A program made the position numbers and the translations under genes. The notes under the pieces are model-generated. The model did no database searches. It was not told where the DNA came from and saw nothing but the letters and a program-made list of their open reading frames with translations. Shown here one piece after another: positions 1 through 64,000 of a stretch of 64,000 nucleotides of DNA; within the stretch, counting starts at the first letter, position 1, and each line of letters begins with the position of its first letter. This stretch comes from Ophelia neglecta (taxonomy: Eukaryota), in assembly GCA_965285935.1 (NCBI GenBank), contig OZ260661.1, forward strand, positions 112,530,001-112,594,000, read 5' to 3'.

Positions 1-3000
1 TCTCGGACTGTTGGCGTCATGTTCATCATCAGAGGATAACCCAACAGCACTACATCTGATTGTTTAATTACATCATCTGCAGCAATGAAGTTTAATTAGG
101 ATAGAGGGTGGGCTTATATCTACCCTGCTTAGCAGTTAGACCTAGCTAAGGAATTATAAGACGGATTTGATTTATCAACTATAACTTATTAAAAGCGGAA
201 AAGTTCGCATGAAATGGTATAATACAGGCTCATTTCTGAGCAATATTAAGAAGTGGCCTACAATTCTGTTCACAATTTTACATAAACCCGAGAGTGAATG
301 CTTAAGGTTTGAAATAGCAGTAGCATCTTCTCACTTATTGCATCAAATCCATCAAACTGGGGGTGGAACTCGAGCTCCTCGTCAAATAATACCAGCATTG
401 GCCGGGCAAGGCGTTCTAATTCTTCAATTTCCGCTTCTTCCTCGGTTGTGAACTGACTAAAAAAATCATAATGCAAGACCATTAAGAGACAGAACATAAA
501 AAGTCTGATTGTTTTGAATAGTTTGAAGGTCAAACGTACATGTTCAGATCATTCTTGAGGTAGGCCGGCATCTCCATGCTGAGCTTTGCGTTGTAGTTGG
601 TAAATACCGAGTTGTTGACGTTGAAATGGTACTCATCTGGGCCCATCACGCCTGGAAAAACACACTTACTTTATTGAATTTAAGTTTTTAAGCAAATGAA
701 CAACAGCTAGATCAGTATCGACATGATTAATTATATGTATCGATTGTAACGATATAATCAACTCCTTACTTGGAGCTTAGATGTCACACATTTATTTATA
801 TGAAATACTACAGTCGGCACTAATTACATTGGTAATTGTTTTATATACCATTACCGTATATTTCTCTGATAATATCTCCATTCCTCAACCCGTCTACAGA
901 TCTACTTTTCCAAAATCTCGCAATCTCCATTACCATTTCTTTAGCCCCGTGTTTAATAAGGAAGTCTGTATTGCCGGTGGAATACAAGTATTGTCGTATG
1001 GCGTACGATACGTCGGCGTTAACATGAATTTGGAACTCGGAAGCCGGAGGCCACGGGCAGGTTTCATAGCCTATGTAGCACAGAAATCAGGATTTAACGT
1101 ATACTTGGGAGCGATGGGACATGATCATTAGAACTCATAATATACATATATACACGTTTCAGACAATTTTGAATTATAAACATTATTTTGGCAGAATGGA
1201 AGTATAAAATGTTTAGTTGTTTAGATGTCTTGATTGATTGTATTTTGATGCAATGTATTATGAGGGTAATTACTTCATTAGGAGTCCAATTACCGTAAAC
1301 CCTACGTTATTGTAGGTTATTGCCAAATAAATTATGTATTGTTATATTCGTATAATATTTTAATGTCGTTTTCTAATTACTTGACTGTTTGGTCTGTATA
1401 TATTTATTTTTTGGGTCAATACACAACATGAATTATTACAGTCTTAGTGATGCATTTCAATACCCGTCCAGCCCTGTTCCCATGGAAACCTAACTCCTTC
1501 ATAGCCTGTGTTGGTTGCCCTGTCTTTGACGGCACTGAACACTCTCAGTCTGGAGTCAAGGTAGTTGTCAACCTGAGAAAGATATAACTGATGTATCTAG
1601 TGTATATATATGTGTGTGTGTGTAAAAACGAGTGGTTAATTGCAAATATCAACTCAGATACAGAAGAGAACAAACCGGCCATTTCTTAAACGTGTCAATT
1701 TGTAAAGTACATCGTTTAGAGTACTTTTGTCACGTTATTTGGCGACATGAATATGAGCGCGTGCATATTTAAAGTATTGCATCAGGTTATAATCGTGACC
1801 AATATGAGGACAATTATTGTAATTCAAATATTTGGTGCACAACTACAAGGCCAAATCTTTCCTCTGTATACCTTTTCGGGATGAAGCATCAGAACGGGCG
1901 GCAGTATCCAAGTGTCCATGTCCCAGAACACGTGACCGGTATAGTCGTTATATGGACCTCCTGTTCTGTTTGGGTTGATCTTCCCTCCTCTGGCCAATCC
2001 ACCTAAAATATTGCCATGGCACAAGGAAATGAAACACAGCTTGTTCACGCCACATACATGATTCATCAAGGCTATGTAGAATGATTTTGTTTCATATATT
2101 GAGCGGACCATCTTTCATAGTTTTGCCTGTTTTAATTCCAAAATACCTGGACTGAGGCCAGCAAACGGGTTGACCGGGTCCGATGTGTCTGGGGTAGAAA
2201 TCATGATATGAAAGAAACACGCGTTGATGACTTGAGCCAGACTCACGTTACCCTTGATATCGATGCGTCCATTCTGCCATAGCGTATGCCATGCCTGAAA
2301 ATGATGCAAATAACATCATATATATATTATTGAATAGAACCAGAAGGACTTGTTCGCTTGGCTCACTTTTAACTCCTGGGGCCCCTATGCCCACACACCA
2401 CTTTACACCCACCCCAACCCATTGTATCTAACCCCCTTCCATGCCCCCCCCCCCCCCCATTTACTTCCACTACCTCAACACGGTGAGTATAACGGTTGCG
2501 CGTGCTCATATAGGTAACGTTAAAATAGTTTCGTATAAATTCTCTGGCAATTAGATATTTTGGAAAAACATAGGTAAGCCTACACATAAAATCAATAACA
2601 TTTCAGTAGGGTATGTGGCCACCTTCTATTGCTTATGTGTACATATTAATATTGAACTGGCCCAAATGGCTGAGAGAATAAAGCGTTCGGCCTATTGCAC
2701 GCGTATTAGTGTATATAAATGTATCTCCAATTTGCTAGGACGATGAGCTATAAGGGGAACTCCTGATAACAATAACAACATGCGCAAAAATTTCGGTTAA
2801 AAAAAGAAAATGCCTCTACCTCTACATGTGTCTGTAGAAGCTTCGTATGTGGGGTTTCGACGGCGTCGATGTATGCAGCCATAGCATCGCCCCGCACGGG
2901 ACTGATGGAAGTGGTGTATGTCCAAGTCATTTCACCTTCATTTGATCTCAAGGTCACAGAGTCTGGTATTTTAGTGTAGAATACATTTACCATCTGAGAA

Positions 3001-6000
3001 CCGCTGGTATTAGTTTCGGCCTCCTTAGTAAGGCCATACATGTGACTAAAATATAAAAATTCATGTATTTATCCCAATCAAGACATATTTTCTATTGCTC
3101 GGAAAAGCTTAGGCGATTCTCTAACACAATCCTACTTGTACATAAATCTAGAAGATCTCTTTTCAGAAATTAAATGAACAATGTTTGTTGAAGCCAATTG
3201 GTATGTAGGCCTATCAGATATAAGGATACGTGGAGATACGACCAACCGATCGAGGCATACTTTTATTTGACCACTGGCCCTTACAATCTCAGTGACCAGC
3301 TTTCCATTGCAATTAAACTCACATGCAATTTTTTCGTCAACATTTGGGTCTAGATATCCGGAATGTTTTTTTTCTACACCTGTATTCAATTCTATTTGTT
3401 TTTTCATTAATGGGGGGGGGGGGGGGGGGTAATTTTTTAAAATACGATAATATGAGACAAGAGTTAGTAGGTACCCCTAGCCGAAATTTTGCCATTTGAT
3501 TGGGACCTTGTGACTTCTTCACTCATAAAAGGAAGCCACATATACAGTTATATATGGGGTACAATGCCTGCCAATATTCTATTGTGATATTCAACATTGC
3601 ATTATGCAACATGATAATCCCATTATGTATTATGAATGTGTCATTATGCAACATGATAATCCTATTATGTATTATGAATGTGTCATTATGCAACATGATA
3701 ATCCTATTATGTATTATGAATGTGTCATTATGCAACATGATAATCCTATTATGCATTATGAATATGTCATTATGCAACATTTATTCTGCATTCAACATGT
3801 TCATTATGGCAATTCCATTTTGTTACGTGCTCCGTGTTTTACGGCACTGCTGACACTCCATTGCGCTATTCACAAGTGTATTTTCATTATCTACTTTACA
3901 TTTCGTTATTTGTATTTTGAACGGTGCATCATGCAAGATGCCATTCTCGGTGTGCCATTATGTTAGTTCTACTTCGTATTATGAAAAGTCTCATTATGAT
4001 GCACGAGGGCGCCACCAACGAAGCCGCACGTGATATGTTTTTAACTTCATACTTGCCATTATTTCATGCAAATTTACCAGTCTTTATTTAGGCCACCTAT
4101 AATTAATAAAGTGATTCTCAGGCATTTTATTTCAAGAAAATAGGGCAGGAAGGTTGTTTTTATTGCCCTGAGACAGGTGATTCTCAAGCACCTTTCTAGA
4201 CAAGAGTGAGGGGGGTGTTTTTTCAACTTGATTCAAAAGGTGGGCCTAAGGACTATTCCATTTAGACCTGGGTGGTGTTGGGGGGCTATCAAAATTTAGA
4301 GGATTAAGGGAAGTCAGGGAAAATTAAGAATTAGAGAGGAGGGAGATGGGAACAAATGCTGAATTAAAGGTAGCAGGACCTCAGAAAAAGACCGGCATTC
4401 TTTGCAGAATGTAAGTGGGTGGAATTTATTTCTTCATACAGCCCACAAATCTAATGCTAGTCTAACTCCACCCGCTTGAATAAATTTTTAAGGGTATTAA
4501 CCAGTTATTAAAAATAACTGGGTGGAACGAAAAGACTAAGTCTGATCTGGAAACCAGGGGACTTTTTTTTCATACGCCAACCATGAGAGGAGATTTTGCT
4601 GATGTAAAAGCTACAAGTGTCAATTGGCACTTACAAGGTTCTAGGCCTACACATCCAATGGGATGGGGGAGTTTGTTACAACAATCGTCTCAAGGGGCGG
4701 GGATCTCCCAAAAATTATCCCCAACCAAAAACTACATCCCCTGTAGAGTCCCTATAGAGCCCCGGGGATAGGGACAAGAAATGACTAGTGCATTAGTGGG
4801 GCTGTGACACCAACCCCATCCCCCCCAACACCCCCATTCGAGTGTGTCATAATCATATTCCTGACCCCCTTCCTCCCTCCAAACCCCATCCCTCCCCCCA
4901 CCCAATGTACGGCTCCACCCCACTCCAGCTCATAGTATTAAAATGACCACCTGCTTAGTGATCTGTTAGATCTACTTATTTTTGTTCTGGATCTGGAGTT
5001 GGATCTGATCACAAAACCACTACGAGAATCACTGTTAAGATTATGTCAGACTAATAATTCAATAAGAAGTCAGTAAAGCTATTTATTTCACTTGAAAGAA
5101 CAAAAGTACCTTGACGTGAGCATATATCTATATAGGTACCGATATAACACTTGGTTCCAATCCAATGATGTAAAACACACCATAAAGTAAACAATGGCAG
5201 ATGTGGCCTTGCCCTTGTCCACAATCATGTGACACTGTGCCGCACCTGACTTACCTAAATACAAAGTCAGATCGATTTTTTCCACAAAGGCCCACAGCCA
5301 CCAAATTTTCACAAGCTGTTCATTAGGACTTGTATTTACATTTAATATCAAAAGCTAAAGTACCCCGCCATAAATTTTTAATCTAGAAAATAGTAGTATT
5401 AGTGAACTAAAATACTGGTCCCTGTGGACGTCATCTTTGTGCTTTCGGCGCCACTTTCTCCCACAAGTATTTCTTATCACGTGCGGCTTCGTTGGTGGCG
5501 CCCTCGTGCATCATAATGAGACTTTTCATAATACGAAGTAGAACTAACATAATGGCACACCGAGAATGGCATCTTGCATGATGCACCGTTCAAAATACAA
5601 ATAACAAAATGTAAATTAGATAATGAAAATATACTTGTGAATAGCGCAATGGAGTGTCAGCAGTGCCGTAAAACACGGAGCACGTAACAAAATGGAATTG
5701 CCATAATGAACATGTAAAATGCAGAATAAATGTTGCATAATGACATATTCATAATGCATAATAGGATTATCATGTTGCATAATGACACATTCATAATACA
5801 TAATAGGATCATCATGTTGCATAATGACACATTCATAATACATAATAGGATTATCATGTTGCATAATGCAATGTTGAATATCACAATAGAATATTGGCAG
5901 GCATTGTACCCCATAGTAATAGAAGTATAGTTTTCCAAATGCAATGTTTTAACCTAATGTTTATAGCCTGCATGTGGAAGTTGATTTTCCAGTTTGTAGC

Positions 6001-8654
6001 TGATTCTCAAATTTACTGAATAACCATTCATTTCCGTAGAGATGTATAGTGTGCTGTAAAATTCACACTTTCCATACAAGATTCACAACACGTGTTCTAG
6101 ATATGATGTTTTCATTGACCATCGCAATTACACCGTTACCGAAATTGTCGAAAGAGGATAACAAGTATGCCAACGAGCTCAATATAGAAAAAAAAACATT
6201 GCTAATGTATTAACGTCGTTAAATTTTGTTAAGATGTCTCCTTCAATAACTTACAACGAATCCTTGCTGTGCGGTAGAGTGGTGAATGTAATATCTTGAC
6301 TCTCCGGTCCTTGATTCGACCACAGATTAACTCTTATGTCTGCATTATTATTTTTCCTTGTCACGGTGAATTCATTGATTATAAGTCTTGTCTTGACTCG
6401 ATGTGCGTAGATACGCTGCTGTATAGAACAGTCTAGATGGTCGATGTCCTTATAAAACACTCCTGCAAAATATAGAAATTTGTTGATCGAGAAATGGTCT
6501 TTAGATAAAGATATAATTATATCGATTGCTTTAGAAATAATAAAAATAATAATGATAATATTTATTTATTCATATAGCGTGCTTACACAGAACTATTCAT
6601 CTCGAAGGCCTTGTACATAAAACAATATTCTAAAAAGGCTTCTAAGAAATAAGTTACGACTATAGATATACATGTATTAGGACTAGATATGTGACGAAGA
6701 AAAAGACAAAGAAGAACAAAAAACGTCATGACCAGAGATGTAAACTACAAATTTAACACATGATAGAGTTAACACAAGCAATAAAACCTGGAAAACATTC
6801 AAACTAAATTGCTTAGTTGTTTTAAGCTTCCTTATACTAATGAGTTTTTAACCCCCCTTTAAAACAATCTAATATTTTTGCTTGTCGCAGTAGGTGGGGC
6901 AGCAGATTCCAAACCCTGGGTCCAGCAAATGAAAACGACATTTCTCCGTACTACTTAGTGTGTACCATAGGAACCAGGGGCAGACAGCAGTTTGCGGATC
7001 TTAACTGTCTGTTGGGCACATATGGAGGCAGCAGCTTTGATACAATAGGGTGGCGCACAATTGTTTAGAGCCTTTAACAAAGGCGTAGGAAGGAAAATCA
7101 AAGTGAGGGGGCCAATAAAAAGTGGAGGGGGGGGGGCAAACATATGATGGCCCCTACGTGTTTAAGTGAGGGAGGGCATGCCCCCCCCCCCCGCCCCCTG
7201 CTTCCTACGCTACTGTACATTGATCTTTACATGCCAAAAAACATTGAATATTTTTTCAATTATTGGCTGTGTAATGGGTTTGTTAATAACCTGCCCACAG
7301 GTAACTATATGATTAATGCCAAGCCAACTGAGGACATATGCTTCTGACCACTGCTGCATGTGCACCATTTTGAGAGGGCAAAAAGTGAGAGGGTCATCAT
7401 TAAAAAGTGGGGGGGGGGGGAAGGGGGGAGGAGGCAAAACATATGTTGCTCCCCCCCCCCACTTTTTAAGTGGGGGCCCCATGCCCCCCCCCCCCGCCTC
7501 CCCCGCTTCCTACGCCACTGTTAAACACAGTCGTAGCAACTTAAAAAATGATACGCTGCTTGATTGGCAACCAACATAGCTCTTTTAGAATCGGTTTCAT
7601 GTGATTTTAATATGAACATCTAGTCACTATCATTGCATTCTACAATCGCTCAAGCTGTGTCAGGTGTTTGCCTAAAGAGTTAAGTTAGAACCAAGGTATG
7701 CATCGAGGCTCTGGGTTGATATCTGTGCAGAACCTCTACTTAACTAATTCTGACGACGCTGTCAGTTGGAGCATATTTGGTAAAACGTGACGATAAAGCA
7801 TGTAATCAGTCTTATGTTCATTCAGCTTAAGGAATTTCTGGCTCATCCACCATTGAGCGTTATCAGCGTACATATTGAAATTTGAGCTGTGACTGCGAAT
7901 AATGTCTGCCAGGTGTAAGGAGTAAATAGAGAAAAGCAGTGGGGCCAATGCTGAGCCCTGGGGCACACCACAAACCAGGTCTGACGAAATCAATGTGATG
8001 CACTACCCGTTTAATTTCTAGACGTATTATCGTTTTATTTGAATGCATTATAATTGGCCACATGAGGTAAAATATTAGGCTACCACATGAGGTGCATTTT
8101 AGTAGTTAGAAAATGTGACGGAACATAATGATACAGGGGCCAATAATAGTACATTTACTTTGATTGTGTTAATTTACTTTGGCATGTTATTTACATGCCC
8201 GACATTGCGTATAACTTAACAACCTACTAAGCCTAAGTGTCCAATAAACTTATTTGGCATGGTGACATGTTTGCGTTTTGGGTACAAGTATTCAACCATT
8301 CTTATGCAACACATTTTTGCAACCGAAACATTAATAATCAGTAATTATTCATAACAGTACAGTTGCAGTGAACGTTCCCTCAAATTTCACACGTTCATGT
8401 AGTTAATATGCTTGACACTTGCTCCTTAACATAAGAAGAGATTGTACCAACCCTGATACATGTCGAGCTTGAAGCTTGTTTCTTCACTACCGTCGATGGT
8501 GATGTTGAAGGCGGCAGTCGATGGTATTCTAGCACGGTGGCTGTTGTCATAGTGACCATTCATCAAACCATTCATGTAAACGGTGTCACTGAACACCTGA
8601 GTGGCCACATGACCATTACCCACCGCGGGAACCAATCGCAGGTCTTCCGGCAGT
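1..8654 (-). CDS. PGGHG: GH65 glycosidase, protein-glucosylgalactosylhydroxylysine glucosidase / acid trehalase-like (multi-exon; first exon not located; 3' end beyond the window)
   Basis: Phase-compatible GT-AG exons: 8654-8452, 6462-6255, 3045-2820, 2294-2147, 2002-1872, 1572-1464, 1070-855, 651-540, 456-335, 76-1. Translation gives the GH65/ATHL1 motifs VGNGHVAT..SDTVYMNG, YTGHVFWDMDTW, GVRFPWEQG, QIHVNADV, GVMGPDEYH (catalytic Glu motif) and KQSDVVLLGYP. Confidence 0.9.
3553..5915. mobile_element. Foldback-like long inverted repeat (arms 3553-4035 and 5475-5915, spacer about 1.44 kb) in a PGGHG intron
   Basis: The arms are near-identical reverse complements from TATGGGGTACAATGCC to GCCGCACGTGATA. 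The left arm is 42 bp longer because it has one extra minisatellite unit. No transposase is visible in the spacer. Confidence 0.75.
3600..3780 (+). repeat. 42-bp minisatellite (about 4 copies; about 3 inverted copies at 5730-5870)
   Basis: Unit CATTATGCAACATGATAATCCTATTATGTATTATGAATGTGT. It explains the 14-aa periodic ORFs in the track. Confidence 0.92.
6545..8000 (-). mobile_element. Degenerate 5'-truncated L2/CR1-group LINE (RT fragment, ORF2 C-terminus, 3' tail)
   Basis: ORF 7736-7993 has GVPQGS..PLLFSIY, YADN (decayed YADD) and FLKLNEHKT. Downstream comes WLPIKQRIIFKL..KALNNCAPPY. A minus-strand L2-like tail TGTACAAGGCCTTCGAG..CACGCTATATGAATAAATAAAT lies at about 6560-6616. Confidence 0.8.
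7078..7520. mobile_element. Non-autonomous TIR element (MITE) with poly-G/poly-C tracts inserted into the L2
   Basis: Imperfect 15-bp TIR CAAAGGCGTAGGAAG / CTTCCTACGCCACTG flanked by TTAA at 7074-7077 and 7521-7524. Removing the element restores the L2 frame (LCLKAL). Confidence 0.7.
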
Positions 8655-9026
8655 CTGAAATCAATATGTGTGCAATTAAACGCCGTATTTTTCAAAAATG
8701 CCAGCATATATCGCCATCACTGTGCAGCCATTTTGTGAATGCCCTAGTCAGCGTGTGACGCAGGTCGTCCTGTACGTATGAGGCTGACACCATATAATAG
8801 CCGAACACGAAGGCAATGCGCAGGGGAAGTTTTGGGTAGCTACTCATCAAAACATGCACGACAACGACATTTTTCCTCACTAGTTTGTACTTGAGCTTAT
8901 TAAACTACTTAGGAATCATACGGGACAGTCCTGGTGTTCGATTTTCTATCGGCGATTTTTATAGCTGTCACAATGCCTGTTATAGGCAACAAAGTCACTT
9001 CCCTGGACTTCAAACCTTTTTGATGC

Positions 9027-9400
9027 CCCGGGGGGGGGGGGGTACTCCCATTATCCGGCATACTGGTTATGTGCGGCCGAGAAGGGTCGTTTTTCCTCAA
9101 AACTTCCCTAAACCAAGGGTACCTTTTTGTTGATTTCTTCCCTAATAAAGGGTATGGTTTCTAGAAAAAAATTCATCCTGTCGGGCATGATTCTGAATTG
9201 CCTAGGGCAGTGAATAACCTGTATTCCATTCCACGAGGTTACATGTATGTCATAACAAAGTGCCAAGTTTGAAGTCAAAATGTCCCTAAATCAAGGGTAG
9301 GTTTGAAGTCATAATGTCCCTAATTCAAGGGTAGGGTTTGCCAGGTACCAGCCGCACACCCCCACCCAAAAATAATGGGAGTACCCCCCCCCCCCCCGGG
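9027..9400. mobile_element. MITE with CCCG(G)nTACTCCCATTAT terminal inverted repeats and an 8-bp TSD
   Basis: TIR CCCGGGG..GTACTCCCATTAT / ATAATGGGAGTACCC..CGGG. TSD TTTGATGC at 9019-9026 and 9401-9408. Internal tandem copies of GTTTGAAGTCA..TGTCCCTAA..CAAGGGTAG. Confidence 0.85.
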
Positions 9401-11957
9401 TTTGATGCCTACTCTTCTCCCTGCCTGCTTAAAAATTATAGACCTATCCATTTCTTAAACAACTTTATTTGGAGCTATTTGGTAAGGATGACTATCTATA
9501 TTTGGCCCGGACACATTCTGGTGAACTCGGTTCGTCTCAAGTCGGAATAACCATGAAAAATGACTTGAGCAGTTGCCGAATCGCGGCCAACCATTTAAAT
9601 TCTATTTGAAAAAAATTTTCAGCGTATCTTTTGTTCATTTTTCGTTCTTTCTTATAGAACAACATATCCTATAATTTGGACAACATTTTGACAACAACTA
9701 GGTGTGTGTGAAGACCGATATTTCATTGTTTGGCCCAAATTTTGCCCATTGTAATTGGGCATCATAGGCTTATCACATACGATAAGATTGTTGCAGAGGT
9801 TATGAAAAATTTCCAAAACACTAATACATGTAGTTATAGTAGGAACTCATATCTTACTACTCTCTCAAAAACATCTGAGTATCAGTATATGGGGTACAAT
9901 TGATGCATTTATGATGATTTATTAGGACAGATAAAACGCAGGTTGTTTACCTATCGGGTCACTCTTTTCTCAGGTTATAGAATATCCTCAATTTATGGCG
10001 AAGTGATGAGTAGCTTTGATTTACTGGAGCAGTAGGATGTACTTTGTTTATTGTTAGTTGTTGGCATTTATTTCCTCAAAAAATCCGTTTCTTTCCCGAA
10101 AACTGACAAGTAAAATTAGGCAGAATGGGACTTCTATCTCATTTATTTCATCTCGACAACACTTGGTATTAGTTATGAACAATAAAGTCAGGTGATCCAC
10201 TGTTTTTCTTCAAGTAATGCAATTATGGCATCATATAATTGCCTAATTTCAATTACGATCTCAATTTGACTGTTGAAAATCGTAATAAAAATCTTTTTCT
10301 AAAATAGAGAGGCTAAAATGTCTAACTTTGAGTCATGCCCCTGACAATAACTTTGTCGTTAAGGACTCATTTCAAAATATTCAAAGAAAGTGTTGTCTTC
10401 TAAACAAATCAAATCTGATATCACCTGTTTTTGATCTGAAATTTATAATTGACCAAATTTCAAGTAGTTGTCAAAGTCGAGCTGACAACGTTTGAGACGT
10501 AATGGCAAGTTTGAACGGTGTAAAAGTATGTAATATAATCCGCAAATATCATGTTATTTTAACATTTTATTCCCAAACTTGTAGTTTTAAGTTGACCAAA
10601 GTTTAAGTTGTGTCCTATCAATAGAAGTTTGGGCATCGATCAATTACGATAAAACATGACTGTACACAGAACGATTATAGATAATACAAGAGTTTATATT
10701 TCAAATGGAGCTTGGAATGGTTTGAATGTTCATAATATCTTAATTTAGTTGTATTGAAATCGAAACTCACATATTAGAACTCAGCAGATATCTTTCGTCA
10801 TTTATAGCAATTGTAGGGGCGAGAATTCCGAGAAGCAAGAAACCAATTTGCAGAAACATTTTTAACGTTTTCTTTACACCACTTAGATGTTGAAACGAAT
10901 GGCGATGTCGAGTTGACTGTCAAATTCACTTGTTTATCATGGATGATTGTGTATCAAGCTGTATGCCCAGCAACAAGACAGATATATGATCAAGCGTGGG
11001 ACAAAGTCCAATGATTATTGCTAACGTTGGGCTCTAATTACTGGCAGCTTATCTTCCTTGAATCCAATGATGATTTTAAGGAGAGAAAAAAGGTTGTTCG
11101 ACTAATAACACAATTCAGATAAAGTTGTTCAGGCTTTTCGATAAGTGTAATGGAAGTTTTTGATTTAAAAAAAATGAAGGACACACGTACATAAACATCT
11201 AGTTTGTCGAGCAGCCTAGAAACGATGGTTCAGATTAGTTTTTTTCGTGAATTATTGTTTATATTTCCCAGTAAGTGTTCTTATTTTACCTGGCGTTGAT
11301 ATAACATGTATACCAATCTGTTGCATGCTGATTTAAAGTTGGAACCCAAACATATTATTTATCTAAGAGGGATTTTATTCGGCAAACAAAGCAAAAATCG
11401 TCCGAAAAGAAGTCAATTAAATTATTTTGAGATTTCCACGCATACAAAACAAATGCACAGTAGAGAGACATATATATAAAATTTCCTCTTAGACGACAAT
11501 GGAATTATTCATTACTGGTAGTCACGTGCTATGAAGTCTACGGTGCCTTGTCCTTCATATCTATTCCTAGCTTAGAAGAAAAACTAACTCGTTTATTTAT
11601 TGGTCTGATTCACATTATTAAAATACGATTACTATCGTACTAGTGTTGATCTTTGATAGTGATTTTATTCTTCTTTGTTTTCAATCCTAAACAGTTAGAT
11701 CTACAATTGATGTGTATGCGTCTGCAGCTGATGGATACGTATGAATTCGGACCGATTCATACCGAATAGTTCCTGGTTACTGATTTAGAATTATGTGTCA
11801 GGTATTCACTTCCATGTTTTTGGTATTAAAGAATATAAATCGACATATTCGATTAGAGTTTGCATGATGCCTCTAAGATGCATTTACAAAAATCTCTATT
11901 CACTTTGAAAATATATACATTATATAGAACGATTCTTCAATTGTTGGTGCTCAAAAG

Positions 11958-12271
11958 GTTGTTGTTTGGGGTTTTACGTGACTTTCAACACTTATCGGTC
12001 CTATCGCCACTGTGCCTACTTGTGACAGTGGGCTCAATGCCCTCTTTAGAGTGCTGCCTCACTAGAGTACCTGCCGTAGACACCAGACAGGGAACCCCAC
12101 CCAGTCACATTATACTGACACCGGGTTGACCAGTCCTGACACTACCCCCGAAATACCGGGCGCCTGGCAGGGGAGCTATCAGTACCTATTTTTACGTCTT
12201 AGCCTTGACGGGATCGAGAAGCGAACCCCGATCTCCCACTTGCGAGGCGGACACCCTAACCACTCGGCCAC
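11958..12271 (-). mobile_element. tRNA-derived SINE with a 10-bp TSD
   Basis: Minus-strand A box TGGCCGAGTGG and B-box-like GGTTCGCTTC, central GTCAGTATAATGTGACTGGGTGGGG, tail TGTTGAAAGTCACGTAAAACCCCAAACAACAAC. TSD TGCTCAAAAG at 11948-11957 and 12272-12281. Confidence 0.88.
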
Positions 12272-14714
12272 TGCTCAAAAGCATAGAAGTTCTGAAAATA
12301 TTCCTATTTAGGTCAAATGGCTGCCATCTTGTAAATGGCGGCCATCTTGAAAGTCTGACCTAGCCAACAAACTACATTGTAATCCGAAAATATGCCAATA
12401 ATAGAATATTTCCTGAAAAATAGGTTTAGTTAGAGAAATTATCAGATTTTTTAAAATCAAATTGGGGCAACCTTGAAATTGGATTTGGAAAATTAAATGT
12501 GTCTAACAATGGATTTGGAAAACATGCACCTTTAAGATAATTTATTGATATTTTTAAGTTGGTCCTTTTACCATAAAAATGACCGAAGTTGCAGACATTG
12601 TCTTATTTTTGCCAAGTGAAATGATAGCTTTCCTAAAAAAAGTGGCAAATAATCGAATTTGAAAATGTAAATATTAAAGAACATTTCCAAAAAAATGGGG
12701 CATGCTTGTATAACCATTTGATCTTTATGTTTTCTACTTCACGATCGTAGTACCTATTAAAACACGGACTAGAAATAATGTAAAAATGCAGCCTTCTTCA
12801 ATATTGAGTGGATTGTCGCATCGGCATGTTTTGTTTATACCATACTTTGTAAGGATTGCATTACGTTTATTGGTCCATGTATATATTGATCAACGTTGAT
12901 TTCATATATAGGCCTATGGCACTTTGCATGCAATCTGGTTTGGTGGTAGAAGCAGCAACTATTCTTTTGGAATACCACATGCACGCTAAAAAATAAAGAT
13001 GAATAGACACCTTCATTGAATTGTATATCGTAGTCGGAATTGTTATTGGAAGCCGTTTTCATTCAAATCATTTGTCCATGTCCATGTTTCGAGTCGACTG
13101 TGCTACTATCGGTTAAACCATAGATCAATGTTTTCGATCGAATATCAACTTTCATTTGTCACAGTATTGGGAATGATAACCAATGTGATTGCTTTTCACC
13201 TTCAGCCGACATTCTGTCGCGGAGACTACACCAATTATATCAAATCACAGTAATGGTTATTTACAAAGCTGTGAGCAGGCTGTTAGAACAGACACAAACC
13301 TGTTTGTTATTTACCAAGTATTCAGATTTAGGCGATGGGCATGGGAATGGCGGTTAGCCGGAGGACAGTGGTGCTTGGGGTCTTCCTCCATTTTTGGGCA
13401 ATGGTACTCCGCCAAATATTCAAGTAAGTATCACTATGGTATATACCAAGTTCTGAACATTCTGCGGACCTTTCGACTGGTTCCTTTAATTTCATTAGTA
13501 CAATGTTCATTTTTTCTCTCTAAAGTTTGCCCTTGTCAGATATGATCTAGTTGGCGAAGATTGAAAATTGGGCCTTAGCTGAAATAATAAATATTGAAGA
13601 AGTGGGTGATGTATTTTACTATGGGACCTTGTCTAAAAAAATTCAGTATTCCGTTTTGGGAACAAAACTGGGATAAAATGCATGAGATAAATTTAAGATG
13701 CATTAATTGCAGGCATAACACCACTCTGACGTTTGTCATGGATGACCAGGCATGCTGAATGTACATAGAAAGCGATAAGCAAATATCAATTAGCTAAAAG
13801 CCTACAGTTTTCATAACCATAGCTAATACAAGTAGAGCGCCATTGTCAACTCCGCATCTAAATGACACCATTCAATTGACACAACAGCAGATACGTACTT
13901 CTCGTCCACACTATGCGCCACGAGTCATCTAGAATCCGCTAAGGCACACAAGCCGGATGTGTGGTAGGACGAAAAGCTTTTGTATTCTTAGTATCTCTCC
14001 TCTTATAATACAGCAACTCTTAAATATGTAGTAACTCCAGAGCACAATATTAGGCCCAGACACATTGATGTTAACAGTGGGCAGGCGAACAACATTCATA
14101 ATACTCTTTCTGGGACAGGTGTGATTTTCAACAAACAGCGTTCAGGTAGACATATCATGGTATAACTGGTACTTTTTCAGCTGTACGAATTCACCTGGTG
14201 TTCGTGTTTGGCATAATATGATGTTGGGAAGATGGCTTGATATCTAACCTTAGTATAATATAAACCAAAAGACACATTTATCATAAATGCATCAGTTTGT
14301 GGAATACACATCAGAAAAAGGAATGCAAGCTCAGAGAATTTGGATTTGTCATTCTGTAACAGCAGGTCTAGTTTCTCGCTCAGTACAATGTTGGACAGTG
14401 TTCGACTAAAACAGTGGCCGAAAAATCCATGTCATCACAATATTTAATTGTATGCTATCGAACTATTATCGATATGTTTCCCCTGGCTGTTGAGGGAATG
14501 TGGGCAAGACGACTCAAGAATATGCCCTTTGTGAACCTCTCAAATTTTCTATGCGTGATACAATTAACATGACAAAAACTTGAGTGCATGTCTGCAATTT
14601 TTCGTACATTATATTGAAGTTGAATAAAAGATTATCTGAAAATAGACATTCCCTTTAAATGGTGATCAACCTGAAAAAAGGTCTATTAAAGCCTTGGCTA
14701 GAGGGGTGACCTCT

Positions 14715-14800
14715 TTCTCAAACTTGGTAGAGCAGTTGTTTGGAGAACCAGAGGTAGTGAGTTCAAAGCCCGCTGAGACCACGGTTGTTACACACATGAC
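14715..14800 (+). mobile_element. Degenerate tRNA-like head (SINE remnant or tRNA pseudogene)
   Basis: CTCAAACTTGGTAGAGCAG..GAGTTCAAAGCCC resembles Pol III A and B boxes. No intact cloverleaf is evident. Confidence 0.4.
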
Positions 14801-17165
14801 TTCCCCTCTCACATATGCATCTTGCCTCATCTTCGCCTTATACGGTTCAAACTTTAGTTGCAGCATTTCAAAATGTGTTAACCATACAGTTTATCGAACC
14901 CTTTCGGACCCAATGAATGGCTAATTTGAATGGCGATGTCGTGTGTTTGATCATTGAAGGACAACAGTGAAAAATGAACCATTTTGCTCAATAATGTTTA
15001 TCTTACTCGATTCGCTAGTCATACACGTTTGCGATTCAATCGATAGTCTGGCAAACTTCGCATGTTTAGAATAGTCTGCGGCCGCGAATGCACAATAAAA
15101 TTAGCCGCATTAACCGATACAACATTCATACTTATTGGTAAGAGCTCTAAATCAAGTCTTGTTACACATTGCGTGCAGGCCGCTGAGGGACGAAGAAGGG
15201 ACACCCAACCAGATATGATGTTCTGAATTGGCAGGGATGTCATTTCGCGGCTCCCTAAATTCGAATCAAGAGAATAATTCTCTCCACTCTGTTATAATGA
15301 GTTTGATATTTAACTGCAGCCTTTTTATTATTAATTATCTACAAATGATGGCAGAAAACGGCAGTGATTCTCAGTGTGAAACTACGATATAAAAAGGTAG
15401 GCCCAGTTCCATGGCACTTTAACATGTCAGAGGAAAAAAATAGGTCCATAGTTTTAGTAAATTATTGGTAATGTTACAGGAGAACAATTGACAAACCTAA
15501 TGCATGATTTAACTGGCAGCACCGAGTAAAATAACAGTCTGGTTTCACCAACACAAATCAATAAGATGACATCAATAGGACAAATACGATGGCGACATTG
15601 ATGTTAAAATGATGATACGATCGATTGACGCTCATAATTTATGATGCCTGCAAGCGAATATGTTTCAGGTCGTAACTTATTTTATACCGCGCAGATTTTT
15701 GCAGCCTGGCTGGATGAATAAAGGCACAATCTTGGGGGCCCGGAATATATAAAAGCAAAGGCGAAAACACTAATATCATGTCAGATTACATGAGTGGAAA
15801 ATATCATATTGGTAACCATATTGAGAGCGATATGCGAGTATATAAAGGCGAGTAGCGAGTTACAAAAGCATTTTGGAATAAGCCACTCGTTGTTACTGGA
15901 ATCATTGTGGTAATTAGCTTAAAAACTGAAGCAGACTACTTGGTTAACCAGTATTTTAAACTGCAACTATGAAAGAACAATGTGTATTGAGAACTGTCTT
16001 TAATCAAAATGAATCGTATGTTGTCAGGGCCTTGAAGCCAGTTTGACTAGACCTAGTATCATAGTGTTTCGCGATAAAATGGCCGTCCGGGCAATACGAA
16101 TTAGCGATATTGTAGTGGAACTACGTTTACATTGGCTTGTTCATGGCGTCACATACTGGTTTGAATTTTTGGCAGAAATGATTATAATACGCGTTGTGAT
16201 AAAATGAAAAATTGAGCTGATGAAAAGTAATATGGATAGGTGTACGCCTATTAAAGCTGTCTGTTGTTGAGCGCGGCTAGTGAACAGCGCAGGCGAATGA
16301 CAGTATTTAGACACGGAGTCACTACTACCACACACACCTGAGACGAGTTGTCATGGAATATGTATAGTGTACATGTGAACAAAAGCAGCTGAATGAAAAG
16401 ACAAATGCCACATTTGGTACGTTCAACGATCTGATTATTTCTAAGAAGCAGACTCGGTTATTTTTATGGCTGGGTTTAGTATGGTTCAGATTACATATAT
16501 GGGTTTCTTTCAAAACCATAACAAAATCATCCAAGATTATTTTTTCATAACATTCCATACAATGTCATATTGATACTTTATCAGTCGTCTGATATTTGGC
16601 ATATGTGCTCAAATAAAATGCTATTATGCACCAATATGCTATTATAAACGCATATCTGCATTGCTCAAAAAGAAGCACATTGCTGGTTATACCTACTTTA
16701 ACTTAGGCCATGGCCCGCGTACCCCTACTAATATATTCTAATTATTTTCTTAGAAAACGGAACATAGCATCTGCTCTTCTCTTAAGGAGCGAGAAAACCA
16801 GAAATAAAATACAAATGGACGAAAAAAGAGGTCTATGACCAGTAAGTAGCTGATCGTTTATTTGATAAAGGTCTCTCTTTAATCAACAATTTTGTTTATT
16901 TTGGCAGTTTTCCATACTGATCAATTTGAACGGTAATTGCGGTTTAAATTTCTTGGTTTGTGACGTGTTATTTATATAGCACATTTGCCAAAGTTCTTTT
17001 TAAGACATTAATTAACCGTAAGTTTCAGTATTTGTGCTACTAGTTAGGTTGAAGATGATGATTACAATTGTTGTCTCGCTTGGCTCAGGAGGACAGAGAG
17101 ATTTTTCGTGTAATCAAGTGGCCTCTTTACTGACGTGGTCTCACAGGATCAACATAGCTAAGTCA

Positions 17166-20100
17166 ATGGAACAGAGAATTAGCATTGAGTATTATTGCTC
17201 AACACTGATGTTAATGGCAGTTATTAATGGGCTTCCTCTTGAAATCCGTATGTACCGTGTATTTTGTGATTCCTATATAAATCATGGACTGGCTATTAAT
17301 TCACCCTCGCGTTTCTCGTTAATATAGCATGGGTATATTTCATACTTTGGGTTACATATATATTTATCTTTTCTTGGTGCTGTCATATGCATACCGCAAG
17401 CATTTTTGATAATATTTGCATGTAACATTAATATTTTCTTGGGCACACTGACCAGCTACAATCATTTTCTTACTAGGTGTTTTTCAACCAGCACCCGAGG
17501 TAGTGATTTCGAAAGACAACATTTTGAGACTGAGCAGCACGTGGAACAGTGGCCTGGAACCGGATGTCATCATTCACTTCTATGAGCTCAAAGACGATAT
17601 CGATTTACCTCGTATCGGTAAACACTTACATGTATATCTCCATATGATCCAACCCCTAATCAAGTCCACACCTGACTAATTCTAACTTAATGCGAAGAAT
17701 TAACGGTCAACGAGGACGCCAATGCAGTTTTTCCCCAATAATTTTTTAAAAATTTTAAAGCAATGTTACCTTTTGAGAAATTGCCTTTTCAAAATTATTC
17801 TATTTTATAGATTCTACTTCGCTTCAGACCAGACTTCTGACAAAGCATTCTAGTACCGTACTACCGCACCAATAAGCACATGAAATGCAAAATTAATGTT
17901 GTTGAAGTTAATGTAATATTGGCTATTTTGCTTGATATAGCTACTAGTGTGCATTAGAGAATGCTATGGCAGAGCCTTGTATAGTCTGGGGTCAATGTAA
18001 GAATCTGTGCGCTGAACAATTTAACAACATTAGAGGTGTAATTTTCGAATTGTAAGCTTTATAATTCTTATCTATTTAGACAAATAGTTTTCCTGCAAGT
18101 AAACGGAATAAACATTATTCACTGTGAACCACACACCACTAGGACATTCTTGGTATTTACGGTTTTGCTGAAATGACCCTTTCATCAAATCACACGATGG
18201 AATATTTGAAAAAAAAAGCATTTATGAACGAAAAGTGTTTTAATAAATGAGTCTTTTTCAGTTTGGATTAACACTTGTTTTTATTTGCTCCATCAGATCT
18301 TTCAAATTACGGAAACACCACCGTGGCCTACATATCGACTGAAATGTGCTGGGTTACGCTACCAGAGATATTTCATCAAATATCCGAGCCAATAGTGGAG
18401 ATAAACAAGGACCCACTGTGTGAATCAGCGGTATTACCAGATAACATTTTGAACTACCCAACAGTATTACCATTTGAAACCATATTTGCTTGGATTATGG
18501 CTGAAAACAGCTGGGAGTCAGCCCAGGTTTTTTACGATGGCAATTACGGTACAAAATATTTATGAATATGTTTTCATTTACTAATCAAGATGTGCTACAT
18601 AAATTATGTGCATCACCAAAGAATTTTGTCAGAAATGAGAGCTGGTGCTATCAGTACATTGAAACTCGTTCCCGTTTTTGTGAATTCATCATTACATAGC
18701 ACCGTATGCCCGCACTAGGCCGGCTTGTTCCATTACTGTTATTGCTGGTTGCTAGTGATGTCATTGATAAATGACCTGTTCAATATCATTAAGATATTCC
18801 ATAATTTATTTAAAGACCTTTAATGTGAAAACACAACAAATAATACTTCATTGATATCAATGTTAACGAAATATGCTTTCTAGTATCCAATTTGTAGCAA
18901 TAATAGGTAAATGTACCAACCTGGAGTGGTTTTCAGTTGAGATCATTGTTGTTCTCAGAGCCTTATCGATTTGTTGTAGGTTACTACCTGACACGAGTGT
19001 TGCAGTATTTTGATGACAGGATGATACCGTTTACCTTATTTCGAGTAGACTCTGGATCTGATATATTGTACATCAAACAATTGCTTTCAAAAAGTCAGCA
19101 CTCGAATATCAGTGATACAAATAATATAATACTATGTCACGCCACTGAGACACTAACGATACTAAAACAGGTAATAATGAAATAACTGTCCAAATTAATT
19201 TTATTTCATTTATATGTAATTCCGAACGGATACTCTAAAGCGCAAAATATCTCTATAAATTTACAATACTATAATATGATATCAACTTTTTAAATTGAGC
19301 TATTTTTTATATTATGTACATCGGTACATTTTTATGATTTTATATATATCGGTAATCACTTAAATGTACTATTGAACCATACCATATTTAATGCATATAA
19401 ATTTATTTGACTTATGCCGCAGTAGGCAAATAGACACGATTAAAAATTATATTAACAGTTTAAATTATTGAAGCATACAAAATTATTAATACCCTCAGGC
19501 AGACGAACTAGATGATTGGCAGACGAGACTGGAAGGTGACATCGTTCACAAGACTCGATGGTTGGCGCTCTGTCTCGAGAGTCAATGTTTACCTCAGCTC
19601 TTGTCAGCTACACTCTCCATGGAATACCTGGCTGTACTTAACATTGATTACAATATTAACTACCCTATTGATCAGAGATTGAAGGTGAACCGATGAGGCA
19701 GCTAATTTGATTAAAGATGATTTATACATTGCCCGTCGAAAGTGCCTCTCGTGCGTTCTATATATGAGGAAACCCTTAGATTTTTAATATCACCGTGTTA
19801 GTTATAAAATTAGGTAAACAATTAAAGGGGCATTCGAATTGATTGGCATTCCAGCTACCCATATCTCCCTCCAAAAAATTGCGGGTAAGAGAGGAAGCGG
19901 TAGATAGTGGGGTTTGAATCGGGTAGTACAACAGCCAAAATAATACTGTTATGCCTTATTTTTATGACACACAAATGTAGACAGGCCCAAGTAGACCATT
20001 AATTGGGGCCTTGATATGTTCGTTTGTTTTTTGCGGCATTGAAAATGACTTCTAAGGTTTTGGCTTCCCACTATCGTATATGCTACCACTCCATACAGCA

Positions 20101-23100
20101 TACAATTGTGTATCAATGTTTATTTGTATAGGGTACGAATGCCTAGTCGGTCAGCGTGTGAGCTTCCGCGATTCTGCAACCGTTCAATTGTTGCCATCAA
20201 GCAATATAAAATATTTTTGCAAAGCAAGGTTCGGGGGGAGGGGGGGGGGGGCATTTGTAATGGCCAAAAGTATATTTTAAGCATGTATAGATAAATATTT
20301 TTGTCGAAGTTAGTGAGTGTCTCCTTAGGTTTTAATCTAAACCGACTTAACAGCTAATTGTATGTGAAATTGTCTTTCCAGGATGTTATAAACGCGGTAG
20401 TTCAAGCCGGTCGTATATCCACAACGAGCAATCAGTACTCCGAGAGAGACAGCCTGGCGCCAAACGACACCTCCTTCTCTAAGGTCACCATGGTGGATGC
20501 CATACGGGTAGGTTTGTCTGAATCTACCAGTCCAGGCATAAATACAATACATTATCCTTTTTACCCATGCTTGACAATCTAAAACAAGCCAACATGTCAA
20601 ATATACTCACCCCGCCTCCTACATCAGTTAACTAAAGCCCACCTTACACTAAAATATTGTCTTTATTTTAGCAAATCTTTGCATTCTGGCCAAAGTATTC
20701 ACACCCAGTCCAGGCTCAGCTCTTTAACAAAATGTCTAGTAGAAATATAGCCGTGGAGAAAATTTATGTATGGCCTATTATAGGGCCTAACCATTTTCGA
20801 TTTTGTCTTGTTATTTGCTGTTTGTACACTTAATTGCTATAAAAAAAAAATTATAGCAAAATATATTTAGATTAAACTAAACATACTAATTTCATTGTTT
20901 GTTAAAAGACTGAATTTCCTTTATTTCATTTGGCTTTTTTAATGTTTTATTGATAATTCATTTATTTAAGCACAAACTTGAGGAAGGCAGGTACAGTCGG
21001 ACGTGCATCCCATACAAGTTGGCGACGATGACTTCCGTAGCTAATCGAATTTCCCTTGTACCAAATCGTCTGTGTGCGCATGACGGAAGGACATTACAGG
21101 AAGTCCCCCTTTATCCGATGGAAGTGTATGGGTTCAGTGGAAGACACTTTCGCATATACACAATTGTGGTATCTATTCATTTCATCTGGTTTGTATAACA
21201 CACACCTGCTTCTGAAATTAGCCAAATATAATTATAGCCCATTTACAAAGCACGTAGATGAACAAATTCCTATTGAAGCCTCTTTGTTTTGATTTCACCA
21301 GTCTAGGCCTTTTGTAATGAGGAGGCAGATCAATGATGGGTATAAATTCTACGGTATGTGTATTGATATGTTGCGGGAATTAGCCAGCATGCTCAACTTT
21401 ACATACACCCTGAAGCCGGTACCAGACGGCCAATATGGCGGAAAAACTGCGTCAGGAAATTGGACAGGACTAGTCGGCCTAATCCAAAGAGGTGTACGTT
21501 TTATTGCCATCGAATTCAATGTGGTTGATAATGAGCGATGAAAGCAGAGTTCATTGATTTTTGTTGTTGATATTTGTTAAACTGTTAGTTCACTTTCATA
21601 CATTACCAGGAGGCTGATTTAGTCGTAGCCTCCCTAACAGCGTCGTCCTCGAGAAAAGAAGTTATGGATTTTGTATACTACTATTACGAATACGGAGGGG
21701 TGCTGCTTAAGGCAAGTCATTTACTCTTGTTTGTGATTTTGAAAGCAATACGCGCGGGAAAGACTTTGTTGTACTCCTAAATGTACGCACGAATTCGACC
21801 AGCCTCGACAATCAAAAACACTATATGCCATATAGGCCTATTTCACTTACGTTTGTGGGCTACGAGAGCTATGCCAGGTTTTCTGACCCCTAATCATTAT
21901 CATATTCTTTCATAAGACACCAGACGAAAATGAAGATAAATGGCAGGTTATCCTAAAGCCATTTCGGATGGCCGTCTGGCTGTGCCTGCTCGCCAGCGTA
22001 CCCATTGCCGGTGCGGTGGCGGCCACACTTAGTAAAGCCTTCTACAGAGCAGTCCCTGGGAAAAAGGACAAATTTGTACAACCTTCCTACTCCATATGGT
22101 ATACATTTGGTGCTCTAATTACACAAGGTTGGTACTTTCATGTATTTTTCTGGATAAGCCTATACTAAATGGGTAGGTGTACTTTTTGGGACAGCGTTAC
22201 TATCCCGACGTCAATAATTTCTGTCTGGCATGCACACAACTGCATATTCTTTTCCTAGTTATCTCTACGCATTAATATCAAGATATATACCACTTCGTGT
22301 ATTATATTTATATATTACACAAGACCAGAAAACGTTTAGGGGGTAGAGACGTTTAGGGGGTAAGACGGGTAAGAATATGCATTATTTCCCAAATCAATGC
22401 CAAAGTATGAACATTAAAAAGTTCAATAATAAGCGCGGAAACAGCATTGCCGAATAATTATGTTTCTTCGGCTTTTTTCCCTCAGATTCAAATTGTGATA
22501 GAATGTCAGTTTACCAGGCGTCAAATTTCATATTGATTTCAATGCTCCTTTTTTGCTATATTTATTATCAAGCTGATCTAAACTTATAACTCTCCCTTGT
22601 TAGTATTTATTCCCTGTGCTATGGCACCAAAATTGATGTATTTTGTTTCTATGGTTATTTCTAGGAGGTTCATATCTGCCCAAGTCCAGTTCCAGCCGAT
22701 ATTTCATATGTTCTTGGTGGGCATTCTCCATCGTAGTGGTGGCCACATACGGGGGTAGCTTAATAGCCTACTTAACAATTACAAAGTCTGACACCCCTTT
22801 CAACACCCTGGAGGAACTTGTCAGCCAGAACAGATATACGTGGGGAACCAAAATGGGCTCTGTGTACTTCTCCGAATTCCAAGTAAGTAATTCTTTTCGC
22901 ACTATAAACAGATTTCCCAACAGTCATGCTCAATATCATATATTAATTCTAGTACATCACATAAAACAATGTCTTGTATCCAATGGGTATAAGTTTTTAT
23001 TAAAACTGACATGACCGATATATTTTTGTTTAAGACAGCGAAGACTGGTATCAAAGCTCGTTTGTACAAAGGGATTCAGAAAGCAGCTGAGGTGGACCCT

Positions 23101-23803
23101 GCCGTTCAGGACACAAGGACCAGGGTTCACTTAGAGAAGGTAATGCAGGGAAACTATGCATTCATTACCGACAGAACTCCCCTCACGGTAGAAGCCATTT
23201 CCGACAAAGCATGCAGTTTGGTGTTGATGAAAGAAATTTTCATGCCCATGCCTTTCGGTATAGGAATACCAGAAGGTTCGCCTTTGCGAAGGAAATTAGA
23301 ATTTGCGTAAGTCTAAAATGCCCATTAAAAAAATAAATCATTGATGCCTGAAAATCAGTCAGCAATGTTTTCCAATTTTTGTTTAGTGTTCCATCCTGAA
23401 TAACAGCATCAAATTTGCATTTAGCATGTGTACTAAATACTACTTACTGTAAATTGACAGAGTCAAGAAGTTGAGACAAGCCGGTCTAATACAATACTGG
23501 GAACAGAAATGGTGGCCCAAGACGGAATGCAGTGGAATCCCCATTGCCGAGGCCCAGGCTATCACCTTGATGGACACACAGAGTGCCTTCTATCTCCTTC
23601 TCTTAGGAATCTTCTCGGCTTCTGTCACCTTGACTATAGAGCATTGCAAGGAGGCAGCAACAAGGAAAAGGAAATGTATAAAAAGAACAGAAACAAATTG
23701 CACAACTATTACGACACTAGATAGCTTTTCGGAGGAAGGTGCTATTGAATCAATGTATGAGTACCATATTAGTTCTCCTGGAATTCAAGATACTGTATGC
23801 TAG
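17166..23803 (+). CDS. Divergent ionotropic glutamate receptor-family / Ionotropic Receptor (IR)-like channel, about 869 aa
   Basis: Exons 17166-17247 (tentative first), 17477-17617, 18297-18548, 18980-19170, 19499-19684, 20382-20507, 20672-20767, 20971-21168, 21302-21493, 21610-21711, 21917-22127, 22665-22882, 23035-23306, 23461-23803; all phases are compatible. S1 GMCIDMLRELA..YG..NWTGLVG..EADL..R..VMDF; M1; pore SIWYTFGALITQG; M3 WWAFSIVVVATYGGSLIAYLT; S2 YAFITD; M4 SAFYLLLLG. The N-terminal exons are less certain. Confidence 0.88.
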
Positions 23804-24035
23804 CCAAAAGTTACCAAGCTAGTATAGAAACAAGAGATACAGTGTATTAATATCAATTATGATGTATTTAATCGCCTGATTAAGGCACAAGAAAAACCCA
23901 TAAAAGAGAAATTTTAAATCTTTGTTTTGTGGTTGGTATTTAAATAATTAAGTGAATACTTTTAGTGAATACAACAGATTATTATCATTATAATCCATAT
24001 GCTAATTATAGTATAAAATTTAGTTTATTTGGCGA

Positions 24036-24041
24036 AATAAA
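24036..24041 (+). other. Probable polyadenylation signal of the IR-like gene
   Basis: AATAAA about 230 nt after the stop codon. Confidence 0.4.
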
Positions 24042-25400
24042 CTGTTAATAAATTTGCTCAAATCCAGCGATTTGAAACTGTCAGATGTAAAACTTCAACA
24101 CATGCTACAACACATACACCGACATTAGCGCCAAGTGGTGGAATGTTAATGATATTTATTGCATATTCCGAATCTAGTTTAATCATAATAGCAAACCCCG
24201 ACCAACACACAGAACATATTAAGAAAAAAGAAAGTGAACGGTGCTGAACAATCATTAAAACGTCAATAATAACTGTCTCACAAGAGCGGCCTGATTTCGT
24301 ATTTTACGAAAGTTTGCCCAGTCCATTTTAATTTTAGTTTTCTTAGCACGATTGTAGCTTTTCGGTTTTTGTTCATGATTATCCTGATGTTGCCAACAAC
24401 AAATGGAAGGTTAAATATGGTACTACATGTACTTATTTTTGATTAATTGTTTTTGTATAGAATTGAGAAGTCAGGTTGGTCTAAAATTCGAACCTGTTCA
24501 CATCGGCTGATGTCTTCTTTCATAACCTAAAATTCTGCACTCCTGTATTTATATATGAATATTTGTTAGTTTTTTTTAGCTGTTAAGAACAAACATCCAC
24601 CCAACCACAATTCCATGACCCTTCCTCCCAACCAACAACTCCTCCTACCCACTAGCTACTCGAGACGTTCTCAGTAAGTTGTCAGTATCAAAGTTAATAA
24701 GCCTCCACCATTTAGCGCTTGACGCATTGCCTACCATTAAGCGAGATAGGTGCAGACACTACATGAATATTCCAGAAGGAGGGGGGGGGGGGGGTATATG
24801 TATTCAGTCTGCGAACAATTTTTTACAGTTTGCAGAAAATTCGCGCCAGACTCAAGTTTAAATGTTTAAGAAAAAGTAGCCCTCTGTTATTGGGAGCAAT
24901 ATGCCAAACAGCCAGAGAGATTAATGGATAGGAAGTAACTTAGAACTATAAAAAATCGTGTTCTGCAAAGGCACGACAAATAATAAATGAAGGTCGTTTT
25001 ACTAGATGTGCATAACAAAAATACCCCAGTGTTAAGACATTATAATTATGTTAACGTCAAAGTGAGATCAACTAACATTGGTTAAAATTCAGGTTTCAAG
25101 GGTATTGACTTTGAACACAAATTCACCGTTTATCAGTCTGTAACGCTATTCTTTATTTGCACTAAAATAAACAAATTAACAAAAATGAAAATATGCAATT
25201 AACAAACTTATATAAATAACACCTTTAAGCTATATCGATGTGAAAAAGTTTGCTTCGATCAAAGACATGCTTAAATAATGTTTCGTTTCATCAATTTTCT
25301 TTAATGTAAAAGGCACGAGTCAGCTTAATAAGTTTTGACAGGCTGGTCAACGTGTCATGTTATACGATTGTTTTCAATGCTCAATTGAGACTATTTTCTT

Positions 25401-27497
25401 TTATCTAAATACCGACTGATCAAGGTTTTTTACATACTCAAAGAAATATTCCGTGACTTCATCAAAATAAGGAAGTGTCTTTTTTATTTTCTCAGCCCAG
25501 CTGAGAATATTTTCAAAGGCAGAAAAATCAAATTGAACTATCCCTAAGTAAACCAGAGTACCTAGCATGGCCAGATCAGCTACAGAGACGGCTTCAACAA
25601 GAAATTCTTTGTCGGATAAATATTCGTTAATAGTTGCCAAATCCTTGTGCAGAGCTGTTCCTCCCTTAGGGTTGTATTCAGCGCCAGATTCCAAAGTTGG
25701 ATACTAAATCAGAATGTTTTATTTAACATAAGCACGTACATAAGTCACCTCTATGATGGAACGAATAAATTATCAAGCAAACACAAGATCATGTTTTAAA
25801 GAAAATGATAAGAAGATCTAGAGATTTGAAATGTTTCTCCAAGCGCTAACTAAGGAAAGACCCTGAAATACTGTATACATAATTATATATATTAATGCCT
25901 GGACTATACTTTCTTGAGCCATACTTGCTTTATTTAATATCTCTAATTATGGAAATTGATTTCGAATGAAAGGTCGACGATTTAGAAAACATTTCCTCAA
26001 ACGAGACTTCCTAGTTATTCGCTAACTGAACAATTCCTTTGATATATTTTACTTACGATCCAGTCAGCAATCTTGGCAAGCAGGGCTGAGTTGAAATTAA
26101 GGAATTGTATGACAAGTGTTCTTTTCTTCAGGTCTTTCGGGAAGAGGTTATTATTTTCACCGAATTTCTCGCACAAATAATGAATTATTGCAGAACTGAA
26201 TTGAAGAAAATTTTTATTTAATTATTAAGTGCTTGCTATACAACACACGAATTTAGCGGTTTACATATTTATATATCATGAATATGTTTGTAGAGACGAA
26301 CAAAACTATAATATTAACATCAGAGAGAAGATACATGGCTTTATATTTACAAGAACTGACTTAATGTTATGTGGAATTTAATTTTTTTTTTAATTCAACA
26401 AGTTCATGTTCGGTTTAACTACCTTTCGTACACACAAAATCCTTGGTCGCTGATTGCTGGTAGTGTACTGAATGGATTCACCTGAAATTAACAATTTATT
26501 TTAATACTTTAATTACATATTGAGCATATGGTTTATATTAGTTCCTCAATTTGTATCATAATATCCCACCAGACAAAATCAATAAGAACCAGAAATACAG
26601 TTATAACAACAAATAAAGGTGCATTCATTTCCGACTTTGAGTTATTGACACAACATTTAATTTTACTTTGTTAAAATTCTCATCTTCTTTGCTGGTTTAA
26701 ATTGTTGTCAGCCAAAACCTGCGATGTGCAACATCGAAGGATTTGCGCGACAGTAAGTGATATCAATAAATAAACAAACAAACAATGGCATTTTTTCATT
26801 TCATTTTAAACACTCTTTTGAGCTTCTGCTTCTGAACAGGAAAATTTTGCATAAGGCACTATAAATTGTCCAACTATGCAGAAAATAGTCACACAACGGG
26901 GTCTACCAGTCTTGAATTCTTTGTGCATCGCTGTGGCAGGACACGACCATCACATATTTTCATCCATCTGGCTTGCTAGTAAGTTGAATTTCTTGAATTT
27001 TCACAATAATAGATTTTTGTCTATTTTTATTGCTTTTCTTAGGTTTCTGTCAAAATGATTATATCTTAAACTGTTAAGCAACACTGGATGCTTATATTTG
27101 TGCAATACCATGTGGCCATTAAGGTTTTAACAAAATTAAGACATTTAATTTCTTATTGATTGTCTCAAAAGTCAATTATACACTTAGGACGTCTTGATAG
27201 TAAAACTACTATATTTTAACTGTCGGTGACAAAACGTCCGGTCACATACCCTGGCATGCTCTCTAAGATTGCACCTGAGGTGAACTTGAACAATTGCTTC
27301 TGTTCGGGCCCATGTCAAAGTTTAAATAAGGCCAATTCAATAATTGTACTTACCGTCGAGTATTCATGGCCCAAGTGTTCCTTTTTTATGACGTCAACTT
27401 TTTTCAGATCAACGTCAACAGACAATGCTTTCAACACCAAATGAACAGACAAACAGGGAGGACTGGCGGCATGGTAATAAAACTGTACAGCAGTCAT
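25401..27497 (-). CDS. Cytosolic glutathione S-transferase, theta/delta-like, 214 aa, 4 exons
   Basis: Exons 27497-27354, 26481-26423, 26195-26057, 25703-25401 total 645 nt in frame. Motifs YYHAASPPC (Ser active site), VNPFSTLPAISDQGFCVYESSAIIHYL, LFPKDLKKR and SVADLA. Confidence 0.93.
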
Positions 27498-28234
27498 ATT
27501 TCTCGATATTGAAATATTGTAGTATAATAGAAGTGTCGGATAAACGAGACTGTAAACCCGTTCAATGATTAGACAGTTTACTGGGTCATATGTCAAATGT
27601 GAATCATTATCTCTATGTGAGAGTGAGATACCAAAAGGGATATTAGGTCTAGATAGTATTACTTATGTCTTGACCGATGTGTTCGTGAAATGATTGATGG
27701 AATCTTAGTTGTGCGTCTTGTACACAGATGCTTGAGGGAGTTGTCATCATTATTTATAAACACATCAAAGGAGAATCAATTAATAATAATAAAAAGTGGT
27801 CAAACATATCAATTTTTTAAACAAACGTAGGAACAAAGCCTGACAACCAAAGAGGAAACATTGCACAAATTAAACCTATGTCCAAAAACACAACGCCTAA
27901 AATGATCTAAACGAAAAGAACAGTTTATTCTGAGCACCATGTTACCTTGTAATGGAGATTTAATTCAATCCACAGTACCGGATCATACACCCAAAGCCAA
28001 GGATAGGTTGCAGGAAGCTGAACACAAAAATTACAACTGGTATCGTTCATTTAAAAATACACCATATACTATACAGAAAGGTTGGTCTCCTGGTAGCCTA
28101 TTTGAAAGACGGTTTATTTATTTCTTCACACTTATAGCTGAATTTAGCAGCCCACCACGGCAGTCCGACAGTCGACTTACTCATTTCTTCACCCTTATGA
28201 TCATTCAGTAGTCCACCAAGGCTTTAACGTAATT

Positions 28235-28350
28235 ATATTGCACTGAAAAAACTTCCTAGGGGTCGTTTAACATGCATAAATTACACTGAAAAACTTCCTA
28301 CGGGTTCATTAAGCATGTGTTAATTGCACTGAAAAACATCCTATGGGTCA
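28235..28350 (+). repeat. Degenerate tandem repeat of about 43 bp (ATTGCACTGAAAAACTTCCTA core, 3 copies) with related copies near 28470 and 29080
   Basis: The same core recurs at about 28237, 28280 and 28323. Similar flanks GTTTAGTAA..AATGCACTGAAA..GTTAATT appear at about 28440-28510 and 29050-29120. Confidence 0.6.
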
Positions 28351-29157
28351 TTTTGCAGCGATTGATGTCAATTTTAAACATAGACGTTCCTTGGATTGGC
28401 CGCAGTTTGTTATTTGAATTACCACCTTCAAAGGAAACGTTTAGTAAACCAGTTGTGTTCAATTCTCATTTAATGCACTGAAATGTATTGTACTAGTTAA
28501 TTCATGACTATTTATTCCATATTTGTTCATTTATGAAATAAATGTGTATCAAGAACTAGCCTCTGTACCTGACGGCCGTCAGAACCCTTGGTCGGAAACC
28601 GGTGGACAATTACGGAAAAAAAAATTATGGTCTCAAAATATGCCATGTGACCTAAAACGTCGAACAAAAGCACTCTAAGACCATGATTTGTTTAGAAATT
28701 TTACCTTTTAAATTGAAATACAGTAACTAAATCCCTTATTTTTTGTTAATTGCATCAAAACGTGTTCTAGGAGTCATTTGGATTGGATTGATGTCAAATA
28801 CAAATTTTGGCAGCCTTTAGATTAGCCAGTTCCTTATTCGAATTTCAACTTTTATAATGAATTTTATTAACCTTATTCCAATTTGATCCTTTTAAGTGAA
28901 ATTTTAGTAATCCAATCGACTTAAGTTTGCGTATATTGTATGTAAAGTCGCGCTTAGGGTAATTTGGCATCAACTGCTATCAATTACAAACACTTGCAGC
29001 CCATAAATTTGCCATTTTCCTAAACGAATTTCAACTTTCAAAATGGCAGTTTAGTAAGCCAATCACATTGCATAGTTATTAATTGCACTGAAAAATGTTG
29101 TCCTGGTTAATTTTTACTATTCCTACCATAATTGTTTAACAAAATACATACAAGGTA

Positions 29158-29335
29158 CAGTGAAACCTGTGTTTGTGGTCACCTGTGTAAGAAGGGCACC
29201 TGCCCAATAAGGTCAGTTATTAAAAGCCCAATCCCCATTTATGCCCATGTTAACTGGCCTGCCTATTACGGTCACCTGCATAATGTGGTCAGTTTTTTCA
29301 GTCCCTTAACTGACCAGATTAGACATGTTTCACCG
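29158..29335. mobile_element. Tc1/mariner (pogo-like) MITE, CAGTGAAACCT family
   Basis: TA|CAGTGAAACCTGT ... ACATGTTTCACCG, with internal GGTCACCTG repeats. Confidence 0.7.
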
Positions 29336-29738
29336 AATTGGGGATTAGCTTCCAACGCGAGTGTCGGAGAACCTAGGAACTGGTCTCAAACTTCAGCTCG
29401 CGTTAAGATCGGTGTTTTTTTGTGTGTTGCCGACATGCAATTTAATAAAAGGATCGATGACACTAATTCGGCATTAATATATTATGTACACAAGCAATTT
29501 ATTTCACTAATATCTACATAGGAGTTTGATAAAATGTCTAATAAAATCTCAAGTTGGGTAACGCATGTTTAAAAAATCAACAGACAAGTTATTATACGGT
29601 AAAACACTATAAAATGATTAGTTTTGGACAAAAATGTATTTCAACATTTTAGTAACTTTACTTGATAAGCACATTCTAACGCGGTAAATTTTGAATTAAA
29701 ATCCAGTCCACAAGTCGATTATTTTTTCACTAAGTGTT

Positions 29739-32700
29739 CTAATAAAACAGTCCCAATAGCTTCATGTACCATTTCTTTTCATTAGATTTTTTCCTATTAA
29801 TATCGGGCATACAGTATGCCTTGCAACTGTCCTCTGTCCTAAAATTGTTGCTGTTGCCACGGCAACCCCCATAGATGAATGTTTTACACATTTTGCTGAG
29901 TGGGTCGTAGTGCCATCTCTCTATGCTGGCACGGCATCGCCCCGTCTCTGGCTCCTGAGCACACGCCTCTGCAAAAACAAAAACAAATACAATATAGGCC
30001 TATATAAAGGATTATCGGGGATAAGGGGAGAGTATATGATTCATAATTCAAGGGGGAGCTCAAGTATACGAGTTATGGATTTAAATCACCAAATAAACGT
30101 GCAAGAGTACTTCAATAATTTAATCGAGGTTCTTAACTGAAAGTAATCTAAAACGATTACCTCTTCTTCCGCTTACGACTACCATGTCGACCAACTTGGA
30201 TTTTGTCTTCGGTGGCCTGGGAGCACATTTGCAAATCTCACAACCGAGGTTGTCTTTCCTAAAGCCGAATTTACATTTCTTCAAACAGTTGCGTTCTGGG
30301 CATTTGTTTTTCTCTTCTTCCGGCGATGGTGCGCATTCACATTTATCACATCCATGCTCGTCCTTGGTAAACCCGTGTTCACAGTACATGTAACATGATG
30401 CCCTGGAACACTCGCGGCATTCACAGATTTCACACCCATTATCGTCCTCTTTAAACCCATGTTCACAATACATACGACATTGTACTTTGCTACATTCGAC
30501 TTCTGGTTCCGGTTCCGGGGCGCATTCACATTTATCACATCCTTCTTCGTCTTTGGTAAACCCGTGTTCACAGTGCATCCTGCACATAAAAGGGCTGCAT
30601 TGGTTACATTTACAAATTTCACATCCATTTTCGTCCTTCTTAAACCCATGTTGACAATACATACGACATTGTACTTTGCTACATTCGACTTCAGGTTCCG
30701 GTTCCGGGGCGCATTCACATTTATCGCATCCATGCTCGTCCTTGGTAAACCCGTGTTCACAGTACATGTAGCATGATGCCCTGGAACACTCGCGGCATTC
30801 ACAGATTTCACAACCATTATCATCCTCTTTAAACCCATGTTCACAATACATACGACATTGTACTTTGCTACATTCGACTTCTGGTTCCGGTTCCGGGGCG
30901 CATTCACATTTATCACATCCTTCTTCGTCTTTGGTAAACCCGTGTTCACAGTGCATCCTGCACATAAATGGGCTGCATTGGTTACATTTACAAATTTCAC
31001 ATCCATTTTCGTCCTTCTTAAACCCATGTTGACAATACATACGACATTGTACTTTGCTACATTCGACTTCTGGTTCCGGTTCCGGGGCGCATTCACATTT
31101 ATCACATCCATGCTCATCCTTGGTAAACCCGTGTTCACAGTACATGTAGCATGATGCCCTGGAACACTCGCGGCATTCACAGATTTCACACCCATTATCG
31201 TCCTCTTTAAACCCATGTTCACAATACATACGACATTGAACTTTGCTGCATTCGACTTCTGGTTCCGGTTCCGGGGCGCATTCACATTTATCGCATCCAT
31301 GCTCGTCCTTGGTAAACCCGTGTTCACAGTACATGTAGCATGATGCCCTGGAACACTCGCGGCATTCACAGATTTCACACCCATTATCGTCCTCTTTAAA
31401 CCCATGTTCACAATACATAAGACATTGTACTTTGCTGCATTCGACTTCTGGTTCCGGTTCCGGGGCGCATTCACATTTATCACATCCTTCTTCGTCTTTG
31501 GTAAACCCATGTTCACAGTGCATCCTGCACATAAAAGGGCTGCATCGGTTACATTCACAAATTTCACATCCATTTTCGTCCTTCTTAAACCCATGTTGAC
31601 AATACATACGACATTGTACTTTGCTACATTCGACTTCTGGTTCCGGTTCCGGGGCGCATTCACATTTATCACATCCATGCTCGTCCTTGGTAAACCCGTG
31701 TTCACAGTACATGTAGCATGATGCCCTGGAACACTCGCGGCATTCACAGATTTCACACCCATTATCGTCCTCTTTAAACCCATGTTCACAATACATACGA
31801 CATTGAACTTTGCTACATTCGACTTCTGGTTCCGGTTCCGGGGCGCACTCACATTTATCACATCCTTCTTCGTCTTTTGTAAACCCGTGTTCACAGAACA
31901 TCCTGCACATGACAGGGCTGCATCGGTTACATTCACAAATTTCACATCCATTTTCGTCCTTCTTAAACCCGTGTTGACAATACATACGACATTGTACTTT
32001 GCTACATTCGACTTCTGGTTCCGGTTCCGGGGCGCATTCACATTTATCACATCCATGCTCATCCTTGGTAAACCCGTGTTCACAGTACATGTAACATGAA
32101 GCCCTGGAACACTCGCGGCATTCACAGATTTCACATCCATTATCGTCCTCTTTAAACCCATGTTCACAATACATACGACATTGTACTTTGCTACATTCGA
32201 CTTCTGGCTCCGGTTCCGGGGCACATTCACATTTATCACATCCATACTCGTCTTTGGCAAACCCGTGTTCACAGTACATAAAGCAACTATATATTGGGCA
32301 TTGGTTGCACTCACAGATATCGCATCCATTGTCGTCCTTCTTAAACCCATGTTCGCAATACATACGGCACTGAACTCTGCTACATTCGACTACTGGTTCT
32401 GGTTCCGGGGCGCATTCACACTTATCACATCCCTGTTCGTCTTTCGTGAACCCGTGTTCGCAATACATCAGGCACGATACGGGGCTACATTCAGCTTCAG
32501 GAACGGAAGCACACTCACATTTATGACACCCATTATCATCCTTGACAAATCCATTTTCGCAAAACATCGCACACATTACAGGACTACATTCAGGTTCAGG
32601 GGCAGGGGCACATTTGCACTTATCACATCCGTTGTCATCCGTCTCAAATCCATGTTCGCAAAACATTGCGCACATTACTGGACTGCAATGGGGTCGTTCA

Positions 32701-35700
32701 GCGGTCATGCATTCGCACATGTCACAGCCTTGCTCATTTTTGACAAAACCATGTTCACAATGCATTAAACAATTGTTGATTGGGCATTCATTACATTGGC
32801 AAATATCGCAACCATTTGTGTCTTTCTTGTAGCCATGTTGACAATACATCCGACATTGCATTCTGCTGCAATCTGGTTCTGGCTGTGGTGCACATTCACA
32901 TTTGTCACACCCGTTTTCGTCTTTGACAAAACCATGTTCACAGAACATTGCGCACATAACAGGGCTGCATTCTGGTTCCGGCTGTGGCGCACAAACACAG
33001 AGTTGGCAACCGAGGCTGTTTGATCGATAGCCATGTTCACACTCTAACTCACATTCAAACTTAGCACATCCTACTGGTTGAGGTTCTAGCGCACATTCGC
33101 ACATCTCACAGCCCCTATCATCCCACATGTGACCGTGTTCACACTCAAGGTGACACACAAAGGTACCACATACATTATGCGGCCTCTGGGGAAGGAACTG
33201 TGCCGCACTCTCGTCAGGGTTGCACTCGCATGCAGGACAGCCGAACTGGTCGTGTTTAAAGCCATATTCACAGTACATATTGCAGGTTGGGGGACAGGCT
33301 AGAGGACGAGGCTCCGTGCCAGGTACCCGACACTGACAGCGGTCGCAACCAGAATGGTCCTTCACGTAACCATGCTCACAATGCATATAACACGAAGTAG
33401 GAGGACAGTTTGGTTCACGACAACGACAATTCTCACATCCTCGAGAGTCGGGAATCTTTTCGCAGTCTTCTGGGCAGTCAATGACCCCGCACCGTACCTG
33501 TTCTGGTGCGCAAGCACACATGTCACACCCGTTAACATCTTTCTGGAATCCATGCTCACAATGCATATAACACGAAGTAGGAGGACAGTTTGGTTTACGA
33601 CAACGGCAATTCTCACATCCTCGAGAGTCGAGAAACTTTTCGCAGTCTTCTGGGCAGTCAATGACCCCGCATCGTACCTGTTCTGGTGCGCAAGCACACA
33701 GGTCACACCCGTTAACATCTTTCTGGAATCCGTGCTCACAAAACATTGCACACATGACATCGCTGCATTCAGCCGGCGGTGGGGCACAGCGACAAATCTC
33801 TTCTCCTTTCCCGTCTAGCTGGAAACCAAACTCACAGTGAATAGCGCACTGAATCCTGGGTTGGTCGGCTGAGTGATTTCTGCACCTACAGACTTCGCAT
33901 CCAAAATCATCCTGCTGAAATCCGTGTCGGCAGAACATGGCGCATGCGATGGGCGAACAATGGGGCTCCTCCCGACATTCACATAATTCGCAGCCGTTAG
34001 CATCGTGCTGAAACCCGTGCTCGCAGAACATGAAGCAGGCAATGTCGGAGTTAGGACATGTGGGAGGATCATTACATTCGCAGATCTCGCAACCATTTTG
34101 GTCCATCTTAAAGCCGTGTTCGCAGAACATGTTGCACCGAGCAGGACTACATAATGTGGATCGTGGCGGGGCGTCCTTACACTGACAAAGGCTACATCCA
34201 TTCCTGTTCTGAACATAACCATGGGGGCAGTGCATTAAACATTGAAGGGGCGAACACTTAGGGGAGGAGCACTCACAAACATCACATCCGTCCTCGTCCT
34301 TCTTAAAGCCATGTTCACAGAACATAGCGCACCCGACCAGGGTACTACATTCATTTTCAGCTTCGATCTCGGCGCATTGGCAGATTTCACAACCGTTTTC
34401 ATCTTCGGCAAATCCCTGGTCACAATGCATTGCGCACTGTATGCGGTTGCAGTCAGGTTCTGGTTCGAAACACTCGCAAATCTCGCAGTCGTTTTCGTCC
34501 TTCTTAAAGCCTTGCGGACATGACATCAAACACTGGTTGTCCGGGCAAATGGCCATTACAGCAGGCTCTGTGTTACACACGCAGATATCGCATCCTCTGG
34601 CATTTTTTTGGAAGCCGTGTTCACAATATTTGCGACACATGTATATGCCACAAATCTCGTCCTTAGTGGCGCATTCGCATAGTTCACACCCTCTTCCATC
34701 CTTTTTGAAGCCGAATGGGCATTTCATGGCACAGTTAAGGACTGTAGGACACTGTCCGGCACATCGACAGAGAGGACATCCACTAGAATTTTTTTGGAAT
34801 CCGAAAGGGCAGTCCATATCACACATCACCGGTGGGCACATAGGAGGGTCAAGACACGCGCATGTGTCACAACCAGTGGCGCCATCTACTCTGCGTCCAT
34901 AGGGGCAGAAAATGCGGCATTCGGCATGTGGGCAAGCGAAGTTAGCGATTTTTCGGGATGACAGAGTGAGTGCAGCACATTCACAAGTGGCACATCCGCT
35001 TTTGTCAACCTGGAATCCTCCGGGACACTCCATCATACACTGAACTTCTGGGCAGGAGGCGTCTAAATCACATTCGCAGAGTGGGCAGTCCAACTGGTCA
35101 GTCTTATATCCCAAAGGGCAGTACATATGACACTGGAATGACTGGCAGTTGGGCGGTTCGCGGCATTGACAAGTGTCACAGCCAGTGTCGTCTACCATGA
35201 AACCATGCGGGCATTGATTAAGGCATGCGTTTGCCGGGCAACTGGCGCATTCACACAGGTTACAGCCAATGGAGTCTTTGCTTAAACCATATTCACAGTG
35301 CATGTCACACTCTATCTCAGGACAATGCTCACGAGTGGCCAAGGGAAAACGGTTGCAGGTGCAGGTCTCACAACCAGCATCGTCTATTGTGCGGCCAAAT
35401 TCGCAGTAGATTAAACAATGCTTCAGGGGACACTCTGAAGGAGGGTCTGCACATTCACACAAGTCACAGCCTCTTTCGTCTCTCTTCATACCGTAGGGAC
35501 AGTCCAGGAACTGGCACCCAGTCAAAGGACACGGCTCATCGGCACACTCGCAAATCTCGCAGCCGTGGTCGTCCATCCTGAAGCCATGTTCACAGTGCAT
35601 CAGGCAGGTGATTGGGGGACACTGGTGGGAGGAAGGTATAACAACATCAGACTCAATGCATTCGCAAATGTCGCAACCATTCTCATCTTTCTTCATCCCC

Positions 35701-38700
35701 AACTCGCAGTATTTTCTGCACTTTTTTAGAGAACATTCTACTTCAGGCTGGGACGAATCCCTGGTATTTGGGTCATCGTTACAGACGCATAACTCGCAGC
35801 CGTCCTGGTCTACCTTAAATCCATGTTCACAGAACTTTCTACACCTCTTTCGGTTGCAATGTGGCTTACATTCGCAGACGATACAACCATTTGCGTCCTG
35901 GCGAAATCCGTCCGGACATTCCATGAGGCATTGTATCTCTGGACATTGGGGTGCTGTGTCTGCGCACTCGCAAACGTCACATCCAAGGGCGTCTTTCTTT
36001 AACCCCTTTTCACAATCCATCAGACATGTTATTGGCGGGCATTGTTCCTCTACATTCTTCATTTTCTCATCCAGGGCAGTAACACCTAAATTGGTAGACG
36101 AAGAAAATAATAAAGGCATGCATTTTAAATATATTTACCGGCCAACGGCAATTAACAATATCCTGTTTGTCTTAAACACCCCGCAGCCATCCCCCAGCCC
36201 AACCGTCGCCTGTGCCATGGGCGTAACATATTATTCTTATGGTCGGCTGAGGTTTATGCTTTCTTACTGGACGTGTATACCAAATGGTTGGTTTGAAAAG
36301 TAGTTTAACTGCAATTAGATTTAATCGAACTTGCATTCATGGCAAGATAAGCAAAGAAGAAACCATAAAAATTACTTCTGTATTTTGTGTTCCCCATATG
36401 CAGTTTATATTTACTATGCATGGTTTATATAACCCATGTAAATATACTGTAAACAGACATTTATCTATAGAAGTTTACACAGCAGTGGAGGAAATGACTG
36501 ACCTACTTTAACTTCGGGGCCCCAACAATGCTTTAAAATAGTTTCAATCATACCTTTGCACTTGCGTTCGCAGCGTCCCCTGGAACCGAAATTGTTGTGG
36601 TTGCCTCCACAGCCGCCATAGTTGAAGACTCGACATTCTCCCAGAGAAGAGTCATAGTACCATCGGCGTTCAAATGACTCGCAACTTCCTTGATCGGGAT
36701 CCAAGCGACACCGTTCTTGGTCTGAAAGAAAGTCAATTAGATAATGCTGTCCAAGTAAACGATAATTTAAAGACGCTGGGTAGGATAACAAATAAAATTC
36801 AAATAACTATCCAATATTTACAAATATTAACTATTGATTATTATTGGAAAAGTAGTTTAATTCATTCTTTTGTAGCAAGCATACACCATTGCTGACCAAC
36901 AAGCTGTAGTAGATCAATGGTCCACCAGGCACATGCGCAATGCAAAAAAGCCAGCGTGCACAAACCTATCACTCTAGGAGAATCAGGATTGGGACCGGTT
37001 ATGCATTCTCGGGTACAAGTCGCTTCACTATCGAAACGATTGTCATTCCCTTCACATCCTCCATAGATGAACTGCTCGCAGCGGTTATAAGTTGTGTCAT
37101 AATACCACATCCGATTGTAAGCAAGGCATGGCCCGGGATCTGGCTGGTAGCGGCACGTGTGAAGCGTTCTGGTGTGGCGTCCTGTGAGTCAAATTGAGCA
37201 AGTAAGCAAGCCATAGTAGCAATTTGCCTTTAAGCAAGAAGCGATGCGCAAATATTATTCAATTATTTTCATAGCAAAAGCAACATGCATGAACTGCTTC
37301 AGTATATCCATATGACATCATATAAAAATCAATTTTACCATTAATGAAAGCAGCTACCATACTTCTATCTGTTATGCTACTTACACACCTAAAGGTTTGA
37401 CAAAGTCACCTAGATTTAGTTTTTACTTCTATGAATTTGGTATTACTGTAATGACGTTACATAAATTAATATGTGACATTGCGTGGATTTACGGCAGCCA
37501 TGCGGAGGAGGAAAAGCGAAGTAGTGTACATATAATATCATCGAGGCCCTTGGCTACACACTACTTAGATGATCAAATCTCAATCGGAGATGATACAAAT
37601 GTCTTAAAGTAGCATTTGCGAATTAAATTGTGATAAGCTAGGAATACAAGCAAAGACTATTGTGGCCCCTAATGTGCACGGAATCAAGCGATTTATTCGC
37701 GGCTACTCATGGGGTGCAAACAAGCCGTAGACGAAATTAATTGTGCCGAGGTTAGCCAGAAACACTGATTTATTCCCATTAGGTGCACATCAACTCCTAC
37801 CGCAATATTAGGCGATAATACATCCAGACAATTAGCCGCGTGTGCTTTAAACACCACGGTTGTCTTTTTACTTAAAATACAATGGTATATTGCTTTGATA
37901 CCTTAACATTATGTTGAGATTGTAAGATTCGAGGTTGTACAGAAAAAATCTTGTTCACCGTTTGCTGCAAATATTATCCGAAATGAAGGCACTACATTTA
38001 TAGCACAATTTCATAGAAGTAAGAACTGTTATACAGTGAAACCTGTGAATTAAGACCACAAAAGGGACTGGAAATGCTGGTCTGAATAGGAGGTGGTCTG
38101 TTTAGACAGGTTTATGTATATTGAAAGTGTGCATAATGGTCTTCATTCTAGTGGTCTGACTTGGCAGGTGGTCTGATTATAGAGGTGGTCTTTAAGGCAG
38201 GTTTCACTTCAGGGTGATGCATTAATCAGTGTCGAATATTCTTGAAACACATATCATGCTTGGAAAAAAATGATCAAGAACCCTTTACAGCAAACAGTGC
38301 AAGCCAACATGCTCAAGATCTGCCTAACTATAGTTTACTTTAGATTGTTTCGGTATCTCAATTGTAAAAAATAAATTCATTTGCCGCGGATATTCTCCAA
38401 CATCGTGCGTTTAAAACAAAGAACCTTTGATATTTGTCTAGAACCTTCACACCAAGGACAGATAGCATTACCAGTCCCACTTGAGTTTGGTACTTATAAT
38501 TATAATAACTATATGATATTTGCTGTACATTGCACTATATCAAGCCGGTACATCGGGACATGCGGGTATTTACAGGTATTTACATCTGATAAACAGTGAA
38601 GACTGTGAATTAAGACCTCCAAAGTGACTGGAAACCACTGGTCTGATTTGTGGTCTGAATTGGAAGGTGGTCTGATTATAGAGGTGGTCTTTAAGGCAGG

Positions 38701-41700
38701 TTTCACTGTATATATGTACATGTATATATATAAATTGAACTAGTTCAATGGCCAAGCTCTACATACCTTTGCCTCGGTGTTTCCTTGCCTGACTTGAGCC
38801 GCACTGAAAAGAAACAAGATATAAAGATCCAAATGAAAAAAAACTCGTGAAAGATGCATGAATAAAAACAAATTTTAAGGAGAATATCGTTTTCAACAAT
38901 AAAATGAACAGTAATGCAAAAGTACATTGAAGTATGTATTTCCATTAATTGGTAATTCACTGCACTAGATATTTTTAAAAAGAATTATTGCAGACCAGCA
39001 TCATGCTCGGTTACTTTGCCCGCCTGAACTTGAGGTTAACTATTTTGCTTAAGGGTTTGTTTAACCAACTAAAGGTAATGTTATATCTCATGTTATGCCT
39101 CATTCCAACTAAGCTCAATGAAAGGACTTAAAACTTAAAATTCTACAATAACACACGTTGCAGTAAAGTTCTTGGACTTAAATACGTGGTTTTTATCTGG
39201 GATATATCTAAAACAGTCTTTCGGACGAGCCAATATTACATCGCAAGAATTGACCAAACAGCTGTCAGTGACGTGAATAAATCGTTAGTTATTTTTAACG
39301 AAGGCAAGACGGTCAACACAACACATGTTTATTCTCATGCAGGCCTATCATATACCAGTAGAATTTGCAGTTGTTTTCCACGCTTGCCATTGTGACAGAA
39401 CTATAATGCCCTGGTATGAAGCTGAGGATCTGGTTTCTTTAATGTTATATGTTATAGAATTTCCTATTTTTGTCGAAAAATACAGCACGCTAGCTCACTC
39501 GTAGTGCTGAATTTAATCTGAAAAACGCTTTTCTGTCTCTCACCTGAGCGAAAATGAATAGCAAAATCAGTACCAGTACGTACAAGCTACAATGTGTTAC
39601 CTTATATGTTAGCACAAAGTACATAGAAATCTATTTACAGTGAAACCTGTGAATAAAGAGAACCAAAGGGACCGGAAAATACTGGTCTGATTGCAGAGGT
39701 GGTCTGTTATGACAGGCTATTTAACACTGAAAGTAAACTGGAAAGGCCTCATATAAGTGAGTTGTATTGACAGGTGGTCTGATTATAGAGGTGAATTTTA
39801 AGGCAGGATTCACTGTAATACTTCCACACATTGTGTGCTCGCCCCTATCAACCTGCCATGCTTACACCGGTAAGTTATCATCCTTACTAACTAATTACCT
39901 TGTAAGTAATTAACACTGTGGGCAGGGTGTCAATTAATTGCAATCTTAGGCTACAAATATAGGCTAATCATTAATGTAAAGGATCAAAAGTACGCAATAC
40001 ACACATAAATATAAATCGGTGACAAAGGTGCTAACTGACGTGTTGATATAATTCCTCCATATTTTACACTTCAGATAATCAATGCGATTAAACACTATTT
40101 AGGAAAATGCCATATTGTAAAAATAGGGAAATAAAAGTTAATATTAGACAGGTCACTAGTCTCCGACTTTGGATGTTATGCTTCAGGGCAGTACTCGATA
40201 TGTACCTACAGCAATCACTTCGCTCCCTCCCCCTGCTAGTCCTTGTCACCGTGAATTAATGTATTTAACTCTCTTTGTAGAAGCTGACTATGTGTCAAGG
40301 ACAGTGTGGCGTTGGAATTCAATTGCCGAACTCATATTTAGTGTTTTAATGTTATGGAGACAAAGAACATGTTCTACTTCACAACACGTAATTGCAGGAA
40401 ACGTTAATCATATATAAAATAAGAAATATTATTAAACATAAAATGGGTATATTCACTTCTAAAGAGGGAACATATAGCCTATCAGTTTTTTCAGAAACAA
40501 ATGTCGGTGGCTAATAGACACAATGAAATGTGAATAGCGAGTGCATCGCACACTATGAAACAATAAATTGATATTTTAACGTATAGTTTCATGTGTGTCA
40601 GTCTCCTGCAAAGTAGAGACAGGCCTTATTGCCGTTAACGTTTTCGTTGTGGCTTCACACTTCACTTCACACTTTTGATTTGTGAAAAAGTAATAGCAAT
40701 CTTTGTCCGGACTAAATAATTTGGCTGCCAGTAGCTCGGAATTTTAATTTACATATGGCTGGTGCATGTATTGTAACATGGAAGTGAATTTCTTGCCTAT
40801 TAGTAAAACGATCATGAATACCATATAGAAATAAAATGGAGAAGAAATATATACCAAACTAACCGAAAAAATTCTTTGTTGATGTAGGGGAGAGCGGGGC
40901 AATGTGATATTGTTGTGGTGAATATGGGAATAGGGATGGGAAGGGCCATGACGGGACTATTCTCATTTCGCCATGTAGTGTTTATTTTTTCCCCACTTAG
41001 GCTTTTTAATAACTATTCCATGCCACGGGAATTACCCCTCGTAAATCGAATGCATTCTCTTGAGGGCAAGTTGGACCAGAATGATACAAAAGGATGCAAC
41101 TCTAAAACATCATATAAAGAACAGAGCGTATCTTTGCAACGGTTTACTAAGGTACATAAAACCGAAATTTGCAATACGACATCATGTATAGTTAGGGCTG
41201 TTATATAAATGTAAGATCAAACATGCACCGGTAGGCCTATGTCACAAAAGGATAACCTGTTTTGCCTCACATTTTGTCCCACAGACGGGCCAAACCAAAA
41301 CGAGGCGTTTCAAGTTCCAGCTGGGTAAGGTTAGATATGTCTTTGCATCGCTTAAAGGTATATGAACACTTGCATGTTACGCCAGAAAAAAATTGACAGT
41401 GTTTTTCCGTCGACCCAGTAGCCAAGAGGAAAGCTCTTTCACTAATTTTATTCGGAATTGTTAATACGATTGAAAGCACCGTTCAAAATATATTCCGATA
41501 TGGTTTTTCATTGTTCTCAGTTCGTATATAAACAATATTATTTACAGCAATAAAAGCGTTTTGGTCATCTGTAGAACAAGAAGAAAAAAAATGACATGCC
41601 AAAAATATAAGGCATGTCATTTTTATGGTATCATACACACAGCATGGTTAAACAAACAATATGAATGAACGGGCTTGGCGGCGGCGGCGAGGGGGGGGGG

Positions 41701-42360
41701 GGGTAAAAAAATGCCGTTGTTTATGGTGATAAGTATATAGTTTCCTTGGTTTAATATGAGTACATTTTGTTATTCGCATGATTTATGTGCACTGGTTAAA
41801 CAAAGATAAGGTTGAAGTTGAACAGAGATTCATAAAACCCTGGGTTATCTTTGGTACAATTCAGCGCAGGGGATATTGGTGATAACTCCTCAAAGATAAG
41901 GGGCAACTTTGAACAATTGACTGAGGGCACTAAGATAAGACCAAAAATAGTCTAGTCCAAATCAGTGCATTTGGCCTACTCTAATCTTAGACAGCACCTC
42001 GATGACATTATAAACAATACCACACGCCTTTTTTATGCTGATTTGTGTTTCTTGCCAAGGATTCTGATTAAAACCTAAACATAATTATCTGTACACACTC
42101 GCTATATAACATTAGTTTTAATGTACTTTGGATGTTTAGAGGCTCGTTGTCAGAGTTTTCCCCTATCAAAAAGCCCAATACTTTTTAAATATATGTTTAA
42201 GGTAGAAATGAATATTTTTTTCAATAATGCCGATAAGCGAGAAAATGAAGCACAGGTGTACACACAGGACCAGAGGGATGGTATTAAAATGTGAATAGTA
42301 AAGAAGCAATCTTACCAAAACTCCAAGGAGCAATGCCACTGCTAGCAATTCTAGCTTCAT
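29739..42360 (-). CDS. Secreted giant multidomain protease-inhibitor-like protein: signal peptide, Kunitz x2, 60 antistasin-like repeats, Kunitz (about 2,206 aa)
   Basis: Exons 42360-42316 (MKLELLAVALLLGVL), 38803-38767 (CGSSQARKHRGK), 37181-36966 (Kunitz 1), 36721-36554 (Kunitz 2), 36085-30161 (5,925-nt antistasin array) and 29968-29739 (Kunitz 3, absent from the ORF track: CAQEPETGRCRASIERWHYD..FIYGGCRGNSNNF..C..YC). Total 6,621 nt, all GT-AG and in phase. Minus-strand AATAAA at 29498-29503. Confidence 0.9.
30333..32222 (-). repeat. Coding higher-order tandem array: ten 189-bp units (two antistasin repeats each) alternating as 378-bp AB-CD super-units
   Basis: Near-identical DNA units. Order along the protein: ABCD ABCD A'B ABCD ABCD AB. 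The 378/567-bp spacing of the shadow ORFs agrees. Confidence 0.93.
33369..33730 (-). repeat. 180-bp coding tandem duplication (60 aa) in the antistasin exon
   Basis: Sequence at 33369-33549 is repeated 180 bp later (CEHGFQKDVNGC..CGVIDCPEDCEK..CPPTSCYMH). Confidence 0.9.
38034..38209. mobile_element. CAGTGAAACCT-family MITE
   Basis: TA|CAGTGAAACCTGTGAATTAAGACCAC ... GTGGTCTTTAAGGCAGGTTTCACT. Confidence 0.8.
38594..38708. mobile_element. CAGTGAAACCT-family MITE (internally deleted)
   Basis: CAGTGAAGACTGTGAATTAAGACC ... GGTCTTTAAGGCAGGTTTCACTG|TA. Shares a long block with the copy at 38034. Confidence 0.8.
39638..39815. mobile_element. CAGTGAAACCT-family MITE with a TA TSD
   Basis: TA|CAGTGAAACCTGTGAAT ... 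AAGGCAGGATTCACTG|TA. Confidence 0.82.
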
Positions 42361-44180
42361 TTCACCAAATTATGAAGTTTTCAGTGGCTTGGTTCCTGAC
42401 TGCTGAACAGTTCATATGAAAAAAACACAGGGTTGTCACTAGTAGACAGAGCAAGTTAAAAGTTCAGCAATATGGTGTATTTGTAGTACGCCTAATGGTA
42501 ATTTTGATGAAGCGGTCTTCAAGAACCCCGAGTATGTTGTGCGCTTGCCACAGTGGACAGCACGGTATTTATCCTCAAATGCTTGGATTGTTTACCGGAT
42601 GTTAGCCACTACAATCTATGATTCACATGCCAGAAAGCTGACATCTACTGACACGGGCACTGACACCTGTATGCTAGCGGATAGCTGAAGAGAAGCTTTC
42701 GCGCCTCTGTAGAGTGAACTCTGACCCGTGACGCAAGTGCCGCGATGAATCCGGATTTGGAGATGCCCGTAACACCTTGCGGCGAACAATGGACGGTTAA
42801 TAATGTCCGACCTGATAACCTCGGCAAACTTAAAGAAAAAAAACCTGTTATCGCTCGAAAGGGTTAGTCGGTGAGGAGCAGGCCTACCCAACTATACAGC
42901 CCTATAAATACTCGTATAATACTTAGTTAGGCCTGCAGACGACACGGGGCAAGGATCAGCTGTGACTTGTCTTCAGAAACTGAATAAACTAAACAAATGG
43001 CCTGGGAATGCAAAACAGACAGGACAAAAAACCTGGGATGTTGCGCAGACTTTGACAAAAAAAACAGTAGCAGAACACTAGGGATTGGGAAATATAATAT
43101 GCACAATATTGAAAATGTATTGTAGCAAACATATGATAAGTAAAGCAACACCTAAACAGTTCTACCGCTAGCGGTATTGTTTTTATTAAAATTGCATACC
43201 TCGTCCAAGACAATTATTAATTAGGTTTATGTTTAGTTTGAATGTCATGTTGCAAATCTGGTGTGATGTTTTCCTATTATATTATTCATTTAAACCACAC
43301 AAGGAGACACATGATTGTTTGCAGCTGTTTGGAGATGTTTCCAAATTAAGTGCATGCTCAATGAGAGGCGGCAAGTTCTAGTCAATAAAAGTGCTGCTGT
43401 TTTAAACATAGATAATAGTGATAAATCAGTGGTCATCGTTTTACCATGTGCAGTTAATATTATTGAACCAGAAAACAGACACAGATATTCGAAACTTGGA
43501 CTTCATCACTTGAGCAGAAACCCAGTGAGCTACTCATTTTAACCTATATACGAGTTGATTATACAGTTTTGACCCAAGTTTGACTTGACTGTTCAACTCT
43601 GGTTGACCCCAACTTAACTTGTCCAAAAGCCCCGGGGTTAAACCAAATTTCGATCAACCCCTATGCCAGGGAACCCTATTGCTGACGACATGTTGCAAAT
43701 AACAACGGATACCATATAATATAACACTGTGAAATACATTGAATTCAATAAACTATGCACACGTTGGGTAAGATCAATCCATGATTTTCAAACTATCAAC
43801 TAGGATGTTTTTATGTTTATGACTTTAGAGCATACTGTATAATTAAACAGGTTTTTGTTGTGCCCCCCCCCCCCCCCTCACACACACCCACAAGAGCAGA
43901 CGATTGGCACCAATGTCTCGAGGACCAGTGACACTTGGCAGCTGACACGGTTCACTTTACTCAAGGATGCATATGTAGAGCTGGAGTGTGCCATAATAGG
44001 TGGGCCCAATGCAGTTGTGCGTTCACATACACGCCCCCAAATTTTTGACTGCTTTGTTTTTCTCGAATTAAGTAGTCCAATCTATTAGGAACAAATTGAA
44101 AACAGTCACTGAGAAAAACATCCTCTTTTCTAGAGGATAGCAATAGGTTTACACGGGATGTGCCACCTGATGTTTAGGTT

Positions 44181-44331
44181 TAGTGAAACTACATTGGAAA
44201 TCACCTGTGTAATAAGATCACCTGCCCACTAAGGTCACTAAATTATAGCCCAATCTCCATATATGCTTGGGTTAAGTGACCTAGCTGCCTATTCCAGACC
44301 CTTGGCTGACCCGACTAGATATGTTTCACTC
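44181..44331. mobile_element. Degenerate CAGTGAAACCT-family MITE
   Basis: AGTGAAAC..TCACCTGTGTAATAAGATCACCTGCCCACTAAGGTCA..ATGTTTCACT, collinear with the copy at 29158. Confidence 0.6.
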
Positions 44332-46065
44332 TATATAATGTTAACTGACGTATATTTTCATAAAAGATATATAGTATAATTGCAAGAGTCAATTTATTCA
44401 GCCGATTATAAGCAAACCATCTGGAATACAGATATGGCGCTTGGAAAACTGTCCTGTCAATCTTTGTTTATAAAAGTTGAAATTAGTAAAAACGGTATCA
44501 TAAAATTCACAACAGTGTTGAGACTTTTGGTTCGTTGTTAAATGATTCAATGTGCACAATCATTTTGTTGTTTTAAACATATTGCCTACACGAGGATGCG
44601 AATTGGGAGTGATTTGAATATGTTTTTTAGTAAAAGTGATCAACAGATTCATATTCTATTTATTATATGATGGTTTGATTTTGATTTTTTACAATACAGC
44701 TTTGCAGCTAATTGGAAGAAGATAATAATTCTTTCAACATATGCAATGCGTAGAATTTCACGCATCTTAAATTATAAATATTATACCCAAACAAGACTTA
44801 TAAGATGCAATTGTCAAATAACAATAACAAGATAACATTTATGTCCTGGTTCATGTGTATATGTAATTAAATTAAATCGTACAGCAGGATATTGGGTAGA
44901 TGACAGATAACGCCTCTTTCTTTTCAAGTCTTATCTCAACACATGCTTAAAAAGGATTATTGATAAGGTCGGAACGTTCAATGACTTATCTATATGTCCT
45001 CAGGAATATGAGTGGGCATCGATAGATTACCAGCAAATATTGTGAATGATAATATCCTTAATTAATTATGCTATATTAATATACATGTCTTATACGATAG
45101 TATTATACATAAGTGAACTTCATCCTGCCCATATCTTCAAGAACTTAATTGATTTTTAAAAACAAATTTATCCATATTTTGTTTGTTGCGTAATTCATTA
45201 ATGGAAATTCACATGTTGTAGTAAGTCAGACGTTTATTGTCAGTTAATTCCAAGTCAAATAAAAAGTTAAAGTCGAAGTACGGTTTGATCAATACATAGT
45301 TTATTTATCGTGATAAACTGTACACGGCTGACAAGCCTGTCACATACCTGCCTGTAGACATGAAATCACTTTCTTTAACATTAGCATCTCCAAAACTGAC
45401 TTAAAATTGGCGTGATAAAAAGCAAAACTTAATGCAGTGCAGGCCTACTTTAAAAAATGTGTAACACAATACTTCAATATATCCAATTTGATTGGTTTTA
45501 CTTTGCCAGAATTTTAAAAGATTCTTCTAAGACTAGAGTACCTTAGGCTAATGAAAGTCAAATACCATTGGTATATCTAAATGAACATGTACAGTCAAAA
45601 AGTACAAGCACTACTATCCCGGTAAATGCTCTGGCATTTAAAGCAGAGTACTGAGGCTGCTGAGGTGAGATCAGACAAACACACATCCTAAGGTGATGCT
45701 TTAAAAAACTCATTATACTTTCTTATCACAGTAAAACGCCGGCAAAATCTTCTTTCCTTTCAAATTGACCGACAAAGATTGATACAGACAGAACAATGTT
45801 ATTCATATCAAAAAACGATACTTAAATCATTTCATCAAATCCCGCTGGTCTGTACAATGCACAATACTACTACCATCTATGCGAATGTGACCGTGAAAAA
45901 GCAATCAATGCTGTGAGAACTAAAAACCAAAGTTAAGTCATCGTTAAACACACGGAATTGTTTTTTTTCCAATATCACAATGCTGCTTATCTATACAAGT
46001 TCACCACGAACTATATAATCATTTTATTGCTGTTGCCATGGTTATATATATTTAATGGAAGGCCA

Positions 46066-49000
46066 TCAGCTTTCTTCGTCTTTTTCCAGCGCTGGATTGT
46101 CCACTCCTAACTCTTCATCGGATACTAGGTCGGCTGCAACATAAGTTAAAGGTCATGGTTTATAACATGGACGCTTAGCGCTGCAAAATTCCAAATATCC
46201 ATGAGAACAGAATCAGAGGATAGCAGATGAAGACAACAAGCCTTACTTGTATCTGCCGTACGCGGGTCAAGGACTTCCGGGTCATTTCGGCTGAACCTGA
46301 CCGACTTTCGGCGACTTTTACCACGTGGCCTTCGACCTGCATTTCTTGTAAGAGGTCGTGGTCGCAAGGGGCGCTTTCTCCTAGAAAACATATTTGAGAA
46401 TATGTGATGAATAGATTTTAAAACTCGTACGAACCTGTCATTGTTAGCCTGATTAGATACCGAAATACTATCGAATTAGCTGCAGGTATCAAAGCATTCT
46501 TATAATAGAAGGTGGTAGGTTGATTCTGTCTGCATTCGACATTTAAATATTCGCTAAGTGCAAAACGTGAATATGAAACGTGTGTATTATATTTGATACT
46601 TACTTTGCCTGGTATGTCCGCCAGACAATTTCAACGACCAATAAAAGGAAGAGCAAACTAAAGATCACGGACAGCACCCCGATCACCACTGAGATAAAAG
46701 TAAATAATACTTGGATAGAAATCAATCACCATCCAGACTTCTCACAATATGTCTCCGATTGTAATTACAAACAGCACATTGAGGTCATTGATAAGTTTTT
46801 GAGACGCAGGGAATCTAGGTGTCGCCAAATGGAAGCATACACTATAAATTACTCTGGGTGAAAAAATCGGAAACTGTGTTAATGTGTTAATTAAGAGTCA
46901 ACGAGGCATTCGGAAAAACCGACAAGTTTAATTGTAGCTTCCTAAAAACCTCACGTACTTCTGATAATATTTTTACACTGTTGAGTCTAATCTATAGACT
47001 ACTGGCTACTGAGAAAAAAAAATTATGTATTGTTCGTAGACTTCTTTAAGGCATTTGACATTATAGAACGGCACATTCTCTTCCATAATTAACTCGGGAC
47101 TTCATTGCAGGGTCATGGATACGTTAAAGGTTTTTATCATAAAACCAAATTCCGTTTAAAATGCAAGGAAAGGCTAAGAACATTGGTCGAAAACACGATC
47201 GGTGTCAACCAAGGACTAAGGTTAGCATCGACTTGTTTAGGAATATGGGTGGTGTCGAAAAGTGGTGTCTCTCTTTTGGAGAGAGTGCACCTGCAGTATC
47301 GCAAACAAGAACTGGGTGCCAAATCATCTACCTGAACTCTGGCTATTTATGGTGAATGTGGTGAAAGATTTTGTGACGTTTTGGCTTATGGTCTAAAATG
47401 TGGACAAATTATATAAAAAATAGCAATTATTATTGATATCATGAATTGGAGTATTCCATAGAATCGGGCACTAAAATATTGACTATATGTGAAAAACGAA
47501 GCAAATTTATAGTTATAATTGATAATCTGAAGCTGATTTTGTTGATTATCTCAAAACTATGAAATGTCTCTCCGGCCATTTTGGCATTAATCGGACGATA
47601 TATATTATTAATGGTCCAACAGTAGTGTGATCTCTGGTGGTTTTGTCAGCTAGTCACTTTTTTGTGTGGGCGGTGGTCATTACGGGGAAAGACATAGAGA
47701 CATTGATGTAGAATGTCTGTTTGTTCGCATTGCTAGCTTGTGTTGTGTAAATATATACTGCATGCAATATTCTTGTGATGTGTCGTTAGTAACTATTTAC
47801 CAATGGTATATATTAAACAGAAATAAAAAATAAACTTAAACTTGAACTTGTACCCCCCCCCCCCCCCGCCCCGCCCTATCCTCGTAGAACATATGATTGT
47901 GTCTTCAAAAAATGAGACTAGTTCGGCCATGACAAAAGAATTGACAAGTAGGCCTATCGTACGATAGATATAGGAATAATACTTACACCCCCACGGAGTG
48001 TCACAGATGTTATCTGTACACCTGGAAAATAAACACTTCACAATCAGGACATGTCACCTCCTCAGATATTAGCACGATTTTAAATTATAAGAGTAAATAA
48101 CGAAGAAATAAAAACAATCTTTTAATTTTCCTTTTAGAGGATAAAACGTTGAAAAATGAGACCAACCCATAACGGCGTTTTCGGAATGCTAATATGAGCC
48201 TTGGTTTCTCTGCAAGATAGATGTGCAAAAGTGTGAAAAGGAGAAAGTTGTCCGAGTGACGGAACGAGGCTCCCCGATGATCGTGCGGTGGATAATTTTT
48301 CTAATACTACTGAGGTGTATGCAACTATTAACTTGTAAACAAGAAACCCCATGCATAAGAAAATATCACACTGAGTTTTATACTTTCCTGTGTTTTACCA
48401 AAATGAGAGCACCAGCTAAACTTTGTGAATAAGTGCAATGTAGATATAAAGATCAAGAAAAAGGGTGTTACATCAATGAAGTGGACAGTTCTGAAAATAC
48501 ATGCAAAGGAAAACTATCATGACAGCAATGGTGTTAAATGAATGTGACTAAACCAAGAGAGAGAGAAACTAAAACCTTTGTGGATGCTGTTGCAACGATA
48601 ATTAATCATATTTATAACATTTTAAAATGTGTTAAAGGGCATGCAATAATTGGTTGTGCAACACAAAATTTGACATCTGGATTCCACCAATTGAATTTAC
48701 CCGGAAGATCTCTGCGCCGATGGTCCTGATATATTTCTGTTGGAAATTGTTTGGTTATCACCAGTAGTGTTACTGTATATAGTGGATGTTTCCAGCGGTA
48801 CCGATGAAGATTGGTCTACTGTAGCATTTTCATCCAGCACAGTCCATGAACCAAATGGAGTTTCAGTTTTGGAAGTCGACTGCGCATCAGTGACTGTCAT
48901 ATTGAGGGTAGTAGTATCTGCAGTTTTCGAATTCTGAGCAGATGGTGTCGAAATGCTTCTGCTGGAAGTTGTTTGGGTATTGCCAGTAGTGTTATCGTAC

Positions 49001-52000
49001 TCAAATAAAGTGGAAGTTTCCAGTCGTCCCGATGAAGTTTGATAGTCGACAGTAGTGTTAATATTCAACATAGACGACGAACCAACCGACCACGGCATAT
49101 CAGTTTTGGGAACAGATTTCGAGCTAGTAGTAACTGTGATTCTGGGAGTAGTGGTGACTTCAGCTGACGATTCCTGAGCTGATGTTCCCGACACGTTTCT
49201 TCTGGAAGTCATTTGGTCATCGCCAGTACTGTTATTGTACTCAAATGAGGTTGACGTTTCCAACCGTGCTGATGAAGTTTGGTAATAGTCAGTGGTGTTT
49301 TCATCCAACACAAATGATGAACTAAATGGCGTTTTGGAAACTGACTGCGAATTAGTGACTGTGATTCTCTTAGTAGTAGCGGTGGTAAATGAAGCTGAAA
49401 GCAGGTTGTTAGAATTTATGCAAAATATCACATGCTTATTAGAATCATCTACATTTCGACAAAAGTGGGCCGTTACTGCAGCATTTTCAAAGGGGGAACA
49501 TTACATTTCTGGAATGAAGCCAGAGTTTGCCATGTAATTCTAAAACCAGATTGCAAATTCCTCACGGGTGTCCCAAAAGATACAGAAATGAAATTTAATA
49601 TTCCGTGACAGCAACGGGGATGAACGTACTTTATGTCTAAATCACATGTTATACAGACAGAATAATCCTTTAGTTCTACATATGGCTATTTACGCAGTAA
49701 AATATTGCTTATGCTCTTCCTAGCTATAATCACCAATAGATTAATGGAAGGGGGATGCCTGTTTTACTGTAACAACATTCCTTGAATGCCATCTTGATAT
49801 GACAACCACCTATAAGTGTACGTAAAAAGCATAAACTTGTCGTCTGTTCCAATTTAACGACTTACCAATTCATTTACTGGTGCTATGATTGATCTTTAAT
49901 TTAATAACCCAAACCTAAGCCATTCATTTATTCCATCAGCATTTTTCACTGGCTATAAATCGGTTTGGGTAGGGTTACTATAGAGTATCAGGCGATGCTA
50001 AGAGGTCAATGTAGCTTTCACCATATATCTTTTGCCTACGTCATTAACACGATGCCGATTGACCTCCGGTAGAGGCGCCACGGCTTGGCAACTGAGTTAC
50101 AGAGTTTAGAATACATATTCATCTTTATCATCAAATAGCATGTCTTGTTCCGTTTGCTGCCGGAGTTTGATCAACCCAATGAAACGATGTGTTGTTTATA
50201 TATGCAAGATATAATTTGCGAGTAACCACAGATATAAATCGTTATTTTATTAGATAAAACAAATACTTCAAATGAGACAGACAATTTTACTGCATGCCGA
50301 AGTATTGTTAATAATGGTGAATTTGGTGAGAATTTTTTTTTTTTTTGGTTCTCAAAAGTTACAATTCACATGACTTTCATTTTCGAATACATGACAGGGA
50401 AAGAAGCAATCGAATTTAGCAAGATAACTTAACCACATCAAATCAAGAGTCTCTGAAGTGGGCACATTAGCATTCAAATTATGTTACCTACAATTGATTA
50501 TGAAACACTATTTACCATGTAAGAAACACACTAATATAATAACCTACCTTCACATTTGCGGCCAGGAAAGTTTTTATCCTCAGTTTTATCTCTATAATCT
50601 AAATTGCAAACGCAGTCGAAGTAACCTATTTTATTGTAACAGCTGGCAAATTGATCACAGTCGTGTAATGGCGGAGATATGGACGGGTCACACTCAATAA
50701 GATCTATAAAATAAAACCTTTTGTAATTGTATATGTGCATTTTCACTGGGATCCAAAAAAGTAGGGATTGGAAACGATGAAGACCTTCAAAGAAACTACA
50801 AAGTTGGCCATCGTTTGTGTAACAAGATCTGTTTCTTGTATCCCAGATTTTCATTTTCATTTACGAATTGGTCTCTATCATATCTAGAGCAGGCTCGTTA
50901 CACTGAATGGAGGAAAATTAAGTAAATTCATAAAGGTATTATTACCTCCAAGTGTAGCATTAAAGGGTTGTGGAATGTACATTCGGCTCTCCCCAAGTTC
51001 ACCGCCATACCTGTGAATATTCATTAAAAAAGCAATTAGTTGATTGACATGTTAACGTGGTGTTTGTTTTTTAATAAGAAAAATAGAAAACACTTACTGA
51101 TAAATAAAATCCATGAACTCTTCTAAGACCTCACCGAGACGAACTGTCTCGTTGGACAAGAAGTAGATGGCTACTTTGACCTGGACTCCCGGGTCAGCGT
51201 TAGCCACTGATATTAGCCTACTGCCCCGGAAGATGCTGGCCAAACTCCCATTAAGAAATACTAAGTTTACCTGGCAAATGGGCGAAATGGAAATAGGTTA
51301 CAAGGAAGGAATGTTCATATACGCTTGTGTTAAATGGCCATTCTTTGTGGCTGCAATGCATCTGGATATCTTCAAACCGATAAGCCGATAAACACAGTTA
51401 TAAACATAGACACAAATAAGTTAATGGTAATACCCCAGCTTCTTCTATCCGATTGAAAAAGTCCGAGTCGTTTGTGAGAGATGGGGAGTAAAGGAGGGGG
51501 AAAATGTCGTAAACACCATGGTATTCTGTCAAATCAAACTGCAAAACTAGAGATGTCGCACCTGTACAAAATAAAAATAAATAACAAGCATTAAAAAATT
51601 ATATAAACAAGCCTTCAAATATTAAAATGCAAACAAGTTTGACATTAATTAAGTATTTTATATATAAATAAAAGACTAACATGAAACATTGCATCCTTGT
51701 GTGTACACAAACTAGATACATGCAGACCAGGGACTAATTTTCATTTACTTTCTGAGAAATGGAGATATGTTAATGCATTAGTCTATATGGTTAATATGAT
51801 CTATTTGCACAGACATGTATGTACATTTGACAATTTGCCGTGGTTTATATATGAGTTGAGAAACTGGTGGTAAAACTAGAATTTTAAAGCCACCCGGCTG
51901 GCAGTATTAAAATCATTCAGCGCTATCAGAATATATCTTTTCGTTCCCCAGCGGAACACAAAGTCATTATTTATGCAGCCTAGGTGATTAGTATATTTTA

Positions 52001-55000
52001 TGTGTCCAGGTACCGCTTCGCTTAATGTCTGCTTTTTCGTATTTGATCTTTCCAACCATTTCATATATCATGTGCAGTTGGCATTCCAAAAGTGCACCAC
52101 GACTCGTAAAAGTGAAAAATTAAGAAAGAGAGAAATTGGATTTGCATTTGCAGGAAGTTTGGTGGTGATTAATGTCCACTAAGTGATCTTACGTTCACAT
52201 GGAAGGTCTCTGTGTGTTCTGGTGAACCCTCCGAGACACTGACACCTTCCCTCGCCGTTTACCTCTACACACTGTGTGTTGGTGTCGTTTACACAGTTCT
52301 GTTTGGTCTGGTTGGTGAGGTTACACCAGGCGCCGAGGGTTTCCTCCCGTGGGATATATGGAGGAAGCTTGGGCCCTGTTAGACAGAAGAAAATAAGTTT
52401 AACCAGTGTGGCCAAAGACAAGAGTTGTCTTCATTGCTAATCTATAATATGACACCTGTTATACTCAGGTACGCCACTTAAAATAAGATACTCCCATGCT
52501 TTTCCAGTGTATTTCTTATTAATGATAGTAAATTGTATTAACCTATACTATTGTTTTAATAAAAAAAAATACACAATATATCTTTCTCAAAATGCTACCC
52601 ATTAAAATTAATGATAACCCAAAAATACCAAAGTGGAACTATTTTCATTTTATGACAAATGTATATCACCATGATTAATTAATCTTGTTTTAGAGGAGTA
52701 AAACGCACCGCGTATGTTTCAGGGCGCAGGTTACCACAAAGGAGATATGATCTAGGTCAATCCTATAAAACTTTTTCGTTTTTACTGGAACTGGAGTTCT
52801 TTTCATTACAATATTTTTATTCACAATAGACTCACTGGCTAAACACATTGTGCGGTTTTCGCTAGGGGCGAAACCGTAAGAGCAGATACATTCTCCGGCG
52901 GTAGAGTTGAGGCTCAGGGCACACTCGCTATTGTTAACTGCGTCATAACAGTCCAAGTAAGTCTCACAGGTACTACCTATTTCTCCTGAAAAGAGCCGTA
53001 CAAAACACGAGTCAATAATTATATGGCAAAAAAAGAAAGTATACAATATTTAATTGTACAAAAAAAATGCACACAGCCTGTTCTAGAGAGGGGTATTGGG
53101 AAGGAATCCAAAGGGAGAAATATAATAGGTAGAACGTGATGCTGAGAGTAATCTCTAGCAACTAACTTGCTGCAAGTGCTCTAACAATGTGATATGATCT
53201 ATTGCAACAGCTATTTGAATCTTGGCTGGATATAGTCTATCTTTAATGTTAGTCGTTTGACCTTCCTCGATCCTTCAGTAACAACCAACAGCTGACTTCC
53301 CCATCAATCCACTGGTAGTTACGTTTGCCAAATTATATTCAGTATTATTCTCCTGAGCCCGAGATGATGCTCAGCAATCCCTTGCATCGGGTCTAACTTA
53401 GGTTTACCCATTACTCATAAAAAGTGGAAGCGTCTGGAAGCACTTTTGAGTTTTGATAAATGCCTACGGCAGGCCCGCAATCATTCTACGATGTCCAGAA
53501 ATGGGGGTTATCGTATCGGTGTTCCTCTCTCGACACCATTGCAATCAGTGACTTCAAGGGATTCCCCAAATTCAGTTAATGACCCTTCAACCTTTTTTTG
53601 CGGTGTGTGTATGGGGGGGGGGGGGGGGGGGGGGCTTATAATTGCGGGGAATATTTGGTAAACCCCTCCACTCTGCCACGGCAACGCAACTACCCATATA
53701 TACTTGGTTGTAAATAAAAAAAGTAAACCTGTTTGTATCGAGTGCGGCAAGGTTAATGCATCGTATTTGCTTGGAATAATGTTATTCGAAATTACAGGAC
53801 ACATCAAGGCAAAAAACTAGGTTTTCTATAATATTTTTATCGCTTAACAATTCGTGATGTGCCTAGATCAACATACATCTTTTAATGTCGTATGTTCGCA
53901 ACTATAAATTAGTCGAAATACAACAAGCAGAACCCGTTGATTTGAACCAGAACACATTTAGGCCGTATTACTCACTGAGGTAACAGCCAACAGAAGAGGA
54001 GTTCACTGCGAAACCAGACGGACATTGGCACGTGTGGTTTAAGCAGACGCTATAGGTCAGTATGGAGTTACAGTCACTATCGATGCCACAATGATCTCCG
54101 AGAATTCCTGGAAGTAAAGGCTGCTCAGTGTAACACGAATTATATCTGCAGGGGCAGTGAGAAGACTGAACAGCAGAGCACAAATGTTAAAATTACAAGC
54201 TGGCAAAAGACACGAGTCTATTTATTATCAAGTGATGCCTCGACTGTCATAAAGTAATATTAACGTCAACATCTGTATGCAATATCTACATTTCTTGATG
54301 AGGCCACCGGGAATACCATATCGTTTGTTCTAATCTACGACTTCGCAGAATAATAAAAATACCATAACATTTGAGTTTCTTGTGATACAGAAAATGAATA
54401 ACATACGGGCAGTGCAGCCGGAGAAATCTGTTGTTGCGTAATATCCGGGCGAGCATGCGCAGTACATCTGGTCACATACGGAATTACTCATGGCGGCCGA
54501 GCAATCTAAATCTATGGCACAAAAGTCTGTGATCTTTCCTGCAAAGGAATTGTTTAGTTACATGACAATCTCGTTCAATGGCGATGAAATAGTACATTGT
54601 GATGTTAACTTCGGTTTTTAACATATTTTCGACATATTTTGATATCCTTTCCCATGTATAATTTCAAACCAATAATCTCAATTATGGTGCCTAATTGAAT
54701 AATAGATATATATATAAATATCAAGATTCTAACCGTGTATCTTTACTATTTTATGTAAGTGACACTATTGAACAGTTTAAAAGTCAGAACTGGCTTTAAT
54801 ATAAAGTGATTGATCGATATACTAACAGATATTCGCCAAAATACTAGACTATCTTGTAGATGGAAGACTGTCTTAAAATAACATGAAAACTATATAAATA
54901 AAATTTTTACTTTTACCAGCTGCATAAAGTCTGGAGACTAGTTGCGCGAAAAAAACTACTCGTAGCATCAAATATGTAATCTATGCATGTGTGACGCGCT

Positions 55001-58000
55001 CACATGGTGAACGCTGATTGGCCCAGAAAGCCAATGACGCTTGGCCTGCTTTCGGCGATGACGTCACCACCAGAAGGCAGAGGCACCCAGGGACACAGTG
55101 CTCTGGCAAAAAGCGTCACTTGCCTTCGGGTTTAAATAGGGCAAACGTCATACATAGCAAACCAATTAGAGGCAGCCGTTTTTAAACACACCAATTACAA
55201 ATAGGCAATATGTGCGTCAGCAGTAGCTTGTGCACACTGTTTTCTAGTAACGTATGATTTAAAACCTTTTTTTTGAAAGCCTCCAGACTCTATGTGGCTG
55301 GTATAAAGCCACGTTGTAAATCGTAAATTTAATCAAAAGAAGAACTTACTATGGCCTGACTATACGCAGTAAGCTAGACTGTTGAAAGTGAGATGGATGG
55401 AAGTAATATTAGTTGTGTTAGGTATAAACAGATCCAGGCCTTCCTAGAATTAAAGACACGTGTTCAAATCGAAATGTGTTACAGTAGATGAAACAAAATG
55501 TGCAATGTGAATCAGGTTGAAAATATGTTCAAGAGATTTTATTTGATGTTGAGACTATCGAAACATCATGTATATATGTTGGTGGTTATTTTTGGGTGTA
55601 TCACCTCATGTACACGAGAATACTTTTGTTTTTGTGTGTGTGTGTATATTTTCAAATTTGGGACGGCACAACCAGATCAAAGACTTGATTCGAAGATAAG
55701 CTATGCAGATGTTTTCATGACAAACTTAATGGTGTACAATTTCCGACTTGGCTTTATTTTGATTGAAATTCTCAAATGATGGCGTTTGATGGCGTCATAA
55801 AATAAGGTTATAGCCAACTAGCAAGAGATTATTTAAACCTGAATCTTTGATGCATCCGCTGGCAAAATTATTTATAAACAGGCTTGTCTTTCAGATGAGG
55901 TGGCTTGTTTTGCAGGCCAGTTGCAGGTAAACAGGATATTGACATCTGAGCACGGAGATGGCGGGCTCAATGCGTAGACAGAAGGCGCATTTACAGTAGT
56001 TTTATGTGTCCCACAACAGCAATACTCGGTGTTTGGTAATAAAAAAAGGAACTTGCACGAGTGATCAATAGGTTTTTGGCTAATAATTAGGCAATAAATC
56101 CATCGTCTAAAGTGCCTGACTTTCCTTGGGCAGTTTTTTTCCTGCTAAACCATGCACCGGAGTCGTCCTGCTGGGATGAGGGTTGACCGGAATTGCGCAC
56201 AGGTAGACATTCTCATTTCATGCTAAGGTGCACTTATTTCGAAGGTTTCAACAGATTACATGCTACAGGTGCATTTCGTTTACCCAGATCATACATAACC
56301 TATATGTACTCCTTAATGACACATACACTGCTTTGATCTGGGGCCTGCATCCTTGAAAAATGACGCAGGCATGTCTCACGAAAGTCGTTCGTGAAGAATG
56401 ATCTTTGCTCATCACAGATTAACTGCCTTATCAAAAGTATATCTGGTTCCAAGGGGATTAAAGCCAAATCAGACGAGCGAGCATAACTGACTTTATTCGT
56501 ACCAGTCCTCCACCTAGATATATGATGACCTGCCAAAAAGCGCATTTGTTTACTCATAGCCTATATCGATACCTGCGAAGAGCTAGGCATTTCAGTGTTA
56601 CTTTCAATTGGCTAATCAGTCTCTTGTTTGAATTATACAATAACTACTGTGTAGTTTGTGTACACCGCGTTAGCTTCTCTTACAATAAGATAGAGAAGTC
56701 CGGAGCGAGATTTATGAAAACCAATAAGTGGTTACAACCTAGGAACCGGGTATATTAATTGCTTCTCTTACCCTGGGTTTTCATAACTCACACGCTTAGA
56801 TAAGGAGTAACTTAAGAACTCGCGAGTGAATTTTTGAGTCTTCGAACAAACATGGGCTGGATTGATTGACTTTGCTAGGATGTCGGGTGTGGATAGCTAA
56901 TAGTTTGACTGGTGTCTTGTCTTGCCTTGGGGAAAAATCTGCAGGCTATCAGCGAAGTCTGCTTCAATACTATCAAAATAACGCAGGGCTGCGTATTAAT
57001 GGATGCCACGCGGGGAGAAAGCTTCTAACCGCATGCAGCGCTTGCGCTAATGCCTACCCCAGGTAAAAAACGGACCCACTTTTGCTGATAAGCAGATCCG
57101 CTGGCGAAAAACCGGGCACTCTTTCGACAGTTCGAGTGTATAGACGTGACGTTATACAAAGGGTACTTCGGAGAAAGGTTTCTTGTTTCGATTGTTAGGA
57201 TCTTTAAACGGAAGGTGCGTAGACACTCAAGTTGATGCCAATTCACTGGGATACTTTTACTTTACCAAATATTTCTCAAGTTTTCGGCTTTGGTACAAGG
57301 GAAAGAAATAATTGCCATCTGAAAAAAAGGAGGGAAATGACCGAACTATATAAGACTCATCGATGAATGGTTTCTCCGGAACTGAATGAAGGTGAGAAGT
57401 AGATATTCAAGAGGAAAACTTCCTCGATGGATGATTGTATTTGCTGTTAGTTTTTATTCACACTATATTTTTCCTGTTGGGGACTGATGTAGTTTATATC
57501 TGAGATTGGCCGTGTATCTGTATATACGCTACACACCAAAGAGTAATATAAAGCTAATATCACATGGGATATATCATCGATTGTTCAAAATACAACATGA
57601 AATTCAATGTTCAACAGCGGTAAATATCACAGTAGAAGTTTTCTTGATATCGATAGTTGATAGTTTTCCACACGGTAAAATAAGAAAATATGCCTGTATG
57701 AATTGCCTATATGTGTACCGTGCCTATATGTATTGATGTCTTGACGTTTTCTCTTTTCAGTTTATTTTGCTATTAAGTAGTTTGTTAGTTAATACTGAAA
57801 TTTTTTATACTGTCGCCGGAAATAAAGAATAATGAAAATTAAGAGAATCACGAGCAAGGCGATAACGATGATTTCTACAACGAGAATAGTGACGTCACGG
57901 AAATCTGTGTTCCAACAGTGAGTAAGATCAGTGCTGTCCCAGTAACCTAAATCGCATGCGCAATGACCAAGCTGGCAATGACTGTTTGACATAGCATAGA

Positions 58001-61000
58001 CGCAGTCCTCATGCTTCCAACATTTGTCTCCTAGTTTTCGAGTAAAACAATATCTTCTGGTTTCCACTGTGTATCTTCCTAGCTTGCAAATGCATGTCTT
58101 ATTCCCACCACACTCGCTGTCATGTACTAGACAGTCCAGATTGTCTATGCAGTTCTCTCCAATTTGCCGAAGAAGACACATTGTCGTATTTACATAAATC
58201 CTATATCCTCTATCGCAGGCGCATTCACCCTGGTAACAAGAACTATGGCGTACACCCCAGCATTCGTGTTGGTGTGTGCAACCTTCCCCTAGTTCTCCTG
58301 AAACAGCAAGTGACGTCAAAAGTAAAATAAAATGGATGCCTACCATTCACTCGAGGCAGTGGCCAAGACACAGAATCTCGTGACGTAATAAGAATTAGTG
58401 ATAAGCTGACGGAAGAGGGCAGGGAGTTGCCATGCAGTTCCGGTCCTTATCTAGATCATGCAGAAGGAGTTAGGTATCATGGTACAGGATCTTGAAAGGA
58501 CATCAAACCACGATAACGGACAACTTACGAGCGACACATGGCAGCAGACACAGAGAATACTTATCTAATATATATACTAAACTAATTCTATCAACATAAA
58601 TTCAAGTCACTATATTTATCAAGTTCATATCAAAGCCTATACCTCATAAATTATGGTTCTTGTTGCCGCTAACCTTATTATCACTATTTTCTGGGTAGAT
58701 ATATACGTTTTTTTATCGGTGTCATCCAACTAGAAGTTGCTTCTCATTGGTGTGTTTCGTTCCAGATCGTGGTTGTTGTGATAAGATGTGTGACCGACAG
58801 CCTGGAAAATCGCACGGTAATGCCCTGCCCAGGTTTGTAATGTCAGTATCGCCACCGGAGCCATATGTTCGGTGGAAATAAATGTCCAATATGCATTTGC
58901 CACGGATTGCATATTATTAACTAACAAACTTGTATTCAACAAATAAAGTTTCATGAAAATGTCGAGTTTGTCTTTTGTTGCTTTGATGATGGTGTTCATA
59001 TTTAATGGAGAAGCTTGTTGTTAGCCTAGAAAGCGTAGTTTTATGGACTCCCTGTGCAGATATAGTGGATCATTGCTCAAATTTTGGCTGCAGTGAACGC
59101 ATAGTTTAAATCCCTTCACCGAGATTTCGTATGTAAAAATGTGAGTTTTGGTGTTCCTTCACGTGGTGATGACCTGCTCAGAAAGTAGTGCTTTTGATAG
59201 GTGAAGAGAAAGATGACTGGGAAAGAAATCCTCAAGTTAGTGATTCTAAAAAAAGAAACCACCATTAAGGAGATCACGGTAACCGACCCCTGATTTGAAA
59301 GAGACTTACGTAGTAAACATGTAGTGTTTCCTTCCGATTTGAAGCCGGAAGTGCAGTTACATGTTCCGCTGATGCAGTCTGTATGATTCATAGCGCCTGC
59401 GCAGTCCAAAGTACCGTTGCAGGAGTCTCCAATTTGACGTAGCTCACAATTCGTTCCATTGGCAGTTGACCTATGACCTTCAAGGCAGACGCAATGTTCA
59501 GCTTGGCATGCACTGTTTTCAATAGTCGCAGTGCAGTCTATTTCTGCAGCACAGTTGTCCCCAACGACATTTACTATACAAGTGTCAGCAGCTATGGCTT
59601 TATGTCCAATGGAGCATACACAAATCGAGTTACTGCAATTGCTATTTGAAATTGCAATCTGGCACTCCTGGGCAGTAGTACATATATCGCCAATAGTATT
59701 GAGTTCACAACTAGAGTTGTCGTAAGTAGGTTTATAGCCGGAAACGCAGCCACATATGCCGTTATAGCAAGTCCCATTGTCATAGGCCAGACTGCATTCA
59801 GTCGACAACTTGCAAGTGTCGCCAACCATTTTCAGTTGGCAAGAGTTACCAAGTTCATTTGGCTTATAGCCTAAACGGCATTTACAGACGTTAACTTGGC
59901 AAAAGCTATTCTGCACTGCGCCCAGACAATTCATCTCCGTGTGACACGAATCTCCGATCGTATTCAGGGAACACGTGGTGAAGTTATGAGTAGGTTTGTA
60001 AGCTGTGTTACACACACATGTCGTGTTTGAACAATTACTACTTGGTATAACTGCTGAGCAATCTGACTCCAACACACAATTGTCATCACCAATCATTCTA
60101 GATGTGCAAGTAGTGTTTTCGAGTGTTGGATAGTATCCAATGACACATTTACAAGTTCCCATAAGACAATAACTTCTGGCGACAGCTTCGTCACAGTCTG
60201 CATCGATCTCACAAGTATGGTCACCAATCTTCCTGAGAGTACATGTAATATTGTCCGAACTTCCGCTAAAGCCTGTTGTGCAGGCGCATGTTGAGTTAAT
60301 ACATATGCTATTGTCAACATTCCCACAGTTTATTGAAGTTCTACATGTATCGCCCAATTTTCGGGCTAAACAAGTAGTATTATCATCTGATGAGTAGTAA
60401 GCAGAAGTGCACTCACAAGTTCCGTTTAGGCAAAAGCTATTGTTGACGGCGGCGCTGCAATCCGTCAACATCCTACATGTTTGGTCGCCTATCTTTCGTT
60501 TCATACATGTACTGTTGTCATTGGTCGCCTGATGGCCAGTGTCACAGGCACATTTCTGGGTAGAGTTTTCGCAATTAGAATTTTCAATAACGGCCACACA
60601 TTCCAAATCAGAGAAGCATGGGCCTTGGCCTATGGTCATCGCCTTACATGTATCATTGTCGTCGGATGGTTGGTAGCCGACCGCGCATGTGCAAACACCA
60701 GAAACACATCCACTATGGTTCACTACAGCCAAGCAATCGATGTGGGTCGTACAGGTTGGGTCACCTAGTTTGCGTTTTGAGCAAGTAAATCTGTTCGCAG
60801 ACGCCTGGTATCCCAGAATGCAATGACAAGTAAAGTTAGTGCAAATGGTATTATTTAATGCTGATTCACATTCCGAATCAGAATGACATGAGTTTTGATC
60901 TCCAAGTTGTGTACGTTTGCATTCGGTGTTGTTTGCAATTGGGTGGTATCGAGGAAGACACACACATGCGTTGTCAGAACAAGTGCTATTGTCCATACTA

Positions 61001-63851
61001 TATGAGCAATCGGTCTCAACAGAACAGTTATCACCAATCTTTCCTGCAACCAAATTCAAATGTACCTTTTGAATACAATAAAAAGTAATATACAATGTGT
61101 TAATGCTAGTGAGGTGGGAAGAAATGCTTTGTTATAATTGTGTTTGTCATAGGCATTGGCGTGAACATATTCGATATGTACGATTGAGGGGAAATCAAAT
61201 AAAGTAAAGATATTTTCAAATTTAGATCTATTGAACCTTGGATGAAACAAACATGTGGCCAGTTGTCAGTAAACACTTAATTAGTCACGTTCGATACATA
61301 AGAATTATGTTGTCACTGCACACATTAACAAGTAAGTTTTATTTCCGGAAACAAATAAATTTGTTTATTCTATGTCAACATCTCGATCATACCTACATGT
61401 TAGGTTAGAGACGTGCTACTCCTGAAAGGTTAATACACCCTACATTAAGTTTATTAGAAAGTGACTATTTTCACTCTGTTTTGAAAGTTTATTAAAATTA
61501 ACTTACGCCTAATGCAGATGGTAAGTTCCCCATTTGAGTAGAATCCTCTGCTGCAGAAACAGGTGCCATTAGAACAATGGCTGTTCGCAACTGCATCCGA
61601 GCAATCTGAATCAATTTGACATGTATCGTCTCCTATTTTTCTTCTCTTACACGCCTTATTATTTTCCGAGTTGAAACCAGAATCACATAAGCAAACATCA
61701 TTTTCGGAGCAATGGCTGTTCTCGATTGAATCCTGGCAGTCTGTTTGTAATGAGCACGGGTCATTTATATAAATTCTCTTGCACTCAGTGTTGTTGTTAA
61801 TTACCATGAATCCCGAGTTACAATGGCAAACGCCTTCAGTGCAGTTACTGTTAAAAACAGCAGCGCTGCAGTCGACATTTGCGACACAGGTGGCGTCACC
61901 TATCTGTCGTCTGACACATGTGGTGTTATCAAAACTAACTTGGTGACCGGCAGTACACACACAAGTGCCATTAGTACAGTTGCTATGAGATACAGCATCA
62001 TCACAGTCGACCTGAGTACTGCAGGTATTATCGCCTATTTTACGTCGATAACACGAAGTGTTGTACTCGTTGACATGGAAGCCAGAAATACACATACATA
62101 TACCGGCATCACAGAAACTGTTCGGCACTGCATAAGAGCAGTCATCATCTACAATACAAGTTCGGTCGCCGATTCTTCTCCGCCGGCACGTGGTGTTATC
62201 GTGCGACACCTGGTGACCAGGATCACAAATGCAGGTTCCATTAAAACACGTACTACTGTTCACCGCATCACTGCAGTCGGTATCTAACAAACACGTCTCG
62301 TCGTGTATCTTTCGGAGGACACACTCAGTTCCATTAGTCTCCGCATTGAATCCCGAGTTACACCAACAGGTCCCCTCTGTACAGTTGCCATTTGTAACGG
62401 CGTCGCTACAGTCTGCATCTATAGAACATGTGTTGTCACCTATCTTTCTTAGAAAGCAGACGGATCTGTCTTCACTGTGTTGGTAGCCGGATAGGCAGCG
62501 ACAGGTTCCGTTGTCACATCTGCTGTGTTGGACGGCGTCCGAGCAATCGCTATCCTGAAGACAAGTAGGATCCAGGATCCTCCCTGTAACGACGAGTCAC
62601 GTGGCTTTTAGTCACGTGCTGCTAACGTTGCGCCAATATGGTGGTGTTGTGTGCAAAATCAACCAAAGTGCTACTAGGGTTATTCAACGAAAAATGGTGC
62701 CTCTTACCAGCTAATAAACTTAAACCAGTGGCGTCAGTCTAAAGTAGCATCTAATAAATTAAATAATTAGGGTGTCAACAACTAAAAACCGTAGGCCTAT
62801 GCTTAAAGGAAATTAAATTGTGTAAGTTATTCTATCTTTGTGACTCATGCTGTGGTCAATTGTATTGCGACATGCCTGCGTGTATGACAATGGATTATCC
62901 CTTAACCACTGAAAACCAAAATTGCGATGTTTTCGTTAATAACCTACATCTACCATTCATACCAGTGTCCTTAATAATATTGCAGCTGAAATGCTAAATG
63001 CTAAATGCTAATGAAAGGTATCTTTAAATCTATGTTGGTTTTGTTCCGCGAAAGGGCAAAACAGGTGATTATGTAAAATTGAACGAAATCTATGTAGGCC
63101 CTATATAAATTTTACAAGCACATAGCATTAGCACATAAAAGCGAGAAGCATAATAATAATTATTTTGATATTTAGAATGGTGAGCACAGGCAACAGAAAT
63201 GCTGAAATAAGGAGTGCTGATCAGCTAGCATCATGCGACAAAAAATATTGATATGCATGTTAACGAAGGAGTGGAGGATACTCGACAGAATGCACCAAGC
63301 CAAGGAAAGGTGGCAGAGACAAATATCAAACTGTGACAAATTCAACGTTTATACAAAAGATTGGAAATTCGAAGTATTGTATCGATTTTAAAAACTTAAG
63401 TTTCATTTTACAAAGGTATTTTAAAAACATAAATTCTATAGATAGTAGCTAAAAATTATACAGAAGACAGGTGAACCTGGATTATTACTGACACTTTAAT
63501 ATAAACAAGAAAAAATTATTTTCATACAGAGACCTGGATGGAATCATATTATTCTCAAATTATTCTAAGGTTCATTACTGGATTCACTTTAATTTATGGT
63601 AGTTCCCCATTGATATATTATGCCATTTGTATTGCACATAAGCTGACAAGATATACATGAATTTGATTCACCTTTCTTCTTAAATAAAACTAAATTTATA
63701 CAAATATCTGTATACTCACGTAACACACATCGTTGCCTGTCTGGGGAGTGATAGAATCCAGAATTACATTGGCAATGGTGATTGGAACAGTTACTGTTTG
63801 GTATAACGGCAGAACAGTCCTCGTCGACCGAGCAGCTGTCTCCGACTATTC
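46066..63851 (-). CDS. Large type-I membrane glycoprotein: at least 24 six-Cys EB/EGF-like repeats, SEA-like domain, cbEGF, Ser/Thr mucin stalk, TM helix, cytoplasmic tail (5' end beyond the window)
   Basis: Phase-consistent exons 63851-63720 (1 repeat), 62583-61507 (8), 61043-59310 (13), 54107-53976, 52985-52836, 52375-52193, 51561-51434, 51270-51098, 51010-50946 (the last three SEA-like), 50703-50548 (DLIECD..C.N.IG.F.C.C cbEGF), 49394-48701 (S/T-rich), 48021-47987, 46688-46604 (TM LVIGVLSVIFSLLFLLLVVEIVW), 46380-46247, 46133-46066 (stop). AATAAA at 46023-46028 on the minus strand. The join from 59310 to 54107 is inferred. Confidence 0.75.
46900..47400 (+). mobile_element. Decayed non-LTR retrotransposon reverse transcriptase fragment
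   Basis: Frameshifted pieces FVDFFKAFDII, NTIGVNQG, LERVHLQYRKQELGAKSST..AIYGECG resemble LINE ORF2 RT and its C-terminal region. It lies antisense within an intron. Confidence 0.7.
48701..49394 (-). repeat. Three degenerate Ser/Thr-rich coding repeats of about 75 aa (mucin-like stalk exon)
   Basis: Recurring TT..ITVT..SKT..LDENTT.DYQTSS.RLETST.FEY.N.TG..Q.TS.R..S..SAQ. Confidence 0.8.
54914..55303. mobile_element. Non-autonomous TIR element with imperfect TIRs of about 26 bp
   Basis: TACCAGCTGCATAAAGTCTGGAGACT versus the reverse complement of AGCCTCCAGACTCTATGTGGCTGGTA. Confidence 0.65.
57025..57246 (-). mobile_element. Possible PIF/Harbinger transposase remnant
   Basis: FRL..ARFFASGSAYQ..GVGISASAAC resembles the Harbinger-transposase N-terminal LRF.ASGS.Q..G.S.S..C pattern. 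It is short and degenerate. Confidence 0.3.
57789..58297 (-). CDS. Exon with 3 EB/EGF-like repeats, a TM helix and a stop: alternative terminal exon, end of a separate tandem gene, or part of a 185-aa single-exon gene
   Basis: Phase-1 acceptor TTGCTGTTTCAG|GA at 58297 is compatible with the 59310 donor. Translation ends VTILVVEIIVIALLVILLIFIILYFRRQYKKFQY*. Confidence 0.8.
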
Positions 63852-64000
63852 CTGGGGAGTCACATGAGTAAAAGTACAACGATTAAAACAAAACTAGCAC
63901 ACTTTCAGCCAACTGCAAAGAGCAAGTTAGTTGTTCTATATTCAAGTGAAAATTTCTTCTTTTATTTCTTAGCAGATCAGGGGAGAGTGATTCTTGGAAG

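Follow-up and report, generated by a model that had tools for sequence, protein, structure and literature searches.

A gene on the minus strand of the window, the 64,000-nucleotide stretch of Ophelia neglecta DNA analysed here, contains an exon for 60 antistasin-type modules, of which modules 40-59 form a block of ten near-identical 189-bp units. From the observed unit structure, coding frame, synonymous bias and mosaic variants of this block, we infer that it probably arose by nested tandem duplication of two-module units through several past unequal crossovers and short conversions, and that purifying selection thereafter kept the units nearly identical at the protein level.

Gene model and predicted protein

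The six-exon gene model was built on splice motifs and sequence alone (Table 1). All five predicted introns are of the GT-AG type and keep the frame, and the predicted product is a secreted protein of 2,206 aa with the order Kunitz-Kunitz-(antistasin)60-Kunitz. The frame of the large exon was matched by the Pfam antistasin model (PF02822; MEROPS I15) in 56 stretches (1284 bits, E = 0). The six-Cys pattern, with a spacing of C-x4-C-x3-C-x10-C-x2-C-x-C, identified 57 modules, which together with three atypical ones make up the 60; when the Pfam model was run on single modules, module 23 was matched alone and module 27 was not. The three exons flanking the array, two upstream and one downstream, matched the Kunitz/BPTI family (PF00014) with 67.7, 69.0 and 75.3 bits at a cut-off of 21.

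A phmmer search with the four-module ABCD unit of the block matched leech antistasin (1skz, E = 1.9e-9); the Cys-Arg of the unit is aligned to that of the leech protein, in which the Arg is P1 of the reactive site. Bdellastasin, guamerin and hirustasin were also matched, and all five hits were of the antistasin type. The modules contain six Cys only and do not form the ten-Cys domain with two subdomains of the leech type. They share with the antistasin family the tandem arrangement of 25-28-aa six-Cys modules like the C-terminal subdomain of leech antistasin, the location of P1 after the second Cys and the secretion of the product, which is predicted here. The six-Cys-only arrangement is also that of Hydra antistasin (Holstein 1992), as described in PMC7851590. 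Characterised members of the family have 2-6 modules, as compared to 60 modules and three Kunitz domains in the present protein, for which inhibition is predicted.

Table 1. Features of the antistasin-type gene, in positions of the window.
Feature	Position	Strand	Remarks
Open frame without stops	30120-36134	-	2,004 codons
Exon 1 (predicted)	42316..42360	-	Hydrophobic signal-peptide-like N-terminus, judged by eye
Exon 2 (predicted)	38767..38803	-	37 nt
Exon 3 (predicted)	36966..37181	-	Kunitz domain 1
Exon 4 (predicted)	36554..36721	-	Kunitz domain 2
Exon 5 (predicted)	30161..36085	-	5,925 nt; all 60 antistasin-type modules
Exon 6 (predicted)	29739..29968	-	Kunitz domain 3 and stop; further splice possible
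Diverged modules 1-31	32991..36041	-	P1 of 12 kinds, P1' mostly Met
Modules 24-28, separate young duplication of 180 bp	33370..33741	-	96% identical
Intermediate zone, modules 32-39	32223..32969	-	99-bp monomers, (A/Q)PEPE linkers, two older two-module units
Modules 40-59, homogenised block of ten two-module units of 189 bp	30333..32222	-	AB x6, CD x4
Module 60, terminal, diverged (68%)	30225..30302	-	Escapes homogenisation

Several other features were observed in the window. Dispersed MITE-like elements of ~175 bp lie at 29158, 38034-38209, 38697 and 39638-39815, several of them in introns of the antistasin gene, and have a common 12-base inverted end (6 matches versus 0.27 expected). A foldback-transposon-like element of ~2.4 kb, with arms of ~400-480 bp that are 98% complementary and hold 42-bp sub-repeats, is located at 3553-5915. 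The minus strand also contains a mucin-like, Ser/Thr-rich open frame of 267 aa that is internally repetitive and matches no Pfam family (48697-49500), as well as one or more arrays of Cys-rich EB-module exons (52180-63900), among which an ORF at 57789-58346 has a signal-like N-terminus and a transmembrane-like C-terminus.

Structure of the homogenised block

The block is tiled exactly by 189-bp units (TRF period 189, score 2871), each of which consists of an APEPEPEVE linker, a module, a 2-aa linker and a second module. Read from 32222 to 30333, the order of the units U1 to U10 is AB CD AB CD A'B AB CD AB CD AB, corresponding to a 378-bp higher-order repeat with one break in register at U5/U6 (31466-31089). 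Pairs of AB units differ at 2-8 of 189 bases and pairs of CD units at 2-10, whereas AB units differ from CD units at 33-37 bases. Copies of the 378-bp repeat differ at 6-17 of 378 bases, and the multimer copies are more alike than their constituent monomers, as in higher-order repeats generally defined. Our comparison of the units confirmed what a sequence-only reading of this DNA had proposed, namely ten near-identical 189-bp units arranged ABCD ABCD A'B ABCD ABCD AB and joined by APEPEPEVE linkers.

The same reading had called the repeat satellite-like, a label that does not apply: satellite DNA is non-coding, high-copy and free of protein constraint, and the block consists of ten in-frame coding units at a single locus with pN/pS values of 0.016-0.15. 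The reading had also pointed to an amplification of Arg/Tyr-P1 modules. The P1 residues of the 20 block modules are indeed Arg in 13, Tyr in 6 and Leu in one, but this enrichment is a by-product of the copying of one four-module unit. We therefore rejected the Arg/Tyr counts as evidence of selection, since the copies are not independent.

Recombination and build-up of the block

Self-comparison of the sequence yielded long diagonals at shifts of 189, 378, 567 and 945 bp. The four-gamete test identified 5 incompatible site pairs among the six AB units, and the CD units, four in number, had none. The variant states shared by U5+U6, U3+U6, U5+U8, U1+U10 and U7+U9 are in conflict with any single tree. 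The suggestion that the units have undergone unequal crossing-over or conversion is thus upheld. Because of the four-gamete conflicts and the several diagonal shifts, the best reading is unequal exchange in several registers combined with short conversion, with recurrent mutation only partly excluded. Such exchange between repeats is what defines intragenic concerted evolution of the VERL and spidroin type. The tree inferred from the DNA of all 60 modules was mostly unresolved, with good support for 7 of the 55 inner branches; module 33 grouped with the C modules (98/90) and module 34 with module 39 (98/99).

In the history that we propose, 99-bp monomers like those of modules 32-37 would have given rise to a 189-bp dimer, as seen in modules 33+34 and 38+39, two pairs from which the 189-bp unit of the block probably derives. 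Two diverged dimers would have combined into the 378-bp ABCD unit, from which unequal exchanges in more than one register would have produced the ten units; a 567-bp AB-CD-AB duplication would fit the doubled AB at U5/U6. The units at the edges (U1, U2 and module 60) would have been the least homogenised.

Divergence along the array

On average, modules 1-31 are 68% identical to their nearest neighbour, modules 32-39 are 80% identical and modules 40-59 are 98% identical. Over all 60 modules, identity is correlated with position (Spearman rho = 0.81), and the age gradient of the sequence-only reading is recovered as three steps, but there is no trend within modules 1-31 (rho = 0.20, p = 0.28). 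Its division into highly diverged modules 1-31 and intermediate modules 32-39 agrees with the mean identities, except that the former include the young duplication at modules 24-28, which holds two atypical 24-aa six-Cys modules without the conserved Gly. Likewise, amplification at one end describes the main block, which is located in the C-terminal third of the array, but describes neither this second duplication nor module 60. The 3' edge of the block is abrupt, with the diverged module 60 following directly after the zone of 98% identity, so that the block is sub-terminal. The pattern along the array looks stepwise with edge effects rather than like a clean one-ended conveyor.

Reliability of the unit count

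It is highly improbable that the number or order of the units is an assembly artefact, a risk to which the sequence-only reading itself had drawn attention, even though the array is spanned by no read or contig and is collapsed in the Logan contigs. False copies would be identical or carry random errors; here every unit is distinct, exact repeats reach 146 bp at most and 17 of the 23 differences among like units are synonymous, a bias that assembly errors would not produce. High-identity matches to the 378-bp unit were found in the genome only at this locus, and no second near-identical copy of the gene or haplotig was present among the candidates scored in the same genome.

Depth was estimated from three sequencing runs (X1, X2 and X3), which were compared as contigs and represent one sample, possibly the source of the assembly. 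We calculated read-word depth as depth divided by the assembled copies of the same 31-mers, which is a rough check and not a true copy number. For nine pieces of the array, the depth per assembled copy was 38 and 43 in X1, 12, 10, 10, 9.5 and 4.9 in X2, the last two being for low-copy pieces, and 30 and 35 in X3, as compared to 35-36, 13 and 25, respectively, for short single-copy contigs. The depth roughly fits ten units, which excludes gross collapse or inflation and would allow an error of one or two units. Two further signals were dismissed. Contig joints that resembled a rearrangement came from a single-copy contig aligned on paralogous modules. Loose ends at 30671 and at 32320-32326 that could have been insertions have motifs found 21-22 times and twice, respectively, in the paralogue at 71.3 Mb (see below) and never in the window, and thus represent reads from the paralogue.

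Sequence divergence and selection

Among like units, the 17 synonymous changes contrast with 6 nonsynonymous changes (10 versus 1 for the AB units alone). The synonymous share expected from site counts is 16-24% (binomial p = 2e-9 to 7e-7 for transition weights of 1-4). The uncorrected NG86 estimates were pS = 0.135 and pN = 0.002 for the AB units (pN/pS = 0.016), with pS falling to about 0.09-0.11 when transitions were weighted, and pS = 0.117 and pN = 0.018 for the CD units. Overall, the synonymous divergence between like units is about 9-13%, which is ~15-20 times the allelic level. The latter was estimated from 5 synonymous and 7 nonsynonymous variants in the single-copy parts of exon 5, corresponding to 0.5-0.7% of synonymous and 0.2-0.25% of nonsynonymous sites; these are 12 of the 16 exon-5 variants in one sample, the four inside repeats having been dropped.

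Since synonymous divergence between units so exceeds that between alleles, the near-identity of the units at the protein level is largely owed to purifying selection. The synonymous-to-nonsynonymous contrast between units and alleles did not reach significance (Fisher p = 0.08). The block is not of very recent origin. Some of the differences between like units may be conversion imports from older modules, which would inflate the apparent age: column 86 of U1 and column 38 of U3 and U6 match U0 or CD states. The closest pairs of units are only 2 synonymous bases apart (p about 0.03 for each pair when compared to the allelic rate), and the youngest events behind these pairs may still segregate.

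The sequence-only reading had taken the amplification to be ongoing, in which case the block could be an active coding minisatellite that gains and loses 189/378-bp units between alleles. We consider this rather doubtful. With units that are 95-99% identical over 1.9 kb the block offers a ready substrate for such turnover, and the closest pairs and the mosaic variants are in line with it, but the absence of identical units, the shortness of the longest exact repeat and the synonymous divergence all speak against it. Divergence per codon is also ~6 times that of a 2,459-bp repeat in the 71.3-Mb paralogue (6.8% versus 1.1%). The depth in the single sample roughly fits the assembled count, although one X2 contig piece (30937-31019) is at half the expected depth. 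According to PMC2704960, abalone VERL arrays with >95% identity vary between ~20 and 22 units among individuals. For the block, the present-day variation in copy number that the sequence-only reading had expected is plausible. Duplication in the past followed by purifying selection remains our preferred account of the block as assembled.

Inhibitor or scaffold

Judged from the sequence, every module of the predicted protein would expose a canonical reactive loop with P1 after the second Cys, and the block would supply 13 sites of the trypsin type (Arg) and 7 of the chymotrypsin/elastase type (Tyr, Leu) to what would be a broad-spectrum, extracellular, multi-headed serine-protease inhibitor. 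The 31 canonical modules outside the block have a variable P1 and, in 23 cases, Met at P1', which suggests a multi-headed inhibitor. An AlphaFold model of three units, computed without an alignment, was unusable (pLDDT 54, pTM 0.20).

Alternatively, the modules could be a disulfide-rich structural scaffold of mucus, tube, cocoon or matrix in which length itself is selected, a reading that bears on function and could go with either history of the block. The block is acidic (150 D/E versus 73 K/R in 630 aa) with Pro/Glu spacers, and two papers describe a leech cocoon protein that consists of antistasin-like repeats (PMC7851590) and antistasin domains in limpet mucus (PMC7333891). We regard a scaffold as unlikely given that P1 is of 12 residue kinds and P1' is mostly Met, like in canonical inhibitors, and that three Kunitz domains flank the array. 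Furthermore, of the 5 amino-acid changes that distinguish like units, 3 affect the reactive loop, one of them being the P1 change from Arg to Leu in the A' unit; this excess is not significant (p = 0.09). An inhibitor is the function that we favour.

Paralogues and homologues

Two related genes were identified on the same contig (C1). One is a paralogue on the minus strand at C1:71313553-71331889 with at least 74 antistasin modules and a Kunitz exon. It contains about five copies of a three-exon repeat of 2,458-2,459 bp, exons and introns included, which are 99.1-99.6% identical also in the introns, and the repeat is itself composed of sub-repeats of 993 and 1,466 bp. The four copies compared were 9-22 bases apart and had synonymous differences in 1-6 of 379 codons and differed at 6-15 of 1,321 intron bases. 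The divergence of the 2,459-bp repeat is thereby close to that between alleles. Counted per codon, this repeat is about six times younger than the 189-bp block, and it is the better candidate for copy-number variation. The other gene, on the plus strand at C1:68305652-68325900, has 17 Kunitz motifs and 22 antistasin modules, with exon-plus-intron blocks of about 680 and 1,550 bp that are 91-93% identical. A 40-bp satellite lies 3' of this gene (C1:68330530-68333270).

We also surveyed 159 retrieved proteins, of which 42 had at least 8 modules. Homogenised blocks, defined as at least 4 modules each at least 90% identical to another, were present in 7 of the 42: P0022 (ENA), P0018 (Antedon), P0032 and P0003 (Anneissia), P0016 (Patiria), P0095 (Oscarella) and P0008 (Dimorphilus), the named ones being from crinoids, a sea star, an annelid and a sponge. 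As in the gene studied here, runs of near-identical modules lie beside diverged modules, but the blocks, which are known from proteins alone, are shorter and none shows a four-module order. In P0022 (797 aa), nine modules are in perfect two-module alternation of Ala and Arg at P1, which is an independent higher-order repeat. The largest number of modules by the same six-Cys pattern among the 42 homologues was 33, as compared to 60 here. The protein searches yielded no one-to-one orthologue from a close relative, with best identities of 25-61%.

A more far-reaching hypothesis would join these observations: at least three genes on one contig would have come to encode giant inhibitor chains through successive rounds of higher-order duplication (189/378 bp in the window, 2,459 bp at C1:71.32 Mb and ~680/1,550 bp at C1:68.31 Mb), the copies would at once be tightly purified with few allowed changes in the reactive loop, such as that of Arg to Leu at P1 in A', and the copy number of Arg versus Tyr heads would be a polymorphic, selected dial against the proteases of pathogens or predators. 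Taken as a whole, this hypothesis is speculative and has a small chance of being right.

Comparison with other repeat proteins

In involucrin, the early, middle and late repeat regions are ordered and additions are sequential along the segment, whereas the array described here is stepwise and has a second young patch. The involucrin repeats are of 10 codons and low complexity, unlike the folded domains here. According to PMC2192633, repeats have been added to primate and mouse involucrin within one coding exon, and their length is polymorphic.

In abalone VERL, homogenisation extends over repeats 3-22, which are >95% identical and variable in number (PMC2704960). As in the present array, one end is diverged and the rest has been homogenised by conversion or unequal crossover; VERL differs in that 20 of 22 repeats are homogenised, are of a single type and have a demonstrated length polymorphism, as compared to one third of the modules and a two-level AB/CD order here. 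In the spidroins, purifying selection together with recombination keeps the repeats similar, with Ks values of 0.008-0.076 (PMC3563967). The spidroins AcSp1, MaSp1 and TuSp1 also have intragenic repeats in a single giant exon, and the Ks of the MaSp1 and TuSp1 repeats (0.057-0.076) is of the same order as the 0.09-0.13 observed here. They are, however, structural silk proteins with the whole array homogenised, and AcSp1 is far more uniform (Ks 0.008). PMC5120217 states that new repeats are generally under relaxed selection, a trend from which the block departs since its young copies are under strong purifying selection (pN/pS about 0.02 for AB). In the literature searched, which covered few subscription journals, no higher-order repeat in an antistasin array was reported.

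The block is a further case of intragenic concerted evolution like that of VERL, the spidroins and involucrin. It probably arose some time ago by repeated uneven crossovers and has been kept uniform by selection, a common way for repeat proteins to form and unlike the growth of a runaway satellite. Because this process is well known, and common in the antistasin family, the block serves as a good example and directs attention to a younger array in a paralogue, and reveals no new mechanism. The example would be a clean, fully resolved case of the growth of an inhibitor from monomer to dimer to tetramer and on to a block of ten units, in which the precursor modules still adjoin the block.

What the first reader, a model, noticed from the sequence alone, without database searches (positions are those of the whole stretch)
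29739..42360. Kunitz-capped, 60-repeat antistasin megaprotein: a candidate single-chain protease-inhibitor library
Seen: manual splicing gives signal peptide, Kunitz, Kunitz, 60 six-Cys antistasin-type modules (C-x3-6-C-P1-x2-3-C..G[FY]..D..GC..C.C) in one 5.9-kb exon, then a third Kunitz the ORF track misses. That is about 2,206 aa and more than 370 Cys. Established: in antistasin-family inhibitors the residue after the second Cys is P1, and the characterised leech/earthworm/Hydra members I know carry only a few modules. Here the predicted P1 spans R, L/M/F/Y, A, D/E, H, N, Q and P. Inference: either a multivalent broad-spectrum inhibitor covering trypsin-, chymotrypsin- and elastase-like proteases, or a disulfide-crosslinked, protease-resistant structural secretion (cocoon, tube, mucus) reminiscent of Cys-rich leech cocoon protein. 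I do not recognise this architecture at this scale.
Basis: partly seen in the sequence, partly recalled or inferred. Interest (0 to 1): 0.9.

Follow-up and report, generated by a model that had tools for sequence, protein, structure and literature searches.

The report
Giant Kunitz-antistasin protease-inhibitor-like gene
A probable annelid genome carries an intact, selection-maintained gene for a roughly 2,200-residue secreted protein made of three Kunitz and sixty antistasin protease-inhibitor modules; it is an extreme member of an already known kind of mixed multi-head inhibitor, and whether it inhibits proteases or mainly builds a tough secretion is untested.

Summary
On the minus strand, one 5,925-nt exon (30161-36085) encodes 59 intact six-Cys antistasin modules plus one decayed four-Cys module (Pfam Antistasin, 58 stretches, E=0). 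Two Kunitz exons lie upstream and one downstream (Pfam E 2e-18 to 9e-21). All four exons join through GT-AG introns in phase 1.

It joins Kunitz 1 in frame only through a 37-nt candidate exon (38767-38803). The six-exon model is 6,621 nt, or 2,206 codons.

No RNA data exist: the three public runs that hold the locus are genomic DNA. Support for a working gene is indirect. Five 63-residue repeat units are identical in protein yet differ at 2-7 synonymous sites per pair (pooled pN/pS 0.24).

An AlphaFold di-module superposes on hirustasin, bdellastasin and guamerin at 1.0-1.5 A, and the P1 column aligns.

The architecture is not unique. This genome has an array of at least 74 antistasin modules with a terminal Kunitz, and a 17-Kunitz/22-antistasin array. 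Smaller Kunitz-antistasin proteins and arrays of about 30 modules exist elsewhere, all uncharacterised.

The "library" reading is overstated, because the last 22 modules amplify a few types. Verdict: a new, extreme member of a known kind.

The scan's only other notes here are this stretch's own note and one on its internal repeat.

The parts
42316..42360 (-). Candidate exon 1: ATG plus a 15-residue hydrophobic start of a signal peptide (MKLELLAVALLLGVL). Donor is TTG|GTAAGA in phase 0.
   Evidence: Sequence read. It is the best signal-peptide-like ATG exon in 37182-50000. There is no RNA support.
38767..38803 (-). Candidate 37-nt exon 2 (CGSSQARKHRGK plus 1 nt). It supplies a small-residue cleavage region (SQA) and converts phase 0 to phase 1.
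   Evidence: It is the only strong candidate in a scan of 37182-42315. It has a long pyrimidine tract plus CAG acceptor and an AAG|GTATGT donor. It lies in a single-copy DNA contig (table 8). It is predicted only.
36966..37181 (-). Kunitz exon 1, 216 nt, phase 1-1. The residue at the BPTI P1 position is Leu.
   Evidence: Pfam PF00014 E 2.4e-18. Splice sites read and checked. A weaker alternative donor in the same phase lies at 36996.
36554..36721 (-). Kunitz exon 2, 168 nt, phase 1-1. The residue at the P1 position is Glu, which is atypical.
   Evidence: Pfam PF00014 E 2.9e-18. Splice sites.
30161..36085 (-). Giant exon of 5,925 nt, phase 1-1. It holds 59 intact and 1 decayed antistasin modules, and Met follows P1 in 47 of the 59.
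30331..32469 (-). Tandem 189-nt (63-residue, two-module, 12-Cys) repeat of about 11 copies inside the giant exon, with a four-module higher order.
   Evidence: TRF gives period 189, 11.3 copies and 84% matches. Unit comparison: type-A units are identical in protein but have 2-7 synonymous differences per pair.
33713..33826 (-). Decayed module, with 4 of the 6 Cys left, in the 38-residue gap between modules 22 and 23.
   Evidence: gap of 38 residues. Sequence read.
29739..29968 (-). Kunitz exon 3 (terminal), entered in phase 1. The reactive loop is G-R-C-R-A-S (P1 Arg). A basic tail follows, then stop TAG at 29739-29741.
   Evidence: Pfam PF00014 E 8.7e-21. Splice site and stop read. The loop aligns with HAI-1 Kunitz domain 1, and the best PDB match is the annelid tri-Kunitz SmCI. 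It is 48% identical to the terminal Kunitz that follows antistasin modules in P0141.

Best explanation
This is a real, intact gene under purifying selection. It belongs to a spiralian, probably annelid, genome and encodes a secreted, acidic protein of about 2,206 residues and about 245 kDa.

The predicted layout is signal peptide, two Kunitz domains, a rod of 60 antistasin modules, and a terminal Kunitz domain. It is the largest annotatable member of a lineage-expanded family of mixed Kunitz/antistasin arrays.

The most likely mode of action is a polyvalent canonical (standard-mechanism) serine-protease inhibitor deposited in an extracellular secretion such as mucus, tube lining, cuticle surface or egg case. 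Many heads present an exposed Cys-P1-Met loop to the S1 pocket of trypsin-like (P1 Arg), chymotrypsin-like (Leu, Tyr, Phe, Met) and elastase-like (Ala) proteases. The roughly 188 disulfides expected from the Cys count would make the chain itself protease-resistant.

Shown: domain identity, fold, exon phases, and selection on the coding sequence. Inferred: secretion, the exon joins, inhibition, and the site of deposition.
For: Domains:
- Pfam Antistasin E=0 with 58 stretches.
- Three Kunitz exons, E 1e-18 to 1e-21.

Reactive loop:
- phmmer aligns the modules to antistasin 1skz (E 2.4e-9), bdellastasin and guamerin. The residue after the second Cys lies on their proven P1.
- An AlphaFold2 di-module has pLDDT 84.6.
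- The top eight Foldseek PDB hits are all antistasin-family inhibitors. Single modules fit at rmsd 1.0-1.5 A with 45-57% identity.
- 49 of 59 P1 residues are R, L, Y, A, F or M, the classic S1 ligands.
- The Kunitz 3 loop G-R-C-R-A-S matches HAI-1 Kunitz 1 (G-R-C-R-G-S) and resembles BPTI.

Gene integrity:
- All internal junctions are GT-AG.
- The four domain exons are all phase 1, and the six-exon sum is exactly 2,207 codons.

Selection:
- Units 39, 43, 49, 53 and 57 have 0 nonsynonymous and 2-7 synonymous differences per pair.
- Pooled pN/pS is 0.24.

Co-occurrence of unrelated inhibitor folds in relatives:
- Kunitz with antistasin in single ORFs (P0046, P0035, P0038, P0084, P0053, P0048).
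- TIL, antistasin and Kunitz together (P0125).
- WAP with antistasin (P0014).
- This argues that inhibition is the shared selected property.

C-terminal Kunitz after an antistasin array recurs in P0141 (48% identity) and in the paralogous array in this genome.

Literature: mixed Kunitz/antistasin/WAP inhibitors are known (BmSPI56, PMC3278429).
Against: - There is no transcript evidence. The only public runs holding the locus are genomic DNA.
- The 5' end rests on a predicted 37-nt exon.
- No inhibition assay exists for any six-Cys-only module of this subfamily.
- Antistasin-like domains also occur in non-inhibitory proteins such as CRIM1 (from my own knowledge).
- Ten P1 residues (D, E, N, Q, H, P) fit no common protease.
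- Modules 24 and 26 have lost the G-F/Y..D motif.
- Two-residue linkers would block simultaneous occupancy (inference).
- P1 is not hypervariable relative to other loop positions.
- Antistasin arrays have been found in structural materials: leech cocoon wall, limpet shell matrix, sea-star footprints and mussel byssus (PMC7851590, PMC3374290, PMC9382459, PMC6508894).
Confidence: 0.6

Rival explanations
1. The protein is primarily structural. It would be a disulfide-locked, protease-resistant bead-on-a-string fibre of a secreted material such as tube, cocoon, cuticle coat, adhesive or mucus. The inhibitor-like loops would be a legacy of the domain's origin, with inhibition contributing little.
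For: - Extreme length and 18% Cys.
- The last third consists of amplified copies, five of them identical in protein, which suggests selection for bulk or length rather than diversity.
- Very short linkers.
- The 63-residue, 12-Cys repeat unit.
- Documented antistasin-repeat proteins in the leech cocoon wall (PMC7851590, PMC12838937), the Lottia shell matrix (PMC3374290), sea-star adhesive footprints (Sfp8, PMC9382459) and Perna byssus (PMC6508894).
Against: - Every domain type joined to these arrays in relatives (Kunitz, WAP, TIL) is an inhibitor fold rather than a typical matrix domain.
- Kunitz 3 keeps a textbook trypsin-inhibitor loop.
- Most P1 residues are good S1 ligands.
- Selection preserves whole-module sequence, not only the Cys and Gly scaffold.
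- No cross-linking motifs or unpaired Cys are evident in intact modules. All 59 have an even, ordered six Cys.
Confidence: 0.25
2. The protein is a non-inhibitory extracellular binding or regulatory protein. Like CRIM1, it would use antistasin-like modules as spacers or ligand-binding units, for example for growth factors, metals or glycans.
For: - Antistasin-like domains occur in CRIM1 (my own knowledge).
- They also occur in large VWC- or Ig/FN3-containing proteins found here: P0014, P0015 and P0162.
- Metal binding has been suggested for a byssal antistasin-like protein (PMC6508894).
- There is a basic stretch after the predicted signal peptide.
Against: - Pfam finds no VWC, IGFBP, Ig, FN3 or transmembrane part in this gene. 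Only Antistasin and Kunitz are found.
- All Cys sit in the conserved disulfide pattern, leaving none free for metal binding.
Confidence: 0.08
3. The gene model is wrong or the locus is not functional. The Kunitz exons would belong to other transcripts, or the array would be an unexpressed, recently expanded coding satellite.
For: - No RNA data are available.
- The 5' join needs a predicted micro-exon.
- Retaining the last intron would end the frame 14 codons after the 30161 donor, at the stop 30120-30122, without Kunitz 3.
Against: - The open frame runs for 1,974 codons.
- pN/pS is 0.24, with protein-identical copies that differ synonymously.
- All junctions are phase-1 GT-AG and sum to a whole number of codons.
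- The same Kunitz-then-antistasin and antistasin-then-Kunitz order is seen in continuous ORFs on short contigs. These may be transcript-derived, but that was not verified.
Confidence: 0.07

Closest known systems
Leech antistasin-family inhibitors (antistasin, hirustasin, bdellastasin, guamerin; MEROPS I15, Pfam PF02822)
   Same: - The six-Cys unit C-x4-C-P1-x2-C-x10-C-x2-C-x-C is shared.
- The predicted fold fits at rmsd 1.0-1.5 A.
- The P1 column is the same.
- The G-F/Y..D..G-C motif is present.
   Different: - The leech domains have 10 Cys, with an extra N-terminal four-Cys subdomain that is absent here.
- Leech proteins have 1-2 domains (4 in MCRA) against 60 here.
- The residue after P1 is Val or Ile in the leech inhibitors but Met in 47 of 59 modules here.
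Hydra antistasin and oligochaete multi-domain antistasin-like proteins (2-6 repeats; PMC7851590)
   Same: They are tandem repeats of 25-26 residues with six Cys and no N-terminal subdomain. They are secreted and come from animals that do not feed on blood.
   Different: This gene has ten times more modules, is capped by Kunitz domains, and encodes the whole array in one exon.
Mixed-type compound inhibitors, e.g. silkworm BmSPI56 (Kunitz 1 / antistasin 3 / WAP 2; PMC3278429), and the unnamed Kunitz-antistasin proteins P0046, P0038, P0048 and P0116 found here
   Same: Kunitz and antistasin units sit in one secreted chain. P0116, P0076 and P0035 share the Cys-x-Met-x-Cys loop. P0141 shares the terminal Kunitz and basic tail.
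   Different: Those proteins have 3-8 antistasin units against 60 here. Some relatives (P0035, P0084, P0063) carry a C-terminal membrane anchor, which this gene lacks.
Antistasin-repeat proteins of secreted materials: leech cocoon protein Tcp, sea-star footprint protein Sfp8, Lottia shell-matrix WAP/antistasin proteins, Perna byssal ALP
   Same: They are long, Cys-rich, secreted arrays of antistasin-like units deposited outside the body.
   Different: Partner domains differ: EGF/notch-like in Tcp, and WAP with FAMeT in Sfp8 and Lottia. Pfam finds none of these here. Module numbers are far lower.
SmCI, the tri-Kunitz inhibitor of the annelid Sabellastarte magnifica (PDB 4bd9)
   Same: It is the best solved-structure match of Kunitz 3 (E 1.9e-37 summed over three domains). 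It is a multi-head Kunitz inhibitor from an annelid.
   Different: SmCI has Kunitz domains only and no antistasin array. Its carboxypeptidase inhibition depends on its own N-terminus, which was not examined here.

Membership tests
Antistasin domain family (Pfam PF02822 / MEROPS I15) | The profile HMM match exceeds the curated cut-off. | tested here: met
   Score 1284 bits against a cut-off of 21.2, with 58 stretches.
Antistasin domain family (Pfam PF02822 / MEROPS I15) | Six ordered Cys with conserved spacing, plus the Gly-aromatic and Asp..Gly-Cys motifs. | tested here: met
   59 intact modules, 51 of them with the exact 26-residue spacing. Cys columns and Gly13 are invariant, and Gly20 is present in 49 of 51.
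Antistasin domain family (Pfam PF02822 / MEROPS I15) | Fold of the protease-binding subdomain of solved inhibitors. | tested here: met
   The AF2 model has pLDDT 84.6. The top 8 Foldseek hits are 1skz, 5ubm, 1hia, 3bg4, 1c9t, 1bx8, 1bx7 and 1c9p, with single-module rmsd 1.0-1.5 A for the six single-domain inhibitor hits. E-values are weak (0.02-0.3) because the domain is tiny.
Antistasin domain family (Pfam PF02822 / MEROPS I15) | Disulfide connectivity 1-4, 2-5, 3-6. | not testable with these tools
   Model coordinates are not exposed, so connectivity is only inferred from the fold match.
Leech-type 10-Cys antistasin domain (antistasin, hirustasin) | An N-terminal four-Cys subdomain precedes the six-Cys subdomain. 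| tested here: not met
   Linkers of 2-17 residues contain no Cys. The modules are of the Hydra/oligochaete six-Cys type.
Antistasin-type inhibitors (functional class) | Tight-binding inhibition of a serine protease at the Cys-P1 bond. | not testable with these tools
   This needs an enzyme assay.
Kunitz/BPTI family (Pfam PF00014 / MEROPS I2) | HMM match, the six-Cys pattern and a reactive loop after Cys2. | tested here: met
   Three exons with E 2.4e-18, 2.9e-18 and 8.7e-21. P1 is Leu, Glu and Arg respectively. The Kunitz 3 loop aligns with HAI-1 Kunitz domain 1 and with BPTI.
Mixed-type compound inhibitor (Kunitz and antistasin in one chain) | Both domain types are translated in a single polypeptide. 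| tested here: inconclusive
   All junctions are GT-AG and phase-compatible, and relatives have both types in one ORF. No RNA covers this locus.
Leech cocoon protein Tcp (antistasin/notch-like fusion) | An EGF/notch-like domain alternates with each antistasin-like domain. | tested here: not met
   Pfam reports only Antistasin in the giant exon.
CRIM1-like proteins | IGFBP and VWC domains plus a transmembrane anchor around the antistasin-like units. | tested here: not met
   None is found by Pfam in any exon. The C-terminus after Kunitz 3 has no hydrophobic span.

The most novel reading that the evidence does not exclude
The protein is a true polyvalent "protease sponge". Dozens of heads on one 2,206-residue chain would each be active, covering at least three specificity classes. 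It would be laid down in the worm's external secretion as a stoichiometric sink for microbial and predator proteases. The near-invariant Met after P1 would act as an oxidation-sensitive switch on binding. Together with the paralogous arrays of at least 74 modules and of 17 Kunitz plus 22 antistasin units, this would be an undescribed lineage-specific defence system, and by far the most multi-headed protease inhibitor known.
Probability: 0.2. Interest if true: 0.7.

Novelty: new member of a known kind. Interest (0 to 1): 0.42.

Why it matters
If the heads are active, this would be the most multi-headed protease inhibitor on record, with 63 heads. From my own knowledge, LEKTI has 15.

It would also be a ready-made natural series of antistasin loops with different P1 residues on one scaffold. 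That would be useful for understanding how small disulfide-rich inhibitors tune specificity, and how secreted materials are protected from degradation.

It also documents intra-exon amplification of a 63-residue unit under strong purifying selection.

If the protein is only structural, it adds a new extreme to the known use of inhibitor folds as building blocks of marine secretions. Either way, the family (Cys-P1-Met loop, Kunitz caps) is undescribed in the literature I could search.

Tried and rejected
1. RNA evidence. The look-up of sequencing runs found only three runs from one sample. Their word share of 0.81-0.83 looked like exon-only coverage. However, read laying showed even coverage of the introns, so they are genomic DNA. 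No splice junction could be tested.

2. Direct join of the ATG exon to Kunitz 1. Rejected because phase 0 meets phase 1. Other ATG exons with phase-1 donors in 37182-50000 were weak or created a stop.

3. Species identification.
- A stop-free piece of mitochondrial COX1 gave only unnamed hits.
- HSP70 gave at best 78-79% identity to bivalves and 77% to the annelid Owenia, which indicates only a spiralian.
- Notes by other agents call the genome annelid.

4. Complex prediction of a di-module with Streptomyces griseus trypsin was not folded, because the tool does not pair eukaryote and microbe chains. This gives no evidence either way.

5. P1 hypervariability as a sign of an arms race. Rejected, because the entropy of P1 (2.85 bits) equals that of several non-loop positions.

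6. The idea that 60 modules is unmatched. Rejected, because the same genome has at least 74 modules in one array. Among the best 150 of 794 library representatives the maximum was 37 by my regex or 31 by Pfam.

7. The joined, spliced protein was never submitted to any tool.
Full report
**What is there**

The feature lies on the minus strand. The ORF listing shows a 1,999-codon ORF at 30120-36119. Its translation is an uninterrupted run of Cys-rich units of about 26 residues. Pfam scores it as Antistasin (PF02822) with E=0 at 1284 bits in 58 stretches, and finds nothing else.

A regex for C-x(2-8)-C-P1-x(2-3)-C-x(8-13)-C-x(2-3)-C-x-C finds 59 intact modules. A decayed sixtieth module with four of the six Cys left lies in the 38-residue gap between modules 22 and 23.

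Stop-free segments on the same strand contain three Kunitz domains. Two are upstream and one is downstream. Pfam PF00014 gives E 2.4e-18, 2.9e-18 and 8.7e-21 for them. The window contains no N.

**Gene model**

Reading the junctions gives these exons:
- Kunitz 1: 36966-37181
- Kunitz 2: 36554-36721
- giant exon: 30161-36085 (5,925 nt)
- Kunitz 3: 29739-29968, ending in TAG

Every intron is GT-AG, and all four exons start and end in phase 1. This is the classic arrangement of shuffled extracellular domains.

That donor is in phase 0, so it cannot be joined to Kunitz 1 directly.

A scan of the intervening 5.1 kb found one strong bridging exon at 38767-38803. It is 37 nt long, with a long pyrimidine tract, a CAG acceptor and an AAG|GTATGT donor. 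It encodes a small-residue signal-peptide cleavage region followed by a basic stretch.

With this exon the six exons sum to 6,621 nt, which is exactly 2,206 codons plus stop. This 5' part is prediction only.

I did not submit the joined protein to any tool. All searches were made exon by exon by reference.

**Is it expressed?**

No RNA run holds the locus. The three public runs that do hold it come from one sample. When laid on 35900-41899 they cover exons and introns evenly, so they are genomic DNA. The splice model therefore rests on sequence logic and on relatives.

The indirect evidence for a working gene is strong. The 63-residue (189-nt) two-module units of the C-terminal third (TRF) were compared codon by codon.
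- Units 39, 43, 49, 53 and 57 are identical in protein but differ from each other at 2-7 synonymous sites.
- Over all unit pairs, pN/pS is 0.24.
- The only amino-acid change among the six type-A units is Arg to Leu at the P1 position of module 47.

The synonymous differences also show that the copies are not an assembly artefact.

**What the modules are**

phmmer against PDB sequences aligns the modules to antistasin (1skz, E 2.4e-9), bdellastasin, guamerin and hirustasin. The residue after the second Cys falls on their experimentally known P1: Arg in antistasin, Lys in bdellastasin and Met in guamerin.

An AlphaFold2 model of a di-module was built on an alignment of 46 di-modules from this gene. 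Its mean pLDDT is 84.6. Its eight best Foldseek matches in the PDB are all antistasin-family inhibitors. Single modules fit at rmsd 1.0-1.5 A and 45-57% identity. The E-values are weak because the domain is only about 30 residues.

The modules correspond to the six-Cys, protease-binding subdomain only. The four-Cys N-terminal subdomain of the leech proteins is absent, as in Hydra and oligochaete antistasin-like proteins (PMC7851590).

P1 residues are R19, L11, A8, Y8, D2, H2, N2, F2, P2, Q1, M1 and E1. P1 is variable, at 2.85 bits in the older modules, but no more so than several other positions. The residue after P1 is Met in 47 of 59 modules. This differs from the Val or Ile of the leech inhibitors. 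It is shared by the paralogues and by relatives in other species.

Kunitz 3 has the loop G-R-C-R-A-S. This aligns with the matriptase-inhibiting Kunitz 1 of HAI-1. Its best solved relative is SmCI, a tri-Kunitz inhibitor of the annelid Sabellastarte. Kunitz 1 has Leu at P1 and Kunitz 2 has Glu.

**Context in this genome**

A six-frame Pfam search of the whole 762-Mb assembly found two more arrays on the same chromosome. After fetching them:
- Locus A (C1:71312077-71331901, minus strand) has at least 74 antistasin modules spread over many exons with a 2.46-kb period. A single Kunitz exon follows them.
- Locus B (C1:68305569-68320425, plus strand) alternates 17 Kunitz and 22 antistasin units.

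The window's gene is therefore one of a family and is not the largest array. It is unusual in carrying all 60 modules in one exon.

**Context elsewhere**

A full HMMER scan of 1.84 billion representative proteins found 794 relatives. The largest are uncharacterised predictions:
- a crinoid protein of 5,095 residues that mixes antistasin units with Ig, FN3 and thyroglobulin domains;
- a hemichordate protein with 31 antistasin, 17 WAP and 16 VWC domains;
- a crinoid protein with 29 antistasin and 8 VWC domains.

No protein in the best 150 exceeds 37 modules by my regex.

Kunitz and antistasin units occur together in several small unnamed proteins. Some have a signal peptide and an N-terminal Kunitz, some a C-terminal Kunitz, and some a membrane anchor. 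One also carries a TIL domain. The terminal Kunitz plus basic tail of P0141 is 48% identical to Kunitz 3. These proteins lie on short contigs that are nearly filled by the ORF, which suggests transcripts, but their organisms are not named.

**Literature**

- Characterised multimeric antistasins have 2-6 domains. A four-domain leech protein was reported in 2026 as the first multimer with confirmed activity (PMC7851590, PMC12838937).
- Mixed Kunitz/antistasin/WAP inhibitors are known from silkworm (PMC3278429).
- Antistasin arrays occur in the leech cocoon wall, limpet shell matrix, sea-star adhesive footprints, limpet mucus and mussel byssus (PMC7851590, PMC3374290, PMC9382459, PMC7333891, PMC6508894). 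In those settings they are discussed as stabilising or defensive components.

**Organism**

The best named HSP70 matches are bivalves (78-79%) and the annelid Owenia (77%). One close relative cluster contains a Capitella fragment. Notes by other agents call this genome annelid. I treat "annelid" as probable, not shown.

**Interpretation**

I favour a secreted polyvalent canonical inhibitor embedded in an external secretion (confidence 0.6). The reasons are:
- the reactive-loop geometry and P1 chemistry are kept;
- Kunitz 3 is a textbook inhibitor head;
- whole-module sequences are under selection;
- the partner domains across the family are always inhibitor folds.

The structural reading (0.25) is kept alive by several points:
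- the sheer length;
- the amplification of protein-identical units;
- the two-residue linkers, which preclude full occupancy;
- the known presence of such arrays in secreted materials.

The two readings are not exclusive.

The "library" idea is overstated. Diversity is concentrated in modules 1-36, and the last 22 modules repeat a few types.

**Verdict**

This is an extreme new member of the known class of mixed multi-domain inhibitor-like proteins. It belongs to an undescribed family expanded in this lineage. Its function is untested.

Noticed in passing
G000:C1:71312077-71331901 (minus strand; loci L014, L018, L015, L019): A second antistasin mega-array lies in the same genome. It has at least 74 six-Cys modules in many exons with a 2.46-kb period. 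The P1 pattern P-A-M-R-M-M-P-A-M-M repeats, Met follows P1, and one Kunitz exon (P1 Arg) lies at the 3' end.
   Followed up: partly
G000:C1:68305569-68320425 (plus strand; loci L016, L020, L017): A third locus alternates 17 Kunitz and 22 antistasin units. Most of its Kunitz copies have Glu at the P1 position, like Kunitz 2 of the window gene.
   Followed up: partly
window 31419-31421 (minus strand; P1 codon of module 47): The only amino-acid difference among the six otherwise protein-identical type-A repeat units is Arg to Leu at the predicted P1 position.
   Followed up: partly
window 30161-36085 and relatives P0116, P0076, P0035, P0046: Met directly after P1 (Cys-x-Met-x-Cys) is nearly invariant in this gene, in its paralogues and in Kunitz-antistasin proteins of other species. 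The solved leech inhibitors have Val or Ile there. The reason is unknown.
   Followed up: partly
window about 37900-38300, 38500-38740 and 39500-39900: Very high-copy repeats, with contig depth in the thousands to hundreds of thousands against about 10-30 elsewhere, sit in the long intron upstream of Kunitz 1. They are presumably transposable elements.
   Followed up: no
window about 50500-63900, minus strand: The upstream neighbour on the same strand is a multi-exon gene of EB-module and EGF-like repeats (Pfam PF01683, E 1.5e-45 for 59119-61131). I assume it is a separate gene, but no RNA shows where it ends.
   Followed up: partly
window 3500-3963 (+) and 5619-5953 (-): An inverted pair of segments carries the same short tandem repeat and gives similar Cys-containing pseudo-ORFs on opposite strands. 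It is probably the two arms of a repetitive element.
   Followed up: no
window 36724: All three DNA runs read A where the assembly has G. On the coding strand this turns the Kunitz 2 acceptor CAG into TAG, which is still a valid acceptor. Several other single-base differences in the introns suggest that the runs and the assembly represent different haplotypes.
   Followed up: no
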